Below, piece after piece: positions 1-64,000 of a stretch of 64,000 bases of DNA. Location of the stretch: assembly GCA_042568575.1 (NCBI GenBank), contig JBHPIO010000002.1, positions 32,001-96,000 on the forward strand, written 5' to 3'. A program made the position numbers and the translations under genes. Under the pieces are notes generated by a model. That model was not told where the DNA came from, did no database searches, and saw only the letters and a program-made list of their open reading frames with translations. How positions within the stretch are numbered: position 1 is the stretch's first letter; the number at the start of each line of letters is the position of its first letter. The stretch is from Patescibacteria group bacterium (GTDB lineage Bacteria > Patescibacteriota > Gracilibacteria > UBA1369 > PNNO01).

Positions 1-2
1 AT

Positions 3-2210
3 GATGATATTCTTAAAAAATACTATGTTCTTGTGAATAGAACTTCAAAAGTTCTTACTGCAAATGCACAGAAAATACTTGCTGCAGGTGGGGCTTTGGA
101 GCAATTTAGAAAAAACTATGATCTGAAAGCACCAATTGATTGGCAGAAATCTCCATTTCTTTCGGACGATACTTTGGAAGCTTTATTTCCAGGTAAAAAA
201 GCACATCAAATTAGAACGAATAGAGGCTTGACTGGGAACAAGCTTGTTCAAGCTTATACAGAAAGACTTGTTGAGCTACGATCGTTGCAAGATACAACAA
301 GAGCTTATTTCTCAGGAATGGCTAGAGATATAGAAAAACGTGTAGCTGAGCCTATTACAAGTAGATGGGGAGACAAAATGGAAAGACTTGGAAGAGCAGA
401 ATCAGACAGAGCAATACGTGAAGGTATTGAGGAAATCAAAACACAGACAAGTCCGTGGAAAAGGAAAGTGCGAATTGGTGGGAAACTTCTTCTTCCTGGA
501 ATATTGTTAGCTTTTGAAACAAACGCATTAATGACAGGAAAGGCTAAACCTTATGAATTCGTTTGGAATGGTGTTGAAATGGTTGGAGGATTTTGTCCTG
601 GTATTGGTACAGTTCTAGATGGGAAGGCGTGTATAACTGGAAGATCTCTTGCAGGAAGAAAGTTAAGTTGGAAGGAACGACTAGTGTCCGGAGTTTTTTG
701 TGTGGTTGGTGCTGTAGCCGACGCATTAACACTTGTGGGAGGAGTTGGACTTGGTCTTCGTGCCGGTGTCGGATTCCTTAAAGGTGGAAGAAAGGCAATG
801 CAAGCAGGAAAAACAATGAAAGCTATGCGTCAGGCTGGTATGGCAAGAAAATCTCAATCTTATCTTGCAAGAGCTGGTATGTGGATTGGTGGAAGGTTTA
901 ACAGGGCGGCTCGTTTGGAAGCTGCAACATCTTCTCGTATTACTGCTAATGCATACGATCAGGCTCGACTTATGAGTAAATACAAAATTGATGACCTTGC
1001 TCATGCAGAGAAAGAATTAGCTTCTACGAGAGGTTATTTGGATGCTGCAAAAAGGGCTGATCTGGATAAGCTAAGGACTCTAATGAAATCAAGTGAGAAA
1101 TACGGATATGATTACATGAATGCTTTACGTGGACCTCTTCAAGGAATTCTTAAGGCTCCTTCAAAAATTGGAGCGGTTGGAAGAACGTGGTTGCGTGTTA
1201 AATCTGCATTCCATAAAGTGAAAGAGACTTTAATGGCATTGAAGATAGATCCAAAAATTATTAATCAGTATGAAAAAACATTTGATAAAATTAGAGCTCT
1301 TGAATCTAGGCGGGCGCAGGCTGTGGAAGAACTTGCTGGTCTTGCTAACAAAGGAAGATACTTTGATAAAGGAGAATCTGTAGCAAGAGCTGGAGCTGTC
1401 TCAACAAAAGTTGAAAAACTGGAAGATCTTAAAATTCAGCAAAAAACTTTGGCAAGATCAAGAAAAGCATCTTTAAAAGTAGGAGATGCAACTAGGAAAA
1501 AATATAAAGCTGTTCCAGAAGTTCAGGACTTGTTGGATAAGGCCAAAGAAGGTGGAAAGATAACAAGAACTGAAATAGCTCAGGCAGTAAAACAAGCACG
1601 CAAACACAGAAAATATAAAAGTCTTACAGTTAAGGAACTTACCGATGCTGTTGATCATTATAAGGGTGCTAGCGCGTCTTTAGGTAAACTGAAGAAACTT
1701 AAACAGCAAAGAAAAACTGGTTTTGGTGAGGCTGTTCAAGCAGAAGGAAATACAAGGCAGATTATGAAGAAGCAAAAAGAAGTTGGAGATATCAACAGAC
1801 AAATTGCTACTTTGCACAATGAACGCTTTATCATGCAGACAGAGATGATGTATAAAGCTGAGCGTGCAATGGATGTTGCCAATCAATGGAGGCAGGCTGT
1901 TCGTTTTCTTCAATATGGTCTTGTTGCCGGTGGTATTGCATTCCTTACAAGCATGGCTCCAGATAAAGCAGTTCAAACTGGTACTAAAGTTATTAAAAAA
2001 ACAGGTAAGACTGTTTACAAGGTTGGTAAGAAAGTATTCTGGGATGAACATGGTGGAAAACCTCCAATGGACAAAATGATCGAAGACAGATTAAAGAAAG
2101 GAAAAAGATCGCTTAAAATAAAGAAACTGAAAAAGAAGGTACTTGGGAAGAAAAAGGCAAGTCCAGATGCACTTAAGGATGACACAGGAGGTCAAGCAAA
2201 ACACGATTAA
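3..2210 (+). CDS. large basic protein with a pre-toxin TG (PT-TG)-like segment, 5'-truncated by the window
   Basis: Frame is open from position 3. The segment GFCPGIGTVLDGKACITGRSLAGRKLSWKERLVSG resembles PT-TG domains and is followed by a Gly-rich hydrophobic stretch and a Lys-rich helical region. Confidence 0.6.
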   Translation, partial: DDILKKYYVLVNRTSKVLTANAQKILAAGGALEQFRKNYDLKAPIDWQKSPFLSDDTLEALFPGKKAHQIRTNRGLTGNKLVQAYTERLVELRSLQDTTRAYFSGMARDIEKRVAEPITSRWGDKMERLGRAESDRAIREGIEEIKTQTSPWKRKVRIGGKLLLPGILLAFETNALMTGKAKPYEFVWNGVEMVGGFCPGIGTVLDGKACITGRSLAGRKLSWKERLVSGVFCVVGAVADALTLVGGVGLGLRAGVGFLKGGRKAMQAGKTMKAMRQAGMARKSQSYLARAGMWIGGRFNRAARLEAATSSRITANAYDQARLMSKYKIDDLAHAEKELASTRGYLDAAKRADLDKLRTLMKSSEKYGYDYMNALRGPLQGILKAPSKIGAVGRTWLRVKSAFHKVKETLMALKIDPKIINQYEKTFDKIRALESRRAQAVEELAGLANKGRYFDKGESVARAGAVSTKVEKLEDLKIQQKTLARSRKASLKVGDATRKKYKAVPEVQDLLDKAKEGGKITRTEIAQAVKQARKHRKYKSLTVKELTDAVDHYKGASASLGKLKKLKQQRKTGFGEAVQAEGNTRQIMKKQKEVGDINRQIATLHNERFIMQTEMMYKAERAMDVANQWRQAVRFLQYGLVAGGIAFLTSMAPDKAVQTGTKVIKKTGKTVYKVGKKVFWDEHGGKPPMDKMIEDRLKKGKRSLKIKKLKKKVLGKKKASPDALKDDTGGQAKHD

Positions 2211-2236
2211 TCTTTATATAATTAATACACATAACT

Positions 2237-2449
2237 ATGTTTACAAAAATTTTCTTTCTCGTTCTTGTTCGCATCTTTGAATTAATAGTACTTGTTGTTA
2301 CAAGTCTATGGATGTGGAATAACTTCCCAGAAGGTATCAAGCTATGGACTATACTTGGTTTCATCTTTGCATACTTTGTATATCTGGCAGTTACTTTCTC
2401 GAACGACTATAGAGAGATTAGATATGGTGAAGGTGAGCCAATGATGTAG
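2237..2449 (+). CDS. small 2-TM membrane protein (70 aa)
   Basis: ORF track; two hydrophobic segments; directly downstream of the large ORF. Confidence 0.6.
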   Translation: MFTKIFFLVLVRIFELIVLVVTSLWMWNNFPEGIKLWTILGFIFAYFVYLAVTFSNDYREIRYGEGEPMM

Positions 2450-2488
2450 CAACCCTCTCGCTTAAATCGATTTTTAATTGCGAACTTT

Positions 2489-2524
2489 AAGTCCATCCCG
2501 TAAACTTACGGATGGACTTTTTTT
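2489..2524 (+). terminator. intrinsic terminator overlapping the ndk promoter
   Basis: Stem AAGTCCATCC...GGATGGACTT followed by a T-run; TTGCGA(2478)-17-TAAACT(2501) lies within it. Confidence 0.6.
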
Positions 2525-2547
2525 ATATCAATAACTACTAACATATT

Positions 2548-3027
2548 ATGAACTTTGATGGAGTTAACGAGAAAACACTCGTACTTGTGAAACCGGACGC
2601 GATTCAACGCGGTCTTATTGGTCAAATTATTGGGCGTTTCGAGAGAAAAGGCCTTAAAATGGTTGGTATCAAAATGATGAGTCTTAATGATGAACTTCTA
2701 ACAGAGCATTATTCACACCTTGCGGATAAACCTTTCTTCCCAAGTTTAGCGAACTTTATGAAAAGCTCACCGGTTGTAGCTATGTGCTACGAAGGTCTTG
2801 AGGTTGTTCAGGCGGTTCGTCTTCTATGTGGAATTACGAAATCACGAGAAGCTGAAGCAGGGTCAATTCGTGGAGATCTAGCGATGAGTGTTTCATGTAA
2901 TGTAGTTCATGCGTCGGATTCTGTTGATAACGCTAAAAAAGAAGTTGAAAGATTTTTCAAATCAGAGGAGCTTCATGAGTATCAGAAGTCTGATTATGAA
3001 CACGTTTATGCTGAAGATGAAAAATAA
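2548..3027 (+). CDS. ndk: nucleoside diphosphate kinase
   Basis: EKTLVLVKPDA, GSIRGD and NVVHASDS motifs. Confidence 0.97.
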   Translation: MNFDGVNEKTLVLVKPDAIQRGLIGQIIGRFERKGLKMVGIKMMSLNDELLTEHYSHLADKPFFPSLANFMKSSPVVAMCYEGLEVVQAVRLLCGITKSREAEAGSIRGDLAMSVSCNVVHASDSVDNAKKEVERFFKSEELHEYQKSDYEHVYAEDEK

Positions 3028-3030
3028 TAT

Positions 3031-3834
3031 ATGTTCGTTTACTTAAACGGAAAAATCGTCTCAAAAAAAGACGCAAACATTTCGGTTTGCGATAATGGTT
3101 TCCTATACGGTGATGCGATTTTCGAAACAATGCGCACAGTTAATGGAAAGTTGTGGTTGTTGAATGAACATCTAAAACGATTAAGGCAGTCGGCGCGTAT
3201 TCTCGGCATTCGTGTGCCTTTGACGAATGCGCAGCTTACTAATCTAATAAGTCGTCTTCAGAAAAAGAATGGCCATAAAGAATCGAGGATTAGGATTACT
3301 ATTTCTCGTGGTTGCAATGGATTTGATTTCACAACATGTAAAAAGCCAACATTCCTAATAGAAGTAAACAAATTAAAGCTCCCTCCGCGTAAAATTTATA
3401 TCGAAGGCGTTTCGGCGATTACCTATAAAATCGAAAGACCGATTCCTGAGTTTAAATCAAACAGCATGCTTCCTTCGATTATGGCGATAAGAGAAGCGAA
3501 AAAGAAAAAGGCGTTTGAAGCTTTTATGATCGATCGTAATGGAAATGTGACAGAAGGCAGCACAAGCAACGTCTTTATCGTGAAAAAAGGAAAAATAATC
3601 ACACCGAAAGATGGGATTCTTAAAGGAACGGTTCGAAACTTCATCATGAAAAAAACGGCAACAAAAGAGGTGAACATTTCATTAAAAAAACTCCACGGAG
3701 CAGATGAAGTTTTCTTAACAAGTTCGATAAAAAGCGCTGTACCGGTAGTGAAAATAGACGGGAAGAAAATCGGAACCGGCAAAGTCGGACCGGTAACAAA
3801 AAGTATCATTAACTTACTTAAAGAATGCAGATAG
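3031..3834 (+). CDS. class IV PLP enzyme (aminodeoxychorismate lyase / branched-chain aminotransferase family)
   Basis: GFLYGDAIFETMR, HLKRL, EGSTSNVF and ILKGTVR motifs; adjacency to folP suggests a PabC role. Confidence 0.85.
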   Translation: MFVYLNGKIVSKKDANISVCDNGFLYGDAIFETMRTVNGKLWLLNEHLKRLRQSARILGIRVPLTNAQLTNLISRLQKKNGHKESRIRITISRGCNGFDFTTCKKPTFLIEVNKLKLPPRKIYIEGVSAITYKIERPIPEFKSNSMLPSIMAIREAKKKKAFEAFMIDRNGNVTEGSTSNVFIVKKGKIITPKDGILKGTVRNFIMKKTATKEVNISLKKLHGADEVFLTSSIKSAVPVVKIDGKKIGTGKVGPVTKSIINLLKECR

Positions 3835-4637
3835 ATAAGCCACTCGTAATGGGGATTCTCAACGTAACGCCAGATTCGTTTTCGGATGGTGGAAAGTTTA
3901 ATTTGGAAGATCAGGCGGTTAAGCGTTTTGAGGAAATGATTGAAGAAGGTGCGGATATTATCGATATCGGGGGTGAGTCGACCGGCCCTGGTTCGCAGGA
4001 TGTCTCGCTTAAAGAGGAGCTTGAGCGCGTGATTCCGATTCTTCAAAGAGTGCGCAAGATTTCGGATGTATGGATTTCTGTTGATACTTATAAAGCCAAG
4101 GTTGCAAAGCAGGCGCTTGATGCGGGTGCAAACATGATCAATGACGTACTTGCCTTTCGTGGCGATGCAAGAATGCTTGATGTCGTTAAAGAAAGTGATG
4201 TGCCTATTGTTTTAATGTACTCAAAGGATCCAACGGGGCGCACGACTGGTAAAGAAAAAAATTATGAAGACGTCGTTGAGCATATAAAGATTTTTCTGGA
4301 GGAACGAATTAAACTAGCGGAACAAAATGGAATAAAAAAAGAACGAATCATTGTTGATCCAGGACAGGGAGCGTTTGTAAGTAGCGATCCAAAATATAGC
4401 CTTCAAATTCTCGACCGCCTACAGGAGTTTAAAACCCTGGGCGTTCCAATCTTAATAGGATCTTCACGCAAATCTGTGGTTGGCCAAACACTAAATCTTC
4501 CGTTGCATCAACGTTTAGAAGGTTCGCTTGCTTGCGCTGCAGTAGCAGTAATGAATGGGGCATCAATAATCCGCGCGCATGACGTTAAAGAAACGCGGCG
4601 GTTAATTGATATGGTTGATGCTATTGGGAAGAGTTAA
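3825..4637 (+). CDS. folP: dihydropteroate synthase
   Basis: MGILNVTPDSFSDGG, DIGGESTGPG, SRKS and IIRAHDV motifs. Confidence 0.96.
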   Translation: MQIDKPLVMGILNVTPDSFSDGGKFNLEDQAVKRFEEMIEEGADIIDIGGESTGPGSQDVSLKEELERVIPILQRVRKISDVWISVDTYKAKVAKQALDAGANMINDVLAFRGDARMLDVVKESDVPIVLMYSKDPTGRTTGKEKNYEDVVEHIKIFLEERIKLAEQNGIKKERIIVDPGQGAFVSSDPKYSLQILDRLQEFKTLGVPILIGSSRKSVVGQTLNLPLHQRLEGSLACAAVAVMNGASIIRAHDVKETRRLIDMVDAIGKS

Positions 4638-4921
4638 GTATTTCGCCCTTCTTGTCGAGCAATTAATATATCTTCTGGACTTGGAAAAAGGCCTTGTTCT
4701 TCCATTCTTTCGAATAGGCTTGTGGGAACTCCTTGTTCTACTGCTAAGGATTTTTGAATAAGCTATATTCGTCTCTTGAGTCAAATTCTTCAGCCATATT
4801 TAGGTTTATTATTAATACAAGAGTATATTCTAACGAATTACTTGCTTTTGTCAACCCCTATTGTTAGAATGGCTTCTTCTGGATAAGTTTGATAAAATCA
4901 ACGTGCCTTAATTGCTTTAAA

Positions 4922-5269
4922 ATGCTTGTTACCAAAAAATTCAAATTCGATGCTGCTCACTTTCTCACTAACTATCATGGGAAGTGTGAAAAACTGCATG
5001 GCCATACGTATAAACTGCAGGTTACTGTTGAAGGTGATGTGAAAGAAGACGGCATGGTTATGGATTTTGTTGAACTTAAAAAGATCGTGAATGAGCGTGT
5101 TATCAGCAAGCTTGATCATAGTTCGCTTAACGATACTATTGAGAATCCTTCGGCGGAAAATATTGCTATTTGGATTTGGAATCGACTTAAAGATATTTCT
5201 GAGGCGAAACTGTATGAAGTGAAGGTTTGGGAAACTGCTACGTCTTTTGTTACTTATCGTGGAGAATAA
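4922..5269 (+). CDS. queD: 6-pyruvoyltetrahydropterin synthase / QueD family, CExxHGH type
   Basis: FDAAHFL, CEKLHGHTY, LDHSSLN and PSAENIA motifs; ATG at 4922 preferred to the TTG at 4889. Confidence 0.88.
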   Translation: MLVTKKFKFDAAHFLTNYHGKCEKLHGHTYKLQVTVEGDVKEDGMVMDFVELKKIVNERVISKLDHSSLNDTIENPSAENIAIWIWNRLKDISEAKLYEVKVWETATSFVTYRGE

Positions 5270-5815
5270 ATGAAGGAAATCGAACGCAAAATTTTTGATA
5301 TCAATCCGCAGGAAGTTGCTCAGAAACTTCTTGATCTTGGCGCGGAAAAAACTTTCTCTGGTCTTGTGAAAGTTCGTTATTTTGATACCGTTGATTCTAA
5401 AATCAGAAATCAGGGTGATCTTCTTCGTGTCCGCCAGTTTGAAGGTGCTCATGTGGAAGTCGTTTATAAGACCAATAAGCAAATCGAAGACGGATGCAAA
5501 ATTTATGATGAATACACTCTTAAAGGCGAGTCATTCGAGGACGCTACAAAGCTTTTTGAAAATCTTGGTTTTGCAGTTTGTTGTACATATGAAAAAACTC
5601 GAACCATTTTCAAACTAGAAAATGCAGAAGTTGTGATTGATGAGTATCCTAAAATGGATCCGTTTGTTGAAGTTGAAGCAGGTGATGCGAAAACGATCGA
5701 TGAAATCGTTAGTCGGCTTGGTTTAACAGAGAACGAAAGTTCATGTGAGACGATTAACGAACTTATTAAACGGAAATATCCTGATTTAGATCTTAATAAT
5801 CTGACGTTTGAGTAA
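5270..5815 (+). CDS. CYTH domain protein (class IV adenylate cyclase / triphosphate tunnel fold)
   Basis: N-terminal ExExK (EIERK), LLRVR, YEKTR and FVEVE. Confidence 0.85.
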   Translation: MKEIERKIFDINPQEVAQKLLDLGAEKTFSGLVKVRYFDTVDSKIRNQGDLLRVRQFEGAHVEVVYKTNKQIEDGCKIYDEYTLKGESFEDATKLFENLGFAVCCTYEKTRTIFKLENAEVVIDEYPKMDPFVEVEAGDAKTIDEIVSRLGLTENESSCETINELIKRKYPDLDLNNLTFE

Positions 5816-6296
5816 AACAGCATATCTGTCGCTTGGATCGAATATTGGAAGACGGTCGTCTAATCTAAAAAAAGCCCTTAAGCTCATTGAGGAGTGTGGA
5901 ATCGTCGTATCAAAAAAATCGAAATTTTACGAAACCGTGGCCGTATCGAAAATTAAACAAAGGAATTTTGTGAACATGTGTGTGGAAATCAAAACAACTG
6001 TCTCTCCGCAGAAACTCCTCCAAATTTGCCAAATGATCGAACGTGAAATGGGCCGAGACAGGAAGTCACCAAAAAAGGAAGGCTATGAAAAACCGCGAAT
6101 TATAGACATCGACATCATTATTTACGAAAAAGAAAAAATCAATCAGCGAAATTTGAAAGTTCCACATCCGAAAATGCACGAGAGACGTTTTGTTTTAGAG
6201 CCTTTAAATGAGATTGCACCGCACTTAGTGCATCCCGTGCAACAGAAAACAATCAAGCAACTATTGAATGCACTGCAAAGTACCAGTATATTCTAG
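5808..6296 (+). CDS. folK: 6-hydroxymethyl-7,8-dihydropterin pyrophosphokinase
   Basis: AYLSLGSNIG, PRIIDIDII and VPHPKMHERRFVLEPL motifs. Confidence 0.96.
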   Translation: MSKTAYLSLGSNIGRRSSNLKKALKLIEECGIVVSKKSKFYETVAVSKIKQRNFVNMCVEIKTTVSPQKLLQICQMIEREMGRDRKSPKKEGYEKPRIIDIDIIIYEKEKINQRNLKVPHPKMHERRFVLEPLNEIAPHLVHPVQQKTIKQLLNALQSTSIF

Positions 6297-6298
6297 CC

Positions 6299-7144
6299 AT
6301 GAGAGATCCACAGAAACTTCACAACAAGGCGACACAGCTTCGCATAGACTGCTTGAAATGCATACATAAAGCGGCTTCTGGCCATACAGGAGGCAGCCTT
6401 TCTGCAATGGATATTTTGACTGCGCTTTATTACGGAGAGATTCATGGTAAGCCAATTATGAAATACGATCCGCATAAACCAGGATGGGAAGGTCAGGATT
6501 ATTTTATTATGTCGAAAGGACATGCTGCTCCTGCGCTTTACACAGTCCTTGCTGATCTTGGATTTTTTGATAAAAGCGAGTTGGATTATTTACGGCAGGT
6601 TAACGCTATGCTTCAGGGTCATCCTATTTTAAAAATTCCGGGAGTAACGATGACGACAGGTTCACTTGGACAGGGTTTTGCTGCTGCTCACGGTCTTGCG
6701 CTTGCTCTTAAAATGGATCGCGCGAAGAATCGGGTGTTTACCTTGCTTGGAGACGGAGAGCTTCAGGAGGGGATTGTATGGGAGACAGCGATGTCGGCTG
6801 CGCACTTTAAGTCAGACAATTTAATTGCATTTGTTGATAATAACGAACTTCAGATTGATGGTTTTACGAGAAGCATTATGAACGTTGAACCGATCACGGA
6901 TAAATTTGAGAGTTTTGGATGGAAGGTTATTCCTGTTAAAAACGGGCATGATTTTGAAGAGATTCTTGATGCGATTGATCGCGCACTTATAACTACCCGC
7001 AAACCTACTGCTATTGTTTGTAGCACTATTAAAGGAAAGGGTGTCACTTTTGCTGAAAGGAACGGAAGTTATCATGGTGTTGCTTTGAGTAAGGAAGAGA
7101 TGGAGGAAGCAATCCCGGCACTAGAAAGGCAAATTAAAGAATAA
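6299..7144 (+). CDS. transketolase N-terminal (TPP-binding) subunit
   Basis: SGHTGGSLS, SKGHAAP, TGSLGQG and GDGELQEG motifs. Confidence 0.95.
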   Translation: MRDPQKLHNKATQLRIDCLKCIHKAASGHTGGSLSAMDILTALYYGEIHGKPIMKYDPHKPGWEGQDYFIMSKGHAAPALYTVLADLGFFDKSELDYLRQVNAMLQGHPILKIPGVTMTTGSLGQGFAAAHGLALALKMDRAKNRVFTLLGDGELQEGIVWETAMSAAHFKSDNLIAFVDNNELQIDGFTRSIMNVEPITDKFESFGWKVIPVKNGHDFEEILDAIDRALITTRKPTAIVCSTIKGKGVTFAERNGSYHGVALSKEEMEEAIPALERQIKE

Positions 7145-7153
7145 GCCAATCTT

Positions 7154-7633
7154 ATGAAAGAATTTTTTACATTCATTTTCAGTTTCTGGTTGATGTCTCC
7201 GTTTACTATTTCCGGAGAGTCTATGGAGCCGATGCTTTCACACGATGATGTTATTATGATTGAAAATTACGCATACGTTGATGAAAGCCCTGAGCGTTAC
7301 GATGTGATTGTTTTTGAAGGAACTGACGAACCTGGCAAACATTTTGTGAAAAGAATTATTGGTTTGCCTGGTGAAACTATCACTATGAAGGAGGATGTTG
7401 TTTATATTGAAGAGGATGGAGAGCTCATCGAGCTTGACGAACCTTATATATGGCGCAATAAAAATGAAGTTTATTCATTACGGAAAATTGATGGCACATC
7501 TTATCAGGTTCCGGGTGGAAAATACTTTGTTTTAGGCGATAACAGGGATTCCAGCTATGACTCCAGGACGTGGAAAGACCCGTTTATTCCAAAAGAAAAT
7601 ATTGAAGGAAAGTACAGTTATACGCTATTCTAA
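7154..7633 (+). CDS. lepB: signal peptidase I
   Basis: SGESMEPML, FVKRIIGLPGE and YFVLGDNRDSSYDSR motifs. Confidence 0.93.
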   Translation: MKEFFTFIFSFWLMSPFTISGESMEPMLSHDDVIMIENYAYVDESPERYDVIVFEGTDEPGKHFVKRIIGLPGETITMKEDVVYIEEDGELIELDEPYIWRNKNEVYSLRKIDGTSYQVPGGKYFVLGDNRDSSYDSRTWKDPFIPKENIEGKYSYTLF

Positions 7634-7659
7634 TCTCCTAACTTTTTAACGATTAATAT

Positions 7660-8118
7660 ATGAAACTTACAAATACGCTTCTTATCGGGGTACTTTTGAT
7701 TGCGATGTTTGCTTTAACAGGTTGTTTTAGCTTTAATGATGGCACAAAAGAGCTGGTCCTAAATACGTCTGATGGCGTTCACACTTACACAGTTGAGATC
7801 GCTGATTCTACAGAAGAACGCAAACAAGGATTACAGGAAAGAGAAAAACTGGAAGAGAATACTGGTATGTTTTTTGTATACGAAGAGCCAAATCCAAAAA
7901 TGGCTTTCTGGATGCCTAATATGAAGATTTCTCTTGATATGATTTTCTTCGACAAAGACATGAAGGTTGTGGATTATTTTCAGGAAGTTCCTCCATGCGA
8001 ATCTGAATCATGTGCTCATTACACTCCGAAAGTTGTTTCTCAATATGTTCTTGAAGTAAATGCAGGAACTGTTGATGAAATCGGATTGGATATTGGTGAT
8101 GTTGGGGAGCTTAAGTAG
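7660..8118 (+). CDS. DUF192 family lipoprotein
   Basis: Lipobox LTGC; VEIADS...GL, GMFFVY, FWMPNM..SLDMIF and YVLEVNAG. Confidence 0.85.
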   Translation: MKLTNTLLIGVLLIAMFALTGCFSFNDGTKELVLNTSDGVHTYTVEIADSTEERKQGLQEREKLEENTGMFFVYEEPNPKMAFWMPNMKISLDMIFFDKDMKVVDYFQEVPPCESESCAHYTPKVVSQYVLEVNAGTVDEIGLDIGDVGELK

Positions 8119-8161
8119 AGGGTATCTTGCCTCTAGCCGAAAATAATGATAATAGTGAGTT

Positions 8162-9121
8162 ATGCATTTTGATACGAATGAAAAGATAGCGACCAGGGTT
8201 GCGTTTGGTGAAGCGATTGCCAAGTTTGGTGGTCGTCATAAAAACGTTGCAGTTTTAGATGCCGATCTTGCTGGATCTCTTAAGACTGGGAAATTTTCGA
8301 ATCTTTATCCGGATCGTCATTTTAATTTTGGAATCGCAGAAGCAAATATGGTGAATGCTGCTGCGGGTATGGCGCTGCGTGGAAAAGTTCCTTTTGCATG
8401 TTCGTTTGCGGTGTTTGTAACAGGACGTCCGTGGGAACATATTCGAAACAGCATTTGTTATCCAAATTTGAATGTGAAAATTGTTGGATCGCACGCGGGA
8501 GTTTTGACAGGTGAAGATGGTGCGACACATCAGGCGCTGGAAGATATAGCTATAATGAGAGCGATTCCAAATATGAAGGTTATTTGTCCTGCTGATGCGG
8601 TTGAAACATATCTGGCGATTGAAGAGATTATTAAAGATTTTGGGCCGACTTATATTAGACTCGGGCGTGCTGGCGTTCCAGTTATTTACGGAAAGGATCA
8701 TAAATTTAGAATTGGCTTTGGAGATATGCTGACTTTTGGTGAAGATATTGCGTTGATTGCTACTGGCACGATGGTTTCTATGTGTCTTGAAGCAGCAAAA
8801 ATGCTTGAACAACAGGATGGAATCCGAGTTATGGTGGTGAACATTTCAACAATCAAACCAATCGACGAAAAACTTGTAATAGATGCGGCAAGTAAAACCA
8901 AAATGGTTGTAACTGCGGAGGATCATAATATTACTGGAGGTCTTGGAAGTGCTGTTATGGAAGTCCTTTCAGAGCATCATCCAAAGAAAGTTCACAGAAT
9001 CGGAATGGATCGATTTGGAGAATCTGGAAAACCTTCCGACTTATACAAAAAATTCGGCCTGGATGCACAGGGCGTATATGAAAATGTTCTAGCGCAATGG
9101 AAAAATCAAATGAAAGACTAG
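8162..9121 (+). CDS. transketolase C-terminal (pyrimidine-binding) subunit
   Basis: GIAEANMV, GEDGATHQALED, TIKPID and EDHNITGGLGSAV motifs. Confidence 0.95.
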   Translation: MHFDTNEKIATRVAFGEAIAKFGGRHKNVAVLDADLAGSLKTGKFSNLYPDRHFNFGIAEANMVNAAAGMALRGKVPFACSFAVFVTGRPWEHIRNSICYPNLNVKIVGSHAGVLTGEDGATHQALEDIAIMRAIPNMKVICPADAVETYLAIEEIIKDFGPTYIRLGRAGVPVIYGKDHKFRIGFGDMLTFGEDIALIATGTMVSMCLEAAKMLEQQDGIRVMVVNISTIKPIDEKLVIDAASKTKMVVTAEDHNITGGLGSAVMEVLSEHHPKKVHRIGMDRFGESGKPSDLYKKFGLDAQGVYENVLAQWKNQMKD

Positions 9122-9663
9122 TCTAGTTCTGCTGGATGTTTAATAATAATGCTTGGCTTTTTTTTGCCAATGGCGTCATTAACAACAACAGAAATTGTTT
9201 TCCTTACTTCGTTAACTTCCGGGTTGTTTGCGATTGGGAGGCTGTTTAAATCGTGGCATGGATCATATTTACATAGAAATTCTGCATACGAAACTCTTAT
9301 TTCTTTTCCACGATTCACAATACTTTTTAGTAGAACTCCTTCGCTATTGGCATCTTCTTTGGCAACGGCAAAAACTTCTCTCGAGCGTCTATCTTGAACC
9401 CATGGAATTCTTTGTATACGCTCAACAAAAGCCTTGTTTTTGGTTGGATCAAACAGTTTAAAGGCAAGATTTAATGCGGTAAAGTTATAAGGATTTATTT
9501 CTCCAGTTTCAACATCCTTTACGTCCACACCTTCATCATCAATACAAGTTATAACAAATAACCGCCCCTTCGTATCCTCCAAAATAGGAGTCTGCTTAGG
9601 AGTTTGCCACTGCAATGCTTCTATAACTGATGATCCCGAATTGTCAGAGCCTTCTTCAAACAT
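9118..9663 (-). CDS. hypothetical protein
   Basis: 181-aa ORF with a protein-like composition; follows 9666..10040 directly. Confidence 0.65.
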   Translation of the reverse strand: MFEEGSDNSGSSVIEALQWQTPKQTPILEDTKGRLFVITCIDDEGVDVKDVETGEINPYNFTALNLAFKLFDPTKNKAFVERIQRIPWVQDRRSREVFAVAKEDANSEGVLLKSIVNRGKEIRVSYAEFLCKYDPCHDLNSLPIANNPEVNEVRKTISVVVNDAIGKKKPSIIIKHPAELD

Positions 9664-9665
9664 AT

Positions 9666-10040
9666 TTATTGGGAGTAGTTAAATATTTGATCAGGGTATC
9701 TTTCAACAATTCTACTGGTAACTTGATCAAGTGCTGCTCGCTTTGCTTGTTGCCTGATAAAGTTCTGTACTGCTTTATGGAAATCATAAATAGGCATGCT
9801 CGATTCTCTTCCTTGTGAATCCCTAAGGTATATTTGTTCGTGAGTTCCACCAAATGCAACAATACCTCGTGCTTCAAGCATTTCTGCGGCAGGACCTTCT
9901 AATTTAAGTTGTGGTTTTTCAGTTCGCTTTGGCCCAACTGCTTTACTTACTATCCTGGATAGCGACTGCCCTTCTGGAAGCCTTACAGGTTTAGTTCTTA
10001 AGTTTATTTGCCCTAATGGATCATATTCGTTTGGACGCAT
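9666..10040 (-). CDS. hypothetical protein
   Basis: 124-aa ORF; minus-strand TTGACA(10102-10097)-17-TAAATT upstream. Confidence 0.65.
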   Translation of the reverse strand: MRPNEYDPLGQINLRTKPVRLPEGQSLSRIVSKAVGPKRTEKPQLKLEGPAAEMLEARGIVAFGGTHEQIYLRDSQGRESSMPIYDFHKAVQNFIRQQAKRAALDQVTSRIVERYPDQIFNYSQ

Positions 10041-10181
10041 AGTTAATTGAGTTAAAAATTAATACGAGTGATTAATTTAACCTAATTTCGCCAATATGTC
10101 AACCCGTTTTTAGAGAGATTCGATTACGAACATCCGTTGCACTCTCTATAATAAAACTACTAAACTTCACTAATTGTTACT

Positions 10182-11129
10182 ATGGCACATCATCCTTTAA
10201 AAGTTTTTACAGGGACATCTCACCCAAAACTGGCAGAAGAGATTGCGAAAAACTTGAAGATTAAGCTTTCGCCAATGCACATTTCTCGTTTTGCTTGTGG
10301 GGAAATTTACGCAAAGCCGGGAGTGACTGTTCGTGGATGCGATATCTTTCTTGTTCAAACAGCGACTCAAAATGTTAACGAAGATTTGATGGAACTTTTT
10401 GTGATGCTGGATGCATTCAAAAGGTCGTTTGCGAACAACATCCATGTGGTAATGCCTCATTATGGATATGCAAGGCAAGATCGTGTTGCAACTCCTCGTG
10501 AACCGATTTCAGCAAAGCTTATGGCTGACTTAATTTCGACTGCAGGTGCGGATCATCTTATTACTTTGTCTCTGCATTCAGACCAAGAGCAGGGATTCTT
10601 TGACTTCCCGGTAGACAATCTTTACACAAAAAAATTCTTTTCAGATTATTTCAAAAAGAAAAAGCTTAAAGATCTTGTGGTTGTTTCTCCTGATGCGGGA
10701 GGTGCAAAAGAGGCGAAAAAATTTGCGGACATGTTAGGAGCTGAACTTGCGATTATCCATAAGGCAAGGCCGAAAGCAAATGTTTCCGAAGTTATTCACC
10801 TCGTGGGTGATGTTGAAAATAAGACATGTATTATTTACGACGACATGATCGATACAGGAGGATCTGTATGCAATGCGGCAAAGTCTTTAAGGGCGCATAA
10901 GGCGAAAAAAGATATTTACCTTGCTGCCACTCATCCAGTTTTCTCTAATCCGGCAGCGGAAAGACTTGCCAAGATTGGATTCAAGGAAGTTGTTGTAACA
11001 AATTCAATTCCGGTGCCGAAAGAAAAACAGTTCAAAGGTCTTAAAGTGTTATCGGTGGCGCCATTAATGGCAAAAATCATCAAAAATGTTTACTCGGCAA
11101 AATCTGTATCAACTGTATTTACTCCTTAA
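10182..11129 (+). CDS. prs: ribose-phosphate pyrophosphokinase
   Basis: PHYGYARQDR, VVSPDAGG and DDMIDTGGS motifs. Confidence 0.97.
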   Translation: MAHHPLKVFTGTSHPKLAEEIAKNLKIKLSPMHISRFACGEIYAKPGVTVRGCDIFLVQTATQNVNEDLMELFVMLDAFKRSFANNIHVVMPHYGYARQDRVATPREPISAKLMADLISTAGADHLITLSLHSDQEQGFFDFPVDNLYTKKFFSDYFKKKKLKDLVVVSPDAGGAKEAKKFADMLGAELAIIHKARPKANVSEVIHLVGDVENKTCIIYDDMIDTGGSVCNAAKSLRAHKAKKDIYLAATHPVFSNPAAERLAKIGFKEVVVTNSIPVPKEKQFKGLKVLSVAPLMAKIIKNVYSAKSVSTVFTP

Positions 11130-11142
11130 TCTAAAGTAATTC

Positions 11143-11577
11143 ATGGAAATTTATATCGGATCTGATCACGCAGGCTACAAATTAAAGCAGGCAGTAAAAA
11201 AACATCTTGAAGAAAGAGAGGTAAAAGTAACTGATCTTGGTTCTTTTAATGGTGAAGAGTCGGTGGATTATCCTGACATCGCGCGGGAGGTTGTGGAAAA
11301 AGTTTTAGAATATCCTGGAACATTTGGAATTATGATTTGTGGAACTGGTCAAGGTAGCGCGATGATGGCAAATCGTCATAAAGGAATTCGGGCCGCTTTG
11401 TGTACAAGCGAAGAATTAGCTGAAATGGCTAAAAGGCATAATCATGCAAACATGCTTTGTCTTGGGGAAAGAACTACGGAAGAGGGTCTTGCTCTTAAGA
11501 TCGTAGATAAATTCTTGGACACACCTGTTGATCCAGATGAAAGACACAAAAGACGTGTTGATAAATTTGACACATAA
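11143..11577 (+). CDS. rpiB: ribose-5-phosphate isomerase B
   Basis: IGSDHAGY, DYPD, ICGTGQG and RHNHAN motifs. Confidence 0.96.
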   Translation: MEIYIGSDHAGYKLKQAVKKHLEEREVKVTDLGSFNGEESVDYPDIAREVVEKVLEYPGTFGIMICGTGQGSAMMANRHKGIRAALCTSEELAEMAKRHNHANMLCLGERTTEEGLALKIVDKFLDTPVDPDERHKRRVDKFDT

Positions 11578-11580
11578 ACT

Positions 11581-12207
11581 ATGGAAATTAAAGTAGCACC
11601 ATCAATTCTATCTGCCGATTTTGGTAGGTTAAACGAGGATATTGCCACTGTGGATGAATATTGCGATTACATTCATGTTGATGTGATGGACGGTCACTTT
11701 GTGCCCAACTTAACTTTTGGTGCACCGGTTGCTAAATACATTAAAAGCAAAAAGCCTTTGGATGTTCATTTGATGATTGAAAATCCTGAAAAATATATTG
11801 AGGATTTTGCGAAAGCGGGAACGGATGTATTAACCGTACATTACGAAGCCGCGCATGATTTGGATGGAACGCTTGCGGAAATCAAAAAACACGGGATGAA
11901 GGCTGGGGCTTCAATTAAACCTGCAACTCCTGTTGAAGTTTTGGATCCATATTTAAAAGATCTTGATTGGGTGCTGATTATGTCTGTTGAGCCAGGATTT
12001 GGAGGGCAATCATTTATGCCAAATGCTCTTGGGAAAATTAGCTGGCTTCGCGAACAAGCTCCAGGTTTGGACATCGCAGTCGATGGAGGAATTACCGATA
12101 AAACAGGGAAAGAGTGCGTTGACGCGGGTGCGAACATTCTAATCGCCGGTTCTTACATTTTTAAGGCAGATGATAGAATCGCTGCAATTAAAAGTTTGAA
12201 AGGTTAA
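11581..12207 (+). CDS. rpe: ribulose-phosphate 3-epimerase
   Basis: APSILSADF, HVDVMDGHFVPN and MSVEPGFGGQ motifs. Confidence 0.97.
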   Translation: MEIKVAPSILSADFGRLNEDIATVDEYCDYIHVDVMDGHFVPNLTFGAPVAKYIKSKKPLDVHLMIENPEKYIEDFAKAGTDVLTVHYEAAHDLDGTLAEIKKHGMKAGASIKPATPVEVLDPYLKDLDWVLIMSVEPGFGGQSFMPNALGKISWLREQAPGLDIAVDGGITDKTGKECVDAGANILIAGSYIFKADDRIAAIKSLKG

Positions 12208-13004
12208 CTTTCGTGAGCCTTCTTAATTAGCTCAAGAAGTTTTTCGTGCAGTTTTGCATTGCTTGAAACGATAGATTTAACCGGGATTTTTGTAAGATCA
12301 AGCGGTTTGTTCTCGTCGTCAGTAACTTTTCCGCCGGCCTCTTCAACAATTAAAGATCCCGCAGCAACATCCCACGGCTTCAAACTAAATTCCCAAAAAG
12401 CATCGAACCTTCCGCATGCAACGTAAGCAAGATCAATCGCTGCAGAGCCAAGTCGTCTTAATAAATATCCTTCTTTAATTAGGTGATCAAAAACAATAAG
12501 GTTTTCTTCAACTAACTTTTTGTCAGGTGCAAAACCCGTTGCCATCAATGTCATCTCTTTTCCTTCGGCATCAGTTACGTGAATAGGTTCTCCGTTTAAA
12601 TAAGCTCCTTTTCCTTTCTCGGCCACAAAAAGTTCATCTATATACGGGTTATAAACAACACCAACTTGCACTTCGTTTTTTACAACAAGCGCAATTGAAA
12701 CTGAAAAAATCGGAAGTCTGTGTTTAAAATTAGTTGTTCCATCAAGCGGATCAATAATCCACCAGTAATCGCTATCATGAAGATGCTCGCCCGACTCCTC
12801 CGCAAGAATTGAATGCTCGGGATATTTCGCGGTAATACTATCTATAATCAGCTTTTCTGCCGCTTTATCTGCCTCTGTGGCAATGTCGTTATAGCCTTTG
12901 CGTTCAACTTCGAGAGTTTCTTTGTGAAAATATTCCATCAGGACTGCTCCGGCATTTTTTGCCATTTCGATTGCGTGATTTGTGAACTCTGAAAATTCCG
13001 TCAT
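12204..13004 (-). CDS. suhB: inositol monophosphatase family protein
   Basis: WIIDPLDGTTNF, RRLGSAAIDL and WDVAAGSLIVEEAGG motifs. Confidence 0.92.
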   Translation of the reverse strand: MTEFSEFTNHAIEMAKNAGAVLMEYFHKETLEVERKGYNDIATEADKAAEKLIIDSITAKYPEHSILAEESGEHLHDSDYWWIIDPLDGTTNFKHRLPIFSVSIALVVKNEVQVGVVYNPYIDELFVAEKGKGAYLNGEPIHVTDAEGKEMTLMATGFAPDKKLVEENLIVFDHLIKEGYLLRRLGSAAIDLAYVACGRFDAFWEFSLKPWDVAAGSLIVEEAGGKVTDDENKPLDLTKIPVKSIVSSNAKLHEKLLELIKKAHES

Positions 13005-13076
13005 AAATTTAAAATTAATATTTTTCTAAAATCATCATATATAAAGTGGAATAAAATTGCGAAAACAAATAGAATC

Positions 13077-13592
13077 ATGGTAATGAAAAATAAGATCAAT
13101 AGTATTGTTTATGTCTCGGCTGGAATACTAATTGGAGCACCTGTATTACTTTTTTTGTGGATCTCTTCAAGTTATCCTCTTGTAGAGGAGGTTGTTGTGA
13201 ACGATGTAGTTGGCGAGATGGCTGCGCCTCTTATTCTATTGGTTTGGTTTTTAGTTATTCAGAAGTTATCAGCGAATCTAAAAATATATCTTCCTTTTAT
13301 CGTGGGCCTGATTTTGTTTTTATTGGGTGCTGTTGTGGATGTTTTGGATGAAATATATCAAATAGGTGATGCTCCTATTCTTCCTCAAGTTGAAAATGTT
13401 GGGATACCGTTTGGGCTTGCTTTTGCGAGCCTTGGGCTTTATTTTTGGGCGAATGAGCTAAAGCAAACCGCCAAAGAATTAACGACTAATAAAAAGAACT
13501 TAGCTAAAAAGAATGCTGAGCTAAAGGAGACAATGGAAGATTTATATGAGTTAAAAACAAATATGGAAAAAGATATTCAGGACTTGGATTAA
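13077..13592 (+). CDS. 4-TM membrane protein with a C-terminal coiled coil
   Basis: Hydrophobic helices followed by a heptad-like tail. Confidence 0.7.
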   Translation: MVMKNKINSIVYVSAGILIGAPVLLFLWISSSYPLVEEVVVNDVVGEMAAPLILLVWFLVIQKLSANLKIYLPFIVGLILFLLGAVVDVLDEIYQIGDAPILPQVENVGIPFGLAFASLGLYFWANELKQTAKELTTNKKNLAKKNAELKETMEDLYELKTNMEKDIQDLD

Positions 13593-13661
13593 AAAAAACT
13601 TGCCAAAACAGAAAGTTTCTTATACAATCAAATCCATGTTTCGCAACTTTACAAGAATGCT

Positions 13662-16028
13662 ATGAAGAGAAATCTTGTTTTCTTACTTATCTTTGCCTTT
13701 GCCATTATTGGCAGTTCGTTCGCAGTATCGCGTGATCAAGTTAAAAGTAAAATTAAGTTGCCCCCTCAGGAGCACATAGAACAAGAAGCCGAAGATACAT
13801 CGGAGCCAGCTCGGATTCCGGTTCTTGAATATCATAATTTTAATGATGAAGAAGGTCGATGGACTCGCACTCCAGACAATTTTTATGGAGATCTGCAGTG
13901 GCTTTACAATAACAATTATCGTCCGGTAACTGTTGAGCAATTCCTTAAAATGGAATTCCAAATGGAGCCCGGTATGAAGCCTTTTTTAATGACGTTTGAC
14001 GATGCCAGTGAGAATCAATTTAGATATCTTGAAGATGGAACGATTGATCCAAATTCAGCGATTGGAGTAATGAATAGATTTATAGAAGAGCATCCTGATT
14101 TTGGGACGTCTGCAACGTTTTTTGTTCTTCCTTATAGTTTTGGGCAGGCAGATTTGATAGATGAAAAATTAAAGTACTTAGTTCGAACCGAACGTGAAAT
14201 AGGCAATCATACATTTGGGCATGAAGATCTTGAAAATTATGATGGAGAGACTATTCAATGGACTCTCGCGAGTCAGGAAAAATACGTTCAGGAACAGCTC
14301 GGCGAGTCGTATCAGGTTCGTGCGCTGGCTTATCCTTTAGGTCATTATCCAGATGGCGATTTGTTTGAATATATAAAAAGTGGTGAATCAGAAGGTCACT
14401 CGTATGAAATTGATGCAGCATTTTTAGTTGGATCTCATCCGACCTTGCTTCCAGATAATGCGGACTTTGAACCACATAGAATTCCTCGAATCCAAGCGTT
14501 TGATGATGAGTGGGGGCGTTGGTTTAACAGAGCTCCGGGAGAAACTGCAAAAAGCGAGGAAGTACCTAACTTTAGGCCTTACAGAGTGGATAAAAAGCAC
14601 TCGGTAGGAGTGCAAGAAGTTCCCGATCTTGATGGGACTTTGAAACCTTCCGAGGAGGTTTATGAAGAAACAGAAGAAATTGCTGAAGTTGTGGCTGATG
14701 AGGTTGTCGAAGAGATTACAGAGGAACCAGCTCCAGAAGAGCCAAAATTCCCATACGAAACCTGCAAACCATCAGACTACGAATTGTCTCCAAATGGAAA
14801 AGTATTTTGGACGTGGGCAAAGAACAAAACGAAGATGATCCAATTAAACCCAATTCCAGCGGAACTTAAACCGCGAGATGGCAAATTCTATTACACAATC
14901 ACAGGCGAGGAAGGGTCTATTTCTGAAAAATTCCTTTCATACTCTCGTCATTATAGAATGTCGAAATTTAAAGACGCGATTTTAGAAGCAAATCCGGAAA
15001 GCGATTTTGAAGCTGAAGAAGAAATTATAATTCCTGATATTCCGCTATTATTAGTGAATAGGCCAATTCATTCAAAGGATCCGTGGGGAATTTATCTTAC
15101 TGGATATTCTGCGACTTCAGATGAAGGTCCGCGGCTTGTTCAACAATTAAAAGATCGTGGTGGAAATCTAATAATCTTTGATGTTAAGGAAATTGACGGT
15201 TATGTTTTTTATCCATCGGAGGTTCCAATGGTTGCGGAAACAGGTGCAGATGCACATACCGTGATTCCTGATTTGGATAATTTTGTTCGATACTGGCATG
15301 AACAGGATATTTATCTGGCAGCACGTATTGTTATTTTTAAAGATATAAACTTGGCGCGTTCGCGTCCTGATTTGGCAATTCAAAACCAATATGGAGCGCC
15401 GTGGGAAAACCGTGAAGGATCTGTTTGGGTAGATCCGTCTCAGCCAGAAACTCAGCAGTATATTTTGGATTTGGTTGATGAGATTGCACAGTCAGGTGTT
15501 GATGAAATTCAGTTCGACTACATAAGGTTCCCGACTCTCGGGCCTGTTGAAGACACTAGATATAATTTTGATGAAGCAAATGTCGAGAAATATGAAGTTA
15601 TCCGAAATTTTGTGGCAAGAGTTCACGATCAATTACGCCCATACGATACAAAACTTTCTTTGGATGTTTATGGCGTGATTGCATGGAATGATGGGTATGA
15701 CGCACGTTCTACCGGTCAAAGAATGGAATGTCTTGGTCCTTATATCGACGTAGTTTATCCAATGGTATATCCATCACACTTTGGTCCTGGATTTGCGGGA
15801 TACGACAACCCTGGCGATCATCCGTACTACTTTGTTGCGGAAAGCGTTAGATTATTTAGACACTATTTACAAGGTACCAATACGGACATACGTCCATGGC
15901 TTCAGGCCTTCGCTTGGCGTGTAAGTGATTACGGTCCATGGTATATTGATGAACAGGTGAAAGGTGCAAGTGACGAAGGAGTTTATGAATATGCTCTTTG
16001 GAACGCCGGTAACCGATATTTCGACTAA
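13662..16028 (+). CDS. secreted polysaccharide deacetylase fused to a putative glycoside hydrolase (DUF4015-like)
   Basis: Signal peptide; IPVLEYH, MTFDDA, IGNHTFGH and LAYPLG (NodB-like); C-terminal ARIVIFKD, DEIQFDYIRFP, PMVYPSH and RPWLQAF. Confidence 0.8.
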   Translation: MKRNLVFLLIFAFAIIGSSFAVSRDQVKSKIKLPPQEHIEQEAEDTSEPARIPVLEYHNFNDEEGRWTRTPDNFYGDLQWLYNNNYRPVTVEQFLKMEFQMEPGMKPFLMTFDDASENQFRYLEDGTIDPNSAIGVMNRFIEEHPDFGTSATFFVLPYSFGQADLIDEKLKYLVRTEREIGNHTFGHEDLENYDGETIQWTLASQEKYVQEQLGESYQVRALAYPLGHYPDGDLFEYIKSGESEGHSYEIDAAFLVGSHPTLLPDNADFEPHRIPRIQAFDDEWGRWFNRAPGETAKSEEVPNFRPYRVDKKHSVGVQEVPDLDGTLKPSEEVYEETEEIAEVVADEVVEEITEEPAPEEPKFPYETCKPSDYELSPNGKVFWTWAKNKTKMIQLNPIPAELKPRDGKFYYTITGEEGSISEKFLSYSRHYRMSKFKDAILEANPESDFEAEEEIIIPDIPLLLVNRPIHSKDPWGIYLTGYSATSDEGPRLVQQLKDRGGNLIIFDVKEIDGYVFYPSEVPMVAETGADAHTVIPDLDNFVRYWHEQDIYLAARIVIFKDINLARSRPDLAIQNQYGAPWENREGSVWVDPSQPETQQYILDLVDEIAQSGVDEIQFDYIRFPTLGPVEDTRYNFDEANVEKYEVIRNFVARVHDQLRPYDTKLSLDVYGVIAWNDGYDARSTGQRMECLGPYIDVVYPMVYPSHFGPGFAGYDNPGDHPYYFVAESVRLFRHYLQGTNTDIRPWLQAFAWRVSDYGPWYIDEQVKGASDEGVYEYALWNAGNRYFD

Positions 16029-16636
16029 TACTTCCTTCTCTTATTAAGCACGTCAATGTATTCGTTGTGCGCTTCTATGAACTGGATGTATGAACCCTGA
16101 AGGGTTTCTTTTAAAGCTGGAAGGTTTATTGGTTCTGGTTCAGTTGGTGGTTCTTCTGCGACTACTTCTTCCCCTTCAACCGCAATTTGTTCTTCAGGTA
16201 CGACTTCTTCTGGAGGGGCATATGCCTTGATAATTTCAGCTGCACTATTAATCCAAGAAACAAGCGCGGGTCTGTAGGTTTCAAAATATTCAGTTTGAAT
16301 TGCTTCTTGCTCACTTTCGAAAACGCTATTTTGCATTAGAGAATCAAGAAGGTCGTTCTCTCTTTTAATTTGTTCGAACTTTTGATTGAAAGGTCCCAAA
16401 TCTCCTCCATCTTCAAATGCACCGATAGTCGCTTGAGTATCCATCATTAAATTTCCCAAACCGTGCGTGTATTCAACAATATCGTTATGAAGATCCATTT
16501 CGTACGAAGAAAGATGAGTAGGGCCGATAAGTTGAGATTTGCCTTCAGTAAAGTCAAAAACACCATACACGAAAAGAATGCCCAAAATTATGGTCGCTCC
16601 TGTGATGCTGCTGCTGTAAATAAGAAATTTCTTCAT
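16025..16636 (-). CDS. membrane-anchored hypothetical protein
   Basis: N-terminal TM segment; acidic body. Confidence 0.7.
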   Translation of the reverse strand: MKKFLIYSSSITGATIILGILFVYGVFDFTEGKSQLIGPTHLSSYEMDLHNDIVEYTHGLGNLMMDTQATIGAFEDGGDLGPFNQKFEQIKRENDLLDSLMQNSVFESEQEAIQTEYFETYRPALVSWINSAAEIIKAYAPPEEVVPEEQIAVEGEEVVAEEPPTEPEPINLPALKETLQGSYIQFIEAHNEYIDVLNKRRKY

Positions 16637-16726
16637 AGTACCCGTAGTATGCTAGATTTTGCTGTCCATTGCAAAACTTTTCATTTCTGGTAGAATATTC
16701 AGGCTATATTTAAGGCAAAAACGCCT

Positions 16727-18700
16727 ATGTCCGACCAAAAATTTAGACTAGTTTCAGATTTCAAACCAACGGGTGATCAGCCTAGGGCTATTGAAGAACT
16801 TGTGAAAGGGATCAATTCGGGCAAAGTTCACCAGGTGCTTCTTGGCGCTACTGGAACAGGAAAAACGTTTGTTATGTCGAACGTAATTGAACAAATTCAG
16901 AGACCTGCGCTTGTGCTTGCTCATAATAAAACTTTAACAGCTCAACTTTGCAGTGAGTTCCAGGAGTTTTTTCCGGATAACGCGGTGAGTTATTTCGTTT
17001 CATATTACGATTACTATCAACCGGAGGCGTATCTTCCGAGTACGGATACTTATATCGAAAAAGATTCGTCGATTAATGAAGAAATTAACAAATATAGGCA
17101 TGCGGCGACAATGAATCTTCTTACAAGAAAAGATGTGCTAGTTGTGGCTTCTGTATCTTGTATTTACGGCCTTGGTTCTGTTGAAGGATATGGAGATGTT
17201 GCGGTTGAACTCAAAACAGGAGAGTCGTATAAGCGTGATAAAATGCTCCGTCATCTAACGGACATTCAATATACCAGGTCGCAACTTGAATTCCGTCGTG
17301 GAATGTTCCATGTAATTGGCGATACTGTTGAGGTGTATCCACCATCGGGCGATACAATTTATCGTCTGGAATTTTTTGGAGATGAACTTGAGAGGATTTC
17401 GGAAGCGGATGCGTTTACCGGGGAAGAACTTAGTGAGCATGAAAGTGTGAAAATATTTCCGGCGAAGCATGACGTAACAACTCAGGAACGTATTCAGAAA
17501 GCGGTTGGGATGATTCAGGGTGATTTGAAGGTGCGATATGATCAATTAAAGAAAATGGGGAAAATTGTTGAAGCTCAGCGTCTTAAAACACGAACAGAAT
17601 ATGATATTGAAATGCTTCTTGAAACCGGATACTGCAGTGGAATAGAAAATTATACTCGCTATTTGAATCTTCGTGAGCCTGGTGAGCAGCCGGCAACGCT
17701 TATGGATTATTTTCCTGATGATTTTGTGCTGTTTGTTGATGAAGCACATATGACAATTCCGCAAATTGGTGCGATGCATAATGGAAATCTTTCGCGTAAG
17801 CAGACTTTGGTGGAACATGGCTTTAGAATGCCATCCGCGCTTGATAATCGTCCTTTGAAATTTGAGGAATTTGAAGATCATATTCGCAAGGCGGTTTATG
17901 TTTCGGCGACTCCTGGAAAGTATGAAATGGCTAAGGTGAAAAATAAAGTTGTGGAGCAGGTGATTCGTCCAACTGGACTTGTGGATCCGATAGTTGAAGT
18001 ACGTCCGATTAAAGGTCAGATAGATAATTTGCTTGGTGAAATCAGAACTCGAATTAAGGCGAAGGAAAGGGTGTTGATAACTACTTTAACAAAGCGTTCG
18101 TCCGAGGAATTTACTGATTATCTTGCGGAGCAGGGAATTAAAGTGCGATATCTTCATTCAGAAGTTGATACACTTGATAGAATTGAGATTTTGCGTGATC
18201 TTCGGCTTGGTAAATTTGATGTGCTTGTTGGAATTAATCTATTGCGAGAAGGATTGGACCTTCCGGAAGTTTCATTTATTGCCATTATGGATGCGGATAA
18301 ACAAGGATTTCTTCGCTCGACTCCTGCGCTTATTCAAACGATTGGACGTTGCGCGCGTAATGTAAATGGTTTTGTGGTTATGTACGCGGATAAAATAACA
18401 GATGCTATGAAGGGTGCGCTTGGTGAGACGGAGCGTCGTCGAAAAATTCAAATTGCTTATAACAAAAAACACGGCATTACACCGGAAACAATCAAAAAAG
18501 AAGTTAAGGATATTACTTTGCATATGAAAAAGACTGAAGAAAGGCATTATGATGCGAAAAAGATACCAAAAGATGAAATGAAGCATCTTCTTAAAACCCT
18601 CGGAGCACAAATGGATCTGGCTTCTCAGAATCTTGAATTTGAGAAAGCCGCAGAACTTAGGGATGAAATCGACATGCTTCGAGAAGAATTTGGTTTGTAA
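16727..18700 (+). CDS. uvrB: excinuclease ABC subunit B
   Basis: [34 protein letters not shown] and a C-terminal UVR domain. Confidence 0.98.
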
Positions 18701-18734
18701 CTGAACGTGAAGTGCGAAAGTATATCTGTAACGA

Positions 18735-18830
18735 ATCCGGATCGATCCGGAAGTCATTCCCGGACCAGTCCGGAATTAATAAAATTTTAATTAAAATTGT
18801 TGTATAGATATGTTCCGCCCCAGGGCGGAT
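18735..18830. repeat. cluster of short REP-like palindromes
   Basis: CCGGATCGATCCGG, GTCATTCCCGGACCAGTCCGGAAT and TCCGCCCCAGGGCGGA downstream of uvrB. Confidence 0.45.
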
Positions 18831-18883
18831 TCGCCTTGTATCCTGATTATATTCTGGCTCTCGCAATTCACGTTAACCGACTA

Positions 18884-18911
18884 TTGACAAACTCCCTGTA
18901 ACCGTTATAAT
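18884..18911 (+). promoter_or_regulatory. sigma70-type promoter
   Basis: TTGACA-16-TATAAT upstream of the ATG at 18933. Confidence 0.65.
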
Positions 18912-18932
18912 ACTAGCCTTAAATCTTTCCCT

Positions 18933-19646
18933 ATGGGCTTACCTATGGACAGAGAAGCTGGCTCGTCTTTTCCACTTTCAACTCAAGTTGAGGGAACCGT
19001 TGCGGCTGAACAAGAGAAACGAATACTGGATATTCTAGGAAGTCTTAGTGCGATTTTTGCGAAGGTGAAGGAGTATTATGCTGTTGAGGCAAAAGAAGAA
19101 GAGGCACGTCAACTTGCAGAGGAAATTGATAGAATGGTGAGTGAATTAATTACTTCATTTGATGCGGGTCAATTTTCTTTGTTGACTGAAGAAGAAAGAG
19201 ATTCTATCGATGCACTAAGAGCAGGGAATAGGGAAATAAATGCAATCGGGACCTATGTAGAAACTTTAGTTGATTTATATAGTTCAATTGGCACACGGGA
19301 TGACGTTATTGGGCTCATAGATTTGCAGAGTAATGACAGGTTTGCCTTACAAAGAGCTTTTCTCGTAAAATTTTTAGCGGCGATTCAGGAATTTAAAAAT
19401 GATCAAACGGTTGATAATCTAATAAGAGTTATGTCGCTTGTAAAAGCATATGAGCGAATGCAGATTAAAGAGAGCATAGAGCAAAATGGAGCCAAAAGGC
19501 ATTGTGAAAGGTTCAGGGGATTTTTCAATGGGAATGTAATGACTTGTTTAAGGGCGAATGGAGCTTTCCAAGACGATGTTTTAGATAAAATATATGAAGG
19601 AGCAAACAGTTTGCTTGGAACATTGAAGGCAACTATTCAAGCATAG
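18933..19646 (+). CDS. hypothetical helical protein
   Basis: 237-aa ORF with its own promoter. Confidence 0.7.
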   Translation: MGLPMDREAGSSFPLSTQVEGTVAAEQEKRILDILGSLSAIFAKVKEYYAVEAKEEEARQLAEEIDRMVSELITSFDAGQFSLLTEEERDSIDALRAGNREINAIGTYVETLVDLYSSIGTRDDVIGLIDLQSNDRFALQRAFLVKFLAAIQEFKNDQTVDNLIRVMSLVKAYERMQIKESIEQNGAKRHCERFRGFFNGNVMTCLRANGAFQDDVLDKIYEGANSLLGTLKATIQA

Positions 19647-19719
19647 CCAAAATCGGCCTTTAAGTGTTTACCAGAGGGCTTATTTGTGCTATAATAGTAA
19701 GATTTTTTAATGTATTTGT

Positions 19720-20733
19720 ATGAATTCTGACTCATTATCAGACGAGGAATTAGATCAGTTGAGAAGTATTTGGGAGAAACCTTTGGAAAATGTGCCGCAG
19801 GCTCCACAAGAAGCTTCTGCTAAAATTGCTGAATCTATTAGTATAGATGTAAAAAAAGCATCAAATATTAGTATTCCTGAAAAAAGAGAGGATCAACTTG
19901 AATCGTTAAGTGCAATTAGTGAGGCTTTTATTCGTATTGTGGAAAATTCAAATAATCTTGAAGGATGTAAACAATCTGTGCAGAATTTTGAAGAAATTGT
20001 GAATGACCAGCAAACCATAAAAAGACTCGGAGACAAAGTGAGAACTGTTCTGAATTTTATTGTGACAAGATCAAATCAACTTATTAAAGATGTAGAAGAG
20101 GGAAAAGAAGGCGCTTTTGAAGCCTTTGAACTATTTATAAAAGGTAGAATGAGGGATGACCAAAGTGTAGAAGAACAAAGTAGAATTGGGGATATACAAA
20201 TAGGACTGGATGGTGTAATAAAACAAAAAACTAAGGTGGAAGATAAAATGTCAGGAGAGATGCGCATGCCTCCTGATCCCACCCCTCTGGAAATAAAAAC
20301 TTTAGAAGCACTTTTGAACGGACTCAGGATTCCTTATAGCCCGATTGACGTTATAAAGATATTTAAAGAAGAAGATCAGCAAGAAACATTCGAGCTCGCT
20401 TTTAGAAACGAAGAGGAAGAACTCGATAAAGAGATGATGAGCGGTTTATTACGTTCGAAGGCAATTTTAAGAAAATGCAAAGAAGAAGGTGCAGATCCAG
20501 AAGTTGAAAAGGACGTGGAAGAAGAAGTTGGGTATTGGAAAAATATGACTGAGTTAGATTTTTTCCCTGGAGAAAGGCGTAAAAAACTTAAAGAGTATTA
20601 TCGTTTTAAAAACATGCTAAGAAATTTCGATATGGTTAAAAATGGAGAAGTCCCATATGACGAAATGCTCGAATTATACAGAAAACTAAAACCAAAATCT
20701 AAAAGAAAAAATGATGACGAAGCTAACGCCTAA
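19720..20733 (+). CDS. hypothetical acidic coiled-coil protein
   Basis: 337-aa ORF; TGCTATAAT extended -10 upstream. Confidence 0.7.
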   Translation: MNSDSLSDEELDQLRSIWEKPLENVPQAPQEASAKIAESISIDVKKASNISIPEKREDQLESLSAISEAFIRIVENSNNLEGCKQSVQNFEEIVNDQQTIKRLGDKVRTVLNFIVTRSNQLIKDVEEGKEGAFEAFELFIKGRMRDDQSVEEQSRIGDIQIGLDGVIKQKTKVEDKMSGEMRMPPDPTPLEIKTLEALLNGLRIPYSPIDVIKIFKEEDQQETFELAFRNEEEELDKEMMSGLLRSKAILRKCKEEGADPEVEKDVEEEVGYWKNMTELDFFPGERRKKLKEYYRFKNMLRNFDMVKNGEVPYDEMLELYRKLKPKSKRKNDDEANA

Positions 20734-21622
20734 ACAAATAGAAACTATTGCAGTAGAAACAGTTGCGCACAGAGTGGAGAGAATTCCTGGCTGGCAAATT
20801 GAAGAAGAAAAAGCCTTGCGAGGCGATATTCTTGATAGAGTGCATGCAAGAGTGGAGACGGTTATGGCTGTTGAAAATATGACTCCTGCAGAGAGGGCTG
20901 CTTATGTAATCGAAATGGAGGATAGGTATGAAGAAATGAAAGAGCTTATAAAAATTCTTCTAATTGATCCGCTAACAGGGCTTAATGTGAGGAGGTATTA
21001 TGAAGAAACCCTTCCAAGGGTTATCGAAGAAAATCATCCTGAGATTTCAATGCTTATGGTTGATGTTGATTATTTTAAAAACATTAATGATGCTTATGGG
21101 CATGCAGCAGGGGATTTTGTTTTGAGAGAGCTTGGAAAAATTGTTAATAATTTTTTTAGAAAGCGTGATATTAAAGCACGTTATGGTGGAGAAGAGATCG
21201 CTGTTGTTTTGCCAGGCTGTAATCTGAAAATCGCACATGAAAAAGCAGAAGAATTGCGTCACATTATAGAGCAACATGAATTTGTTTTTCATCCTCATGG
21301 AGGAATGCCATTTACTATAGAACCAATTACTGTGAGTATTGGTGTGGGTGAACTTACTTCTGATGAAGAAGGCGCAACTGACGAGAAAAAAGTGAGATTG
21401 GCAAAAAGAGCAGATGCATTAGTTTACGCAGCAAAAGATCTTGGGCGAAATCGTGTTGCCGCACAAGATGGTTTTGATATGACGGATCTTTACGCAAGAC
21501 AAGAAGAGGCAGCAAGAAAAAAGAAAGAAGGCGAAATTCTACCAACCACCACCACCGCCACCCCCGAAGCCGCCGCCGGAGAATCCACCGGAGAATCCGC
21601 TTCCTCCACTCCAAGCACTTGA
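20711..21622 (+). CDS. diguanylate cyclase (GGDEF/GGEEI domain)
   Basis: DPLTGL, DVDYFKNINDAYGHAAGD, RYGGEEI, TVSIGV and AKDLGRNRV. Confidence 0.9.
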   Translation: MMTKLTPKQIETIAVETVAHRVERIPGWQIEEEKALRGDILDRVHARVETVMAVENMTPAERAAYVIEMEDRYEEMKELIKILLIDPLTGLNVRRYYEETLPRVIEENHPEISMLMVDVDYFKNINDAYGHAAGDFVLRELGKIVNNFFRKRDIKARYGGEEIAVVLPGCNLKIAHEKAEELRHIIEQHEFVFHPHGGMPFTIEPITVSIGVGELTSDEEGATDEKKVRLAKRADALVYAAKDLGRNRVAAQDGFDMTDLYARQEEAARKKKEGEILPTTTTATPEAAAGESTGESASSTPST

Positions 21623-23284
21623 TCCGCCCGAACTTCGTGGTGAAGACGCGAATGCTGTATTGGCATGCGTGTTGAAGTTGTTCAATCTGTTGATGAGGTA
21701 GTATGTGTCGAAGCCGTCCATGTTGCTTCCCTCAAACCAGTCTGGTGGTTTTTTGTAGATGTCTTTGAATGCGGACGCCCATTTTTCTCCAAGTCCAAGC
21801 ACTATTGCGTATGGCAATAATCTTTCGAAGAAAATATTCTTTTCTGATTGGAACTTTATGCGGTCTCTTTCTGCTGTTCTTATGTATTCCTCAAGTCCTT
21901 TAATTTCATAAAATGCCTTTGCCCCTTTTATAGTTTTGCGCGGCATGAAATTCGAGAAAATTACAAATAGAATTCCCGAAGCTATAATCGAAATGGTGAA
22001 AGTAATTCCAAGAAGCATGGCTATAAGTCCCATTGCAAAGAATGGTCCGACTGTGAAGAACAAGCCGATTCCAAGATAAGTCCATCTTACATTGTCGGGA
22101 TTATGTACAAAGAATCCGTCCGAAACCAGATTGTTGTAGATCTTCTTTTTAATATTTGGAAGACGCTTGTAAAACTTATATTTAAGATCAGATATTTTCG
22201 TTTTAGTAGCGCTTGCAAAAACTGCATCAAGGATTTCTATTTCATGACTTTTTATTCCTTGAGCTTCTTTATATGGCTTTAGTATTTCAAGTTCGTAGTC
22301 TGTTTCATCAAAGAATATCAACTTCTTAGCCTTAATTTCGCGAATTTTTATGAAGCCTTTTACAGCGTAATCAATAATTACTGTTGAGATGTCGTGAACA
22401 TCGACTTTCTCATCAATAATTGTCCCGACTTCTGTTGGAGTGAGATCTTTTGGTGCTTTATAACGTGGGATAATAGTGTCAGCTGTTTTTGGGTCGCGTC
22501 CTGTAAACCACCATTTGAAAAACAAAAAGAAGAACACAGCTATAGGAATTAGCAACGTCCAGTTATCAAAAATGAACCACATAACTTTTTGCAGCAATGA
22601 AGCTTCTTTAATGATTTCTTTTGGAAAACCGGCAACAATTGTAAATCCTTCGTTTGGCTGAAAAATGGTGTCAGATTTGTATGTGAATGTATTTTCATCG
22701 CTAACTGTAGCTTGGCATCCTGTCTCGTCTGAGCCGTAGTATCCTGTGAAACATGCAGCTTTCATATCTTCTTTATTGGCATTTTCAGGAAGATGCACTG
22801 TAAGCGTGCTCGACATAACAGGGACCTGCCAGTCTGTAAAAGCATTCCAGTAAAGCTCGTCGTGCTCGTCAAAATAACCCATCGCTCGATCAATTTCGTA
22901 TTCAAGAACGTACGTGGTGACTTCGTTTAGCCAAATATCTGCATCGCCGATTTTAATATTAATAACATCCGAAAATAGTTCTTTATCGACACCGGCAATA
23001 GGATGAGAATCACCATTCTCGTCTGTTACGCCGATTAGTTTAAATCGTAAATTAAAAGGATTCCCATAAGAATCCGTATAGCTTACTGGTATTGTTCTAT
23101 AAATTCCATGGTGCTCTTCGTTGGTAAAGTCGGCAACAACAGTTTCTGTTATGTGAAGTTTACCTGATTCTAAAATCTCGATATCTTGGTCGAAACGATC
23201 GATTTCCCATTCTTGAAATCCATATGCAAAGGCGGTTGGTGCCGCAAGTACAACAAAAAAGAATGAGAGAAGAAGTTTTTTCAT
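21539..23284 (-). CDS. DUF2207 family membrane protein
   Basis: Signal peptide, HGIYRTIP, DELYWN, LLPYAIVLG and a C-terminal GGGFGGGGGGGW; adjacent to lemA. Confidence 0.9.
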   Translation of the reverse strand: MKKLLLSFFFVVLAAPTAFAYGFQEWEIDRFDQDIEILESGKLHITETVVADFTNEEHHGIYRTIPVSYTDSYGNPFNLRFKLIGVTDENGDSHPIAGVDKELFSDVINIKIGDADIWLNEVTTYVLEYEIDRAMGYFDEHDELYWNAFTDWQVPVMSSTLTVHLPENANKEDMKAACFTGYYGSDETGCQATVSDENTFTYKSDTIFQPNEGFTIVAGFPKEIIKEASLLQKVMWFIFDNWTLLIPIAVFFFLFFKWWFTGRDPKTADTIIPRYKAPKDLTPTEVGTIIDEKVDVHDISTVIIDYAVKGFIKIREIKAKKLIFFDETDYELEILKPYKEAQGIKSHEIEILDAVFASATKTKISDLKYKFYKRLPNIKKKIYNNLVSDGFFVHNPDNVRWTYLGIGLFFTVGPFFAMGLIAMLLGITFTISIIASGILFVIFSNFMPRKTIKGAKAFYEIKGLEEYIRTAERDRIKFQSEKNIFFERLLPYAIVLGLGEKWASAFKDIYKKPPDWFEGSNMDGFDTYYLINRLNNFNTHANTAFASSPRSSGGSSAWSGGSGFSGGFSGGGFGGGGGGGW

Positions 23285-23294
23285 GGGAATGTTT

Positions 23295-24002
23295 TTATGA
23301 TTTTGGTTCTTCCTTGTCCTCAGCAGGTTCTTCAGGAACTTCTGGCGCAGGAGGAGCTTCTTCAGCTTTTGGTTCTTCCGCAGGTTTTTCAGGAGCTGGT
23401 TCAGGTGCTTCTGGCGCAGGAGCAGCAGCTTCAGGCTTTTTTTCTTCTTCAGAAAAACTAACTTTTACGTTCTTTCGTTCGTCGTCTTCAATTTCAAAGA
23501 ATTGACGATCTTTAAATCCGAGCATTCCCGCGATAATGTTGTTTGGAAAAACTTGTAGCTTCGTATTAAAGTCACGAACAGTACCATTGTAGTACCTTCT
23601 AGACATTTGAATGTGTTCTTCAATTTCTCTTAAAGTTGCTTGTAAATCCATAAAGTTTTGATTTGCCTTTAACTCAGGATAGTTTTCCGCAACAGCGAAT
23701 AACGACTTTAAAGTCGAGGTTAACATGTTTTCAGCTTTTGCCTTTTCTTCAGGTGTATTTGCCTGCATTGCCATGCTTCTTGCTTGAGTAACTTTTTCGA
23801 ATGTTCCCGATTCATGCTTCGCATATCCCTTTACAGTTTCAACCATATTTGGGATGAGGTCGTATCTTCGTTTCAGTTGAGTGTCGATGTCTGACCATCC
23901 TTCATCAACTTTATTTTTAAGGACGATGAGTGAGTTGTAGACTGTTATAGCAAAAAGAGCGACAACCGCCACAATGGCTAAGATCACGTATAAAGCAGTC
24001 AT
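23295..24002 (-). CDS. lemA: LemA family protein with an acidic Pro-rich tail
   Basis: WSDIDTQLKRRYDLIPN, AENYPELKA and RRYYN. Confidence 0.95.
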   Translation of the reverse strand: MTALYVILAIVAVVALFAITVYNSLIVLKNKVDEGWSDIDTQLKRRYDLIPNMVETVKGYAKHESGTFEKVTQARSMAMQANTPEEKAKAENMLTSTLKSLFAVAENYPELKANQNFMDLQATLREIEEHIQMSRRYYNGTVRDFNTKLQVFPNNIIAGMLGFKDRQFFEIEDDERKNVKVSFSEEEKKPEAAAPAPEAPEPAPEKPAEEPKAEEAPPAPEVPEEPAEDKEEPKS

Positions 24003-24078
24003 AAAATTAGGTTAAGATTAACTGGGCTTATTGTACGCAAAATGAACTTTTTTTGCCAGGGAAAAAGGCTTACCTGCT

Positions 24079-26475
24079 TTAACGGTTGGTTTTAAGGCGG
24101 GCTTCTAATTTTCTTAGAAGCTCAACCGGCCTGAAAGGTTTTTGAATATATGCCTCGTTATCTTTTTTAACGATTTCGTTTACACTTGAATGTCCTCGGG
24201 GATAGCCTGACATGTAAATAACATCTGGATCAGTTTTAGTTTTTTCCTTAATTTCTTTTATCATTTCCGGACCACTCATCTTGGGCATAACGATATCTGT
24301 TAGGATGCAGTCGATTTTTTCATTTTTCGCTTTTGTAATTGCGTCATCAACATTTGCAGCATCAATTACTGTATACCCTGCCATCTCAAGCGTTTTGCAT
24401 AGCAGTTCTTTAACAATATCTTCGTCTTCAACAACCATAATTGTTGCATCATTACGTTGATTTTCTATAGATGTTTGATATTTTACTTCTTGAATTTCTT
24501 CTTCTTCGTTAGCCAATGGGAAATAGATTTTAAACGTTGCTCCTTTGCCTACCTTGCTTTCAACGTGAATATCACCACCACTTTGTTTAACTATTCCGTA
24601 TGACGTAGCAAGTCCAAGTCCTGTTCCTTTGTCTGGAGCTTTGGTAGTGAAAAATGGCTCAAAAATTCTATTCATTGTTTTATCGTCCATTCCTTCTCCT
24701 GTATCTGAAATTTCCAGCATTACATAACTTCCTTCTTCAAGACCATTAGTTTTTGGCATGTAAAACTTCTTTTCAAATTCAACATTACTTGTTTTTATTG
24801 TGATAGTTCCTCCGTTTGGCATTGCATCACGGGCATTCCCAGCAAGATTCATAATTACCTGTTGAAGCTGTCCCGGATCCACTTTGATGTTTTTCTGTTC
24901 TGCTTTAGGAATAAATTTTATTTCAATTGTTTCTTCAACCATTCTTTCGAGTATGTTGAAATATTCATTTATGAATTTGTTGATATCCAGAACCTTTGGT
25001 TGGAGAACTTGTTTTCGACTAAATGCCAGAAGCTGCTTGATAAGATGGGCTGCTTTTTCCGATGAATTAAAAATGGTTTCTAGATCATGATATAAAGGGC
25101 TTTTCGGATCAAGCTTCATTTTTGCAAGCTGACTACTCCCCATTATTATTGTGAGAATATTGTTGAAATCATGCGCGATTCCTCCTGCCAAAGTTCCAAT
25201 AGCTTCCATTTTTGCGGCTTGATTTAATTGTTCTTCAAGGATTTTCTTTTCTTCCTCGGCAACTTTTTGTTTCGTGATATCAATTGCCATTTCATAACGC
25301 ACTTTTTTCCCATTTGGCCATGCAATGGCTCTGTCTAAACATTTATACCATTTCTTGTTTTTCTTGTTTTGAGATTCCCAAATATATGTTTTTCCCAAAT
25401 TTTTTCCAAAAATTTTATTATTTGTACAAAAAGTACAGGGCGTATTTTTACCATGAAAAGCTTCATAACATTTTTGTCCCACAACAGCTCCAAAAGCATC
25501 TTCTGTTGCCTTGTTAACATAAAGCAATTCGTGAGTATCCGGATCGGCAACATAAATTGTCTCATCAATACTGTTGTACATGGTTCTAAATTGGATACGT
25601 TCTTTTACCAGGGAAATTGTTGTTCCTATGGTTGAAGCAATGATTTCCAATAAATGTATATCTTCATCCCTCCAGGTGCGTTCGTTTACGCAATCATCAA
25701 AGCCAATAAACCCCCAGATTTTATCTCCTACTTTAATAGGGAGGAGTGCAATGGAGCGGATGTCCTGAGCTTCCAGTATTTCTCTATCTTCTTTTGCCAT
25801 TTTTCGAACAACTCCCGAGAAAATTTTATTATTTAAAATACTGTTTCGTACATTTTTTGAGAGAGCATTGAGTGATAGATTTTGTAATACAGGATTATCT
25901 ATTTCCGGTTTTATCCCTTCAGCAACAGATTCTCTAAATTGACTCATGAAATATTTTTTTTTATTGTCTTCATAGATTTTAAAAATATAAGCTCTGCTTA
26001 CATTTGCCACTTTTACCAATTTATCAAGAATTTCTTGAAACGCTTCAGATGGACGTTCCGCTTTTACAAGGCTGTTGATACAACTATTTGCAGTCTTCTC
26101 ATATCTCAGTCTTTCCTGAAGAGCATCTTCTGAATTTTTCCGTTTGGTTACATTTTGGAATTGAGCTACGTATCCGCACAATTCTTTTGAATCATTTTCA
26201 TAAATCGGAGTGATTGTCATATCAAGAAAAATTTCCCCTTTTTTAATAGATGATGCAGTTGAATATTTTTTACGTTTTCCAAATTCAAAAGGTATCAGCG
26301 ATTTTATGGATTTTCCTTTTTTAAGGTCTGTTTTTTGTTTTTTGTTAAGTAAATATGGATCTTCGAATACATCAAATCCTTTAATAGAAGAGTCATTTTG
26401 GAGTCCAAATATTTCAGTACACACTTTGTTTGCTTCAAAGAGTTTGCCTTCTTTATCAAAAATCACAATCCCCAA
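24079..26475 (-). CDS. hybrid sensor histidine kinase (PAS-GAF-PAS-HisKA-HATPase-REC)
   Basis: LAGGIAHDFNN, NARDAM, DTGEGM, EPFFTTK, GTGLGL and REC motif TDIVMP. The frame extends upstream (CQKIFADSPL) without an ATG, so the start is uncertain. Confidence 0.92.
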   Translation of the reverse strand: MGIVIFDKEGKLFEANKVCTEIFGLQNDSSIKGFDVFEDPYLLNKKQKTDLKKGKSIKSLIPFEFGKRKKYSTASSIKKGEIFLDMTITPIYENDSKELCGYVAQFQNVTKRKNSEDALQERLRYEKTANSCINSLVKAERPSEAFQEILDKLVKVANVSRAYIFKIYEDNKKKYFMSQFRESVAEGIKPEIDNPVLQNLSLNALSKNVRNSILNNKIFSGVVRKMAKEDREILEAQDIRSIALLPIKVGDKIWGFIGFDDCVNERTWRDEDIHLLEIIASTIGTTISLVKERIQFRTMYNSIDETIYVADPDTHELLYVNKATEDAFGAVVGQKCYEAFHGKNTPCTFCTNNKIFGKNLGKTYIWESQNKKNKKWYKCLDRAIAWPNGKKVRYEMAIDITKQKVAEEEKKILEEQLNQAAKMEAIGTLAGGIAHDFNNILTIIMGSSQLAKMKLDPKSPLYHDLETIFNSSEKAAHLIKQLLAFSRKQVLQPKVLDINKFINEYFNILERMVEETIEIKFIPKAEQKNIKVDPGQLQQVIMNLAGNARDAMPNGGTITIKTSNVEFEKKFYMPKTNGLEEGSYVMLEISDTGEGMDDKTMNRIFEPFFTTKAPDKGTGLGLATSYGIVKQSGGDIHVESKVGKGATFKIYFPLANEEEEIQEVKYQTSIENQRNDATIMVVEDEDIVKELLCKTLEMAGYTVIDAANVDDAITKAKNEKIDCILTDIVMPKMSGPEMIKEIKEKTKTDPDVIYMSGYPRGHSSVNEIVKKDNEAYIQKPFRPVELLRKLEARLKTNR

Positions 26476-26630
26476 AGGAGAGTCTGCAAAGATTTTTTGG
26501 CATAACGGTTTCCGCTTTTTATGATCCGCTCCATTAATAGTTTGGGAGATTAAGGGCAGCCGAAGTATATATGAAAAAAACTATGAAAAGAATGGAACTA
26601 AGTCATAAATTCATAACTGTGCACCATCTT

Positions 26631-27317
26631 TTACCATATCCCTGGAATGAGTCTATACCTCACCTTTTTTGTATACTCTTTGTATCCTTCAAGTTCTTTT
26701 TGCAAAGTTTTGTCCTCAAGGGCAGTGCGAATGATAAGTGCGATGACCCATAAAACGGCAGGAATAAGTGACCATAGTGATCCAAGGATAATCGCTGAGC
26801 TTGGAGCGATAAGAAAAGCTCCAATGTATCCTGGATGTCTCACAAATTGATATGGCCCGTTTTGAATTACTTTTTGCCCACGATCCTTTTGAATTCTTAC
26901 TACACTGGAGAAAAAATTGTTAGTCCACATTGCCCATAAAATAATTACATACCCTACAGCATGAGTGATGTAGCCCATAATATAAATGGAAGTTGGAATC
27001 TCGGGTGAAAGCATGAATCTTCCACCGTCTAGAGGTCCTAGAATTAGAATTCCAAAATAAAATAGTATGTTAAAAGCAAAAAAAACTTTATCCCATGATT
27101 TCATTCCTGGCCCCGGCTTCATTCGTTCTTTAAGAAGATCTCTTTTGTCTCTAAATAAAATGAGAATAACAAATGCTGCTGTCATGCCGATTCCAAAAAA
27201 TACCCACCCTTGCCAGTAATCAAAGCGTCCAGCAAGCAGGAAAATAAGGACGAAAAAGGACGTCATTTTAAGAATTCCGCTCACAGCAAACTTAAGCATA
27301 TCTGATTTTTTACTCAT
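26631..27317 (-). CDS. isoprenylcysteine carboxyl methyltransferase (ICMT/PEMT) family membrane protein
   Basis: GPYQFVRHPGY, RTALEDKTL and YRLIPGIW. Confidence 0.88.
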   Translation of the reverse strand: MSKKSDMLKFAVSGILKMTSFFVLIFLLAGRFDYWQGWVFFGIGMTAAFVILILFRDKRDLLKERMKPGPGMKSWDKVFFAFNILFYFGILILGPLDGGRFMLSPEIPTSIYIMGYITHAVGYVIILWAMWTNNFFSSVVRIQKDRGQKVIQNGPYQFVRHPGYIGAFLIAPSSAIILGSLWSLIPAVLWVIALIIRTALEDKTLQKELEGYKEYTKKVRYRLIPGIW

Positions 27318-27700
27318 ATTTTAAATTGTTTAAATGTTTTAATAATATCAGGATATCCATACCACGGAATTCCTTCCCACAAAGAGAAGCTTACCGAATA
27401 GTCTGACACATTGATTTGCATCACAGGTGAGCCAAAAGTTTCTCCATCTTCATCTACTTTTACAATAAAAACGTTAGTTACGTCAGAATTTTCCGGATCT
27501 GCGTTTTCGTTTACGTCGTGGCCTGATGGATAATTAAAGGAGAATCCGTTTTCGCTGGTGTATGTCTGCCATTTTGGCGCTTCGGTGTCGACTTTTTTAT
27601 CCGAATCTTGTAACAAGAAAGATGTTCCAGCTCCCGTAATGGCAGCTGTAGTAATCACTAGGAGAGGAACTGCCCAAAAATGTACATATTTATGTTTCAT
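27314..27700 (-). CDS. exported hypothetical protein (PsbP-like start)
   Basis: N-terminal TM segment; WQTYTSENGFSFNYP. Confidence 0.6.
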   Translation of the reverse strand: MKHKYVHFWAVPLLVITTAAITGAGTSFLLQDSDKKVDTEAPKWQTYTSENGFSFNYPSGHDVNENADPENSDVTNVFIVKVDEDGETFGSPVMQINVSDYSVSFSLWEGIPWYGYPDIIKTFKQFKI

Positions 27701-27705
27701 AATTT

Positions 27706-27942
27706 CTAAAATTTATAGAGATAAATCGCTAAAGCAGAGTGATAAATCACCGAAATAAAGAAAATCCACCAGAGATAACAGTGAATTGCGTAGAACTTTT
27801 TGAACCATTTGGATTTGAAGAGCCAGTTAAAGATTTTCGGTCCAGAGATACATCTGCAGCTAAAAAAGATTAAAACAACAAGCACAATATTAGTAATGCC
27901 GAGATAGTAGATCATCTTCGAAGAGAAGAGAAAGTCGAGCAT
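27706..27942 (-). CDS. small membrane protein
   Basis: 78 aa, hydrophobic, with His residues in the helices. Confidence 0.6.
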   Translation of the reverse strand: MLDFLFSSKMIYYLGITNIVLVVLIFFSCRCISGPKIFNWLFKSKWFKKFYAIHCYLWWIFFISVIYHSALAIYLYKF

Positions 27943-27943
27943 G

Positions 27944-28108
27944 TTAGTTTTTTGCTAAAAGAGAGATTAGGACTGCAAGTGCGAAACCTGTTCCAAGTGC
28001 GATAAGAACACCTGCAACTAAATTTGAAGTAATCATTCCTACTCCAGCTCCAATTAGGACTGCAGCAATTAATAGCATTACGATAGACCATTCTTTTTTG
28101 TGACTCAT
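27944..28108 (-). CDS. small 2-TM protein (54 aa, below the ORF-track cutoff)
   Basis: Translated by eye: MSHKKEWSIVMLLIAAVLIGAGVGMITSNLVAGVLIALGTGFALAVLISLLAKN; abuts the next gene. Confidence 0.6.
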   Translation of the reverse strand: MSHKKEWSIVMLLIAAVLIGAGVGMITSNLVAGVLIALGTGFALAVLISLLAKN

Positions 28109-28270
28109 GTTGGAAGAATTATTGAATACACTGTTAGTATTATAAGGCTAACCGTGAACTAATTCCAACAATTTAACGATTCTGCCTTTATCCATCTCTT
28201 TCAAAGAGCCGATTTGAGGAGATTTTTGTTTCTCAATATATTCGTCGACTTTTTTATCCATTTGAAAGGG

Positions 28271-28657
28271 TTATTTTCGATTCGAAGACATAATAAATAG
28301 CACTCCGGGAACAGCAATTATTACCAACAAAATATAAGGAACTACAAACCTGGTGTCTTCTGTGATTGGCCAATGAATGAGAAGTATGGGTAGAGTTGCT
28401 AAACAGAACAGGAGGTTGATGCTCCCACCGATTTTCTCTTTGCGCCACGCGATTACCAGCCCGACAACCGCAATAAGCATGAATAATGGCGGCAGATTTT
28501 CAATAAAAGGATAGTCTTCAACCGCATATGGATCTGCTTTCCCCGTTGTTATCCAACTTACTAAATGTCCAACGAGTATTAATAAACCGTATAGAATAAC
28601 AGGGCCACTCCAAATTCGTGCAATCTTGCGTGTTAGTTTTTTAGACTTGTTTTGCAT
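28271..28657 (-). CDS. 4-TM hypothetical membrane protein
   Basis: Start MQNKSKK avoids overlap with the upstream gene; GLVIAWRKEKIGG. Confidence 0.65.
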   Translation of the reverse strand: MQNKSKKLTRKIARIWSGPVILYGLLILVGHLVSWITTGKADPYAVEDYPFIENLPPLFMLIAVVGLVIAWRKEKIGGSINLLFCLATLPILLIHWPITEDTRFVVPYILLVIIAVPGVLFIMSSNRK

Positions 28658-28661
28658 ACCT

Positions 28662-29171
28662 CTATTTTTGAAATATAGATGTAAATCTTGCTTCACTCAT
28701 AACTTTAACTACTTCTTCAGGAGTGAAAACTTTACCGTTAATGCAAACGTAAACGCCAGGGGATAAATCTTCAGATTTTGCTACAGCATAACCAAGACTA
28801 AAAGGCCCATCAGATGGCGAAAATCCATTTATTGGAATTGCTGATGCGGTCAAAATAACAGTCTGGTCGTCTCTTTCCAGGTTTGCTTTGAGGTAGCGAG
28901 CGGTATCCGGCATCGTGTAAGTTCCGTGAGTAATAATTATTTTTGTGTGCTTGCTATCTTCGACAGCTTTTAAAATATCTTTTAGATCATCTGGTAAAAT
29001 GTCACGACTATCTTTCATGCAAACTTCAGTAAACTCACTTTTGCAGTGAAGCTTTAAACTTTCGACAAATCTTGGAATAATCGATTTTTCATTTGGTACT
29101 GCAGTGTCCTTACTCGTATCATAATATGAGTCAATTGTTCCACCAGTAATAATAAAATGAATTGTTTCCAT
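28662..29171 (-). CDS. asparaginase N-terminal domain protein
   Basis: TGGTID and IITHGTYTM motifs. Confidence 0.88.
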   Translation of the reverse strand: METIHFIITGGTIDSYYDTSKDTAVPNEKSIIPRFVESLKLHCKSEFTEVCMKDSRDILPDDLKDILKAVEDSKHTKIIITHGTYTMPDTARYLKANLERDDQTVILTASAIPINGFSPSDGPFSLGYAVAKSEDLSPGVYVCINGKVFTPEEVVKVMSEARFTSIFQK

Positions 29172-29219
29172 TAATGAGTTTGTTAAAGCGAGTCAATAAT
29201 ACCATATTGATATGAATTT

Positions 29220-29417
29220 TTAGACAGGGTTTTCTGGGGATTCTCCATCCAACACTTCTGTAATTCGAGCACGGGGACTTCTATCTTGAAGTGATGTGCC
29301 TAAATATACTCTTCTTATCCAATCTCTATCTATCCAGTTTCCTAATGGTTTGGTTCTCGCCCCTTCTGCGTGTTGAGTTTGCTCACCTACTCTTTCCGTT
29401 TGTCCCTCAGTTGTCAT
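29220..29417 (-). CDS. small hypothetical protein
   Basis: MTTEGQTERV... (65 aa); divergent from 29492. Confidence 0.45.
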   Translation of the reverse strand: MTTEGQTERVGEQTQHAEGARTKPLGNWIDRDWIRRVYLGTSLQDRSPRARITEVLDGESPENPV

Positions 29418-29491
29418 AATGTATGATTGTAATTGAATGCCTCCATACAATAATAACATATAAACTTTTTTTGTTAAGTAATAAAGATTTT

Positions 29492-30091
29492 ATGAAAGCT
29501 ATATTAGTAATTTTGATTGCCACATTGATGGTTGTTTCGGGCTGCTCTTTTAATAATTCGTCTGAGCAAACTAGGCAAATAGTTGAAGTTGATTCGTATG
29601 CTTCTTGCCTTAAGGTAGAGCTTCGTGACATTGAAGAAAATCCAATTCTCGTTCCAGATGAAATAACAGAATCATTTGATTGCGTTACTGGTGCGGCTTC
29701 CTTGTCGCCGAATAGTGAATACCTGATTTATGATTATGAGGAGGATTTGAAGCTGTATGATTTTGATTCGGAAAATATAGAAATTTTAACTTCATTTAAG
29801 GATTCGTTAGAGGGAATTAGTTGTATTTGGAATGATGTGGGTACGGAAGTTGCTTGTGTGGCCGTGAATCAAGAAGAATATGATGGTGCGACGAAAATTT
29901 TTATATTTGAAATTGAGGAGGGTGAACTTGTTGAAAAGCAAGGGTTTGCGCAAACTCACGAAACGATGGTTGATTTTATATGTGGAGCTTCATGTTATCC
30001 CGGAGATTTTTGGTTTGAGGGTGGAAATATTTTGAAATACAGAGGTCACAATATGATTGCGCCGGACGAGGTGTTTGAAATTGAGTATTAA
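29492..30091 (+). CDS. acidic lipoprotein (beta-propeller-like fragment)
   Basis: MKAILVILIATLMVVSGC lipobox; LSPNSEYLIY. Confidence 0.7.
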   Translation: MKAILVILIATLMVVSGCSFNNSSEQTRQIVEVDSYASCLKVELRDIEENPILVPDEITESFDCVTGAASLSPNSEYLIYDYEEDLKLYDFDSENIEILTSFKDSLEGISCIWNDVGTEVACVAVNQEEYDGATKIFIFEIEEGELVEKQGFAQTHETMVDFICGASCYPGDFWFEGGNILKYRGHNMIAPDEVFEIEY

Positions 30092-30145
30092 AATGTGAGG
30101 CGTCTAAAGGATAGAGGTGGCAGGCATGAAAGAGACAAGGGGAGG

Positions 30146-30568
30146 CTATCTTTTTTCACCACACTTTAAACATGAATTTCTATGGACACAAAGTAATTCC
30201 CCGCATTTGAGACATTTCCATCTTTCTTGTTCGGCTTTAACAAATTTTCTGATTCCCGATTTTTTAATGTTCTCCAAATTTTCAAGCATACTCATTCCAT
30301 ATTTAGTTCGGTATCTCTTATCAAGATTTTTAAGCCTTGTGCACGGATATTTGTCGCATTTATCTGAGCAAAACTTCATTTTCTTTTCCTTCAGAACTTT
30401 GCAATGTTTTATAATGCATTTTCTACAATACTCTGGTTTTTTCTCACTCATAGCTCTGCATCCGGGACATTTATTTTTATCTCTAAGATAACCGATGCAT
30501 GTCCCACAATTCATTCCGCAAGGAGCAATCAGTTTAGGAGTAATTGTAGATTTTGTGTTCATATTCAT
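30146..30568 (-). CDS. DUF3795 family Cys-rich protein
   Basis: APCGMNCGTC, CPGCR, CIIKHC, FCSDKCDKYPC and a C-terminal CxxC...CxxC. Confidence 0.85.
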   Translation of the reverse strand: MNMNTKSTITPKLIAPCGMNCGTCIGYLRDKNKCPGCRAMSEKKPEYCRKCIIKHCKVLKEKKMKFCSDKCDKYPCTRLKNLDKRYRTKYGMSMLENLENIKKSGIRKFVKAEQERWKCLKCGELLCVHRNSCLKCGEKR

Positions 30569-30788
30569 TGATAAGACTCATCAAAGTAGTATATATGCGC
30601 AGTTCAAAGAGTGTTAAATGGAGGGACTGGAAGAGCCTAACACCTTTAAGAACATTGAGCCCTGCTTTTTTAATTGTATCAATAATAGTTTCTCTTCGTA
30701 GGCCTACTGCTTCAACTATAACCGCTTTCCTTTTAGTATTTTCTAACAAAACCTCAATTGCTTTTGTTTCAATAGTGCACTCACTCAT
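30534..30788 (-). CDS. hypothetical protein, possibly a fragment
   Basis: 84-aa ORF preceded by an overlapping 30-aa ORF (30879-30787). Confidence 0.4.
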   Translation of the reverse strand: MSECTIETKAIEVLLENTKRKAVIVEAVGLRRETIIDTIKKAGLNVLKGVRLFQSLHLTLFELRIYTTLMSLINEYEHKIYNYS

Positions 30789-30904
30789 ATATTCTCATTA
30801 AACTTGCAAAACTTGCAGTTAATTTAGTTATTTCAGGTGCTGGACTTTCAGAATCAACAATAACAGTTTCAATTGGCATGATTTAAATTTTATTGATATG
30901 TAAC

Positions 30905-31945
30905 TTAAAGTTTTTCAGCTTCTACAATGCAGTAAAATGGTTCGATATCAAGTTTTTCACCGAACTGGATATATTCTGTCATTTTTAATCCACATTTTTT
31001 TAAAAATGATTCAGCTGCTGCTTTGGGATCATTTGACATATCTATACCAAATTTCGCAGGCTCTCCCATTTTTTCTATTATACTCATAAATCTTTTAGCT
31101 TCTTTTGAATATTCACCTTCTGCGAATGCTTTGGAATAAAAGTCTTGAGCGATGATACTCCCATCTACACATAAATCAGCCATTTCCCTAAGATTTTCTT
31201 TGACAATATCAGCTTCTAAATATAAAGAAACGCTTTGCCAAAGGAACAAAGTCTTTTTTGTTTTGTCAAAACCAGCTTCTACTAGTTTATCAACCCAGGA
31301 TTCGTTTGCGTAATCAACTGGGATATAGGTGATCCAATCGTGCTCAATTCTTGCTTTTTTCATTGTTTCAACTTTAACGTTTAGTGTGTTAGCCTGGTCG
31401 AGTTCAAAAACCTTCACTTTTTTTCCTTTTGTAAAGTGCAAAGCTATTAGATCAAAGCCAGCTCCAGGAAGGACAATCTGCTCCATTTCATCAACATATT
31501 TTTCCATTATCTTGTCAAACATGAGCACTCGAATACCAGCAGTGGAATCTCCGGTCTCTTTACCTCGTTCAACTAGTTTTCCAAGCAGAGCAGGGAAACC
31601 GGTTAACCTCACTGAAATGATAAGAGCTCCCAGAATCGACCACATACCAAAATGTGATTCACATGGAAACTTTTTTATAAACGCAACAGAAAGAGGATCC
31701 GGTCTGGTATTAAAATAATGCATCATCCACCTATATTGAAGCGCTTTAATTGCCGAGAAGGAGACACCCAGTTTCTTGCTTTTCCTCATTTCCTTGTAAA
31801 TTGCTACTATTATTCCAATAATAGCAAAAGGAATGAAGATTATTTGAATCGATATATAAAGGATGATTTGAAAAAGCTTTATTAAGAAACGTAATATTCT
31901 GGGAAGCTGTTTCTTTTTGTTACCTATCGTTAGATTCTCCTTCAT
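30905..31945 (-). CDS. SAM-dependent methyltransferase (leucine carboxyl methyltransferase-like)
   Basis: QIVLPGAGFDL, VFELDQ and LFLWQSVSLYL; lies just beyond the last att site. Confidence 0.85.
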   Translation of the reverse strand: MKENLTIGNKKKQLPRILRFLIKLFQIILYISIQIIFIPFAIIGIIVAIYKEMRKSKKLGVSFSAIKALQYRWMMHYFNTRPDPLSVAFIKKFPCESHFGMWSILGALIISVRLTGFPALLGKLVERGKETGDSTAGIRVLMFDKIMEKYVDEMEQIVLPGAGFDLIALHFTKGKKVKVFELDQANTLNVKVETMKKARIEHDWITYIPVDYANESWVDKLVEAGFDKTKKTLFLWQSVSLYLEADIVKENLREMADLCVDGSIIAQDFYSKAFAEGEYSKEAKRFMSIIEKMGEPAKFGIDMSNDPKAAAESFLKKCGLKMTEYIQFGEKLDIEPFYCIVEAEKL

Positions 31946-32020
31946 TTGTATAGTATGTTATGCTTTCTTGCCACGGATGGTAAGAAAACAGCAATAAATA
32001 AAACTAAGTAAAGCTATTGC

Positions 32021-32138
32021 ACCTAACGTTCGCAAACTATACGAACTTTGACAGTGATATAATACGCCAAAGGCGAAACACTGGCAAAGTTGGGTGAAGC
32101 GAGTGAAAGGAGCGGAACCAAATAGTTTGCTGTTGTAC
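32021..32138 (-). repeat. attC-like site 1 (118 bp)
   Basis: Plus strand ACCTAAC...GTTGTAC; stems GCAAACTAT/ATAGTTTGC and AACTTTG/CAAAGTT; arm GGTGAAGC..GCGGAACC. Confidence 0.88.
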
Positions 32139-32151
32139 GATGTACCCGCGA

Positions 32152-32427
32152 TTATTTTTTTGAATTTAATAGCTTTTTAATTAGATATGTCCAAACAATA
32201 AAGATTATTGAACCATAAATAATTGAGTTTAATGCAATATATATTGGATTGATGCTTAAGTTGTTTTTTCCACATAAACACCAGTCTATATATAGAGGGA
32301 AGGGAAGGCCATATGCTTTCGTTGTACAGAATTCAAAAAAGTCATTTCTGAAATATAGGGTAGGTAAACTGACCAATAAACCCAAAAAAAGAAATAGAAT
32401 GATTTTAATAATGATATTTTTTTTCAA
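32152..32427 (-). CDS. cassette ORF: small membrane protein
   Basis: 91 aa, TTG start, YGLPFP; fills the space between sites 1 and 2. Confidence 0.65.
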   Translation of the reverse strand: MKKNIIIKIILFLFLGLLVSLPTLYFRNDFFEFCTTKAYGLPFPLYIDWCLCGKNNLSINPIYIALNSIIYGSIIFIVWTYLIKKLLNSKK

Positions 32428-32462
32428 AATTTATTATTTAGTGAATGATAAGTGGGTATGTC

Positions 32463-32565
32463 ACACAACGTTCGGCGCATATACAAAGTTTACATATAGC
32501 GTAGCGGAATGTAAATTTGGGTGGAGCGACCAAAGGGAGCGGAACTGAATATACGCCTGTTAGCT
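32463..32565 (-). repeat. attC-like site 2 (103 bp)
   Basis: ACACAAC...GTTAGCT; GGCGCATAT/ATATACGCC stem; nearly identical to site 9. Confidence 0.88.
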
Positions 32566-32588
32566 GAAGTAATTAAAACAAATTATTA

Positions 32589-32996
32589 TTACTTTGACCA
32601 ATCTTGTGTTTGCCGTTGGCGCATATCAATACTGATCTGTTTCGCTTCTTGTAAATAATGTGGTCTTATCCAGTCAGTATGTTCATCTTTAGAGATTTGA
32701 ACTATACTTCTACCCCCGTAACCAAAACTCTCATCAGGTCGACAGAAGCCAATTACAGTAACTTTATCCCCAAGTTGTATATCTCCCATAAAACATTTTC
32801 TTTCACCATGAGTTATTAATGTCGCGGGCATTCCAATATCAATATGAGGCATCATTTTACCTCTTAAACCAATAATTTTATCGCCTTTATATACAGCTAT
32901 ATCGTATCCATCGATTTGGTGACCTTCAATTCTACGCTCGCAAATACCTTGATCTTCTTGAGGAGTATCTAAATCTTCTCCTTTAAATGTTTCCAT
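32589..32996 (-). CDS. cassette ORF: hypothetical protein
   Basis: 135 aa; has its own consensus promoter. Confidence 0.7.
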   Translation of the reverse strand: METFKGEDLDTPQEDQGICERRIEGHQIDGYDIAVYKGDKIIGLRGKMMPHIDIGMPATLITHGERKCFMGDIQLGDKVTVIGFCRPDESFGYGGRSIVQISKDEHTDWIRPHYLQEAKQISIDMRQRQTQDWSK

Positions 32997-33024
32997 ATTT
33001 AAGGATTAAATTACAAAGGAATTA

Positions 33025-33053
33025 ATTATAAAATAAAATAACAAAAATGTCAA
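33025..33053 (-). promoter_or_regulatory. cassette-internal sigma70 promoter
   Basis: Minus strand TTGACA-17-TATAAT, perfect consensus. Confidence 0.8.
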
Positions 33054-33078
33054 TACCTGCTTAAACATTAATTATTTC

Positions 33079-33213
33079 AGCTAACGTTCGGCGTATATAC
33101 AAAGTTAGCCTGACGAGTGACGGTGATATAATATTCTAATCACCGGAACGAGGAAAGGCTAATTTGGGTGGAGCGACTAAAAAGGAGCGGAACTGAATAT
33201 ACGCCTGTTGTGC
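33079..33213 (-). repeat. attC-like site 3 (135 bp)
   Basis: AGCTAAC...GTTGTGC; GGCGTATAT/ATATACGCC stem. Confidence 0.88.
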
Positions 33214-33230
33214 GATGTGGCAAAATTTGC

Positions 33231-33464
33231 TTATTCCTGTTCCGCTTCCACTCTACGTATATGGACCATGGCTAAACCATTGATCGCCTCTTCAATTTTT
33301 GAAATCACCACCTTAGAACCTTCTTGCCTGTCAGGACCAACGAACAGCGGAAGTACTTCCCCTTGTTCGAATACGCCTTCACTAAATCCTATCGTAACTT
33401 CGCCTTTTTTATCTAATTCATCAAGCTCTTGGCTTTCAAGCCTTACTAGTGAAGTTTTTCCCAT
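33231..33464 (-). CDS. cassette ORF: small acidic hypothetical protein
   Basis: 77 aa; promoter TTGTGC-17-TATAAT whose -35 overlaps the site 4 core. Confidence 0.65.
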   Translation of the reverse strand: MGKTSLVRLESQELDELDKKGEVTIGFSEGVFEQGEVLPLFVGPDRQEGSKVVISKIEEAINGLAMVHIRRVEAEQE

Positions 33465-33517
33465 GTTGCAATTTTGTTAATAAAACAATAGTACATTATA
33501 GCAAATTTTGACATTTT

Positions 33518-33665
33518 GCACAACGTCCGCGGCTTGTACGAAGTTGCCGACGAGCGAGATGGTATAATTTTAAACCATCAAAGCGAGGAAGGCAATTTGG
33601 GTGAAGGCTTTCGGCTGTGCGAAGCCAGTCCGAAAAAGCCTGAACCGGACAAGCCGCTGTTGTAC
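33518..33665 (-). repeat. attC-like site 4 (148 bp)
   Basis: GCACAAC...GTTGTAC; GCGGCTTGT/ACAAGCCGC stem; long second arm shared with site 11. Confidence 0.88.
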
Positions 33666-33681
33666 GATGTAGCGAAAATTA

Positions 33682-33945
33682 TTAAGAAGTTTTGCTTGGT
33701 TTCATCCATTTAATATAACCTCTTAAATACAGAAAAAATAAAACTATGGAAGTTACACCATTTGCTATACTTCCTATTTGAAAGCTAAATATAAAACCGA
33801 CTATTCCTGATATCATTCCTACGACGAAACCAATTTTTTTCTTGTCTCCAAGAAGAAAAATTCCTGCAAAAACCGTTAACGTGACTATCCAATCTACGCC
33901 ATAATACTGGAAAGCATAATGTTTTATTTGTTCCAGAATTCCCAT
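33682..33945 (-). CDS. cassette ORF: 3-TM PnuC/SemiSWEET-like small membrane protein
   Basis: 87 aa; YYGVDW...KKKIGF...RGYIKW. Confidence 0.65.
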   Translation of the reverse strand: MGILEQIKHYAFQYYGVDWIVTLTVFAGIFLLGDKKKIGFVVGMISGIVGFIFSFQIGSIANGVTSIVLFFLYLRGYIKWMKPSKTS

Positions 33946-33984
33946 AGTTTTATTTTATATGAATAATGAAATTTTCGCTATTTC

Positions 33985-34102
33985 GTACAACGTCTGCAAA
34001 CTATACGAACTTTGACAGTGATATAATACGCCAAAGGCGGATCACTGGCAAAGTTGGGTGAAGCGAGTGAAAGGAGCGAAACCGAATAGTTTGCTGTTAT
34101 AT
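33985..34102 (-). repeat. attC-like site 5 (118 bp)
   Basis: GTACAAC...GTTATAT; nearly identical to site 1. Confidence 0.88.
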
Positions 34103-34125
34103 GATGTCGTAAATTCCCGACTCTA

Positions 34126-34563
34126 TTAATCTGATAATGTTTTAGAAAATTTTGTAGAAGCTTCTTGATAACCGAGACCTTTGTAGAAGTCGTGCGCCTC
34201 TGTTCGATCTTTTCTACTTGTGACTTCTATTTTAGTAGAGCCGACTTTTGCTGCCTCTTCTTCGAGCTTTTTTACTAATGTTTTCCCAATACCTTGTCTT
34301 CTGTATTTTTCTTTGACTATTAAAGTAATTATTCGAGCAGTTTTGCCAGTTTCGTATAAAAAGTTGGTGATTTGTAATTGAGCAACTCCTGCAATTTCTC
34401 CTTTGGTTTCAGCAATAATTAGAATTACTTCTGGATTGTCGGTTAGTGCCTCAATTTTGTTACGAGCAAAAGTCGGCGTGTTAGGATATCCAAATTCAAT
34501 TAATAATTCTGCTACGCCTTCTGCATCTTTAATTGTTGCTTCTCTGTAATTGATATCTTCCAT
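34126..34563 (-). CDS. cassette ORF: GNAT acetyltransferase
   Basis: LIVKEKYRRQGIGKTL and AHDFYKGLGY. Confidence 0.9.
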   Translation of the reverse strand: MEDINYREATIKDAEGVAELLIEFGYPNTPTFARNKIEALTDNPEVILIIAETKGEIAGVAQLQITNFLYETGKTARIITLIVKEKYRRQGIGKTLVKKLEEEAAKVGSTKIEVTSRKDRTEAHDFYKGLGYQEASTKFSKTLSD

Positions 34564-34583
34564 AAGATCGAATTTACGATTTC

Positions 34584-34699
34584 ATATAACGTCTAGCACT
34601 ATGCGATGTTTGGCGATGGTAAAATATCACGAAGTGATACCATCGCCAAATATAGGTGTAGCGACTGAAAGGAGCGGAACCGAATAGTGCTTGTTGTGC
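34584..34699 (-). repeat. attC-like site 6 (116 bp)
   Basis: ATATAAC...GTTGTGC; AGCACTAT/ATAGTGCT and TTTGGCGATGGTA/TACCATCGCCAAA stems. Confidence 0.88.
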
Positions 34700-34716
34700 G
34701 ATGTGTTGTGCCCGAC

Positions 34717-35157
34717 TTACTTAATCTTCTTTATGTAATGTACGATTACGTCGTCTTTTTTGAAACCTAAATTTTTGTGAAATTTCTGGCTATCAACGTT
34801 CCTTAACTCTGCGTCTGAGCCGAGCTCTTTGCATCCCTGTTTTTTGGCCCACTTTTCACCTTGTTCCACAAGCTCTTTGGCAACTCCTTGTTTTCTGTAT
34901 TTGGGCTTTACATAAATGCCTTCAACATAGCCGACTGGACTAGATGATGAACCTTGGACATAATCGTTGCGAAGCGAAAGATTGATGAAGCCCAAATACT
35001 CACCCTTTTCATTTTGGGCCAAAAAGTTTGTGTATCTATCTGACTTTGAAAGTGCCTGAAATTCTTTTTTGAGTGTTTTTTTAGCGTGTGGCCAAAGAGC
35101 GAGGCCCATTGATAGCCACTCATTAAAGTTGTCTTCAGAAATTTCACAAAAATTCAT
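34717..35157 (-). CDS. cassette ORF: aminoglycoside 6'-N-acetyltransferase AAC(6')-I-like GNAT
   Basis: ALWP, SLRNDYVQGSSSSPVGYVEGIYV, GCKELGSDA and SQKFHKNLGF; ATG at 35157. Confidence 0.82.
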   Translation of the reverse strand: MNFCEISEDNFNEWLSMGLALWPHAKKTLKKEFQALSKSDRYTNFLAQNEKGEYLGFINLSLRNDYVQGSSSSPVGYVEGIYVKPKYRKQGVAKELVEQGEKWAKKQGCKELGSDAELRNVDSQKFHKNLGFKKDDVIVHYIKKIK

Positions 35158-35186
35158 AGTATTGATGATTAAGGGCACAACATTTC

Positions 35187-35304
35187 GTACAACGTTCGCA
35201 AACTATACGAACTTGCGACAGGTGTAGAATAGCCGAAGGCGGACACCTGAGCAAGTTGGGTGAAGCGAGTGAAAGGAGCGGAACCGAATAGTTTGCTGTT
35301 AGGC
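35187..35304 (-). repeat. attC-like site 7 (118 bp)
   Basis: GTACAAC...GTTAGGC; same family as sites 1 and 5. Confidence 0.88.
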
Positions 35305-35312
35305 GATGTTAA

Positions 35313-35543
35313 TTATTTTTTCCATTTTGCATATGCCCTAGCATTCAATGCTATAAGTATTATATTTAAAATTACACCAGGCCATATATGACCCATATAA
35401 TTTACAGCTATCCATGCGATGTTACCAACAGTGTATATAATAAATGAATATCTTTTTTTGCTACCAACAAGGAATAGAAAAATAAGTGAACCTGCCATCC
35501 CAATCCAATCTAGTCCGTAATAATTTCCCAATATTTCATTCAT
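35313..35543 (-). CDS. cassette ORF: 3-TM PnuC/SemiSWEET-like small membrane protein (76 aa)
   Basis: Likely start MNEILGNYYGLDW; the longer track ORF runs through att site 8. Similar to 33682..33945. Confidence 0.7.
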   Translation of the reverse strand: MNEILGNYYGLDWIGMAGSLIFLFLVGSKKRYSFIIYTVGNIAWIAVNYMGHIWPGVILNIILIALNARAYAKWKK

Positions 35544-35561
35544 ATAAAAATAATTAATGTT

Positions 35562-35689
35562 GCCTAACGGCCATGAATAACTGAAGTTTGGTGGCGGTAT
35601 AATTTGGAGCGGAGCGACATACCACCGCCAAATTTGGGAGAACGAACGAAGCAAAGCGGAGTGAGTGAACCAGTTATTCATTGTTATGT
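35562..35689 (-). repeat. attC-like site 8 (128 bp, divergent)
   Basis: GCCTAAC...GTTATGT; ATGAATAACTG/CAGTTATTCAT stem. Confidence 0.82.
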
Positions 35690-35704
35690 GATGTGACAAT
35701 AGGG

Positions 35705-36343
35705 TCACTTTGTTAAATGCTCAATCGCTTTTTTCAGTTGTCCGCCAAAATCGTTGTCCATGTTGAGAGCTTTTAACTTGTACTTCTTTGCTTCTTTGTC
35801 AAAAAATTGTCCATAGTAGTTGATCATTTCCGCGATCTTGTTGAGAGTTTCTTTTTCTTTTGTTTTACGAAGAATCCAGTCGTTTGGAGTTGAACTTTTC
35901 TTAAAGTCACGAACCATTTTTTCAACATCAGACTTAAAGAGAAAAAGAACGCAGAAATGTTTACGTCCGTATTTTTTAATTAGCCGAGCTGCAAGTTGTG
36001 GCGTTACATGGTAGCCCTCGACAATATAATCATTGCCATCAGTAATTTCGCAGACGGAAAACATATCTATTGCGTCATAGCTAGACTTGGCCTGCTTAAT
36101 GTAATTATTAGCAATCTGCTTTGGAGTATTGAGTGAATATGTTTCGTCATTAGTTTTGCCCTTTTGAGCATTATGTGGATAGAGTTTATCCATTTCCGCT
36201 TTAGAAGCATATTTTGAAACATATTCACGCGCTACAACTTGCAGCGTATCAGAAGCAACCCACTGAATGCCGAGCTTCTTGGACAATTTTTTGGCAAGTG
36301 TGGTTTTACCACATTTTGGCGGACCGCCGATTAAATAGATCAT
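35705..36343 (-). CDS. cassette ORF: P-loop kinase (2-phosphoglycerate kinase / AAA_33-like)
   Basis: LIGGPPKCGKTT Walker A; YIVEG. Confidence 0.8.
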   Translation of the reverse strand: MIYLIGGPPKCGKTTLAKKLSKKLGIQWVASDTLQVVAREYVSKYASKAEMDKLYPHNAQKGKTNDETYSLNTPKQIANNYIKQAKSSYDAIDMFSVCEITDGNDYIVEGYHVTPQLAARLIKKYGRKHFCVLFLFKSDVEKMVRDFKKSSTPNDWILRKTKEKETLNKIAEMINYYGQFFDKEAKKYKLKALNMDNDFGGQLKKAIEHLTK

Positions 36344-36376
36344 AGTTTTATTTTAGCAAGACCCTATTGTTATTTC

Positions 36377-36477
36377 ATATAACGTTCGGCGCATATACAA
36401 AGTTTACATGCAGCGTAGCGGAATGTAAATTTGGGTGGAGCGACGAAGGAGCGGAACTGAATATACGCCTGTTATAT
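36377..36477 (-). repeat. attC-like site 9 (101 bp)
   Basis: ATATAAC...GTTATAT; nearly identical to site 2. Confidence 0.88.
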
Positions 36478-36493
36478 GAAGCACATTTTTTCG

Positions 36494-36549
36494 TTTGGGG
36501 GCGGCGCAGAGGGGATGGGGGTGAATGCGCCGCCCCCAAACACCTTTTT
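36494..36549 (+). terminator. strong GC hairpin / plus-strand terminator inside the inverted cassette
   Basis: 15-bp stem TTTGGGGGCGGCGCA/TGCGCCGCCCCCAAA followed by CACCTTTTT. Confidence 0.6.
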
Positions 36550-36590
36550 CTTGTTTTACCTATCTGTGATAAGATTGAAAAGCGTTTTGC

Positions 36591-36619
36591 TTGACAAAAC
36601 AATTCTATTTATTTATAAT
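36591..36619 (+). promoter_or_regulatory. cassette-internal sigma70 promoter
   Basis: TTGACA-17-TATAAT, perfect consensus. Confidence 0.8.
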
Positions 36620-36650
36620 TCGATACCATTTACTTTTTAACCGTTTTATA

Positions 36651-37121
36651 ATGGAAACACAACAAGGAAATTCTGCCGAACAATTAGAAGGAAAATCCAC
36701 TCAGGAGCTCTTGGATGCACTATGCGAGGTTCAAAAAATCGAACCTATATTACTAGATCGAGGTCGTGCTTTTTTGAGAGATGTTTTGAGTAAAGAGGAA
36801 AATTTCCCTACAGATAGATTAAATGACTGTCGCGTAAGAGTCGAAGTAAATGACGGTGGTGGTCTCGTTGTTAGAGTGCCGGTTAATCGATTTGAGGTTG
36901 ATGGTAGTACTTTAGATGCTCATCCACTTAAACTTGAAATGAAGGATCAATGGAGTAATTTGCCCGGAGTTGCTCGTGTGGAGACTGATGGTAGTATGAA
37001 TAGTGGAATAATGAATTTAGATGTTTATCTTCAATCCGATCAATTACCTGAGCAAGATTCATCGCAAGCAGTTGAAGAAGTGCAGGAGGTTGTAGGAAAA
37101 GGTCTTAGTCAAAGTGTATAG
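36651..37121 (+). CDS. cassette ORF in inverted orientation: acidic hypothetical protein
   Basis: METQQGNS... (156 aa) downstream of the promoter; the track's TTG start is the -35 box. Confidence 0.72.
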   Translation: METQQGNSAEQLEGKSTQELLDALCEVQKIEPILLDRGRAFLRDVLSKEENFPTDRLNDCRVRVEVNDGGGLVVRVPVNRFEVDGSTLDAHPLKLEMKDQWSNLPGVARVETDGSMNSGIMNLDVYLQSDQLPEQDSSQAVEEVQEVVGKGLSQSV

Positions 37122-37142
37122 TTTCAATGGTTTAATAATAGA

Positions 37143-37175
37143 GATCGGGATTATTTTAATAACTCCGATCTTTTT
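37143..37175 (+). terminator. intrinsic terminator of the inverted cassette gene
   Basis: GATCGGGATTATT/AATAACTCCGATC followed by a T-run. Confidence 0.55.
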
Positions 37176-37216
37176 ATTATGCCCCCCTCTATCAATAAAG
37201 GGAAAAAATGTATTGC

Positions 37217-37339
37217 ATATAACGTTTCGGCATATACGATGTTTGCCAGTGGTATAATACCGCGAAGCGGTTACCACTGGCAAATATGAGCGAAACGACG
37301 ACTGAAAGGAGGAGTGTAGCCGTATATGCCGTGTTAAGT
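37217..37339 (-). repeat. attC-like site 10 (123 bp)
   Basis: ATATAAC...GTTAAGT; CGGCATATACG/CGTATATGCCG and TTTGCCAGTGGTA/TACCACTGGCAAA stems. Confidence 0.88.
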
Positions 37340-37349
37340 GATGTAAATT

Positions 37350-37973
37350 TTATTTTTTCTTTGCTAATACCCACCAATGATATTCGTTATCGCCTGGCTG
37401 TCCTTCATATTCGCTTTCTGTGATTTCAAAACCAGCCTGAGCAATCATTGCCTTATATTTTTCAGGTTCATAATTGCTCCATGCCATTGGTGCTCCGACA
37501 AAATCTTTTTCTATACTTACTTCACTACTTGTACCCAATGTTACTAAAATAACCCCATTATTCTCTAACAAATTATGCATTTTATCAAACAAGGCTTGAT
37601 GTTCTTCGCGCGGAATATGAAAAATAGAGTAAAAGGCGATGATTGCGTGGAAACGCTTGCCGCCAAAATCCGTCTTTGAAAAATCACCTTCAATAAAAGT
37701 TGCATCTGGTACATTTTTCTTCGCTTCGACAATATGATTGGAGGCAAAATCTATGCCGGTTACTTCAAAGCCCTTTTCAACAAGGTACTTGTCGAAAGGG
37801 ATTCCAATACCACAACCCAAATCAAGGACTTTGGCGGCCTTTGGCAAGAGAACTGCCAGGCGATTCAGATATTTCTTTTCCATTTCATTAGGGTCTGAAC
37901 TTACGCGGAAATGTCCAGCGTAGTCGCCTTGTTCATAACCTTCTTTAACGATTTTACGAATATCATTGGTCAT
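37350..37973 (-). CDS. cassette ORF: class I SAM-dependent methyltransferase
   Basis: VLDLGCGIG, VTGIDFA and FYSIFHIP. Confidence 0.9.
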   Translation of the reverse strand: MTNDIRKIVKEGYEQGDYAGHFRVSSDPNEMEKKYLNRLAVLLPKAAKVLDLGCGIGIPFDKYLVEKGFEVTGIDFASNHIVEAKKNVPDATFIEGDFSKTDFGGKRFHAIIAFYSIFHIPREEHQALFDKMHNLLENNGVILVTLGTSSEVSIEKDFVGAPMAWSNYEPEKYKAMIAQAGFEITESEYEGQPGDNEYHWWVLAKKK

Positions 37974-37992
37974 AAAAAATAAAATTTATTTC

Positions 37993-38136
37993 ACTTAACG
38001 GTTGCAAACTATACGAACTTTTTCGCGATGGTATAATAGCGCTTTAGCGCAACCATTGCAAAAAAAGTTGGGTGAGGGCTTTTGGCTGTGCGAAGCCAGC
38101 CGAAAAAAGGCCGAACCGTATAGTTTGCTGTTGTGC
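37993..38136 (-). repeat. attC-like site 11 (144 bp)
   Basis: ACTTAAC...GTTGTGC; GCAAACTATACG/CGTATAGTTTGC stem. Confidence 0.88.
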
Positions 38137-38207
38137 GCTGTTGCGAAATCAAAATTTACCCGAAGGGTAAATAGAAATTTTGGCGACTAAATTATTTTGT
38201 CTAATTC

Positions 38208-38438
38208 TTATTTTTTCGAGGCCATAAGTTCAGTAACTGTTAGTCTTGCTCTAACTAAATTCCGAATTGTTTCTTCTTCAGGCGTTAGTGTTCCTAAGTC
38301 AGCTTTATGGGCGAGAATACTTTGTATGGCACCGGGGAGTTGATCTTCTCTGCCATCAGCAGTTTCTCTGGCTTTTCCATAACCATCTTTGTACCATCCA
38401 AAATTGCCAGATTCGGTTGGACCACCTACAGTAGCCAT
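38208..38438 (-). CDS. first (attI-proximal) cassette ORF: small hypothetical protein
   Basis: 76 aa; candidate promoter TTGCAT-16-TAAAAT (38494-38467). Confidence 0.6.
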   Translation of the reverse strand: MATVGGPTESGNFGWYKDGYGKARETADGREDQLPGAIQSILAHKADLGTLTPEEETIRNLVRARLTVTELMASKK

Positions 38439-38535
38439 ATAATGTTTGATTATGAATTAAGACTATATTTTAGCAGAAGAATATTAATATGCAATATTTG
38501 TCGCCAAAATTTCTGTTCTTTTTTTTCGCAATGGC

Positions 38536-38560
38536 GTACAACTCAGCACTAAGCGTAGTT
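38536..38560 (-). other. attI-like site
   Basis: Core GTACAAC (GTTGTAC on minus) whose left flank is complementary to the right flank of site 11; no branched hairpin follows; about 90 bp from the integrase start. Confidence 0.7.
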
Positions 38561-38634
38561 TACTATAGTTTAGAAGAATTTTAGAGTTTTTTTACAATGT
38601 TTTGGTACGTTCTGTGCGTATTTTAAGTTTTTTT

Positions 38635-39456
38635 ATGAGCCTTAAAAGCCAGTTACTGCTTAGGATGGAGCGCGAGATGATTATTAAGAATTATAGCCCC
38701 AGGACACAGAAAACCTATATGTACTGTATTGAGAAGTATTTGGAGTTTGATTTTGGGGCTGTGCGCAGGTGTGGTTTGGATAAAATTCGGGAATTTCTTG
38801 TGTTGAAGCAGGAAAGTGGCGTTGGTCCTGTTATGAGGAATTTGTATCTTTGTGCCATTAAGTTTTTCTATCGAAGCGCACTGAATCGCCGTAAAACAAT
38901 ACCTATTCCGTATGCTAAACGACCAAAAAGCACGCCTATAACGCTAACGCGCGTAGAGGTACTTCAGATGCTGTCCTACATTAACAATTACAAGCATAAA
39001 TTGATCGTGGCATTGGCTTATGGAGCGGGTTTGAGACTCAGTGAGGTTACAAGTCTGAAAGTTTATGACATTCATTTACTTGATAAGACAATTCTTGTTA
39101 GAAGAGGGAAGGGCGCGAAACGGCGATATACGATTATTCCGGATAAACTATGGTGGAAACTCCGTCTTTATGTGAAAAACAGGGATGCGCACAAGTATGT
39201 TTTTGAGAGTAATAGGGGAGGAAAGTTACATTCACGCACTGTTCAAAAGATTTTCAAAAAAGCTCTCAAGAAAGCCGGCATTGAAAAACAAGCCACGTTT
39301 CATTCGCTCAGGCATAGTTTTGCTACGCATTTGCTCGAAAATGGAACAAATCTGCGATATGTGCAGGCGTTGCTTGGGCATTCAAGTATTAGAACAACTC
39401 AAATTTATACTCATGTTGATGATTGCGCAATTAAGACTGTCAAAAGCCCACTTTAA
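38635..39456 (+). CDS. tyrosine recombinase / integrase (273 aa) with an N-terminal SAM-like domain, lacking the IntI-specific insertion
   Basis: NYSPRTQKTY; catalytic R (GLRLSE), K (GKGAK), HSLRH, LGH and Y (TQIY) are all present. Confidence 0.93.
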   Translation: MSLKSQLLLRMEREMIIKNYSPRTQKTYMYCIEKYLEFDFGAVRRCGLDKIREFLVLKQESGVGPVMRNLYLCAIKFFYRSALNRRKTIPIPYAKRPKSTPITLTRVEVLQMLSYINNYKHKLIVALAYGAGLRLSEVTSLKVYDIHLLDKTILVRRGKGAKRRYTIIPDKLWWKLRLYVKNRDAHKYVFESNRGGKLHSRTVQKIFKKALKKAGIEKQATFHSLRHSFATHLLENGTNLRYVQALLGHSSIRTTQIYTHVDDCAIKTVKSPL

Positions 39457-39521
39457 ATCTTTATAAGATTGACAAGATGCATGTCAATATTATAAAGTGC
39501 ATCTCCTATTAAAAATATATC

Positions 39522-40016
39522 ATGACAAGACGTCGCCCATCTGAGGGAGAAAAAGACCTGATTCAACGAGGATTAGTTGTATTAAAAGAAATCTATGAGC
39601 ATCCTGAAAGTGCTAATGTCCATAGCGCGAGAGGTAGAATACTATCAAGAGTATTACTTGTAATGAATGGTCAGACAGTAGGTGATTTATACAGATTGAT
39701 GGTTGTTGCAAGTTATCAGCCTACTGATGCGGACGCAATTTTAACAGCTTTAAATAGCAGTACTGGATTGCGCGAATTTGAACAATATTTGTTGGATTGC
39801 GATTCTGACGATCTGCGAGCGACTATTTTAAAAACATTTCCAACTCAAGAATCAAAGCAAGCGGCATTGGAATATTTAACTGCTGATGAAGATGGCAGAA
39901 TTAGATTTCACCACAAAGGATACCTTGTTACAGAAGAACAACTTGCATACTTAAACGAACTCTTGAGTTCAAGAGATTTACAAGAAGTACTTGAAATTCT
40001 ATACAAACAAATTTAA
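39522..40016 (+). CDS. hypothetical protein
   Basis: 164-aa ORF; TTGACA-16-TATAAA upstream. Confidence 0.65.
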   Translation: MTRRRPSEGEKDLIQRGLVVLKEIYEHPESANVHSARGRILSRVLLVMNGQTVGDLYRLMVVASYQPTDADAILTALNSSTGLREFEQYLLDCDSDDLRATILKTFPTQESKQAALEYLTADEDGRIRFHHKGYLVTEEQLAYLNELLSSRDLQEVLEILYKQI

Positions 40017-40636
40017 GTCTCCTCCATACTAGCCTTAATTCTCATCACACCAGTGATTGCGCTTCGTTCTGCTTCGCTAAGTTTCATCGAAATGAACTTA
40101 ACAGTCTCCTGGAGGTTTGGTAGGAGCATGTGTTCGAGAGCGTTTACACGACGACGAGTCTTTTCAGTTTCTTCAGCGAGACGTTCTGCCTGACGTTCGA
40201 TTTCAGCAAGTTGAATCAAGAGTGGAAGCACTTCCTGGAAGGCCTCAAGAGCCATATCAAGCTCTCCACTTGTTTGAAGGTATCCATAGTTCAAAATGTT
40301 TCCTTTCTGCTTTAACGTGAAGTTTGGGATGCGTACGCTCATCACGTTTTTTGTCTCAACTTCCAGCGATACTTCAGCGGAAGGGTAGAGGAGTGCATTC
40401 TCAAGAACTTCTGGATACATCATTGCTGATGCTTGCATAAAGTTCTTGAATGCTCCCTGCAATTTCTCTTCAACTTTCTTTCGAAGATCTCGTGCCTCAC
40501 GGATGATTTCCATAAATTTCTGCATCAATCCGTCCTGTTTGTCTCGTAGCAGCTTGTGTCCCCTTTGAGCAGTTTTAATCTGCTTCTTAAGGTTCAGAAG
40601 CTCCATTCGAGTTGGATTGACATTTAGTTTTGCCAT
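40013..40636 (-). CDS. ntpD: A/V-type ATPase subunit D
   Basis: NPTRMEL, RGHKLLRDK and TRRRVNALE. Confidence 0.95.
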   Translation of the reverse strand: MAKLNVNPTRMELLNLKKQIKTAQRGHKLLRDKQDGLMQKFMEIIREARDLRKKVEEKLQGAFKNFMQASAMMYPEVLENALLYPSAEVSLEVETKNVMSVRIPNFTLKQKGNILNYGYLQTSGELDMALEAFQEVLPLLIQLAEIERQAERLAEETEKTRRRVNALEHMLLPNLQETVKFISMKLSEAERSAITGVMRIKASMEET

Positions 40637-40657
40637 ATCTTAGGGTCGTTTAAATTA

Positions 40658-42154
40658 TTATGATGAGAATTCAGCTTTTGCTTCTTCTTCAGTTGCGCTC
40701 TGTTCTTCTTCAGGCACCTCTTCCTTTGCAGGCATTTCTTCTTTTGCATCTTCTCCCATGTATTTAGCAATGTGTTCTTCTTTCACACGCTTTAATTCGT
40801 TTTTTGGAAGGAGCTTTAGAAGTTCCCATCCCATTGTAAGAGATTTGATAATGTCGCGATCTTCGTTTTCACTTTGACGAACATATTTATCTTCAAATTC
40901 ATTTGCGAATTTCAAGAATGCAAGATCTGCATCACTTAGAGCCGCTTCACCAAGAATTACCGCAAGCTCACGAACTTCTTTTCCTCTAGCGTAAGCTGCA
41001 AAGAGCTGGTTCATCACACCTGAATGGTCTTCACGAGTTTTTCCAGGTCCGATACCTTTATCTTTCAAACGAGAAAGTGAAGGAAGTACGTTGATGTTTG
41101 GGTAAATACCTTGAGAGTGAAGGTCACGCGCTAGCACGATCTGTCCCTCTGTAATATATCCTGTAAGATCAGGAATTGGATGAGTGATATCGTCTTCCGG
41201 CATAGTTAGAATAGGAATCTGTGTGATTGAACCTTCTTTACCTTTTACACGTCCAGCTCGTTCGTATAGAGTCGCTAGATCCGTATATAGGTAACCTGGA
41301 TAACCACGTCGTCCTGGAACCTCTTTACGAGCTGCAGATACTTCACGTAGCGCTTCACAATAGTTTGTAAGGTCAGTAAGGATTACAAGTACGTGCATTC
41401 CTTTTTCAAAAGCAAGATACTCAGCTGTTGTAAGTGCCATACGTGGAGTCGCAATTCTTTCTACTACTGGATCGTCCGCTGTATTGATGTAAAGAACAGA
41501 TCGTTCGATAGCACCTGTCTTTTTGAATTCGTTTGTGAAGTATTCCGCTTCTTCAAATGTCACACCCATCGCTGCAAATACTACCGCGAAGTTTTCATCA
41601 TTACCGCCACCTTCTTTAATATTCCCTTCATCATCTACTTTCACTACTTTCGCCTGACGAGCAATTTGTGCAGCTAAACGTGCATGTGGAAGACCAGCTC
41701 CAGAGAAAATAGGAAGCTTTTGTCCACGTACAAGTGTGTTCATGGCATCAATTGTAGAGATTCCTGTTTGATAGAAATCGTTCGGATAATCACGCGCATT
41801 TGGATTTAGCGGGTTTCCGTTAATGTCGATTTTCTTTTCAGGAATGATTTCAGCTCCACCATCAATCGGGCGGCCCCGTCCATCAAAGATGCGTCCGAGC
41901 ATGTCCTTAGACACTCCAAGCTGAAGACTCTTTCCTAGGAATCTAGCCTTAGATCCAGCTGCTCCAAGTCCCTGTGAACTTTCGAACATCTGAGCGATGG
42001 CCATTCCTTCTCTAGCTTCAAGTACTTTTCCAAGACGTACGTCTCCACTTGCAGTTGTAATCTCTACAAGCTCTTCATACTTGATGTCCTCAACGCCTTC
42101 GATCATTACGAGCGGTCCGGCGATGGACTTTATTGTTTTATATTCTTTTTGCAT
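40658..42154 (-). CDS. ntpB: A/V-type ATPase subunit B
   Basis: [23 protein letters not shown] and [11 protein letters not shown]. Confidence 0.97.
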
Positions 42155-42179
42155 TGTCTATAAGAGTTAATTTAATAAA

Positions 42180-43943
42180 TTATTTTTGAAGCGACATAAT
42201 CTCACGCTCTGTATCTTCCCAAAGCTTCTTGAATTCATCTTCTTTGTCAGCGCCGATGTTCTTACATTTAGTTACTCGTTCCATTACAGGAAGTGCTAGT
42301 AAATCATCGAAGTTGAAGTCTTCATGATCAATAACTTTTGATGCATGATGAGCGACGTTCAAGATTGATTTAAGCATCCAGTATTGCTTTTTAAGCGGTG
42401 TGAAAGCATCAACTTTATCAAAAGCGTTTTGGAACAGGAAGTCTTCACGAAGTGATTTCGCAGTTTCCAAAGTTAGACGTTCTTTTGGAGAAAGTGCTTC
42501 CATTCCAACTAGACGTACGATTTCTTCAAGTTTTGCTTCTTCTTGTAGGATACTCATTGCCTCGGTTCTGTATTCTCCAAAATCTTCAGCAATTTCGTTC
42601 TTCCAGTAGTCTTTAATGTTGTCGTTATAAAGTGTGTATGAGGAAAGCCAGTTAATAGCCGGGAAGTGACGTCTGTAAGCAAGTTTTGCGTCTAGTCCCC
42701 AGAATACTTTTGTAACACGTAGAGTGTTTTGAGTTACCGGTTCCGAAAGATCTCCACCTGGAGGCGATACCGCTCCGATAAGTGTTAGACTTCCTTCACG
42801 ATCATCATCTTCTCCAAGACATTTAACGTTTCCAGATCTTTCATAGAACTGAGCAGTTCGAGAACCAAGGTAAGCAGGATATCCTTCTTCACCTGGCATC
42901 TCTTCTAGACGTCCTGACATTTCACGCAACGCTTCCGCCCAACGAGATGTTGAGTCAGCCATAAGCGCTACATCGTATCCCATATCACGGTAATACTCAG
43001 CGATTGTTACTCCTGTGTAGATAGAAGCTTCACGAGCCGCTACCGGCATGTTAGAAGTGTTAGCTACCATCACAGTACGTTTCATAAGTTTTTCTCCAGT
43101 GTTTGGATCTTCCAGTTCCGGGAATTCCATAAGTACATCAGTCATCTCGTTACCACGCTCTCCACATCCGATATAAACGATAATTTCCGCATCACAATAT
43201 TTAGCAAGTGTTTGCTGTGTTACAGTTTTTCCAGCTCCGAATGGTCCAGGAATACATCCTGCTCCACCTTTTGCGAGTGGGAAAAGTGTATCTAGAATTC
43301 GAGTTCCTGATACAAGTGGTTTACTTGGAATAGATTTATCTCTCACTGGTCTTGGGTTTCGGATAGACCATTTTTGTAGCATTGCAATCTCATGATCTTT
43401 TCCTTCTGCGTCTGTAATTACAGCGATTATATCTTCGATTGTGTGTGATCCACTCTTAATTTCTTTAACGCTTCCAGAGATTGTTGGAGGTACCATCACT
43501 TTGTGCATAATAAGTGATGTTTCTTGAACTTCTCCTAGGATATCTCCTTCAGTCACGTTTTCACCTTTGCTCTTTATCGCTTTAAAATCCCATGTCTTTT
43601 TTCTATCAAGTCCAGGTACATCAAGACCACGAGTGATGTAATCACCTGCTTCTTTTTGAAGAAGAGGGAGAGGACGTTGGATTCCATCATAAATAGATTG
43701 AAGGAGTCCAGGCCCGAGCTCAACCTGCATAGTTTGACCTGTAGGGTAAACAGGTTCTCCAGGTCCAACTCCACCAGTTTCTTCATATACCTGAATTGAA
43801 GCTTGGTCGCCTTCAATTCCGATGATTTCACCGATAAGTTTTTTATCAGATACACGTACTACTTCGTACATGCGTGCTCCCTCCATTCCTTTTGCAACGA
43901 CAAGAGGTCCTGATACTTTTATAATTGTTCCTTGTTTTTCCAT
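42180..43943 (-). CDS. ntpA: A/V-type ATPase subunit A
   Basis: [25 protein letters not shown] and [10 protein letters not shown]; no intein. Confidence 0.97.
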
Positions 43944-43977
43944 ATTCTTATGTTATTAAGTGAATATATATGAGTTG

Positions 43978-44340
43978 TTATCCTCCAAATATGTCTGAAC
44001 CAACAGCCTGTTCAACCATTTTCTTGATTCTTTCAAGTCCGTATCCTTTAGTTCCTCGAATTCCAGGAATAGGAATGATTGCAGGTAATGCTTCTTTAGT
44101 TAGTTTTTTGTAATCTTCTTTTGTAATTTGAGTCGCAAGATCTTCAAGTATAAAAATAATTGCGTATTTTTTTCGTGTTTCTCCTTCGCCAAGATCAATT
44201 ACTTCGCTATTTAATTTGAATAGTGCTTCGCGAGCTTCTTCACCATTGTTCGCGATAGTTGCAGTTACACCGAGTGCTTTAAACCCGAGAATTTGGTCTT
44301 TACTACCAACGATTGCTATTTTGTATGAGTCTTTGTTCAT
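43978..44340 (-). CDS. ntpF: A/V-type ATPase subunit F
   Basis: KIAIVG...GFKALG, PAIIPIP and VEQAVGSDI; operon position. Confidence 0.9.
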   Translation of the reverse strand: MNKDSYKIAIVGSKDQILGFKALGVTATIANNGEEAREALFKLNSEVIDLGEGETRKKYAIIFILEDLATQITKEDYKKLTKEALPAIIPIPGIRGTKGYGLERIKKMVEQAVGSDIFGG

Positions 44341-44341
44341 A

Positions 44342-45367
44342 TTAATAAAGGGTTCTGATTAATTGTCTAATTTGTTCTGGATCGATGTCGTTTAATTTGC
44401 TTACCATAATGCTTCTAATAACTAGAGCATTGTTCTTTTTTGCCCAGAAATAAGCGAATACCGGCTCAGGCCCGATTGCTATTCTCTTTGCTCTTTGAAT
44501 ATAGTCTGTTAAGTGGTCGTATGTAAGTTTGTCCAATTTTACGAATGATTTCTCCTCTTCATATCCTTTGATTGCATCACGAATAATGTTTGCATAGTCA
44601 GTGTGACGCATGCTTTCAGCAAAATCGCTAACATCTTTTCTGAACGCATCAAGGAATCTGTATTTTTCCAGAGTTCCTCTGCAGATGAATCCTTTTTCAA
44701 GAAGCTCTTCTTCTCTCTTTTGGATTTTTAGACGAATGAATAGTTCAATATTTTTAAGGTCGATATATTTTTTTGTGAGTGTGATTAGGAACTCGTTCCC
44801 ACTCTTTACAGCAATTTCGTTAATGATTTTGCAGAATCTTTTATCAAGAACGATATCTATTAGTTGTGGATCTTCAGATTTTAAGTAATCTGTTTCTGCA
44901 AGTTTAATGCTTTCTTTAAGGTATTTCTCGTATCTTTCTTCAAGTCCAAACCCTGCGTCTTCTCCGTCTAGAATGTATTTTTTAAGTTGAACGAGTTCGA
45001 TTGCACCAAAATGAAAACAGTAATCTTTAACTTCATCAAACTCTTTTCCAGAGTGTTTTGCTTTTAGAAGTACTTTCATATTGTGGAAATCGTATCTGAA
45101 CCAAAGGATGTTAAACACCCAGTTGCTTGGAGCGATTCTTTTAATTAACTCTTTTGTATCTTTAAGACCTGAATTAATTACATCCTGAAAATTTTCTACC
45201 TTCTCAATATCTCCAATGTGAGTTGAGTAATCTGTTTCATTCAAGATTTTGTATGCGTCCACCGCGTCTTTTGCGAGAACCATTCGTTCGAGCTCGTTTT
45301 CATTAAGGAGTTTTGTCTCCAGAACTCTTATCCATGATACTGATTGTGCGAAACTTGTTGAGTCCAT
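44342..45367 (-). CDS. ntpC: A/V-type ATPase subunit C
   Basis: IRVLETKLL, YDFHNMKVLLK and GPEPVFAY. Confidence 0.9.
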   Translation of the reverse strand: MDSTSFAQSVSWIRVLETKLLNENELERMVLAKDAVDAYKILNETDYSTHIGDIEKVENFQDVINSGLKDTKELIKRIAPSNWVFNILWFRYDFHNMKVLLKAKHSGKEFDEVKDYCFHFGAIELVQLKKYILDGEDAGFGLEERYEKYLKESIKLAETDYLKSEDPQLIDIVLDKRFCKIINEIAVKSGNEFLITLTKKYIDLKNIELFIRLKIQKREEELLEKGFICRGTLEKYRFLDAFRKDVSDFAESMRHTDYANIIRDAIKGYEEEKSFVKLDKLTYDHLTDYIQRAKRIAIGPEPVFAYFWAKKNNALVIRSIMVSKLNDIDPEQIRQLIRTLY

Positions 45368-45378
45368 TTATAGTTTAA

Positions 45379-45948
45379 TTAAGCGGAAAATATAGTTTGT
45401 GCAACTTCTAGTTCAAGATCGTCACGAAGTTGTTTGTTTAGAATTGATTCAAATGAATTGTCGATTTCGATTTTCTCTGACACCAAAATGAAACCACCTT
45501 TTATGTCAGTGCTTTTGTCTGACATTTGGAATGATTTCCCAGATGCAGAAAGAGCGGCTCTTGTAGCGTCTTCTTTTCCTTTTGCTGGAACAACTTTCAC
45601 GTCGTCACCTTTAATTGCAGAATGTTTTAGTAATTCTGTTAAGAGCTTTTCGTAGTTAGAAGAAGATACTAGTGCTTCTAGTGCTTCATCAAAAATTGCG
45701 TCCATAACTTCACGTTTTTCTTTAAGAAGCTTGTTCTTAGCCTCCATCTTTGCGTGTGTTGCCATTTTGTTCAGAATTTTTTCGCTGTTAGCTGTAACTT
45801 GTCCGTCCATTTCTTCTTGCGCGTTTTTCATCATCTTTTCAAATTCTGCTTCAAGTTTTTTTACAGTTTCAGCATGTTCTTTGCTCATTTTATCAAGCTT
45901 TTCTTGAGTCTCTTTTTTGATTTGTTCAAGGATGTCGTTTAAAGCCAT
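45379..45948 (-). CDS. ntpE: A/V-type ATPase subunit E
   Basis: N-terminal coiled coil, GGFIL...IDNSF; operon position. Confidence 0.88.
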   Translation of the reverse strand: MALNDILEQIKKETQEKLDKMSKEHAETVKKLEAEFEKMMKNAQEEMDGQVTANSEKILNKMATHAKMEAKNKLLKEKREVMDAIFDEALEALVSSSNYEKLLTELLKHSAIKGDDVKVVPAKGKEDATRAALSASGKSFQMSDKSTDIKGGFILVSEKIEIDNSFESILNKQLRDDLELEVAQTIFSA

Positions 45949-46032
45949 ATTTCTAAAGTGTTATTGTTAATTATTAACTTTTGGGATCCCCGCGATGATT
46001 TTGCAACCGCGGGAATTTTCAAAAAACAATAA

Positions 46033-46518
46033 TTATCCTACTTGTATTCCAAAGATAAGAAGTACTGAAACTAGAAGTCCAAGTACCGCATATGTTTCTA
46101 CCATCGCTGACATGATCACCGCTTTACCTGTGTTAGTCGCGTCTTTTGCTACTGCGTTAAGTCCCGCAGCAGATACTTTTCCTTGGTGAATTCCTGAGAA
46201 TAGACCAGCAAGTCCAACTGGGATTCCAGCTCCGAAGAACTGCCATCCTGTTGAAAGGCTGATTTCTGCCGCAGATCCTCCAATAAGTCCGATTTGGATT
46301 AGAATTAGAAGTGCACCTAGGAATCCGTAGATACCTTGTGTTCCTGGAAGCGCCTGTAGAAGAAGGATCTTACCAAAAAGTTCTGGTTTTTCACTGATCA
46401 CACCAGTTCCTGATTGACCAGCTAGTCCAACCCCGATACTTGATCCAATGCCTCCTAGAGCAGCTGCTACTGCTGCACCGAGCACTGCTAGTGCGAGTCC
46501 TGTTTCAATTCCGAACAT
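46033..46518 (-). CDS. ntpK: A/V-type ATPase proteolipid subunit K (4 TM)
   Basis: LPGTQGIYG, SGIHQG and MVETYA. Confidence 0.95.
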   Translation of the reverse strand: MFGIETGLALAVLGAAVAAALGGIGSSIGVGLAGQSGTGVISEKPELFGKILLLQALPGTQGIYGFLGALLILIQIGLIGGSAAEISLSTGWQFFGAGIPVGLAGLFSGIHQGKVSAAGLNAVAKDATNTGKAVIMSAMVETYAVLGLLVSVLLIFGIQVG

Positions 46519-46558
46519 ATTTTTTAGTTGTTAAAGAATTAAATATGTAAAATATAAA

Positions 46559-48562
46559 TTATTTTTTCTCTGTGATAAGTATGTATTTGCAAGCTTTCTG
46601 CAAAGGTTTAAACGCTTTTCCTCCACCTTCCATAAATTTCCCGAAGAACTCAACGAACTGAAGACGACTTGAGTGGATAAACGCTCCAAGTGTCGAGATC
46701 GCTATATTCAAAGTGTGTCCGATTAAAATAACAATGATTGCGAATACAATTCCTATATAAGGTATGCTTCCCACTAACCCAGCAATTGTATTAAATGCAA
46801 ATCCAATAATTCCTGTTCCGAGCCCAAGAGCCATCAAACGTGAGTATGAAAGTACGTCGGCGAAGTATCCAACTAGTCCGTATAGAGAAAGGACACCTGT
46901 TAAGAATTTCAAAATAATATTCTTTTGTTTTCTTCCTTGCGTAAGAATAAGTGCTCCAACTCCGAAGTAAACAAGATACGTAATTGCTCCTGCATATTCC
47001 GGAAGGAAGATTCCTCCTTTACTTAATCCGAATAGACCCATGATTATCAAGAAGTAGAACCAAAGGAAGCTATCGAATAATGCGTCTATATATTTTCCGT
47101 GTTTAATTTTCCAGTATCCATCAACAAGAACTCCGAATAGAACTTGAACGTATCCAAGAACTGCAGCAAGCATTAGGAATGTTAAAGGTCCACTTCCCTT
47201 AGTTGGGTTGATTATCTGCCATCTAAATGCCATTTCACCAGATTCGTCTACGTATGTTAGGAATCCAGGTGCTTGGTCTGCTGTCATTCCAAACCATCCA
47301 CCGAATAGCGCTCCCAATATAAATGTAACGATTCCACCAAACATCAAAAGTTTCACTAAGTTCTTCATTCCGGCAGGAATCTTCAAGAATTTGAGTGCAA
47401 GGGCGCATATTACAAATAGAACGATTCCATATCCTGCGTCAGTCAAACATAATCCAAAGAAGATAATGAAGAATGCTGCCAAGAATGGTGTTGGATCGAT
47501 TTCACTTGGGAGCGGAAGTCCGTAAATGTTTGTTACCGCTTCAAATGATCCAATCAAACCTTTGTTTTTAATTGCAACCGGTGCCTGTTCTTCTTCCGTC
47601 GGTTCGATTTCAAAAATTTCAAATGCGTTTGTTACTTTTTCAAGCCTTTCGTTGATTTTTTTAAGATTCTTTAAAGGAACCCATCCTTCTAACGTAAAGC
47701 TGGATTTAGTATTATAAGCTTTTTGTTCAGAATACATTTTATCTCTTTCCCAAACAAAATAGTCGTGAACAATCTGAAGATCTTCGTTTTTCTTTGCCAA
47801 AACCTTTAATTCTTCTTCTTGATTAGCAAGATCTTGTTCGATTTCAGATTTTCTTTCCTTAATCTCTTTTAATTCCGTTTTTACATCGTGTTTTCGTGAT
47901 GGCAGGTCAACTTCACTTAATTTATGCATCATGAAAACCTCTTTAACTTGAGGTTCAACTTCTTTTGCAAAAGTTAGCGCAACGTAAGTTGTGCTTTCGT
48001 CTTCGTTAATTTTATCTACATTAAGTAGTTTTGAAACTTTTTTAATATCTTCAACAAATTCTGCATATGCAGTTTTTTGAATAGTTCCAAGGATGGTTTT
48101 TGTTCTTTCAGTTTCGCCAATATGATCAAGTGGCATTGAAAGTGATTGCCATGCCCCAAGTTCTTCTTGCGACATTTGAAGTGCGGCAAGTTCATTCCTT
48201 AAAGCAACCATAGTTTCTTCAACTGTGCGACACTGTTTAATAATAGTATCGAAGTTGAATTCTTTTGCTTTCTTTTTAACGTCATCGATAGTTAAAACAA
48301 GCGGACCTTGGATTAGGTTCCGGTGTTTTGCGTAAGGCTTGATAAGTTTTAGAGCGAAATCGATATTTGCAATATTAAGCTCTACTGAATGTAGCGCCTC
48401 CATTTGTTCTGGTGATTGATTGATTAGTTCTCTTTCCTCTGCTTTTTCATCTATAATTTCTGTGATTTCCAAAGCCCCTAATGACTGCAACGAGTCCAAC
48501 AACTTCTGTTTATGACTTCCAGAAGCTACTAATTTGATTTTTTGCATTGAAATGACCGCCAT
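46559..48562 (-). CDS. ntpI: A/V-type ATPase subunit I
   Basis: EIDPTP, DAGYG, DVLSYSRLMAL and HSSRLQFVEFFGKF. Confidence 0.96.
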   Translation of the reverse strand: MAVISMQKIKLVASGSHKQKLLDSLQSLGALEITEIIDEKAEERELINQSPEQMEALHSVELNIANIDFALKLIKPYAKHRNLIQGPLVLTIDDVKKKAKEFNFDTIIKQCRTVEETMVALRNELAALQMSQEELGAWQSLSMPLDHIGETERTKTILGTIQKTAYAEFVEDIKKVSKLLNVDKINEDESTTYVALTFAKEVEPQVKEVFMMHKLSEVDLPSRKHDVKTELKEIKERKSEIEQDLANQEEELKVLAKKNEDLQIVHDYFVWERDKMYSEQKAYNTKSSFTLEGWVPLKNLKKINERLEKVTNAFEIFEIEPTEEEQAPVAIKNKGLIGSFEAVTNIYGLPLPSEIDPTPFLAAFFIIFFGLCLTDAGYGIVLFVICALALKFLKIPAGMKNLVKLLMFGGIVTFILGALFGGWFGMTADQAPGFLTYVDESGEMAFRWQIINPTKGSGPLTFLMLAAVLGYVQVLFGVLVDGYWKIKHGKYIDALFDSFLWFYFLIIMGLFGLSKGGIFLPEYAGAITYLVYFGVGALILTQGRKQKNIILKFLTGVLSLYGLVGYFADVLSYSRLMALGLGTGIIGFAFNTIAGLVGSIPYIGIVFAIIVILIGHTLNIAISTLGAFIHSSRLQFVEFFGKFMEGGGKAFKPLQKACKYILITEKK

Positions 48563-48592
48563 GCTCTCAGTTTCTTGTTATATATATAGGTA

Positions 48593-48919
48593 TTAATTGC
48601 TCACAAGGTGTTTCTCGAAAAATGCGACAATAAGCTTCACAGCCTCGTCTTTCTTAGCTTTTGCCTGACCAATAGCTGAGTTTCTGTCTCTTTCTCTGTC
48701 TTCAGAAATCTCTTTGAATTTTTTCATAGCATCTTGCTTTGCAGTTTCGAGAGTAGCTTGTCCTTTCTTTCGTAGCCCATCTTTATGTTCTTCAAGTTCT
48801 TTTTCTTTTTCAATCCGTTTCTCGTCGAGTTTTTTATGGTTATCTTTAAGGCTAGAAGCTATTTTCTTCTCTGCGTTAGCTTCTTCATCTTTGATTGTTT
48901 GTACTGGATCGTTAGTCAT
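48593..48919 (-). CDS. A/V-type ATPase subunit G/H (peripheral stalk)
   Basis: 108-aa charged coiled coil; first gene of the operon. Confidence 0.8.
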   Translation of the reverse strand: MTNDPVQTIKDEEANAEKKIASSLKDNHKKLDEKRIEKEKELEEHKDGLRKKGQATLETAKQDAMKKFKEISEDRERDRNSAIGQAKAKKDEAVKLIVAFFEKHLVSN

Positions 48920-48965
48920 AATTGCTTAAGGTAAATACTAAAGTTGAGCTTTTTTAGTCGCGAAG

Positions 48966-48994
48966 ATATTAAATTTAGGAGTGGAAAAAGTCAA
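48966..48994 (-). promoter_or_regulatory. promoter of the ATPase operon
   Basis: Minus strand TTGACT-17-TAATAT; divergent TTGACA(49035)-18-TAGAAT on the plus strand. Confidence 0.55.
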
Positions 48995-49093
48995 TATGAA
49001 AAGGGGAAAATTAACTTTCTTTAATGAAAATGACTTGACAAAGCCACGAAATCCTTTGTAGAATACTAGCTCTTGTATTTATTTATTAAAATT

Positions 49094-49738
49094 ATGTCTG
49101 AAGGAGATGAAGAACGCTCACAATTAGGACTATTTGCAGATCCGGTTCCGGCACTGGCAGATGTAGAGCTAGAAATTGACGAAGAGTTTGGAGAAGAAGA
49201 AGACACGTTTGAAACTTTTTTTGAGGCAGCCCTGCCAACTGTTGAGCGCTATGTTGTATACAAAATGACTAGGATTGTTGAAGAAAACTTGGAAGCGGTA
49301 TCCGTTGAGTTATTATCTGTGCTTGCGAATGATCCGTCTGATATAACTTTAGAAATGTTCCGAAATGGATTTAATAAAAATGTGAGAGGTTTGGGTGTTT
49401 GCAATTCTCCAACTGAAGAAGACAATATTATTGACTGGGAAGTTGAACAGGTAGCTTTACACTTATTTGAGTTTTGGAAAAAAATTATTAAGGCATCCCT
49501 AGAAGGTGCAGGTCAAATTGAATTAAACGATGAGTTTTTACCAACAAATTTCAATACTTCAGAGAGTCCCGATTATCAGGAAATGCTTAACGCCGTAGAT
49601 TTAGATGAAAAGCGGATTAAGGTAATACTTGGCGTACTTTCAGGGACATTTTTGGACAATAAACCCATAAGAAAAGCCTTCGATAATATTTGGGTGCGAC
49701 GCGATGAAGATAGAAAAATTTTTGCTTTTACTAAATAA
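49094..49738 (+). CDS. acidic hypothetical protein
   Basis: MSEGDEERS...; promoter upstream. Confidence 0.7.
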   Translation: MSEGDEERSQLGLFADPVPALADVELEIDEEFGEEEDTFETFFEAALPTVERYVVYKMTRIVEENLEAVSVELLSVLANDPSDITLEMFRNGFNKNVRGLGVCNSPTEEDNIIDWEVEQVALHLFEFWKKIIKASLEGAGQIELNDEFLPTNFNTSESPDYQEMLNAVDLDEKRIKVILGVLSGTFLDNKPIRKAFDNIWVRRDEDRKIFAFTK

Positions 49739-49754
49739 TTGATAAAATTTAAAT

Positions 49755-50942
49755 ATGTCAGAGGAAAGACCGGAAGATTCGTTTGGATGTACTGAGTTTG
49801 GTTGGTTAAAAATTCGTGAACTTGATGATGAAAGGTATGAGAAAGATGATATCCCGGAGACTTCTGAGGAATTTTTAGAGTTAATTCGAGAAATGAATGC
49901 GCTTGAAGCGCATTTGGATGCTTATGATTCTGAAGACATAAATGCTGGTAGACAGCTTATGTTTGTTCGACGTCATTTCCATAGAGTCCTAGAGGAGAAA
50001 CCAGAAATAGCTCTTCAAGTAATTGGTGAGTTGGAGAAAAAGATTCAATCTTCAACATCGGATGAAGATCCTTTTCGTTGGAGTAGCTCGTCGCCTCTTG
50101 ACCTTGTTCGTTACGTTAGGCTTTCACCAATATTGAAAGATAATGTAAGGGTGTGGGGACTTCTTGAACCCATTGCCAATAATGTGAACGATTATTATGA
50201 ATCACGTGATGCTTCTGATATTCCTTCTTCTATTCCAATTGAAAGAGTATGTGAAGCTATTCAGTCTTTTACAGAATTGTATCCTGATCACATTCTGGCA
50301 GCAGACACACTTGAAATGATGGAATGCGTCTTAGCTAGCTATATGATTGCAGAGGCATCTGTTGTAACTAGTGAGGCAGATGAAACGAGAAAAAGAATTG
50401 AGCAACTTTTAGGGCTTGCTGGGGAAGCGAGTTCTCGTAGTTTTAACTCTAACCTTGATGTAACCCTGGAGAGGGGATTCCTTCGCGAAGTTGAACGAGA
50501 GGTCGGTTTACCTGTTTTATCCATGGCTGTATCAAATGATGTATTGCATAGAAAGGCAATAAAAGAATATGTACTTTATTTAATTGAGGCAGGAGATTCA
50601 AAAAGAGCTTCAGAAATATGTGCCGAAATTTTAAATGAAGATCCGGATTCGGTTTTGGGTCAAACTTTATATGTAAGAATATTCCTTGGTAGAGGCACTG
50701 AATTGATCCCAGAAGAAATGAGGGATTTATACACTCGTCTTGGTTTAATGTTATTAAAAGAATCACTAAACCCAGAAATTTATTATTTGTTAGGACTTCT
50801 TGATTTAAAGAATTTGGAAAATGACGAACAAGCCAGAAGCAACGTACTTTTAAATATTGGTCATATAGATCGATGCGACCCGGAAGATAAACTTGGTTAT
50901 GGGAAATTACTTATAGAAGCTTTTCAACACGTAAGTAATTAG
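49755..50942 (+). CDS. acidic hypothetical protein with a TPR-like C-terminus
   Basis: 395 aa; helical repeats (ILNEDPDS, NPEIYYLLG). Confidence 0.7.
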   Translation: MSEERPEDSFGCTEFGWLKIRELDDERYEKDDIPETSEEFLELIREMNALEAHLDAYDSEDINAGRQLMFVRRHFHRVLEEKPEIALQVIGELEKKIQSSTSDEDPFRWSSSSPLDLVRYVRLSPILKDNVRVWGLLEPIANNVNDYYESRDASDIPSSIPIERVCEAIQSFTELYPDHILAADTLEMMECVLASYMIAEASVVTSEADETRKRIEQLLGLAGEASSRSFNSNLDVTLERGFLREVEREVGLPVLSMAVSNDVLHRKAIKEYVLYLIEAGDSKRASEICAEILNEDPDSVLGQTLYVRIFLGRGTELIPEEMRDLYTRLGLMLLKESLNPEIYYLLGLLDLKNLENDEQARSNVLLNIGHIDRCDPEDKLGYGKLLIEAFQHVSN

Positions 50943-53545
50943 TTGGATCCAAAGCTTTTTCTTTCAATTCTCACACCTTCCGGCAATGATCTTAAAAACA
51001 GGTTGCCGTAGCTTTTTGTAACGACACGTGAATCCATGACGATTACTTTTCCGCTATCTCGTGAAGAACGGATTAATCTACCAAATCCTTGCTTGAAGCG
51101 CAAAATCGCTCTTGGGATTTGATATTCATTAAATTGGTTTTCATAAAGCGCAGAACGCCTTGAGTGAATTGGATCATCTGGTGGATCGAACGGTAGCTTC
51201 TGAATAATTACGCAATTCAAAGCCTCTCCTTTTATATCTACACCTTCCCAAAAACTGTTTGTCCCAAAAATAATTGAATGATCTGGATCTTGCTTAAAGA
51301 GTTCAATGATTTTCCCACGTCCACCTGAAACGTTTTGGCCGAGAATAGTTATGCCTTGTTGTTTTAATATAGGGGCAAGTGTGAGATAAGTCGCTTCAAT
51401 AGCTTTTTTGGCTGTAAACAGCACGAGCATTTTCCCACCATTCTCCTCGGCGGTTTTTCTAATAATTTCACAAGACTGATCAAAATAACCGGGAGTTGCT
51501 GGTGCTTTTAAGTTGTCGTAAACAACAACTTCCACTTGGTCCGGATATGAGAAGTGAGAATGCAAGATACATTCCTCAAAGTGTTCATCCAATGCGAGCT
51601 GACTCCTTATGTAAGCAAAAGAGCTATCAACAGTTAAAGTTGCCGACGTCATTATTATGCTTTCCTTTTGAGAGAACAGGCCATCCTGCAAATGAGTTCC
51701 AACATTCACTGGAGTGGATTTGATTCCAACAGTATCATCATACTTTTTATATAGCCATGTGATGTTATCTTCATCTTGCTGCTCAAGAACAACAAAAGAA
51801 AGTGCATTTATAAGTTCGAGCATACTTGAACTTTCTTGCTGAATTCTGTCATCGTCTTCTTCATGCTCTGCTAGTTCTTTAAGGAGGGCGCGTCCTTGCA
51901 GCACCACGTTTTCTGCTGAGTCAGTAACTTTTTTCCATTCAAATTCCGCCTTGAAATTCTCATTCAACATTAAATTTTGGATACTATTCGCGTATTCAAC
52001 ATTCTTTTGAAAGAAGATTCCAAGAAGGCCAAACAGAATACTTATTTTATCTTTTAATGATTCAATTTTATCAACAACTTCGCTATATTTTTTTACAAGA
52101 TCTCTAATTGTATTTAAAGGGTGGTCGAAAATATCAACAGCAAGATTTATTGTGAGTGCCTTTGTGGCTTCGTTTTCAATATGATGTGCCTCATCAACAA
52201 CAAGGTAATTATGCTCAGGAAGTACTGCATGATTCGACATAGCATCGCTTAATAAAAGAGCATGGTTCGTTATAATCAAATCAGATTCATTTGCTCTTTC
52301 TCGAGCGAGAGAAAGGAAGCACTTCGCGTTGTATCGAGCGTCATTATGCGGGCATTTAATTCCATCGCAGCAAACATCGTTCCAGGCAAAATATTCACGA
52401 CCTTGCAGAGAAAGCTCCTCTTTATCTCCAGTTTGAGTACGAGGAAGCCAAAGCAAAATTTTAATTAGCATTGTGATTTCGTGCTCCTGGAAAGAATTCT
52501 TCTGTTTATACTTATCCAGACGTTCACCAGAAAGGTAGTTCTTTCGTCCTTTTAGAACTGTTGCAGAAAACGGAGGTGGAGCGTTTTCATCTTTTTTCAA
52601 ATATAGATTGATCGCTTTTTGAACTTTTGGAATGTCTTTATTAAATAACTGATCCTGCAGGTTCTTTGTATGAGTTGAGATAACAACTTTCTCGTTATCG
52701 TAACGACTGCGGAATGCAGAAGCCATTAGATATGCAATAGACTTCCCAGTTCCAGTTCCAGCCTCGCAAAGCAAGTGATGACTATTTTTAAACGCATCAA
52801 TTATTTTACTAGTCATTTCAGTTTGAGGTTCGCGGACTTCGTAATCTGTTTCACATTTACTTAGTGGGCCATCCTCTTTATACATAGAAAGAATTTCTTC
52901 TTTGTCGAATTTGAGCGTTTCTGTATCTGCAATGATTCGAGGAGTTCTTTTAGTTGGTTTAGCGTGCTCACTAGACTTATGCGTCAAAAACAAATCTTTA
53001 AGTGACCAATTTGATCTTTTAACAAGAACTTTTATTTCTTCAAGAATGTCATGATCGATTTCGCTAATTTTCTTTGCAAGTTGTTGGAAAAGTATTGCTG
53101 AAGCAATCGCGTCATCGAGTGCTCTGTGTTTTGCCTTATGATCTATTTCAAGTTTCTGTGTGATCATTTCAAGGCTATATGTTGGAAGTCCGGGTAGAAG
53201 CATCTGCGAAAGTGGAAGTGTATCGTATGTGATGTTCTCAAATACAATTCCCTTAGCTCTTAGAAAACCAAGATCAAATTGTATGCTGTGTCCGACGATA
53301 GGATAATCACCAATGAAATCCATGAACTCTTCCTGGACGTCTTCTATATTAGGTGCCCCTTCAAGATCCGCATCGGTGATACTTGTAATATGTGTGATTA
53401 GCGGTGGCAGCGGTTCGGACGCTTTTAAGAACGTTTGGTATTTCTTGAGAATTTTGTCGTTATCAAAAAGGGTTGCTCCCAGTTCAATGATCTCGTCACG
53501 TTCTGCAGACAGGCCTGTAGTTTCTATATCGAGTGCGATGTACAT
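50939..53545 (-). CDS. dinG: DnaQ-like 3'-5' exonuclease fused to a DinG helicase
   Basis: DIETTG and HRALDDA (DEDDh); EAGTGTGKS, DEAHH, SATL, FWEGVD and QGFGRLIRS. Confidence 0.94.
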   Translation of the reverse strand: MYIALDIETTGLSAERDEIIELGATLFDNDKILKKYQTFLKASEPLPPLITHITSITDADLEGAPNIEDVQEEFMDFIGDYPIVGHSIQFDLGFLRAKGIVFENITYDTLPLSQMLLPGLPTYSLEMITQKLEIDHKAKHRALDDAIASAILFQQLAKKISEIDHDILEEIKVLVKRSNWSLKDLFLTHKSSEHAKPTKRTPRIIADTETLKFDKEEILSMYKEDGPLSKCETDYEVREPQTEMTSKIIDAFKNSHHLLCEAGTGTGKSIAYLMASAFRSRYDNEKVVISTHTKNLQDQLFNKDIPKVQKAINLYLKKDENAPPPFSATVLKGRKNYLSGERLDKYKQKNSFQEHEITMLIKILLWLPRTQTGDKEELSLQGREYFAWNDVCCDGIKCPHNDARYNAKCFLSLARERANESDLIITNHALLLSDAMSNHAVLPEHNYLVVDEAHHIENEATKALTINLAVDIFDHPLNTIRDLVKKYSEVVDKIESLKDKISILFGLLGIFFQKNVEYANSIQNLMLNENFKAEFEWKKVTDSAENVVLQGRALLKELAEHEEDDDRIQQESSSMLELINALSFVVLEQQDEDNITWLYKKYDDTVGIKSTPVNVGTHLQDGLFSQKESIIMTSATLTVDSSFAYIRSQLALDEHFEECILHSHFSYPDQVEVVVYDNLKAPATPGYFDQSCEIIRKTAEENGGKMLVLFTAKKAIEATYLTLAPILKQQGITILGQNVSGGRGKIIELFKQDPDHSIIFGTNSFWEGVDIKGEALNCVIIQKLPFDPPDDPIHSRRSALYENQFNEYQIPRAILRFKQGFGRLIRSSRDSGKVIVMDSRVVTKSYGNLFLRSLPEGVRIERKSFGSN

Positions 53546-53655
53546 AGTGCGGTTTCTTTTATTCTTTTCGTTCGGGCGTTCATTATATCAGAAAGGTTGG
53601 GCTAGGTCGTTCAAAAAATTAGATAATATCCTACAAACATGTCCACGCTAATATT

Positions 53656-53684
53656 TTGACAAAAAAATACAAATTTTATATAGT
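53656..53684 (+). promoter_or_regulatory. sigma70 promoter
   Basis: TTGACA-17-TATAGT; no long plus-strand ORF before the downstream terminator. Confidence 0.7.
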
Positions 53685-53690
53685 GTTTTG

Positions 53691-54121
53691 AAGCTTTAAA
53701 AAAGAAACAAAAAGTTCACGAAAAAAAACACCAAAAAAAAGTTTCAAAACAAAAAATAAAAAAGTTCTTTAAAAAAAAGTGTCATAGCTAGAGAACGATG
53801 GGGAGAAGAAATTCCTCATACGAGACGATTCGTCTCAGAGCACCCAACCTTAATAAGTTTCTGCTCCTCTCATTCTTTAGCTCAGCGATGGAATAGTGAA
53901 TGACTATCATTATCCCAACCCACACAGTTGCCTGGTGATATCCTTCGTACTTCGGTACACGCGATGTCACACCCACGGGCGGTCGATGGCTCGACTGGAA
54001 ACTAATGCCAAAGCTGGGCTGTAAGTTGCACTCGTCATGTTTAAAACAAAAACAAATCTTGGACTGCCTAACATAAAAAGTAGTTGATAAGATTTCAACC
54101 CCACCTCGGTGGGGTTTTTTT
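53691..54121 (+). ncRNA. candidate structured non-coding RNA, family not recognised
   Basis: Bounded by a promoter and a terminator; GC-richer core with hairpins GAGACG/CGTCTC, GTAC-TTCG-GTAC and CGGTCGA/TCGACTG. Confidence 0.5.
54097..54121 (+). terminator. intrinsic terminator
   Basis: AACCCCACC-TC-GGTGGGGTT followed by a T-run. Confidence 0.8.
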
Positions 54122-54275
54122 GTGGACAAAAATAGGCATTCTAATTATAGTGTGCCCTCGGATTTCTTGTTATATCCAGTTTTCCTGCTAAACTTAAAAA
54201 AGATTCAGTACTTAGTACTGAATAATAAATGGCTAGTGTTAGGCAATTAGCAATTAGTACTAAGTACTCAATAAA

Positions 54276-54863
54276 ATGATAGACACCGAATGGCTTATCG
54301 TTGTTGTCGGATGGACAATTGTCCTTATGACGCTCTCAATTACGCACTTAAAACTGTATAGAGTTGGTGGTGGGCTTTATTCTCTCGAAGATCAGAAAAT
54401 CAAAACGGAGAAGTGGATTGTTCGTAGTGTAACTTTTGTTTATTTGATTGCGGCTTTTGCGATTGCAAGTCAGGCGTTTTTCCCGGCTTTTGATGAAATG
54501 TTTGACGTTACCAGGTACTATTTCGTTATAGTCGGAGTGATACTTTTTGCCATGGCTTTGATCTTTTTTATAATGGCAAGAGTTGCACTTGGTAGCAATT
54601 GGTCGTGGAGTGGATATCTTCTGCGTGATCGTCATAAATTAATTACAATAGGTCCATACGGATTTATTCGTCATCCTCTATATACAGCCTATATGGTTGC
54701 GGGTCTTGCTTCCGGGCTTATTCTCACAGATTCAAGAATCATAATTTTTGTTGTTTTGCTTTCGCCAATTATTTATTGGAAAGCGCTCATCGAAGAACAG
54801 CATCTCCGAATGATTTTTCCGGAGTACAAAGATTATGAAAAAAAGACTCGAATGTTTCTTTAA
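54276..54863 (+). CDS. ICMT/PEMT family membrane methyltransferase
   Basis: LGSNWS, HKLITIGPYGFIRHPLY and EEQHL. Confidence 0.88.
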   Translation: MIDTEWLIVVVGWTIVLMTLSITHLKLYRVGGGLYSLEDQKIKTEKWIVRSVTFVYLIAAFAIASQAFFPAFDEMFDVTRYYFVIVGVILFAMALIFFIMARVALGSNWSWSGYLLRDRHKLITIGPYGFIRHPLYTAYMVAGLASGLILTDSRIIIFVVLLSPIIYWKALIEEQHLRMIFPEYKDYEKKTRMFL

Positions 54864-54878
54864 GTACCCGGTACTCTC

Positions 54879-55949
54879 TTAGAGTTGCTTAATGAACTCA
54901 TCGAACAAGTAGCCAGTGTCAGTTGGTCCTGGCGTTGCTTCAGGATGGAACTGCACAGCTCCAAACGGCTTTGTCTTATGCTTTATCCCTTCAATCGTTT
55001 TATCATTTGCATTAACAAACCATGGCTTCCATCCAGCAGGGATATTCTTTTCACGAAGAGCGTATCCGTGATTTTGAGAAGTGATATAGCAGCGCTTAGT
55101 TTCAACATCAATACAAGGTTGATTTTGAGCGCGATGCCCATATTTTAGTTTGTAAGTTTTCGCTCCCGCAGCAAGTCCCATTACCTGCGCTCCCAAGCAA
55201 ATTCCGAAAGTAGGAATATTTTTTTTCAAACATTCTTTTACTATCTCCTGTGTTTCTTTTACTGTCGTTGGATCGCCTGGCCCGTTTGATAAAAATACTC
55301 CATTAAATTTCAGCTTGTTAGCGAAAATGTCGTAATTCCACGGAACTTTAATTACTGTAATATTCCGAGCAAGCAGGCTTCTAACTATATTATTTTTTGC
55401 ACCGCAATCAATTAAAACGACTTTCTTTCGTCCACGCGTGTAAGTGATTGGGCGTTTTATACTAACTTCCGAAACAAGGTTGTCCTTGTTAGGATCGCGT
55501 AATTTGAAATTGGATTTTTTGTCGAAAACAATCTTCCCGAGCATGGTTCCTTTTTCACGAAGCTTTTGAGTTAAAGCACGTGTGTCGATTCCTTGCAAAG
55601 CCGGAATATTGTATTCAGCAAGCCATTTTCCAAGAGTCTTTTTCATGTTCCAGTGATTCGGTTTTTCCGCGTATTCAGTAACAATAATTCCTTTTAAGTG
55701 AATTGAATTACTTTCGAAATATTTCTTAATGTTGTCTTTGTCTTTAGCGTCGCTTGGCACTCCATAGTTTCCAATTAAAGGAAAAGTCATGGTAAGAATC
55801 TGACCTTTATACGAAGGATCGGTAAAACTTTCCGGATACCCCATCATCCCTGTGTTAAAAACAACTTCGCCATTGCTCTGCGTTTTTGCTCCAAACGAAT
55901 AACCCTCGAGAGTCGTTCCGTCTTCAAGAATAAGGTAGCCTTTGTTCAT
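54879..55949 (-). CDS. carA: carbamoyl-phosphate synthase small subunit
   Basis: GEVVFNTGM, LSNGPGDP, FGICLG, SQNHGY and VQFHPE. Confidence 0.97.
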   Translation of the reverse strand: MNKGYLILEDGTTLEGYSFGAKTQSNGEVVFNTGMMGYPESFTDPSYKGQILTMTFPLIGNYGVPSDAKDKDNIKKYFESNSIHLKGIIVTEYAEKPNHWNMKKTLGKWLAEYNIPALQGIDTRALTQKLREKGTMLGKIVFDKKSNFKLRDPNKDNLVSEVSIKRPITYTRGRKKVVLIDCGAKNNIVRSLLARNITVIKVPWNYDIFANKLKFNGVFLSNGPGDPTTVKETQEIVKECLKKNIPTFGICLGAQVMGLAAGAKTYKLKYGHRAQNQPCIDVETKRCYITSQNHGYALREKNIPAGWKPWFVNANDKTIEGIKHKTKPFGAVQFHPEATPGPTDTGYLFDEFIKQL

Positions 55950-55999
55950 CTACGTAAGTTAGTAAAAATTTTCTTTTTCGATTCTACCCTTTTTTCTTT

Positions 56000-56791
56000 C
56001 TAATTTCCAGTAATCTTCCTAAGTAAATTTCTAAGTCGATTAACTATTTCACTTCCGACAGCCAGAAGTTCCGATCCAAAAGGGGCAACTATCATTTCGT
56101 TTAAATCGTCGTCATCAGATTCAGGATGGGCTGGTAATCTATATGCGTTTTCAGCTGCTCTTTCAGCAGCAGCTCTTATACGTCTATCTTCAACTTTTTC
56201 CTTATCAACAAGTTTTTCTAGAACTTCTGAAGTAATTGCTTCTAGACGGCTAATTACAATAAGCGTTATGTTTAATATAAATTTCTCACGTGATTCTGTA
56301 GAAACAAGACTTTCGTCAAATTCAAATTCACTTTCTCTAATCATAGTCATTATTTCTTGAGTAGTTTCTGTCTCTACGTGGTTAATTATACTCAGAACAT
56401 CATTCAATTTTATTCTTTCAGCATCAATCCCTTTCCTCTCTTCATCTGTGAAAACTTCTAATTTGATCAAAAGATGCAAAGCACCTAACGTTGCAATTAT
56501 CTTATCTGCTTTTAACTTGTTTTCTTCTATGAATTTTGCTGCTTCGCCATTTGCCCCGTAATCTCTTTCGATATCAGTTTTCCATTTACGCCTATCTGTA
56601 TGATTTTTATGATTATCATGAACCAAACGCAAATTGTCCCAATCAATAAGAATTTCTACAAGTTCTAGCTTTTCTTTGCCACACTTATTTACATCAATAT
56701 CTTCCAAGATAATATCAGTTGAACTTTCTTCAACTAAAGTTATTCTATCTACAATCTCTGGTGGGATATCTGGGCGTTTTTTTTCTGTCAT
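56000..56791 (-). CDS. acidic hypothetical protein
   Basis: MTEKKRPDIP...; about 263 aa. Confidence 0.65.
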   Translation of the reverse strand: MTEKKRPDIPPEIVDRITLVEESSTDIILEDIDVNKCGKEKLELVEILIDWDNLRLVHDNHKNHTDRRKWKTDIERDYGANGEAAKFIEENKLKADKIIATLGALHLLIKLEVFTDEERKGIDAERIKLNDVLSIINHVETETTQEIMTMIRESEFEFDESLVSTESREKFILNITLIVISRLEAITSEVLEKLVDKEKVEDRRIRAAAERAAENAYRLPAHPESDDDDLNEMIVAPFGSELLAVGSEIVNRLRNLLRKITGN

Positions 56792-56922
56792 TTGGTAAGT
56801 ATTATTCACAGGAGTACTATTATACAAAGTTCTTGCAATTTGTAAAGGGTTTTAGTATAGTGTTGCAAGGCTTAAAAATATAGTACAATGAGGGTGACGA
56901 AAATATTCTCTGATTAAAGAAC

Positions 56923-57849
56923 ATGCCGCTGAACAAGAAACACATTTTAACTACGAAAAATCTCTCCAAAGAAGAGATAGATCTGATTTTACAAACAGCC
57001 GAAACGTTTGAGCCTTACGCGCAAAAGGAGAAGCAGGGCGATATGATGAAAGGGAAGATTTTAGCTGCACTTTTTTATGAACCATCAACTCGAACCCGGC
57101 TTTCTTTTGAAACTGCAATGAGGAGAATGGGCGGAGATGTAGTGAGTGTTCCGGATATAAACATGTCTTCAATTATTAAGGGTGAAACTTTGTATGATAC
57201 TGCGAAGGTGATTTCGAACTTCGCTGACATTGTTGCTTTTAGACACAAAGAGGCTGGAAGCGCGGAAGAATTTGCAAAAGGATCAACAGTACCGGTTATA
57301 AATGCTGGTGATGGTCCAAATCAACATCCAAGTCAGGCACTTCTGGATCTTTATACAATGAAAAAAGAAAAGGGAACTTTAGACGGGCTTACGATTTCAA
57401 TGAGCGGAGATTTGAAATATGGAAGAACTGTCCATTCGCTCGCATATCTACTTGCTCACTATGATGTGAAACTCAAATTTGTGGCACCAAAAGAACTCGC
57501 GATGACTGACGAAGTAAAGAATTTCCTATCAGAAAAAGGAGTTGAATTTGAAGAAACTGAAAGTATTGAAGAAGGAATAGAAAGTAGTGACATCTTGTAC
57601 CACACACGAATTCAGGAAGAACGATTCGAAGATAAATCTGAATATGAAAAGCTTAAGGGTATATACGTTTTAACTCGCGAATTAGTTGAGAGTAAGAATC
57701 CTGATCTAATAATCCTCCATCCATTGCCACGTGTTGATGAGATTGCGCCAGATGTTGATGACCTTAAAGGTGCGGCTTATTTCAGGCAAGTTCAGAATGG
57801 AGTGGCGGTGAGGATGGCGCTTATTTCGATGCTTGTGGAAAATTCGTAA
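56923..57849 (+). CDS. pyrB: aspartate carbamoyltransferase catalytic subunit
   Basis: FYEPSTRTRLSFE, NAGDG..QHPSQ and HPLPR. Confidence 0.97.
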   Translation: MPLNKKHILTTKNLSKEEIDLILQTAETFEPYAQKEKQGDMMKGKILAALFYEPSTRTRLSFETAMRRMGGDVVSVPDINMSSIIKGETLYDTAKVISNFADIVAFRHKEAGSAEEFAKGSTVPVINAGDGPNQHPSQALLDLYTMKKEKGTLDGLTISMSGDLKYGRTVHSLAYLLAHYDVKLKFVAPKELAMTDEVKNFLSEKGVEFEETESIEEGIESSDILYHTRIQEERFEDKSEYEKLKGIYVLTRELVESKNPDLIILHPLPRVDEIAPDVDDLKGAAYFRQVQNGVAVRMALISMLVENS

Positions 57850-57860
57850 CCCCCAAAGTT

Positions 57861-59177
57861 ATGAAAACTTTATTCAAAAACGCGCAAGTAGTAACCAAAG
57901 AAGGGATTTCTGTAAAGGACGTTTTAGTTCACGATCGTGTAATTGAAAAAATTGCAGACTCTATAGATGCAAAGGCAGACAAAGAATATGATTTGACTGG
58001 CAAGTATTTAATGCCAGGAGCGATAGATGCTCACGTTCATTTTCGCGTTCCAGGATATGAAAAGAAGGAAGATTGGAAAACAGGTTCTCGTGCGGCTTTG
58101 GCAGGTGGAGTCACAACAGTTTTTGACATGCCTAACACAAAGCCACATACAACCGATTTGCACGCGCTTGAAACGAAACGCGATTTGATTCGAAAAGATA
58201 CATTGATAAATTTCGGTCTGTTTTTTGGGGCGAATCTGGACAACCTTGATGAGTTAAATAAGATTAAGGGTGTGGTTGGATTGAAGGTTTATATGGGAGC
58301 GACAACAGGTCAGATAATTCAGGAAGAAGATGCTCGAATTGAAGCGCTTTTGGAAAAGTTATACTCGGATCATCAGTATGTGGTGGCGGTGCATGCGGAA
58401 AATCAAACGATGATTAAAAAGCACACGGAAACTTATAAAGATGAGCATGACCCGAAAGTACATTCATTAATAAGGAACGATGCAGTGGCTTATGCTGCGG
58501 CTCGCACAGCAGTTCATTTAGCAAAAAAATATAATGGTCGGTTGCACATTTGTCACATGAGTACGAAAAAAGAGCTTGAGTTGATAGCAAAATATCCAGA
58601 TGAAAATATTACCTGTGAAGCGACTCCTCACCATTTGTTTTTAACAGTTGCGGATTATGCGGATCAGGAAAATTTCGTAAAAGTAAATCCACCTTTACGA
58701 TCTAGTAAAGATCAGGAGCGTTTGTGGGATGGAATTAAAGGAAAGCAGATTGATATAGTTGCGACAGATCACGCACCTCATTTGAGGGAAGAAAAAGCGC
58801 AAGATTATTGGGATGCACCTTCGGGAGTTCCTGGAGTGGAGACAATGCTTCCTTTGTTATTGAACGCTGTGAATGAAGACATGCTGGAGCTTCCTGATGT
58901 TGTTGATTTGGTTTGTACAAGGCCTGCAGAGATTTATGGAGTTAAAGGAAAAGGTGAAGTTCGCGAGGGGTACGATGCGGATTTGGTTGTTGTTGATTTG
59001 GCTCTCGAACGTCGAGTTGAAGATTCTGCTTTGTATACCAAATGCGGGTGGTCGCCATTTTCAGGACGAATTTTGAAAGGATGGCCAGTTATGACGTTTG
59101 TAAGAGGGCGTCTTGGAATGGAGAACGGGAAGATTGTTGAGAGTGATGGATTGCATGGGAAAGAGGTTGAGGTTTGA
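57861..59177 (+). CDS. pyrC: dihydroorotase (type I)
   Basis: DAHVHFR, DMPNT, EATPHHL, KVNPPLR and ATDHAPH. Confidence 0.95.
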   Translation: MKTLFKNAQVVTKEGISVKDVLVHDRVIEKIADSIDAKADKEYDLTGKYLMPGAIDAHVHFRVPGYEKKEDWKTGSRAALAGGVTTVFDMPNTKPHTTDLHALETKRDLIRKDTLINFGLFFGANLDNLDELNKIKGVVGLKVYMGATTGQIIQEEDARIEALLEKLYSDHQYVVAVHAENQTMIKKHTETYKDEHDPKVHSLIRNDAVAYAAARTAVHLAKKYNGRLHICHMSTKKELELIAKYPDENITCEATPHHLFLTVADYADQENFVKVNPPLRSSKDQERLWDGIKGKQIDIVATDHAPHLREEKAQDYWDAPSGVPGVETMLPLLLNAVNEDMLELPDVVDLVCTRPAEIYGVKGKGEVREGYDADLVVVDLALERRVEDSALYTKCGWSPFSGRILKGWPVMTFVRGRLGMENGKIVESDGLHGKEVEV

Positions 59178-59256
59178 TGCGATAATCGCCTCAAAAACGG
59201 CTTCGCTCGCTTATGCTCGCTGCAGGGTGTTTTGGGGGATAAATTTTTTATAAAGT

Positions 59257-59285
59257 TTTTAGATTCCTCCCGGGAGGAGCTTGAC
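59257..59285 (+). repeat. 29-bp direct repeat, copy 1 (palindrome abutting a -35 box)
   Basis: TTTTAGATTCCTCCCGGGAGGAGCTTGAC; 28/29 identical to 63753-63781. Confidence 0.8.
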
Positions 59286-59412
59286 ATATCCACGCTTTCC
59301 GTGTTTTAATTCGCGCAGTTATGGCTTTTGCATTGCAGCCTTTTTTTGATGAAGCGCTAACGTGCCGGCCTTTGACAATTAGGGCTGGCGTAAAAGAAAG
59401 GGAGGTGATGAG

Positions 59413-59481
59413 ATGGTGGATAGCGACTTCTTTATTGGATTTTTTTTCATTCTCGCAGGACTCATGTTGGCGTTCTGCTAA
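59413..59481 (+). CDS. microprotein 1 (22 aa, 1 TM)
   Basis: GGAGGT SD; MVDSDFFIGFFFILAGLMLAFC. Confidence 0.5.
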   Translation: MVDSDFFIGFFFILAGLMLAFC

Positions 59482-59494
59482 GGAGGAAAGTGCG

Positions 59495-59605
59495 ATGGCA
59501 CATTGTAATCAACCGCAAGGAAAAAACGACGACATGGTCGGATGGATCTGCGTTGCCTTGGCAGGCATTTTGCTTGTTGGGTGCGTAGTGTCGTTACTCA
59601 GCTGA
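59495..59605 (+). CDS. microprotein 2 (36 aa, 1 TM)
   Basis: AGGAGG SD; MAHCNQPQGKNDDMVGWICVALAGILLVGCVVSLLS. Confidence 0.6.
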   Translation: MAHCNQPQGKNDDMVGWICVALAGILLVGCVVSLLS

Positions 59606-59618
59606 GGAGGAAAGCTTG

Positions 59619-59807
59619 ATGGCGAAGAAACCCGAGTTCAAGAGAACCTACATCATCGGGCCCGACGGGAAACCGAAGGAGCTCGTTCACCATCCGGGAG
59701 AAAAGGAGAGTCCAGAATTCGTTAAGGCTATTTTTGTTGTCGTTGCTATTTTTGCTTTGATGGCGGCACTTTTCTACCTGCTGGTTGAATTGGGAGTACG
59801 GATATGA
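59619..59807 (+). CDS. microprotein 3 (62 aa, 1 TM)
   Basis: AGGAGG SD; MAKKPEFKRTYIIGPDGKP...AIFVVVAIFALMAALFYLL. Confidence 0.65.
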   Translation: MAKKPEFKRTYIIGPDGKPKELVHHPGEKESPEFVKAIFVVVAIFALMAALFYLLVELGVRI

Positions 59808-59965
59808 TTCACGAAAAACAACTGTACCCACCACCTGACGAGGATGACAGTTGGCAAGAAATTCCACCGGGAGACATCAGCGTCAAATTCGGTGGAGGGC
59901 TCATCATCGCTGGATTCATCCTGATTCTGGCGAGCCTTGTAGGAGCGATGACATGCGTGAACTGA
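59804..59965 (+). CDS. microprotein 4 (53 aa, 1 TM)
   Basis: GGGAG SD with ATGA overlap; MIHEKQLYPPPDEDDSWQEIPPGDISVKFGGGLIIAGFILILASLVGAMTCVN. Confidence 0.6.
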   Translation: MIHEKQLYPPPDEDDSWQEIPPGDISVKFGGGLIIAGFILILASLVGAMTCVN

Positions 59966-60096
59966 TTGAGAAACTGGGCGACAAAGCCGGTGGCATTGTA
60001 GGATTGATTGCTATCCTGATCATGATCTCCATCGTTTTCGGGGTTTTAAACTGGATTGGCTGGTATTCCGGCTATGCTCTGGAGGGCTGCAGATGA
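59953..60096 (+). CDS. microprotein 5 (47 aa, 1 TM)
   Basis: AGGAG SD; MRELIEKLGDKAGGIVGLIAILIMISIVFGVLNWIGWYSGYALEGCR. Confidence 0.6.
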   Translation: MRELIEKLGDKAGGIVGLIAILIMISIVFGVLNWIGWYSGYALEGCR

Positions 60097-60242
60097 CACA
60101 AGAACAACAAACCGAACACACCGAAGAAAATCGTTGTACTCTCTCTGAGTATGCGAAGATAGCGGATATCATCATATTCGGTGCTGTGGTCGTGATAGGA
60201 TCTCTTTACGGGGTCATCTATCTCATTTGCAAATACAGTTAG
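60093..60242 (+). CDS. microprotein 6 (49 aa, 1 TM)
   Basis: GGAGG SD with ATGA overlap; MTQEQQTEHTEENRCTLSEYAKIADIIIFGAVVVIGSLYGVIYLICKYS. Confidence 0.6.
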   Translation: MTQEQQTEHTEENRCTLSEYAKIADIIIFGAVVVIGSLYGVIYLICKYS

Positions 60243-60250
60243 GAGGTTCC

Positions 60251-60391
60251 ATGTACTTCAAGAATATGTTTGCACGTACTCAAGTACTGCTATGGCTCAC
60301 CTTCAACCTTTCCATCTTTCTTCAGGGCTTCCCACCAACTTTACCGCCAGCCCTCCTACCTAATACATTTTTCCCTTTAGCTCACTTCTAA
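60251..60391 (+). CDS. microprotein 7 (46 aa, hydrophobic and Pro-rich)
   Basis: AGGAGGT SD; MYFKNMFARTQVLLWLTFNLSIFLQGFPP...; the tail may be degenerate. Confidence 0.4.
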   Translation: MYFKNMFARTQVLLWLTFNLSIFLQGFPPTLPPALLPNTFFPLAHF

Positions 60392-60438
60392 TTTATGCTT
60401 AAATGGTAGCGACCAATTTTAGTATAATAAGAAATCTA

Positions 60439-61359
60439 GTGGCTAACCTTTCAGTAAAATTTTGTGGAGTGGAATTTGCAAACCCAACGGTTCTGGCGTC
60501 GGGTGTTGTTGGCGTAACCGCGGCATCTTGGAGAAGTGTTGTCCAAAATGGTGCAGGTGCTCCCACAACAAAATCGGTTCGTCTTCACGAACATAAAGGT
60601 CATCCGAATCCAACTATTATCACAACAGAACATTGGATGATGAACGCTGTTGGTCTTCCTGATGCGGGATTGGAAAAGGCGAAAGAGGAAATCAACGAAT
60701 ATGTGAAAGACAAAAAAGCTCCATTGATTGTGAGCATCGCAGGTGGAAAAGCTGACGATTATGTTGCGATTGCAGAGGAAATGGCAAAACTTCCTATTGA
60801 TATTTTAGAGGTGAATATTTCATGTCCGAATGTTGAAGGAGAGTACGGTCGTCCTTTTGCATGTGTTGCGCCTGATGCAAAAAACGTTATATCGATGGTT
60901 AAAAAAGTGGCAGGCGACAAGCCGGTTGTAGCAAAGCTTTCTCCAAACGTTACCGACATTAAAGAAATAGCGAACGCTTGTGCCGAAGGTGGTGCAGACG
61001 GTTTTTGTGCAATAAACACTCTTGGTCCCGGACTTGCAATCAATCTTGAAACAAGAATGCCAATACTTGCAAATAAAGTCGGCGGAATTTCCGGGCCAGC
61101 TATAAAACCACTTGCCGTAAAGCTTGTTCATGACATCCACACAACAACAGGTCTGCCCATAATCGGAACAGGCGGAATCACAACAGGAGAAGATGCTCTA
61201 GAAATTATGATGGCCGGAGCAACATTGGTCGGAATTGGCTCGGCTGTTTATTACAGAGGAATAGATGTGTTTAGAAAAGTGGCGAACGAGATGAATGAGT
61301 GGTGCGATAAAGAAGGTGTTAAAGATTTATCTGAAATTATTGGAACCGTAAAAATGTAA
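60439..61359 (+). CDS. pyrD: dihydroorotate dehydrogenase type 1B, catalytic subunit
   Basis: NAVGL, EVNISCPNV, KLSPN, INT, GGISG and IIGTGGI; GTG start just after TATAAT at 60423. Confidence 0.95.
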   Translation: MANLSVKFCGVEFANPTVLASGVVGVTAASWRSVVQNGAGAPTTKSVRLHEHKGHPNPTIITTEHWMMNAVGLPDAGLEKAKEEINEYVKDKKAPLIVSIAGGKADDYVAIAEEMAKLPIDILEVNISCPNVEGEYGRPFACVAPDAKNVISMVKKVAGDKPVVAKLSPNVTDIKEIANACAEGGADGFCAINTLGPGLAINLETRMPILANKVGGISGPAIKPLAVKLVHDIHTTTGLPIIGTGGITTGEDALEIMMAGATLVGIGSAVYYRGIDVFRKVANEMNEWCDKEGVKDLSEIIGTVKM

Positions 61360-61362
61360 CTT

Positions 61363-62232
61363 ATGCAGAACAAAACTGAACTCCCAAAAGTTGTTAAAAT
61401 AACGAAGATTGTTGATGAAAATCCAGTTGTAAAAACCTTCTATTTTGATATTTCTATCGAGTCACGGCCTGGGCAATTTGTTATGCTTTGGCTTCCTGGT
61501 GTTGATGAGAAGCCTATCTCTATTGCGCTTGATGATGGGAAGCAACTTGCTCTCACACTTTGCTCTCGTGGAAAAACAACTCAGCAAATTGCAAAGATGA
61601 AAGTAGGCGATAGACTTGGAATAAGAGGCCCTTACGGAACGGTATTTAATTTTCAGGAAGGAGAACATTTAGCGCTTGTTGGGGGCGGATACGGCGCTGC
61701 TCCTTTGTATTTCGTGGCGCATGAAGCATTGAAAAAGAATTGCACAATCGAATTTATTGAAGGCGCAAGAAGCGAGGAACATCTGGTGTATGTTGATCGT
61801 TTAAAAGAGCTTAAAAATACAACTCTCCATATTGCGACTGATGATGGATCGGTTGGATTTAAAGGATACAACACTGAACTTCTCAAAAAAGTTATCGAAG
61901 AAAATAAGATAGACCGAATAATGACATGTGGACCAGAATTAATGATGCAAAAGGTAGGTGAAATCGGGGATTCAAATAACATCAACACTCAAATTTCCGT
62001 TGAGAGATACATGAAATGCGGATTTGGAGTATGCGGGCAGTGCGTGCTTGATCCACTCGGAATCAGGTCATGCGTGTCAGGCCCTGTAATGAACAGTAAA
62101 GTTTTAAAAATGCTCGATGAATTCGGAAAATATCATCGTGACGACTTAGGACGAAAACAACACTTTCTTAACCCAAAAAAAGATGCTTGCGAGCCAGGTT
62201 GCGGAAATTCTGCTCAAAGTGAATGCAGTTAA
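61363..62232 (+). CDS. pyrK: dihydroorotate dehydrogenase electron transfer subunit
   Basis: PGQFVM, RGPYG, GGGYG, TDDGS, CGPELMM and MKCGFGVCGQC. Confidence 0.94.
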   Translation: MQNKTELPKVVKITKIVDENPVVKTFYFDISIESRPGQFVMLWLPGVDEKPISIALDDGKQLALTLCSRGKTTQQIAKMKVGDRLGIRGPYGTVFNFQEGEHLALVGGGYGAAPLYFVAHEALKKNCTIEFIEGARSEEHLVYVDRLKELKNTTLHIATDDGSVGFKGYNTELLKKVIEENKIDRIMTCGPELMMQKVGEIGDSNNINTQISVERYMKCGFGVCGQCVLDPLGIRSCVSGPVMNSKVLKMLDEFGKYHRDDLGRKQHFLNPKKDACEPGCGNSAQSECS

Positions 62233-62821
62233 ACTTAACGTAAAAGAGCCTTTTACATATACGTCAGGATTAAAAGGCCCAATTTATACAGACAATCGAC
62301 TTCTAATTTCTTACCCGGAGTACCGTGATGTTATCGTTGATGGTTTCATCGATATGATGGAAGAAAGAGGACTTAAACCAGAATATTTGGTAGGGCCGGC
62401 AACCGGTGGAATTCCATGGGCTGCAATAATGGCGGATCGTTTGAAATTACCAATGATTTATGTGCGTTCAAAGCCAAAAGGTCATGGGGCAGGAAAGCAG
62501 ATTGAAGGATATCTCCCTGAGGGAAAATCAGCATTAATCACTGAAGATTTAATCACAACAGGAGGAAGCGCTTTGCGATCAGTTGAGGCAACTCGAAAGG
62601 AAGGCAAGGCAATCGTTCACGACGTATTTGCAATCTTTACATACGGAACTCAAAAAGCAGAGGACGCATTCAGAGAAGCATCATGCGCGCTATCAACACT
62701 TACAGATGTAAACGTTTTACTCGATGTAGCAGTTGAACGTGGCGATGTATCGGAAGAAGAAGCGCAGGAAGTTCGAAATTACTTTAAAGCTCCAACGGAA
62801 TGGGGACCTAACAAAAAATAA
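62183..62821 (+). CDS. pyrE: orotate phosphoribosyltransferase
   Basis: FTYTSG..GPIYTDNR, YVRSKPKGHG and EDLITTGGS. Confidence 0.95.
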   Translation: MLASQVAEILLKVNAVKLNVKEPFTYTSGLKGPIYTDNRLLISYPEYRDVIVDGFIDMMEERGLKPEYLVGPATGGIPWAAIMADRLKLPMIYVRSKPKGHGAGKQIEGYLPEGKSALITEDLITTGGSALRSVEATRKEGKAIVHDVFAIFTYGTQKAEDAFREASCALSTLTDVNVLLDVAVERGDVSEEEAQEVRNYFKAPTEWGPNKK

Positions 62822-62822
62822 T

Positions 62823-63758
62823 ATGAAAAACTTTGCAGATAGATTAATAGAACAAATTCAGGCTAAAAAAAGCGCAGTTTGCGTTGGCCTCGATCCACGT
62901 CTTTCAAAAATCCCTTCTTTTATTCAAGAAGCGGCACTTAAAGAGAATCCAAAGAATAAATTGAAGGCGGCAGCAGAGGCAATTATCGAGTTTAACAAAG
63001 GAATAATCGATGCAGTTCATGATTTGGTTCCATGTGTAAAACCGCAAGTAGCATTTTATGAGCTCTTCGGCGAAGAGGGGATGCGCGCGTATCGTGAGAC
63101 AATCGCATACGCAAAAGCAAAAGGTCTTCTTGTGATTGCAGATGTTAAACGAAACGATATTGGAAGCACTGCCGAGGCTTACGCTCAAGCGTTTTTAGGA
63201 GAGACAGATGTGTTTGGCGAATCGATGTCGGTTTTTGATGCGGACGCGGTTACAATAACCCCATATCTTGGGTGGGACGGAATTAAACCGTTTCTTGAAG
63301 CCTGCAGGAAAGATGGAAAAGGTGTATTCATTTTGGTGAAGACTTCAAATCCTTCATCTGCAGATTTACAGGATTTACAAATGGAAGACAAAAATAGTGT
63401 ATACGAGATAATTGGGAATTTTGTTGAATCTTGGGGATCGGACGAAATAGGAGAAAAAGGGTACTCTTCGGTTGGCGCAGTAGTTGGCGCAACTTATCCG
63501 GACCAAGCAGGAAAATTAAGAAAAATAATGCCAACTTCAATCTTCCTGGTTCCGGGATACGGAGCACAAGGAGGCGGCGCAGAAGACGTTAAGCCTTGCT
63601 TCAACGAGGATGGTCTAGGCGCAGTCGTGAATTCATCACGCGGAATCATCTTCGCATACGAAAAATCAGACGAGTACGACGAAGGTGATTACGGAAAAGC
63701 CGCACGAGCTGCGGTTGTAGAGATGAATGAGGATTTGGGGGCAGTTGTGAAATTTTAG
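62823..63758 (+). CDS. pyrF: orotidine-5'-phosphate decarboxylase (type 2)
   Basis: CVGLDP, KPQVAFYE, DVKRNDIGST, KTSNPSS and LVPGYGAQGG; ATG at 62823. Confidence 0.95.
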   Translation: MKNFADRLIEQIQAKKSAVCVGLDPRLSKIPSFIQEAALKENPKNKLKAAAEAIIEFNKGIIDAVHDLVPCVKPQVAFYELFGEEGMRAYRETIAYAKAKGLLVIADVKRNDIGSTAEAYAQAFLGETDVFGESMSVFDADAVTITPYLGWDGIKPFLEACRKDGKGVFILVKTSNPSSADLQDLQMEDKNSVYEIIGNFVESWGSDEIGEKGYSSVGAVVGATYPDQAGKLRKIMPTSIFLVPGYGAQGGGAEDVKPCFNEDGLGAVVNSSRGIIFAYEKSDEYDEGDYGKAARAAVVEMNEDLGAVVKF

Positions 63759-63781
63759 ATTCCTCCTGGGAGGAGCTTGAC
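63753..63781 (+). repeat. 29-bp direct repeat, copy 2
   Basis: TTTTAGATTCCTCCTGGGAGGAGCTTGAC, overlapping the pyrF stop codon. Confidence 0.8.
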
Positions 63782-63833
63782 GACAAGCATTTTTGTGCTA
63801 CTATTTTGCCTAGTCAATATTAATAATTCAAAC

Positions 63834-63998
63834 ATGTCAGGTTTAGACCAGGAAAGGGTTCAAGCGTACACTGAAGAGCTTTGTCATTATAGTTTAATGG
63901 AATTACAAGCAGCTATTGAAGGACAAAGTCCTGCTTTGGATATTACAGAACCGGAATTACGAGAAGCGGTTTTAAGAGCGCTAGAGATGAAGGATTAA
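63834..63998 (+). CDS. small acidic hypothetical protein (54 aa)
   Basis: MSGLDQERVQ...; TTGACG-16-TACTAT upstream. Confidence 0.5.
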   Translation: MSGLDQERVQAYTEELCHYSLMELQAAIEGQSPALDITEPELREAVLRALEMKD

Positions 63999-64000
63999 TC

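What the first reader, a model, noticed from the sequence alone, without database searches (positions are those of the whole stretch)
32021..39456. Non-canonical integron-like system: an 11-cassette array served by a short tyrosine recombinase lacking the IntI insertion
Seen: 11 related 101-148 bp repeats, each bounded by nnnnAAC...GTTnnnn, strictly alternate with single unrelated ORFs, 10 of 11 on the minus strand. The array ends at a lone core (GTACAAC, 38536) about 90 bp from a divergent integrase with all catalytic residues. Known: this is the intI-attI-cassette-attC layout, and IntI enzymes carry an extra segment between the catalytic Lys and the HxxR box that recognises extrahelical attC bases. 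Seen: only about 65 aa separate GKG from HSLRH here, so that insertion is absent. The sites also lack the canonical symmetric spacer and L box; instead AAC-G-(3-nt bulge)-stem faces stem-T-GTT. Inference: a distinct cassette-capture and shuffling system that standard integron models may miss.
Basis: partly seen in the sequence, partly recalled or inferred. Interest (0 to 1): 0.92.

Follow-up and report, generated by a model that had tools for sequence, protein, structure and literature searches.

The report
Integron-like cassette array, short integrase
A tiny uncultivated (CPR) bacterium carries a gene-cassette collecting platform built like an integron, but its integrase lacks the extra segment thought indispensable for integrons, and the same system recurs across its phylum.

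Summary
Window 32021-38136 holds 11 related hairpin sites (101-148 nt, xxxxAAC...GTTxxxx), each after one ORF. A lone xxxxAAC core (38536-38542) sits next to a divergent tyrosine recombinase (38602-39456).

The four variable bases beside GTT of one site complement those beside AAC of the NEXT site (4 mismatches in 40), not of the same site (27 in 44; permutation p<1e-5). This is the classic integron cassette-boundary signature. It recurs in two related genomes and in a canonical integron used as control.

The integrase has 64 residues between the catalytic Lys and HxxR, against 104-106 in five true IntI. It scores below the IntI cut-off (195 vs 265 bits). Yet it lies in a 100/100-supported clade with IntI, apart from XerA/XerC/XerD.

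Sites and integrase co-occur across the class and phylum. Close relatives share almost no cassettes. The site geometry (AAC-G-3-nt bulge-stem...stem-T-GTT, no extrahelical base) differs from the canonical attC sites I examined.

Verdict: a real, probably active integron-type system with a non-canonical integrase and attC. I found no description of it in the searched literature. IntegronFinder could not be run.

The parts
38602..39456 (+). Integrase: tyrosine recombinase of an IntI-related clade, without the IntI insertion. Probable true start is the ATG at 38635.
   Evidence: Pfam Phage_integrase 2e-44 plus SAM_4. NF040815 220.8 bits (cut-off 220); TIGR02249 195.2 (<265), matched in two pieces. 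Lys-HxxR spacing 64 aa against 104-106 in IntI. Tree. Best PDB fold match is VchIntIA 2a3v.
38536..38601 (.). attI-like region: lone core GTACAAC (38536-38542) followed by a conserved stretch with three TTTAG repeats and an ATATGC-N5-GCATAT-type palindrome.
   Evidence: The alignment of 6 genomes is conserved to the right of AAC and variable to the left. The 4 variable bases match the neighbouring attC with 1 mismatch.
37993..38136 (+). attC-like site R11 (belongs to cassette 1)
   Evidence: CM 85.3 bits; fold
38208..38438 (-). Cassette 1 ORF, 76 aa, no Pfam family
37217..37339 (+). attC-like site R10 (cassette 2)
   Evidence: CM 100.7 bits
37350..37973 (-). Cassette 2 ORF: SAM-dependent methyltransferase
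   Evidence: Methyltransf_25 5e-16
36377..36477 (+). attC-like site R9, short form (cassette 3)
   Evidence: CM 83.8 bits
36591..37121 (+). Cassette 3 ORF, the only one on the + strand, with its own TTGACA-17-TATAAT. No Pfam family.
35562..35689 (+). attC-like site R8 (cassette 4)
   Evidence: CM 66.1 bits
35705..36343 (-). Cassette 4 ORF: P-loop kinase-like (AAA_18)
35187..35304 (+). attC-like site R7 (cassette 5)
   Evidence: CM 111.6 bits
35313..35549 (-). Cassette 5 ORF: about 78 aa, half-size PnuC/NMN-transporter-like membrane protein
   Evidence: PF04973, positions 110-175 of 175, E 0.0017
34584..34699 (+). attC-like site R6 (cassette 6)
   Evidence: CM 106.6 bits
34717..35178 (-). Cassette 6 ORF: GNAT acetyltransferase
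   Evidence: Acetyltransf_1 7e-21
33985..34102 (+). attC-like site R5 (cassette 7)
   Evidence: CM 121.5 bits
34126..34563 (-). Cassette 7 ORF: GNAT acetyltransferase
   Evidence: Acetyltransf_1 3e-20
33518..33665 (+). attC-like site R4 (cassette 8)
   Evidence: CM 78.8 bits
33682..33945 (-). Cassette 8 ORF: 87 aa, half-size PnuC-like membrane protein
   Evidence: PF04973, positions 4-69 of 175, E 7.5e-6
33079..33213 (+). attC-like site R3 (cassette 9)
   Evidence: CM 102.3 bits
33231..33464 (-). Cassette 9 ORF, 77 aa, no family
32463..32565 (+). attC-like site R2, short form (cassette 10)
   Evidence: CM 83.9 bits
32589..32996 (-). Cassette 10 ORF, 135 aa, no family; own TTGACA-17-TATAAT at 33053-33025
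32021..32138 (+). attC-like site R1, the distal end of the array (cassette 11)
   Evidence: CM 121.2 bits
32152..32427 (-). Cassette 11 ORF, 91 aa membrane protein (weak DUF3021 match)

Best explanation
This is a sedentary chromosomal, integron-type cassette platform of a Patescibacteria (CPR) bacterium.

Components. A tyrosine recombinase (38602-39456) is transcribed away from an attI site whose crossover core is GTACAA|C (38536-42). Eleven cassettes follow, each made of one ORF and a hairpin-forming attC-like site at its 3' end.

Proposed action. The recombinase inserts circular cassettes at attI. It excises them by attC x attC exchange at the AA|C (G|TT) triplet.

The enzyme. It belongs to a lineage that shares a well-supported clade with integron integrases. 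It lacks the roughly 40-residue IntI-specific segment (the I2 helix region) that docks the extrahelical bases of canonical attC sites.

The sites. Matching that absence, the sites have no extrahelical base and no symmetric unpaired spacer. An invariant G.T, a 3-nt bulge on one arm and a 6-11-bp stem adjoin the AAC/GTT box. The inner arms vary in length, from 56 to about 200 nt across the phylum.

Shown: the site family, its restriction to the array, the boundary signature that places the crossover at AAC/GTT, the conserved attI junction, the linkage to this integrase clade, cassette turnover, and the absence of the insertion.

Inferred: that this enzyme is the catalyst, that the substrate is a folded single strand, and that the bulge/G.T asymmetry replaces the extrahelical bases in choosing strand and orientation.
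For: Boundary signature. In the window, cassette-wise mismatches are 4 of 40 and site-wise 27 of 44, with 0 of 100000 permutations as low. L008 gives 7/64 against 38/68, and L006 gives 6/40 against 18/44. A canonical integron control (L129) gives 4/32 against 14/36, with the same polarity relative to its IntI.

Site structure. Across 40 sites of 5 genomes, 93.5% of cells are paired and 20 of 25 pairs show changes on both sides. No shuffle of 500 reaches this, and slid controls give 27-42%.

Specificity. 11 of 11 CM hits in the own genome lie in the array. In a complete chromosome, all 31 hits lie in one 24.5-kb array whose nearest site is 757 nt from the integrase.

Linkage, class sample of 151 genomes. 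Sites and integrase occur together in 27, integrase only in 18, sites only in 16, neither in 90. In 12 of the 27, the sites lie upstream on the same contig and strand as the integrase.

Linkage, other classes of the phylum. 8 of 8 loci with enough upstream DNA have sites on the expected side and strand.

attI. The sequence to the right of AAC is conserved in 6 genomes.

Turnover. Almost no cassette ORFs are shared among three arrays, although the neighbouring V-ATPase is 91-97% identical in four relatives (L005, L007, L008, L009). L006 carries a 100% identical cassette duplicated at two positions.

Integrase. A separate Xer-like gene exists elsewhere in the genome (L001).
Against: There is no experimental evidence and no read-level evidence of excision. 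No sequencing run could be listed.

Integrases lacking I2 are reported as unable to capture cassettes (Messier & Roy 2001, as cited in passages of PMC7790495). Activity here needs a different recognition mode, which I cannot show.

18 of 45 integrase-positive genomes had no CM hit, and 16 genomes had sites without an integrase at E<=1e-40. This is partly explained by contig breaks and by short diverged sites.

Strand preference is weakly supported. G.T against A.C in the stems is 34 against 21, p=0.10.

The alignment used for pair counts was fitted to the model. The genomes are related, so the association statistics overstate independence.
Confidence: 0.8

Rival explanations
1. Same platform and same enzyme, but recombination is ordinary Xer-style exchange between double-stranded core sites, with both strands exchanged. 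The hairpin potential would then reflect only inverted-repeat protein-binding arms, not a folded single-strand substrate.
For: The enzyme has Xer-like length and no I2 helix. The passages read say I2 is what confers single-strand recombination. G.T against A.C in the stems shows no significant strand bias (34 against 21).
Against: The 4 variable bases at the two ends of each cassette are complementary. That is expected only if the two ends pair with each other. The stems co-vary over 11 pairs (98.6% paired), and the inner arms vary freely in length as in the canonical attC variable structure. The + strand fold is more stable in 11 of 11 sites. G.T beside the AAC/GTT box is invariant in 39 of 39 sites, and it would be an A.C mismatch on the other strand.
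Confidence: 0.12
2. A decayed integron: the integrase lost the I2 segment and is inactive, and the array is a frozen relic.
For: Absence of I2. Three homologs in the phylum sample carry in-frame TAG or TAA stops.
Against: The 64-aa spacing and the catalytic residues are conserved across the clade. Homologs occur in 45 of 151 class genomes and 40 of 301 phylum genomes. Arrays of close relatives share almost no cassettes. A 100% identical cassette is duplicated in L006. The cassette-end complementarity is still intact.
Confidence: 0.04
3. The repeats are intergenic structured elements (REP/MITE-like, or RNA terminators/regulators), and the neighbouring recombinase is the housekeeping XerA-type dimer resolvase, adjacent by chance.
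For: NF040815 (XerA) is the best NCBIfam hit, just at its cut-off (220.8 against 220). Promoter-like motifs lie inside the sites.
Against: There are no copies outside the array. The same side and strand are linked to the integrase in 12 class genomes and in 8 of 8 loci from other classes. The boundary signature holds. The integrase is not in the XerA clade and is present in only 30% and 13% of sampled genomes. A separate Xer-like gene, L001, groups with XerA and the CPR Xer proteins. Rfam has no match.
Confidence: 0.02
4. An ordinary integron whose IntI and attC merely look unusual to the eye.
For: The layout is identical to an integron. IntI1 is 33.6% identical over 95% of the query. VchIntIA is the best fold match.
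Against: TIGR02249 scores 195 bits, below its 265 cut-off, and matches in two pieces. The alignment to VchIntIA skips its residues 200-240. The spacing is 64 against 104-106 aa. None of 151 class genomes has a match over the IntI cut-off, against 57 of 101 genomes in a class that has integrons. The CM of these sites finds nothing in six 12-kb stretches upstream of canonical IntI genes, three of which showed attC arrays by repeat search.
Confidence: 0.01

Closest known systems
Sedentary chromosomal integrons (IntI + attI + attC cassette arrays; e.g. the VchIntIA system, PDB 2a3v)
   Same: Divergent integrase-attI-array layout, with one ORF per cassette and the site at its 3' end. Crossover at AA|C / G|TT, shown by cassette-wise end complementarity that is identical in polarity to a canonical control. 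Hairpin sites with a variable inner structure. Large arrays (at least 31 sites in one relative) at a conserved chromosomal locus, with rapid cassette turnover. The integrase shares a 100/100-supported clade with IntI and has VchIntIA as its best fold match.
   Different: There is no IntI-specific insertion (64 against 104-106 aa) and the protein is below the IntI HMM cut-off. The sites have 4 nt (G plus a 3-nt bulge) facing 1 nt (T) and no extrahelical base in the adjoining stem. The canonical sites I examined have about 5 nt facing 4-5 nt, plus an extra G in the 3' arm. The host phylum is not among those listed for integrons in the 2021 review passage read (PMC8618304).
Archaeal integrons (Ghaly et al. 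2022, PMC9668308)
   Same: An integron-type array found in metagenome-assembled genomes of an unexpected lineage.
   Different: The passages read state that archaeal IntIs carry the IntI-specific additional domain and were found with IntegronFinder. This enzyme lacks that domain.
XerA / XerC / XerD chromosome-dimer resolvases, and Xer-exploiting elements (IMEX, e.g. CTX phage hairpin integration)
   Same: Xer-like size and domain make-up, with no I2. NF040815 scores at its cut-off. A Xer enzyme acting on a folded single-strand hairpin has a precedent in CTX phage (passage in PMC7790495).
   Different: The clade is phylogenetically separate from XerA, XerC and XerD. It is not universal in the lineage. 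It is linked to a multi-cassette array and an attI rather than to a single dif site.
'Cand' and 'integron-like' subgroups of simple tyrosine recombinases (Smyshlyaev et al. 2021, PMC8138268)
   Same: The passages read describe Xer-related recombinases of candidate phyla. [quoted passage not shown]
   Different: The passages read describe no cassette arrays or sites for such proteins, and 'Cand' is presented as Xer-related. The supplementary datasets could not be opened.

Membership tests
Integron (IntI/attI/attC system) | Tyrosine recombinase with the catalytic R-K-HxxR-H-Y set, next to the array | tested here: met
   Pfam PF00589 2e-44. The residues align with XerA and VchIntIA and are invariant in 18 clade members.
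Integron (IntI/attI/attC system) | IntI-specific additional domain (I2 helix region) between the catalytic Lys and HxxR | tested here: not met
   64 aa against 104-106 in 5 IntI. The alignment to VchIntIA skips its residues 200-240. The AF2 model shows no extra helix.
Integron (IntI/attI/attC system) | Curated IntI HMM over its cut-off (TIGR02249, 265 bits; NF011946, 435 bits) | tested here: not met
   195.2 and 129.9 bits. None of 151 class genomes is over the cut-off.
Integron (IntI/attI/attC system) | IntegronFinder intI_Cterm HMM and attC covariance model | not testable with these tools
   Neither model is available here, and Rfam holds no attC family (one search found nothing).
Integron (IntI/attI/attC system) | Array of cassettes whose ends are complementary cassette-wise (crossover at G|TT) | tested here: met
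   4/40 against 27/44, p<1e-5. Replicated in L006 and L008. Canonical control.
Integron (IntI/attI/attC system) | attI with a single core beside intI, with the junction at the core | tested here: met
   Lone GTACAAC at 38536-42. The flank is conserved in 6 genomes only to the right of AAC.
Integron (IntI/attI/attC system) | Canonical attC architecture: R box, about 5/5-nt unpaired central spacer, L box with extrahelical base(s), variable terminal structure | tested here: not met
   The R box (AAC/GTT) and the variable inner structure are present. The spacer is 4 nt against 1 nt, and no extrahelical base occurs in 39 of 39 sites. Canonical sites from L128 and L129 show the 5/4-5 spacer and an extra G. 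The comparison was made by inspection, not by the IntegronFinder model.
Integron (IntI/attI/attC system) | Integrase inside the IntI clade | tested here: inconclusive
   It lies in a 100/100 clade together with IntI but outside the IntI clade itself (100/99). The branching order among the lineages is unresolved (43/35 and 63/86).
Integron (IntI/attI/attC system) | Demonstrated cassette excision and integration | not testable with these tools
   No sequencing runs could be listed. There is indirect evidence only: cassette turnover and a duplicated cassette.
Xer dimer-resolution recombinase (XerA type) | Member of the XerA/Xer clade and near-universal in the lineage | tested here: not met
   NF040815 scores 220.8 against a 220 cut-off. 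However, the tree puts the protein apart from XerA and from the genome's other Xer-like gene L001. Homologs occur in 45 of 151 and 40 of 301 genomes only.
Xer dimer-resolution recombinase (XerA type) | Acts at a single dif site | not tested
   No dif search was done.
CALIN (attC cluster lacking an integrase) | No integrase within the neighbourhood | tested here: not met
   A recombinase lies 59-92 nt from the attI core. Standard tools that require the IntI domain might nevertheless label the array a CALIN (untested).

The most novel reading that the evidence does not exclude
Integron-type capture of folded single-strand cassettes does not require the I2 helix. Under this reading, the CPR lineage is either the long-missing I2-less intermediate (the ancestral state of integrons) or an alternative solution. 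In that solution a 3-nt bulge plus an invariant G.T next to the crossover box takes over the role of the extrahelical bases in choosing strand and orientation. In addition, each attC would carry a conserved promoter-like hairpin element (TGnTATAAT on one strand, TTGCCA-17-TATTAT on the other). That element would either express the next cassette or prime second-strand synthesis of an excised single-stranded cassette.
Probability: 0.3. Interest if true: 0.95.

Novelty: new variant of a known kind. Interest (0 to 1): 0.85.

Why it matters
Integron integrases are defined by an extra segment. It is held to be necessary for cassette capture and to be the innovation that allowed recombination of folded single strands. 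The field notes a 'lack of intermediates' (passages of PMC7790495).

Here a sister-level lineage without that segment is tied to arrays that carry the integron's diagnostic cassette-boundary signature and turn over fast. Homologs occur in 45 of 151 genomes sampled from the class and 40 of 301 from the phylum.

If the system is active, three things follow:
- The origin of integrons becomes directly testable, because a natural I2-less enzyme is available together with its own sites.
- Integron-type gene capture extends to the CPR/Patescibacteria, whose reduced genomes are thought to depend on acquired functions.
- Surveys that require the IntI-specific domain would undercount such platforms.

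Tried and rejected
Rfam gathering scan of the whole window: 0 matches.

A simple motif count for the conserved arm was too noisy and was replaced by the covariance model.

A surrogate 'canonical attC' model: I aligned 18 canonical sites from L128, L129 and L130. The two site families did not align structurally, so no model was built. The reciprocal test (does a canonical attC model hit these sites?) was therefore not done.

My first automatic boundaries for the canonical sites were wrong and were redone with anchored patterns. The L128 pattern gave duplicate overlapping matches, so I do not use its counts.

Short recombinases nearest to IntI in the tree (L023, L032): no cassette-like repeat array was found in their 10-kb flanks and there were no CM hits.

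The downstream ORF 39522-40016 was considered as an accessory factor and rejected, because it is absent from four syntenic relatives.

Strand bias from G.T against A.C counts: not significant.

Public sequencing runs: none was listed.

Literature searches for a prior description found nothing that joins integron or attC terms with CPR taxa or with an I2-less integrase. Only listings were seen for most hits. Passages were read in PMC9668308, PMC8138268, PMC9024848, PMC11386340, PMC7790495 and PMC8618304. Subscription-only papers are not covered.

Full report
WHAT IS THERE

The window is part of contig C12 of a 1.2-Mb, 31-contig genome (81.8% complete, 0.19% contamination). Its closest public relatives are labelled Patescibacteria, Peribacteria or Peregrinibacteria.

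Between 32021 and 38136 lie eleven related repeats of 101-148 nt. Each begins xxxxAAC and ends GTTxxxx. Each is followed by a single ORF, and ten of the eleven ORFs are on the minus strand.

Pfam recognises two GNAT acetyltransferases, a SAM methyltransferase, a P-loop kinase-like protein and two half-size PnuC-like membrane proteins. Four cassette ORFs have no family and one has only a weak DUF3021 match.

To the right of the last cassette stands a lone GTACAAC (38536-38542). Then comes a tyrosine recombinase gene on the plus strand (38602-39456; probable ATG at 38635). The recombinase and the cassettes diverge from the lone core, as intI and the cassettes do in an integron.

IS IT MORE THAN CHANCE?

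A covariance model built from the eleven sites finds exactly those eleven in the whole genome at E<=0.1 and nothing elsewhere.

The predicted fold is an outer AAC/GTT box, a 9-11-bp stem, and two inner arms of variable length. On 40 sites from five genomes, 93.5% of cells pair and 20 of 25 pairs show changes on both sides. The main stem is 98.6% paired, with 10 of its 11 pairs co-varying. No shuffle of 500 reaches the observed values, and slid controls give 27-42% pairing. That alignment was fitted to the model, which favours the structure somewhat.

THE DECISIVE TEST

In an integron the crossover falls at G|TT. The last bases of each attC therefore belong to the next cassette, and the two ends of a CASSETTE are complementary, not the two ends of a site as it sits in the array.

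Here the four variable bases beside GTT of site k complement those beside AAC of site k+1, with 4 mismatches in 40 positions. Within the same site there are 27 mismatches in 44. None of 100000 permutations was as low.

The lone core next to the integrase fits the adjoining cassette with one mismatch.

The same result holds in two related genomes: L008 gives 7/64 against 38/68, and L006 gives 6/40 against 18/44. A canonical integron that I fetched as a positive control (L129, upstream of a protein scoring 482 bits on TIGR02249) gives 4/32 against 14/36, with the same polarity relative to its integrase.

The sequence to the right of the lone AAC is conserved in six genomes. The sequence to the left is not. 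That is what an attI/cassette junction should look like.

I take these results as showing that the repeats are recombination sites of the attC kind, with the crossover at AAC/GTT, and that 38536-38601 is an attI.

THE INTEGRASE

It has the Phage_integrase and SAM_4 domains.

Its best NCBIfam hit is the XerA model, just at the cut-off (220.8 against 220). The IntI model TIGR02249 gives 195 bits against a cut-off of 265, and matches in two pieces.

Against PDB sequences the protein aligns with VchIntIA in two pieces that skip residues 200-240 of that protein.

In a multiple alignment the distance from the catalytic Lys to HxxR is:
- 64 residues here and in 6 of the 9 other short (insertion-less) relatives aligned, which range 64-73;
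- 104-106 in five canonical IntI;
- 68-72 in the XerA, XerC and XerD rows.

So the IntI-specific segment is absent.

A maximum-likelihood tree was built from 65 rows, with the insertion columns dropped. It shows the following:
- The array-linked CPR proteins form a clade of 21 (support 98/97).
- That clade lies inside a 100/100 clade with 16 canonical IntI (100/99) and four other short proteins.
- It is well apart from Thermoplasmata XerA, from a CPR Xer-like group that includes this genome's own second recombinase L001, and from E. coli XerC/XerD.
- The branching order among the lineages inside the IntI-related clade is unresolved (43/35 and 63/86), so I cannot say whether the lack of the insertion is ancestral or a loss.

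An AlphaFold model (pLDDT 87.3) has VchIntIA as its best PDB match (E 3.9e-16, TMq 0.69), ahead of XerA. IntI1 is 33.6% identical over 95% of the protein.

THE SITES COMPARED WITH CANONICAL attC

On the integrase-sense strand, canonical sites from L128 and L130 read AAC, about 5 nt, a stem, a loop, the stem with one extra G, 4-5 nt, GTT.

The sites here read AAC, G, a 3-nt bulge, a stem, the inner arms, the stem, T, GTT. G and T are invariant and the bulge is always 3 nt in 39 of 39 complete sites. There is no extra base in the stem.

Both kinds share AACG on the same strand.

Diverged relatives keep this geometry in sites as short as 56-58 nt. The inner arms therefore behave like the variable terminal structure of attC.

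My model finds nothing in six stretches upstream of canonical IntI, nor near XerA or the other short recombinases. I could not run IntegronFinder's attC model. My attempt at a surrogate canonical model failed at the alignment stage.

LINKAGE AND SPREAD

Among the closest relatives, every locus with enough upstream DNA has the array on the same side and strand: 17 hits in L008, 11 in L006, and sites cut by the contig start in L005 and L009.

In the complete chromosome behind L008, all 31 hits lie in one 24.5-kb stretch whose nearest site is 757 nt from the integrase.

In a sample of 151 genomes of the class:
- 43 have sites (E<=1e-3) and 45 have an integrase homolog (E<=1e-40);
- 27 have both, 18 the integrase only, 16 the sites only, and 90 neither;
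- the odds ratio is 8.4, but the genomes are kin, so the p-value overstates independence;
- in 12 of the 27 the sites lie upstream on the same contig and strand as the integrase;
- in several others the integrase sits within a few hundred bases of a contig start, as expected if arrays break assemblies.

Three integrase-only genomes with long contigs were scanned for the site geometry. One shows three short sites on the expected strand, and a second shows one such site. The third gives only one doubtful hit.

None of the 151 genomes has a protein over the IntI cut-off, against 57 of 101 genomes in a class that has integrons.

Across the phylum, 40 of 301 sampled genomes have the integrase. Eight of eight loci from other classes with enough upstream sequence carry sites on the expected side and strand. 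Two loci with under 260 nt of upstream sequence had none, and one locus also had a weak hit on the opposite strand.

ACTIVITY

The V-ATPase genes beside the integrase are 91-97% identical in four relatives (L005, L007, L008, L009). The platform therefore sits at a conserved chromosomal place.

The integrases are only 63-83% identical. The cassette ORFs of the three arrays compared share almost nothing: one 36% match, plus spurious ORFs that overlap the repeats. L006 holds a cassette duplicated at 100% identity at two positions.

This is indirect evidence for ongoing gain, loss and movement of cassettes. No sequencing run could be listed for a direct test.

HOW IT MOST LIKELY WORKS

By homology and by the boundary signature, the enzyme exchanges strands at AA|C between attI and attC (insertion) and between two attC sites (excision).

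I think a folded strand is the likely substrate, for four reasons:
- the cassette ends are kept complementary;
- the stems co-vary while the inner arms vary freely;
- the plus-strand fold is more stable in 11 of 11 sites;
- the invariant G.T would be an A.C mismatch on the other strand.

Stem wobble counts do not show a significant strand bias (34 against 21, p=0.10). The double-strand alternative therefore stays open.

Without I2 and without extrahelical bases, the bulge plus G.T next to the crossover box is the only conserved asymmetry. I propose that it sets strand and orientation. This is inference.

WHAT IS KNOWN

Passages read say the following:
- I2 is necessary for cassette capture, confers single-strand recombination, is found in no other protein, and intermediates are lacking (PMC7790495).
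- Archaeal IntIs carry the additional domain (PMC9668308).
- An 'integron-like' subgroup has an insertion that is 'not fully conserved' and a 'Cand' subgroup holds Xer-related proteins of candidate phyla, without mention of arrays (PMC8138268).
- A 2021 review lists the phyla with integrons, and CPR is not among them (PMC8618304).

Nine searches found no paper that joins integrons or attC with CPR taxa or with an insertion-less integrase. The library lacks most subscription journals, and supplements were closed.

VERDICT

This is a real integron-type platform with a non-canonical integrase and a non-canonical attC, and it is widespread in one bacterial phylum. It works like an integron. It is not a member by the current definition, because the defining IntI domain and the canonical attC architecture were tested and not met. 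I rate it a new variant of a known kind, of high interest.

Noticed in passing
window, inside the sites, e.g. 32052-32062, 33557-33567, 37249-37259, 38029-38039; also L005, L006, L008, L009: A TGnTATAAT-like (extended -10) motif sits at a fixed place (nt 29-46 of complete sites) on the integrase-sense strand in 33 of 40 sites from 5 genomes. On the cassette-coding strand, the promoter scan flags TTGCCA-17/18-TATTAT inside R1, R5 and R10, and TTGCAA in R11. That element would read into the next cassette. Which strand is used, if any, is unknown. Possible roles are cassette expression, antisense control, or priming on a single-stranded cassette.
   Followed up: partly
window 38605-38625 and the aligned positions in L005-L009: A palindrome of the ATATGC-N5-GCATAT type lies between attI and the probable integrase start. 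It is conserved in 6 genomes and could be an operator for a repressor of the integrase.
   Followed up: no
window 33682-33945 (-) and 35313-35549 (-): Two cassettes encode roughly 80-aa membrane proteins. They match the N-terminal half (positions 4-69 of 175) and the C-terminal half (110-175 of 175) of the NMN-transporter (PnuC) family and are 37% identical to each other. They look like half-size PnuC-like units.
   Followed up: no
window 36591-36619 (+) and 33053-33025 (-): There are two perfect TTGACA-17-TATAAT promoters. One stands before the only inverted cassette ORF (36591-37121) and one before cassette ORF 32589-32996. Some cassettes therefore bring their own promoter.
   Followed up: no
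window 39522-40016 (+): A 164-aa ORF with no Pfam family lies between the integrase and V-ATPase subunit D. It is absent from the four syntenic relatives, where the integrase directly neighbours the V-ATPase operon.
   Followed up: partly
L012 6459-8223, L011 2122-8033, L145 2260-4825: Relatives whose integrase genes contain in-frame TGA (apparently read as sense) carry much shorter sites (56-86 nt) with the same AAC-G-NNN-stem...stem-T-GTT geometry. These suggest a minimal site.
   Followed up: partly
L005, L007, L009, L010, L013 and G010, G044, G070, G074, G086, G090, G094, G144: Many contigs of relatives start 100-950 nt upstream of the integrase gene, that is, at the array. Assemblies seem to break there, so arrays are probably under-represented in MAGs.
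   Followed up: no
G133:C1:468916-469794 (locus L124): A recombinase with 4 in-frame TGA matches the IntI model over positions 20-307 at only 131.9 bits. It groups with the CPR Xer-like clade in the tree. Its long frame (392 aa) is unexplained.
   Followed up: partly
L104 (Clostridium tagluense plasmid NZ_CP077608.1): A short recombinase of the IntI-related clade lies directly upstream of, and overlapping, an IS91-family transposase gene. It is a different use of an insertion-less IntI relative.
   Followed up: no

What the first reader, a model, noticed from the sequence alone, without database searches (positions are those of the whole stretch)
32132..38542. Every cassette is bracketed by its own 16-25 bp inverted repeat, with a recurring internal mismatch
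Seen: the sequence right of each site's GTT is complementary to the sequence left of the next site's AAC, well beyond the 7-bp core. Examples: GTTAGCTGAAGTAATTAA (32559) vs TTAATTATTTCAGCTAAC (to 33085), 17/18; GTTGTACGATGTAGCGAAAATT (33659) vs AATTTTCGCTATTTCGTACAAC (to 33991), 20/22; GTTAAGTGATGTAAATTTTATTTTT (37333) vs AAAAATAAAATTTATTTCACTTAAC (to 37999), 23/25. The pattern holds for all 11 cassettes, including the one ending at the attI-like core. GATGT opposite ATTTC recurs at positions 8-12. Inference: the crossover is at or near G/TT, each unit has existed as a circle with a long cassette-specific outer stem, and this outer stem may be a recombinase binding arm or a trace of how cassettes are made.
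Basis: partly seen in the sequence, partly recalled or inferred. Interest (0 to 1): 0.8.

Follow-up and report, generated by a model that had tools for sequence, protein, structure and literature searches.

The report
Long cassette-specific stems in an integron-like array
Each gene cassette in this integron-like array of a tiny uncultured bacterium starts and ends with its own matching 18-26 base inverted repeat, a much longer version of the 7-base match known from ordinary integrons, in a system whose recombinase lacks the domain thought to define integron integrases.

Summary
All 11 cassettes (32132-38542) carry cognate terminal inverted repeats of 18-26 nt. At positions 13-22, cognate flanks match 8.73 of 10 and non-cognate flanks 3.12 of 10 (0 of 100000 permutations).

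The pattern recurs in 10 other arrays from related Peregrinibacteria-like genomes.

Duplicated cassettes in a relative place the crossover at the AAC on the left of each site. That is G/TT on the gene-sense strand.

So the two repeats are the halves of the basal stem of the cassette's own attC-like hairpin, split on integration.

- Positions 1-12 are semi-conserved.
- Position 11 is a G.T wobble in 79 of 86 stems. Position 10 is usually T.T or T.G.
- Positions 13 to about 24 are cassette-specific with all four Watson-Crick pair types.

The adjacent 284-aa recombinase groups with integron integrases but lacks their extra domain.

Four classical cassettes checked here show 7-13 bp of the same cognate matching. 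This is therefore a new variant of a known principle, not a new principle. The functional roles (binding arm, clamp, pre-synapsis) are inferred.

The parts
32025..32134 (+). Site A (attC-like, AAC..GTT, 110 nt); distal end of the array
   Evidence: The left flank has no cognate partner in the window.
32132..32469 (+). Cassette A>B. Arms 32132-32149 and 32452-32469 (18 nt). ORF 32152-32427 on the - strand.
32467..32561 (+). Site B (95 nt)
32559..33085 (+). Cassette B>C. Arms 32559-32576 and 33068-33085 (18 nt). ORF 32589-32996 on the - strand.
33083..33209 (+). Site C (127 nt)
33207..33524 (+). Cassette C>D. Arms 33207-33231 and 33500-33524 (25 nt). ORF 33231-33464 on the - strand.
33522..33661 (+). 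Site D (140 nt)
33659..33991 (+). Cassette D>E. Arms 33659-33680 and 33970-33991 (22 nt). ORF 33682-33945 on the - strand.
33989..34098 (+). Site E (110 nt)
34096..34590 (+). Cassette E>F. Arms 34096-34116 and 34570-34590 (21 nt). GNAT acetyltransferase ORF 34126-34563 on the - strand.
34588..34695 (+). Site F (108 nt)
34693..35193 (+). Cassette F>G. Arms 34693-34713 and 35173-35193 (21 nt). GNAT acetyltransferase ORF 34717-35157 on the - strand.
35191..35300 (+). Site G (110 nt)
35298..35568 (+). Cassette G>H. Arms 35298-35320 and 35546-35568 (23 nt). Small ORF on the - strand whose stop codon (35313) lies inside the stem.
35566..35685 (+). Site H (120 nt)
35683..36383 (+). Cassette H>I. Arms 35683-35706 and 36360-36383 (24 nt). 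P-loop protein ORF 35705-36343 on the - strand.
36381..36473 (+). Site I (93 nt)
36471..37223 (+). Cassette I>J. Arms 36471-36492 and 37202-37223 (22 nt). The only cassette with its ORF on the + strand (36591-37121), with a promoter-like site of its own.
37221..37335 (+). Site J (115 nt)
37333..37999 (+). Cassette J>K. Arms 37333-37358 and 37974-37999 (26 nt). Methyltransferase ORF 37350-37973 on the - strand; its stop codon and last codons lie inside the stem.
37997..38132 (+). Site K (136 nt)
38130..38542 (+). Cassette K>L, first cassette next to attI. Arms 38130-38148 and 38524-38542 (19 nt). ORF 38208-38438 on the - strand.
38540..38601 (+). attI-like region: AAC followed by TC and a conserved stretch
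   Evidence: AAC|TC is shared by 9 of 10 arrays; the further motif is shared with the close relatives.
38602..39456 (+). Tyrosine recombinase, 284 aa, an integron-integrase relative without the IntI-specific insert

Best explanation
The window holds an integron-like cassette array next to a tyrosine recombinase. The two inverted repeats that bracket a cassette are the two halves of the basal (outer, 'R-box') stem of that cassette's own attC-like hairpin.

The strand exchange takes place in the AAC triplet on the 5' arm of the folded + strand, which is the bottom strand relative to the genes. This point lies about 20-25 nt inside the hairpin rather than 7 nt as in classical integrons. On integration the 5' half of the stem therefore ends up at the far end of the cassette. 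In the excised circle the halves meet again and make one long hairpin: outer stem, 5/2-nt asymmetric spacer, 9-bp covarying L stem, and a branched variable part.

Inferred roles:
- Positions 2-12 (TT R N R Y G N T G T opposite A T K N C R Y N Y A A) form the roughly 11-bp recombinase arm.
- The near-invariant G.T wobble at position 11, and the T.T or T.G at position 10, exist only in the folded + strand. They may mark strand and structure for a recombinase that lacks the IntI domain which reads extrahelical bases.
- Positions 13 to about 24 are a sequence-free clamp that keeps this blemished arm double-stranded.

Shown: the anatomy, the cognate specificity, recurrence across an order of bacteria, the cassette unit and the crossover region. 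Inferred: circles, strand choice, the binding arm and the clamp.
For: - Cognate against non-cognate pairing.
- Replication in 10 further arrays. The adjacent flank is the best partner in 95 of 121 adjacent pairs overall. Of 116 distinct pairs, 104 pair at 8 or more of the first 9 positions, with a median stem end at position 22 and an interquartile range of 15-24.
- Position 11 is G.T in 79 of 86 stems of 16 or more. Position 10 is T.T in 48, T.G in 19 and other G.T-type wobbles in 2. Positions 13-19 use AT, TA, GC and CG in comparable shares, so pairing rather than sequence is conserved.
- The L stem covaries.
- Sites fold more stably on the + strand in 11 of 11 cases.
- 10 of 11 ORFs lie on the - strand.
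- Duplicated cassettes define the unit as site n + body + the next left flank.
- ORF-less 100-nt cassettes keep the stem, z = -7.05.
- Stems with T.T at position 10 reach further (median 24) than those with T.G (19.5) or a Watson-Crick pair (16.5). Mann-Whitney p = 0.009 and 0.023.
- A homologous recombinase sits at the same end of 8 of 11 arrays.
- Classical rule that cleavage is within 5'-AAC-3' of the bottom strand: PMC5027507, passages read.
Against: - No circular junction, deletion variant or read evidence could be obtained; no sequencing run was listed.
- 22 of the 104 cognate pairs have no extension beyond position 12. The long clamp is therefore not obligatory.
- 30 of 116 adjacent pairs have stems shorter than 16. 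Some of these are probably due to sites the model missed.
- The 3-nt bulge between the R and L stems is on the same arm as AAC. This is the opposite of classical extrahelical bases, so strand choice cannot simply be transferred from IntI.
- The - strand duplexes are only 0.7-1.5 kcal/mol weaker than the + strand ones.
- The excess of G.T over A.C outside positions 10-11 (87 against 36) is inflated, because my stem definition counts G.T as paired.
- The stem-length comparison uses related cassettes that are not independent.
- The covariance model was built from the window's own sites, so the arrays found are biased towards similar sites.
Confidence: 0.7

Rival explanations
1. 'Chain of hairpins'. 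This is a mechanistic extension rather than an exclusive rival. In single-stranded array DNA the cognate stem already forms across the whole cassette. The R arm used for excision would then be made by the cassette's two ends, not by the two flanks of one site. The stem would bring the two recombining sites together and favour clean excision of single cassettes.
For: - Folding the natural contiguous sequence, the closing stem is in the minimum-energy structure of 11 of 11 cassettes.
- It is also there in 8 of 10 two-site array contexts, and in both the minimum-energy and centroid structures of cassette G>H.
- The two flanks of one site match poorly: 1.55 of 4 at positions 4-7 and 3.09 of 10 at positions 13-22.
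Against: - The evidence is thermodynamic prediction only. Loops of 270-750 nt, SSB and kinetics are ignored.
- Classical integrons excise with hybrid R boxes (PMC5371416, passage read), so long-range pairing is not needed in principle.
Confidence: 0.35
2. RNA-level role. In the cassette mRNA (- strand) the 5' leader pairs with the 3' end, to control translation, stability or RNase III processing.
For: - The arms lie in the 5' leader, 23-100 nt before the start codon, and at or over the stop codon in G>H and J>K.
- Promoter-like TTGCCA-17-TATTAT boxes on the - strand inside sites could start such mRNAs.
- - strand duplexes are nearly as stable as + strand ones.
Against: - The conserved G.T at position 11 (79 of 86) becomes a C.A mismatch in the mRNA, and T.T becomes A.A.
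- ORF-less cassettes keep the stem.
- The one cassette with an inverted gene (I>J) has the same stem polarity.
Confidence: 0.1
3. Passive relic of cassette genesis, for example fold-back copying when a gene is joined to a hairpin, with no present function.
For: - Each stem is unique to its cassette. In two cassettes part of the stem is the end of the coding sequence, so one arm could have been templated from the other.
Against: - In two cross-genome homologous cassette pairs the flanks are 91-95% identical and the bodies 83-89%.
- The stems keep a position-specific blemish at 10-11 in 11 arrays.
- Stem length correlates with the kind of blemish.
- All of these points indicate maintenance.
Confidence: 0.1
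4. Terminal inverted repeats of small transposon-like elements that inserted between pre-existing repeats.
For: Inverted repeats at both ends of discrete units.
Against: - Beyond position 12 the repeats share no sequence between units.
- There is no transposase in the units.
- The unit that moves includes the neighbouring site.
- The array sits at a recombinase with an attI-like junction in 8 of 11 arrays.
Confidence: 0.03

Closest known systems
Classical integrons (IntI, attI, attC cassette arrays)
   Same: - Recombinase gene divergent from an array of short, mostly promoterless cassettes.
- Sites are imperfect palindromes bounded by AAC...GTT, with conserved structure and variable sequence.
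- Each cassette owns the site at the 3' end of its gene.
- The crossover lies in the conserved triplet.
- The start of a cassette is complementary to the outer end of its own site. The classical R box is 7 bp (PMC5027507 and PMC5371416, passages read). Four classical cassettes read by eye here match for 7, 9, 12 and 13 bp.
   Different: - Cognate stem typically 19-24 bp.
- Near-invariant G.T at position 11 plus T.T or T.G at position 10.
- A 3-nt bulge on the AAC arm instead of extrahelical bases on the opposite arm.
- Sites carry a conserved GGGTG...GGAGCGGAAC stretch.
- The recombinase lacks the IntI-specific domain and scores below the IntI cut-offs.
Xer recombination of folded single-stranded CTX phage DNA
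   Same: A Xer-type recombinase without an IntI domain exchanges one strand between a folded single-stranded hairpin and a double-stranded site. Replication then finishes the reaction (abstract of PMC3442271 seen in the listing; the rest is recalled).
   Different: That system has one phage site and no cassette array. It uses host XerC and XerD at dif. Here a dedicated recombinase sits beside an array of dozens of sites.
Archaeal XerA / dif
   Same: The best-scoring NCBIfam model is XerA_Arch (220.8 bits, cut-off 220). The best solved relatives are the two XerA structures. The arm of about 11 bp resembles Xer arms (recalled).
   Different: In the tree the protein groups with IntI, not with the Thermoplasmata XerA-like proteins. 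The genome has other Xer-like genes. The sites are 93-140-nt structured repeats, not a single 28-bp dif.
pdif modules of Acinetobacter plasmids (recalled, not tested)
   Same: Discrete gene modules bracketed by inverted recombinase sites that are used by Xer-type recombinases.
   Different: Those brackets are the same conserved 28-bp site for all modules and act as double-stranded DNA. Here the brackets are unique to each cassette and complementary to each other.

Membership tests
Integron (IntI-attI-attC) | Integrase carries the IntI-specific additional domain around patch III | tested here: not met
   Against IntI4 (2a3v), query residues 16-207 align to 3-199 and 208-284 to 241-317, so about 41 residues are missing. 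The IntI models hit in two stretches. The CPR relatives are 269-316 aa and the three classical IntI 319-346 aa.
Integron (IntI-attI-attC) | Integrase passes the curated IntI model cut-offs | tested here: not met
   TIGR02249 scores 195.2 bits against a cut-off of 265. PRK15417 scores 129.9 against 435. 0 of 21 related genomes are over the cut-off.
Integron (IntI-attI-attC) | Integrase belongs to the IntI clade | tested here: inconclusive
   In a 33-row tree the 15 CPR proteins form a clade (99/98). This clade joins 3 classical IntI and 2 other proteins (98/97), apart from the XerA-like and Xer rows. The order inside that group is unresolved, the root is the midpoint and the sample is small.
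Integron (IntI-attI-attC) | Array of cassettes separated by structured sites bounded by AAC...GTT, with structure conserved and sequence variable | tested here: met
   11 sites in the window. The 9-bp L stem shows GC, CG and AT variants at the same pairs. The site family is found in 59 of 101 genomes of the order.
Integron (IntI-attI-attC) | The cassette is a gene plus its own site at the 3' end; the crossover lies in the conserved triplet of the bottom strand | tested here: met
   Homology blocks of duplicated cassettes begin at the left AAC(G) and end at the next AAC. 10 of 11 ORFs are on the opposite strand. The resolution is a few nucleotides. The cleaved strand is inferred.
Integron (IntI-attI-attC) | Extrahelical bases on the arm opposite the AAC triplet of the recombined strand | tested here: not met
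   The only constant unpaired bases near the core are 3 nt on the AAC arm of the + strand. Instead there is a G.T / T.T blemish in the outer stem.
Integron (IntI-attI-attC) | attI next to the integrase gene, receiving the first cassette | tested here: met
   The first cassette ends with its cognate arm + AAC, followed by TC. Pairing is 20 or more of 22 positions in 7 of 10 arrays.
Integron (IntI-attI-attC) | Integrase-catalysed excision and integration of cassettes | not testable with these tools
   Only comparative evidence of movement is available: the same cassette occurs in different neighbourhoods.
Xer/dif chromosome dimer resolution (XerA) | Score over the XerA model cut-off | tested here: met
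   NF040815 scores 220.8 bits against a cut-off of 220, so it passes only just. NCBI names this model 'site-specific tyrosine recombinase/integron integrase'.
Xer/dif chromosome dimer resolution (XerA) | Acts at a single 28-bp dif site | tested here: not met
   The gene sits at the end of an array of 11 structured sites, and in the same arrangement in 8 of 11 arrays.

The most novel reading that the evidence does not exclude
Peregrinibacteria-like bacteria carry a separate, order-wide lineage of integrons whose integrase never had, or has lost, the IntI domain.

In this lineage strand and structure would be read from a long R arm bearing a fixed G.T/T.T blemish 10-11 bp from the crossover, not from extrahelical bases.

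That R arm would be formed by the two ends of the cassette itself. Single-stranded arrays would then fold into a chain of alternating cassette stems and site hairpins, in which substrate and product sites are both fully paired, and single cassettes would be pre-synapsed for excision.
Probability: 0.3. Interest if true: 0.8.

Novelty: new variant of a known kind. Interest (0 to 1): 0.62.

Why it matters
Integron integrases are held to need their special domain for the single-strand pathway (abstract of PMC4792948; PMC9668308 passage). Here an integrase relative without that domain sits at cassette arrays that show comparative signs of cassette movement. These arrays are found in more than half of the sampled genomes of one order of ultra-small bacteria.

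The long cognate stem with a fixed wobble gives a concrete, mutable candidate for how such an enzyme recognises folded DNA. It bears on how integrons arose from Xer-like recombinases.

Practically, the cognate repeats give a simple rule for delimiting cassettes in these genomes. They could also offer orthogonal structure-specific recombination sites.

My searches of the held library found no description of integrons in this group. The only hits were resistome surveys.

Tried and rejected
- **Rfam:** no family matches the sites (only four weak, unrelated hits).
- **Partner for the left flank of site A:** none in the window. The methyltransferase gene at 30905-31945 is therefore outside the bracketed cassettes.
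- **Compensatory changes between homologous cassettes:** 13 homologous pairs were found, but their stems are nearly identical. This test gave no covariation signal. The covariation evidence rests on unrelated cassettes instead.
- **Classical control through genomes behind five other recombinase hits:** no IntI was found.
- **Automatic detection of classical attC by a fold filter:** failed. I read four classical cassettes by eye instead. Four is a small sample. One further Shewanella cassette pair showed no clear partner and was left out. L114 gave no readable array.
- **Sequencing runs:** none was listed, so no read evidence on circles or deletions was obtained and read laying was not used.
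- **Supplements of papers:** not opened. The attC tables of PMC9668308 and PMC5371416 could bear on how common long R stems are.
- **Chance, and 'the two flanks of one site pair with each other':** both rejected.

Rows dropped before counts:
- Sites where AAC(G) or GTT could not be located: 3 of 37 in G001 and 1 of 11 in L016, and 9 of 85 in L105-L112.
- 5 of 121 duplicate flank pairs.
- 2 short or secondary rows removed from the tree.

Full report
**What is there**

Window 32025-38542 holds 11 repeated sites. Each runs from an AAC to a GTT and is 93-140 nt long. A twelfth AAC lies at 38540, 62 nt before a 284-aa tyrosine recombinase gene on the + strand at 38602-39456.

Between the sites lie units of 271-753 nt, and 10 of these 11 units carry an ORF on the - strand. 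The ORFs include two GNAT acetyltransferases, a methyltransferase, a P-loop protein and small proteins without a family.

The window's other genes include UvrB, a DinG-like helicase, a hybrid histidine kinase and a V-type ATPase. The genome is 1.2 Mb. The titles of the nearest public relatives place it among Patescibacteria / Peregrinibacteria-like bacteria. A covariance model of the sites finds only these 11 in the whole genome.

**The observation**

I took the 30 nt to the right of each GTT and the reverse complement of the 30 nt ending in each AAC. In every one of the 11 units, the right flank of site n matches the left flank of site n+1 for 18-26 positions.

Shuffling the partners gives these results:
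- The match at positions 13-22 is cassette-specific. It is 8.73 of 10 for cognate flanks, 3.12 for non-cognate flanks and 3.09 for the two flanks of one site. None of 100000 permutations reaches the observed sum.
- Positions 4-7 are also cassette-specific (3 of 100000).
- Positions 8-12 are a motif shared by all cassettes (9974 of 100000).

Other measures agree:
- Duplex energies are -17.9 against -6.4 kcal/mol.
The array context gives -26.0 and other chimeras give -27.0. The cognate junction is the best of 12 in 10 of 11 cases.

**It is a property of a family, not of this window**

The same site model finds arrays next to homologous recombinases in related genomes. One of these is an array of about 24.5 kb with 37 detected sites, in a complete 1.37-Mb chromosome. 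Across a sample of the order, 59 of 101 genomes and 49 of 73 genera have at least one site at E <= 1e-5.

I examined ten further arrays. Adjacent flanks pair at -11.8 to -20.4 kcal/mol, against -5.9 to -7.3 for non-adjacent ones. Over all 11 arrays the adjacent flank is the best partner in 95 of 121 cases.

Among the 116 distinct pairs:
- 104 pair at 8 or more of the first 9 positions.
- The stem ends at a median position of 22, with an interquartile range of 15-24.
- 22 have no extension beyond position 12.
- 86 stems reach 16 or more.

In the 86 stems of 16 or more:
- Position 11 is G.T in 79.
- Position 10 is T.T in 48, T.G in 19 and other G.T-type wobbles in 2, and a Watson-Crick pair in 14.
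- Positions 13-19 are over 85% Watson-Crick, with all four pair types in comparable numbers.

**Where the crossover is**

The large array contains several cassettes in two or three copies, set in different neighbourhoods.

In 10 within-genome comparisons (9 in G001, 1 in L109) the block of 87-100% identity begins at the AAC(G) on the left of a site. It covers that site, the right flank, the body and the next left flank, and it stops at the next AAC. Identity is 35-55% further to the left. Where the next site was available (9 of 10), identity there is 61-89%. An eleventh within-genome pair, in L016, agrees on the left side only; its right part lies in a stretch where a site was not located.

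So a cassette is C + site + GTT-arm ... arm-AA. It owns the site at the 3' end of its gene, as in classical integrons. The exchange happens in the left triplet.

In classical integrons, cleavage is between A and C of 5'-AAC-3' on the folded bottom strand (PMC5027507, passages read). By analogy the + strand is the recombined strand here. Three observations agree:
- The + strand is the bottom strand for 10 of 11 genes.
- All 11 sites fold more stably on the + strand.
- The fixed G.T can pair only on that strand.

It corresponds to the + strand AAC, not to the + strand GTT.

**What the repeats are**

Put together, the two repeats are the halves of the outer stem of the cassette's own hairpin. The exchange point lies 20-25 nt inside that hairpin, and this separates the halves. 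That a cassette's start is complementary to the outer end of its own site is the known logic of integrons. The R box is described as 7 bp, and in arrays its variable 4 bp need not match (PMC5027507, PMC5371416; passages read).

As a small control I read four classical cassettes by eye, on a Shewanella plasmid and on a Pseudomonas plasmid. They gave cognate matches of 7, 9, 12 and 13 bp. The present stems are about twice as long as the longest of these, and they carry a fixed blemish. The difference is one of degree plus a new feature. With a control of four it needs a proper survey.

**How it may work (inferred)**

Positions 2-12 are semi-conserved and have the length of a Xer-type arm. They are the likely recombinase arm.

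The blemish at 10-11 exists only in folded + strand DNA. It is a candidate mark of strand and structure.

The variable positions beyond 12 would hold this arm closed. In line with this, stems with T.T at position 10 reach a median of 24, those with T.G 19.5 and those with a Watson-Crick pair 16.5 (Mann-Whitney p = 0.009 and 0.023). The cassettes compared are related, so these p values overstate the case.

ORF-less cassettes of 100-112 nt keep the stem (z = -7.05 for one of them). This argues against a role tied to gene expression.

In two cross-genome homologous pairs the arms are 91-95% identical and the bodies 83-89%.

**A bolder variant**

Folding the natural contiguous sequence puts the long-range closing stem in the minimum-energy structure of 11 of 11 cassettes. 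The same holds for 8 of 10 two-site array contexts.

The two flanks of one site barely match. In single-stranded arrays the R arm may therefore be supplied by the cassette's own ends. This would give a chain of cassette stems and site hairpins, which would pre-align the two sites that must recombine. The idea rests on thermodynamic prediction only.

**The recombinase**

- It scores just over the XerA model cut-off and below the IntI cut-offs.
- It lacks the roughly 41 residues of the IntI-specific domain when aligned to IntI4.
- In a 33-row tree, 15 CPR proteins form a clade. This clade joins three classical IntI and two other proteins with 98/97 support, apart from XerA-like and Xer rows. The branching inside that group is open and the root is arbitrary.
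- A homologue sits at the same end of 8 of 11 arrays.
- The first cassette ends with its cognate arm at an AAC|TC junction in most arrays.

**Limits**

- There is no direct evidence of circles.
- The models use DNA nearest-neighbour energies without proteins.
- The site model was trained on the window. Some 'adjacent' pairs probably skip undetected sites.
- The classical control is tiny.

**Literature**

Searches for integrons in Peregrinibacteria, Patescibacteria or the candidate phyla radiation returned only resistome surveys and unrelated papers. Archaeal integrons are reported to keep the IntI domain (PMC9668308, passage read).

**Verdict**

It is a new variant of a known principle, set in an undescribed integron-like lineage.

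Noticed in passing
window 32087-32059, 34051-34023, 37283-37254, 38061-38033, 33595-33567, 33223-33196 (- strand); 32055, 33124, 33560, 34019, 37250, 38029 (+ strand): The variable hairpin of most sites holds a sigma-70-like promoter on the gene-sense (- strand): TTGCCA, 16-18 nt, TATTAT, matching 9-10 of 12. It points into the next cassette. The same sequence reads TGNTATAAT on the + strand; 6 of the window's 9 matches lie in sites, against 3.2 expected. Each site may drive the downstream cassette, unlike classical arrays that rely on one Pc promoter.
   Followed up: partly
window 32091-32118 and the same place in sites B, C, E, F, G, I: A conserved stretch, GGGTG.AGCGA...AAGGAGCGGAAC, lies on the 3' side of the sites. 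In sites D and K a GC-rich hairpin is inserted between GGGTGA and GAAC. Its function is unknown; it could be a second protein-binding element.
   Followed up: no
window 37263-37273, 34634-34644, 35236-35244 (site hairpin tips): The inner hairpins end in C-GAA-G or C-AAA-G triloops. Such loops are known (recalled, not tested) as unusually stable DNA mini-hairpins. This fits folding as DNA rather than RNA.
   Followed up: no
window 36471-37223: Cassette I>J is the only one with its ORF on the + strand. It has a perfect TTGACA-17-TATAAT box at 36591-36619 and a GC-rich hairpin at about 36498-36538 (read by eye from the sequence). Its arm sequence resembles that of long cassettes in three other arrays.
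   Followed up: partly
L095:6486-6585 (- strand) and two more copies in the same array: A 100-nt ORF-less cassette is present three times. It consists of little more than the closing stem and inner hairpins, and each copy is preceded by the same 214-nt site.
   Followed up: yes
L108, L109, L110, L111, L112 (e.g. L108 oriented 8827, 10379): In some cassettes of relatives, cognate pairing stops at position 9. The right flank then continues like the 3' half of a site (GGGTGAGCG... or CCCGACGAC...). These may be composite or truncated sites.
   Followed up: no
window 38543-38601 and the same region of L015, L016, G001: The attI-like region after AAC|TC is conserved among close relatives (..ACT.AGCG.AGTTTA..). 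It contains a repeated TAGTTTA that resembles the L-stem sequence of the commonest site type.
   Followed up: partly
G001:C1:1183965-1208471: The array of a related complete genome spans about 24.5 kb, roughly 1.8% of a 1.37-Mb chromosome. It has at least 37 sites and several duplicated cassettes.
   Followed up: partly
window 30905-31945: A SAM-dependent methyltransferase gene lies directly left of site A and is not bracketed. No partner for the left flank of site A exists in the window. The array ends here.
   Followed up: yes

Follow-up and report, generated by a model that had tools for sequence, protein, structure and literature searches.

Eleven structured repeats that separate the gene cassettes of an ultra-small Patescibacteria group bacterium are, we think it likely, attC-type sites of a sedentary integron-like platform, with the junction-bearing bottom strand folded for recombination. 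The platform has a tyrosine recombinase of its own, an attI-like junction and an array of about twelve cassettes, read away from the recombinase gene. The core of each site comprises an R box with AAC/GTT (7-10 bp when the cassette's own ends are included), an invariant G·T, a bulge of three pyrimidines confined to the 5' arm, and a 9-bp, bulge-free L stem of free sequence; beyond it lies a three-way junction whose sequence, and not only its shape, is conserved. All features that differ between the strands favour the + (bottom) strand. By analogy with integrons we infer a single-stranded DNA substrate, the position of cleavage and a role for the arms.

Organization of the cassette array

The window analysed here, a stretch of 64,000 nucleotides (GCA_042568575.1 JBHPIO010000002.1:32001-96000), contains eleven attC-like sites of 93-140 nt on the + strand at 32025-38132, between minus-strand cassettes. 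Taken from AAC to GTT on the + strand, the site limits agree with the span 32021-38136 assigned to the repeats in a preliminary description of this DNA. Site 1 (32025..32134) has the basal stem GCAAACTAT and the apex C-AAA-G, and scores 113.3 bits; site 5 (33989..34098) scores 116.8 bits. Site 2 (32467..32561) has a short arm 1 with GCGTAGC and a C·A mismatch in its basal stem, and is without TATAAT; site 9 (36381..36473) is a near-copy of it. Arm 1 is long in site 3 (33083..33209), and arm 2 is extended and capped by GCGAAGC in site 4 (33522..33661) and site 11 (37997..38132). The apex is ACGAAGT in site 6 (34588..34695), CCGAAGG in site 7 (35191..35300) and GCGAAGC in site 10 (37221..37335), which also carries TGGTATAAT; site 8 (35566..35685) has a deviant arm 2 and GCGGAGC.

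The cassette ORFs between the sites (32152..38438) lie on the minus strand, except for one at 36591-37121 (+), and each minus-strand ORF is followed by a site. They encode two GNAT acetyltransferases (34126-34563 and 34717-35178), a P-loop kinase-like protein (35705-36343), a SAM methyltransferase (37350-37973) and, by a weak match below cut-off, a PnuC-like protein (33682-33945); several had no family match in a family-model search of the window ORFs. To the right, on the + strand, are the attI-like junction (38534..38580), at which GTACAAC precedes a stretch conserved in six genomes, and the recombinase gene (38602..39456; 284 aa as listed). The gene thus adjoins, and diverges from, a co-oriented cassette array, which is the layout of an integron, and the same layout was found in 28 further genomes. 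Model matches fell on the recombinase coding strand in 39/39 cases in loci oriented by the recombinase gene. Among the matches listed (150 of 465 site rows), sites lay 5' of the recombinase gene and on its strand in 28/28 relatives' genomes with both on one contig, as in the window's own genome. Across the order, sites occur in 99 of 151 genomes and the recombinase in 89, with both present in 76.

The ends of the cassettes identify these repeats as attC-type sites, which bears out their earlier designation as att sites. We found that, on average, 5.44 of 7 positions are complementary between the right flank of one site and the left flank of the following one, with at least 6/7 matching in 38 of 63 pairs, whereas flanks of the same site match at 3.4/7 (at least 6/7 in 2/93) and offset control flanks at 3.2/7 (at least 6/7 in 1/41). 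Cassette ends are therefore complementary across AAC/GTT, and a cassette's own ends rebuild the R box. Exact duplications of one cassette, starting at AAC, are present in two loci (L003 and L005). Between genomes, similarity begins at the AAC of the attI-like junction; conservation covers the sites, the attI-like junction and the recombinase, whereas the contents of the cassettes differ. No cassette was common to different genomes at the nucleotide level among those compared, so movement between genomes was not observed.

Covariation supports a three-way junction

The preliminary description had proposed that a covarying basal stem carries two arms. All five basal stems that it quoted are present, together with a sixth (CGGCATATA, in the site at 37221), as are the quoted loops GCCGAAGGC, CCGCGAAGCGG, TCACGAAGTGA, GCGTAGC (twice) and GCGGAGC. 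Minimum-energy folds with DNA parameters gave the basal stem and two arms in 8/11 window sites and another structure in the other three (32467, 35566 and 36381). RNAalifold, given a plain MAFFT alignment of 18 sites (12 from relatives, together with six of the 11 in the window), recovered the three-way junction with compensatory changes at 22/28 pairs. The largest counts come from 108 distinct homologous sites (31 sources), mutually related and aligned by fitting to a model: in this alignment pairing holds in 96.8% of the cells that make up the basal stem and the two arms, as against at most 48.1% in slid controls, and changes on both sides occur at 25/28 pairs. None of 500 shuffles reached four of the covariation measures, and one reached the fifth. 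Independently of the alignment, the basal stem is gap-free at 9/9 positions in 77 of 91 complete sites, with 49 distinct 9-mers, and at 8/9 or better in 86 of 91. As three helices covary, intrastrand pairing is under selection; covariation by itself cannot separate DNA from RNA.

AAC and GTT are near-invariant across the 108 sites, with R/Y-rich flanks (RYRY), in agreement with the inverse core and core sites (RYYYAAC ... GTTRRRY) that bracket the imperfect palindrome of an attC site. Between the R and L boxes, AAC-G-[T/G]-Y-Y on the 5' side faces a single T on the 3' side in 86/91 sites. G4 (107/107 sites) and T287 (107/108) form an invariant G·T adjoining the crossover, and the 3-nt pyrimidine bulge that follows it, on the 5' arm only, is the only conserved bulge; no extrahelical bases were found in the L'' box of the bottom-strand fold, in keeping with its gap-free stem. 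Arm 1 combines an unpaired TAAT with a C-GNA-G mini-hairpin. For arm 2 the consensus of the 108 sites is G-GGY-G-a-A-GC-GA...GA-GC-g-g-A-RCC, in which G165 (103/103) and A265 (96/96) are invariant and the tandem GA motif of the preliminary description is kept. With nearest-neighbour parameters the mean pair probability of arm 2 is only 0.25 on the + strand and 0.19 on the - strand, so that the three-way junction must rely on protein or on G·A pairs of the non-canonical kind. Distant relatives of the recombinase (44% identity) adjoin unbranched hairpins of 74-78 nt with the same core; the junction is thus not needed by the whole recombinase family.

Strand-specific features favour the bottom strand

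Folding of both strands with DNA parameters, a check proposed at the outset, showed the + strand to be the more stable in 11/11 window sites. In a set of 33 sites it was the more stable in 31, by a modest mean of 2.7 kcal/mol, with the reverse in two. The bottom strand is also purine-rich (purine fraction 0.575). Non-standard cells in the 108-site alignment comprise 155 G·T and 92 of all other kinds; a single pair, 22-158, is G·U in 77/108 sites, and in arm 2 the purine-purine juxtapositions fall on the + strand. The expected strand specificity of C-GNA-G triloops was recovered: mini-hairpins of the form N-C-GN(N)A-G-N', in which C-GNA-G or C-GNNA-G has a closing C:G and one or more additional pairs, are found in 93/108 sites on the + strand, in 6/108 on the - strand and in 248/1080 shuffles. 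They occur in eight of the 11 window sites, and exact GCGAAGC and CCGAAGG are seen 31 and 30 times, respectively, in the 108 sites. By mean pair probability the strands are about equal in the basal stem (0.83 on + and 0.84 on -) and in arm 1 (0.81 and 0.73). Passages of PMC13037366 give a melting temperature of 76.5 °C for d(GCGAAGC) and state that conventional thermodynamic models miss its stability, which lies outside nearest-neighbour parameters. The G·T wobbles and the purine motifs favour, without proving, a folded + strand as the functional form.

In the mechanism that we propose, which is modelled on integrons and on the Xer reaction with folded CTX phage DNA, the + strand would fold once single-stranded. 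Two recombinase monomers would bind the R and L boxes, and one strand would be exchanged at AA|C. The junction would stand in for the variable terminal structure (VTS) of classical sites and may stabilise the bottom-strand fold, because the opposite strand carries A·C, C·T and TNC where the junction has G·T, G·A and GNA. The conserved bases of the arms probably act as a structural landmark for the second monomer, replacing extrahelical bases, which a recombinase without a domain to read them could not use.

A recombinase without the IntI insertion

The 284-aa recombinase has the full set of catalytic residues (R, K, H-x-x-R, H and Y), which are invariant in 10 relatives; when it is aligned with relatives, its true start appears to be an ATG about 11 codons inside the listed ORF. 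The protein aligns to VchIntIA in two pieces, skipping chain residues 200-240, and matches the IntI model TIGR02249 in two stretches with 195 bits, below the cut-off of 265. The IntI-specific insertion is absent from this recombinase and from the 10 relatives, and the distance from KGxKxR to HxxRH is 65-78 residues wherever both were found (in the recombinases of the loci compared and in two of the genome's own). The additional domain around patch III of IntI is described as necessary for activity in a passage of PMC9668308 that cites Messier and Roy 2001. By family model and by solved structure, the best protein matches are archaeal XerA and bacterial XerC-XerD; the XerA model gives 220.8 bits, just over its cut-off of 220. 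The array-linked protein scores 172 (XerC) and 165 bits (XerD), both below its score with the integron-integrase model. A separate gene in the genome shows the reverse order, with the XerC/XerD models (236 and 250 bits, respectively) above the integron-integrase model, and is the better candidate for a housekeeping XerD/XerC-like gene.

Alternative explanations

The preliminary description had attributed strand choice to purine loops rather than extrahelical bases. The absence of L-box bulges and of the IntI insertion agrees with this, but the invariant G·T and the pyrimidine bulge lie beside the crossover, so that 'rather than extrahelical bases' is overstated. It is possible, if on balance doubtful, that strand choice is mainly crossover-proximal, with the recombinase reading the G·T and the bulge while the distal junction only tunes folding or serves otherwise. 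The near-invariance of the asymmetric spacer and of G4 and T287, the retention of the same core in the unbranched sites of distant relatives, and the dominance in classical attC sites of the unpaired features nearest the integrase for binding (as described in passages of PMC5027507) all speak for such an arrangement; it sits less well with a recombinase that lacks the insertion reading extrahelical bases in IntI, with a bulge on the 5' arm, opposite to the arm of the classical extrahelical bases, and with distal arm sequence conserved far past the needs of folding. Arm 1 could be kept chiefly as a duplex promoter for the next cassette (minus strand, TTGCCA-17-TATTAT), the hairpin being a by-product or a second use, and this we judge rather unlikely. 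A promoter scan gave minus-strand matches inside 5/11 window sites, matches of at least 9/12 occur on the minus strand of 48/108 sites as compared with 35/540 shuffles, genes begin 23-87 nt beyond the sites, and a transcription start inside attC is reported for one Vibrio gene-less cassette in a passage of PMC11014356. However, a perfect TATAAT sits on the other (+) strand (67/108 sites vs 1/108), the -35 positions are about half conserved and covary as stem pairs, the motif is missing from two window sites, and a promoter leaves the conserved C-GNA-G in the spacer, arm 2 and the basal stem unexplained.

A signal on the folded strand itself is very unlikely, although it would give the junction a second use: arm 1 of the bottom strand would act as a single-stranded DNA promoter or priming signal. 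Arm 1 would present an extended -10 (TGnTATAAT) with its upstream part in duplex and TAAT unpaired right next to the ultra-stable C-GNA-G mini-hairpin, a reading likened to plasmid ssi sites and phage N4 promoters; passages of PMC13037366 place such mini-hairpins at single-strand initiation signals and in the hairpin promoters of phage N4. If true, the host's RNA polymerase or primase would tag the bottom strand or keep it in place, or would begin synthesis of the complementary strand on an excised single-stranded cassette; the signal would thereby have a part in strand choice, where the recombinase itself is unable to read extrahelical bases. We consider it highly improbable that the repeats are ordinary duplex recombination sites or protein-binding palindromes of an Xer-type enzyme, without any folded strand. 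The narrow passing of the XerA cut-off and the resemblance of the attI-like partner to a duplex site point that way, against which stand three separate covarying helices of free sequence, conserved purine-purine juxtapositions and G·T pairs that are meaningless in a duplex, eleven sites in a single array, and the separate, better XerD-like gene. Least probable of all is that the fold acts in RNA, as a + strand antisense transcript or as an element for processing, stability or protein binding in a cassette mRNA. Its tandem G·A positions and G·U-compatible wobbles would be equally at home in RNA, and TGnTATAAT is on the + strand in 54/108 sites; but cassette mRNA has the minus-strand sequence, with A·C in place of the wobbles and TNC in the loops, and a + transcript from the internal TATAAT would begin too late to include the 5' sides of the basal stem and of arm 1, both of which covary. 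Complementary cassette ends and cassette-unit duplications are moreover signatures of DNA recombination, and no Rfam family matched the sites at gathering score, which also counts against RNA.

Comparison with known systems

The repeats are a variant of the known integron attC type, with a recombinase that lacks the domain used by classical integrases to read such sites. They resemble integron attC sites with a long branched VTS (for example the Vibrio cholerae repeats) and their IntI in the cassette array read away from a neighbouring tyrosine recombinase, the AAC...GTT inverted core sites, the complementary cassette ends and the presumed crossover at a conserved triplet, and also in a free-but-paired L box and a purine-rich, more stable bottom strand. 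The likeness extends to GAA-type loops and a branched distal part: passages of PMC5027507 describe complex branching as possible in the long VTSs of chromosomal attC sites, give 5'-GAA-3' as the typical VTS of the bottom strand and name purine skew as a contributor to strand selectivity, so that strand choice by purine loops is not new in principle. In contrast to the classical sites, those described here have no L-box bulges, an R-L spacer of 4 nt vs 1 nt (in classical sites each arm leaves about 5-6 bases unpaired), and a distal junction that is conserved in sequence across the order (TATAAT, C-GNA-G and tandem G·A); their recombinase is without the IntI-specific insertion, and their host is a CPR bacterium.

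The mini-hairpins contain the motif of d(GCGNAGC) and d(GCGNNAGC) DNA, with the same C:G closing pair and sheared G·A, but here the motif, predicted to fold from its sequence, forms part of a recombination site. Archaeal XerA and XerC-XerD are similar to the recombinase in length and domain layout, whereas their single 28-bp dif-type site differs from eleven structured, cassette-bounding sites; Xer/dif chromosome-dimer resolution is ruled against by the eleven-site array and by the separate XerD/XerC-like gene (250/236 vs 165/172 bits). Xer acting on folded single-stranded CTX phage DNA is also alike, in that an Xer-type enzyme without the IntI insertion uses a site made by folding one strand, as the sites described here would be. 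In the CTX system, one phage genome is integrated at dif by housekeeping XerC/XerD; here, by comparison, a dedicated single recombinase gene stands beside an array of many cassettes. According to passages of PMC5027507, no tyrosine recombinases besides XerC/XerD and the integron integrases are known to act on single-stranded as well as double-stranded substrates.

Array layout and gene content

Eleven attC-like sites of 93-140 nt, each running from AAC to GTT, are found at 32025-38132 on the plus strand (the bottom strand as seen from the cassettes). A tyrosine recombinase gene (284 aa; 38602-39456, plus strand) lies to the right of this array, and a GTACAAC attI-like junction (about 38534-38541) separates it from a small minus-strand ORF. 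Nearly all of the ORFs between sites are on the minus strand; two of them encode GNAT acetyltransferases, one a methyltransferase and one a P-loop protein, and most of the others matched no family. The host genome (1.2 Mb, 38% G+C) carries a bacterial 16S rRNA gene. A scan of the whole window against Rfam gave no match at gathering score, and a possible twelfth site outside the array, on contig 1 of the genome, was set aside as a chance match without the fold.

The only plus-strand cassette (36591-37121) lies between sites 9 and 10 (region 36476-37200) and is preceded by a promoter that agrees with the sigma-70 consensus at 12 of 12 positions (36591-36619); a long GC-rich palindrome (about 36497-36541), in surroundings that are otherwise AT-rich, lies between the same two sites. 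To the left of the last site, an ORF of 346 aa resembling leucine carboxyl methyltransferases (30905-31945) has no site after it and is either the last cassette or chromosomal flank. A 164-aa ORF downstream of the recombinase gene (39522-40016) was considered as an accessory factor and rejected, as it has no family match and is not conserved beside the recombinases of relatives.

Cassette boundaries

The sites mark cassette boundaries in the way that integron sites do. The seven bases following a site's GTT and the seven preceding the AAC of the next site are complementary at 5.44 positions on average, and at six or more in 38 of 63 pairs; the corresponding values are 3.4 of 7 for the two flanks of one and the same site (at least six in 2/93) and 3.2 of 7 in an offset control (at least six in 1/41). 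Complementarity of this kind is expected if the two ends of each cassette rebuild one R box when it is excised. At one relative's locus (L003), a 482-bp unit is duplicated with 100% identity (5164-5645 and 8063-8544), its start coinciding exactly with a site's AAC and its end lying 7 nt into the next site, and another (L005) holds similar within-array cassette copies (4946-5243, 6984-7281 and 7775-8076) which likewise start at a site's AAC. Between genomes, nucleotide similarity sets in at the attI-like junction, from its AAC onward, and is found in the sites and the recombinase gene, not in the cassette ORFs.

Fold and covariation of the sites

A preliminary description of the array had proposed that each site folds on the plus strand into a three-way junction, with a covarying basal stem and two arms. 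Every stem and loop quoted there is present in the window sites; with DNA parameters the basal stem and two arms form the minimum-energy fold in 8 of 11, and when both strands were folded the plus strand was the more stable in all 11. An initial, loose pattern search for the site frame performed no better than chance (76 matches against 81.8 expected) and was replaced by a structural scan and then by a covariance model. The structural scan located homologous sites upstream of the recombinase gene at four relatives' loci (L002, L003, L005 and L006). For a plain MAFFT alignment of 18 sites, RNAalifold returned the same three-way junction, with both-side changes in 22 of 28 pairs, and the covariance model built from this alignment gave 39 matches from 15 sources, all on the recombinase-coding strand.

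The proposed covariation was borne out in 108 distinct sites from 31 sources, in which 96.8% of cells are paired and 25 of the 28 pairs show compensatory changes. Among 500 shuffles, none reached the observed value for four of five measures and one did so for the fifth; in slid controls, paired cells did not exceed 48.1%. As the 108-site alignment had been fitted to the covariance model, the basal stem was rechecked without alignment: it starts 4 nt after AAC and ends 1 nt before GTT in 86 of 91 complete sites, and is paired at 9/9 positions in 77 of them, with 49 different sequences. Three sites of about 190 nt at the L005 locus (4946-5135, 6984-7173 and 7778-7968) have a long AT-rich insert in place of the usual arm 2 region.

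Conserved motifs and strand choice

The family consensus also agrees with the arm 2 form given in the preliminary description: G-GGY, G (103/103), a, A, a G-C plus a C-G pair, G-A, a variable helix, G-A, G-C, g, g, A (96/96) and RCC, which sets purines against purines at fixed positions. At the apex of arm 1 the consensus is C (88/98), G (93/98), n, A (91/98), G (87/96). GNA mini-hairpins (N-C-GN(N)A-G-N'), likewise anticipated, occur on the plus strand of 93/108 sites and on the minus strand of 6/108, compared with 248/1080 shuffles; exact GCGAAGC is found 31 times among the 108 sites.

The further claim, that strand choice is encoded by purine loops rather than by extrahelical bases, stands only in part. 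Canonical L-box bulges are indeed absent, which fits the absence of the IntI-specific domain from the recombinase, but there are unpaired bases beside the crossover, where an invariant G (107/107) stands opposite an invariant T (107/108) and is followed by three partnerless, pyrimidine-rich bases. A G·T is found at the base of arm 1 in 77/108 sites, and over the 108 sites 155 cells are G·T, whereas 92 are non-standard in any other way. The plus strand is favoured by G·T cells, crossover-side unpaired bases, arm 2 G·A and GNA loops, although its computed advantage is modest (mean 2.7 kcal/mol; more stable in 31 of 33 sites) and arm 2 is weak in the model on either strand (mean pair probability 0.25 on the plus strand, 0.19 on the other); basal stem and arm 1 fold equally well on both strands in the model. 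The advantage is similar to the strand difference of 2.12 kcal/mol reported for classical attC sites in PMC5027507, where branching of VTSs, a GAA loop that is conserved and a skew towards purines are already named as contributing to strand selectivity. According to PMC13037366, d(GCGAAGC) has a Tm of 76.5 °C and its stability is not explained by conventional thermodynamic models; our computed energies therefore probably understate the strand difference.

A TATAAT motif in arm 1

The 5' strand of arm 1 reads T-A-t-A-A-T, and at four of these positions the base is kept in 93 or more of 96 sites. Exact TATAAT is present on the plus strand of 67/108 sites, preceded by TG in 54/108, and is missing from arm 1 of window sites 2 and 9. 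On the minus strand the motif becomes TATTAT, and TTGCCA or TTTGCA stands 16-18 nt upstream of it; a minus-strand promoter match of at least 9/12 was found in 48/108 sites compared with 35/540 shuffles. In arm 1 of the window sites (for example at 37247-37255, 38026-38034 and 32052-32060), the minus-strand TATTAT, with TTGCCA 17 nt upstream, faces the next cassette. With these -35/-10 pairs on the minus strand, we dropped the view that promoter likeness is confined to the plus strand. The motif may be a promoter driving the cassettes, a signal for transcription or priming on single-stranded DNA, or a bulge contacted by protein.

Distribution and chromosomal setting

The covariance model detected sites in 99 of 151 sampled genomes of the order, representing 16 of 19 families. 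Both sites and recombinase were found in 76 genomes, sites only in 23, recombinase only in 13 and neither in 39; many of these assemblies are fragmented, and related genomes among them do not count as independent observations. The nearest relatives of the recombinase are in Patescibacteria, Peribacteria and Peregrinibacteria MAGs.

In the window and at four relatives' loci (L002, L004, L005 and L006), the recombinase gene abuts a V/A-type ATP synthase operon (subunits D and A/B at 40013-42154 in the window); the platform therefore occupies a fixed chromosomal place. In these five genomes the ATP synthase proteins are 91-97% identical and the recombinases 63-83%, and cassette contents are unrelated.

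Unbranched hairpins of 74-78 nt that keep the AAC-GTTT...T-GTT core lie beside recombinases of 44% identity at two further loci (L008:4411-4488, L008:5323-5396 and L009:8143-8219), in genomes that need genetic code 25. As these relatives use unbranched hairpins with the same core, the junction is a lineage-specific elaboration, which tells against a strong claim on strand choice. Among the papers covered by our literature search, none described integron-like platforms in Patescibacteria/CPR or three-way-junction attC sites.

Comparison with integrons and Xer recombinases

The recombinase has all of the catalytic residues but, judged from its sequence, is not a classical IntI. It aligns with VchIntIA (2a3v) in two pieces, skipping chain residues 200-240, and scores 195 bits in two stretches on the integron-integrase model TIGR02249, below the cut-off of 265; it narrowly passes the XerA model (220.8 bits, cut-off 220). 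The IntI-type insertion is missing in ten of its relatives and was found in none of the recombinases read from relatives' loci. According to PMC9668308 the additional domain is a defining characteristic of IntIs and necessary for integron-mediated recombination. A separate gene in the same genome scores better on XerD and XerC (250 and 236 bits); the array-linked recombinase is therefore a dedicated enzyme.

By analogy with integrons and Xer-mediated CTX integration, the folded bottom strand would be bound at the R and L boxes and strand exchange would take place at AA|C. The junction would stabilise the bottom-strand fold, and conserved arm bases (in family alignment columns, the invariant A20-T160, and G162 G163 with C270 C271) may do what extrahelical bases do elsewhere and position the second monomer.

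On the current view, recombination in integrons depends on an IntI-specific domain that reads bulged bases once the attC strand has folded. The platform described here, found in about two thirds of the genomes sampled from one Patescibacteria order, is complete, with a recombinase, an attI-like junction and cassettes bounded as in integrons, yet has neither the domain nor the bulges. In place of the bulges its sites keep a Y-shaped fold that is conserved in sequence and rich in stabilising motifs specific to DNA. Integron finders which require the IntI domain would presumably not class such platforms as complete integrons. If the recombinase does work on the Y-shaped fold, it would offer a tractable 110-nt substrate for the recognition of branched single-stranded DNA by a Xer-like enzyme, and would represent a second solution, beside that of classical integrons, to strand-specific, structure-guided recombination.
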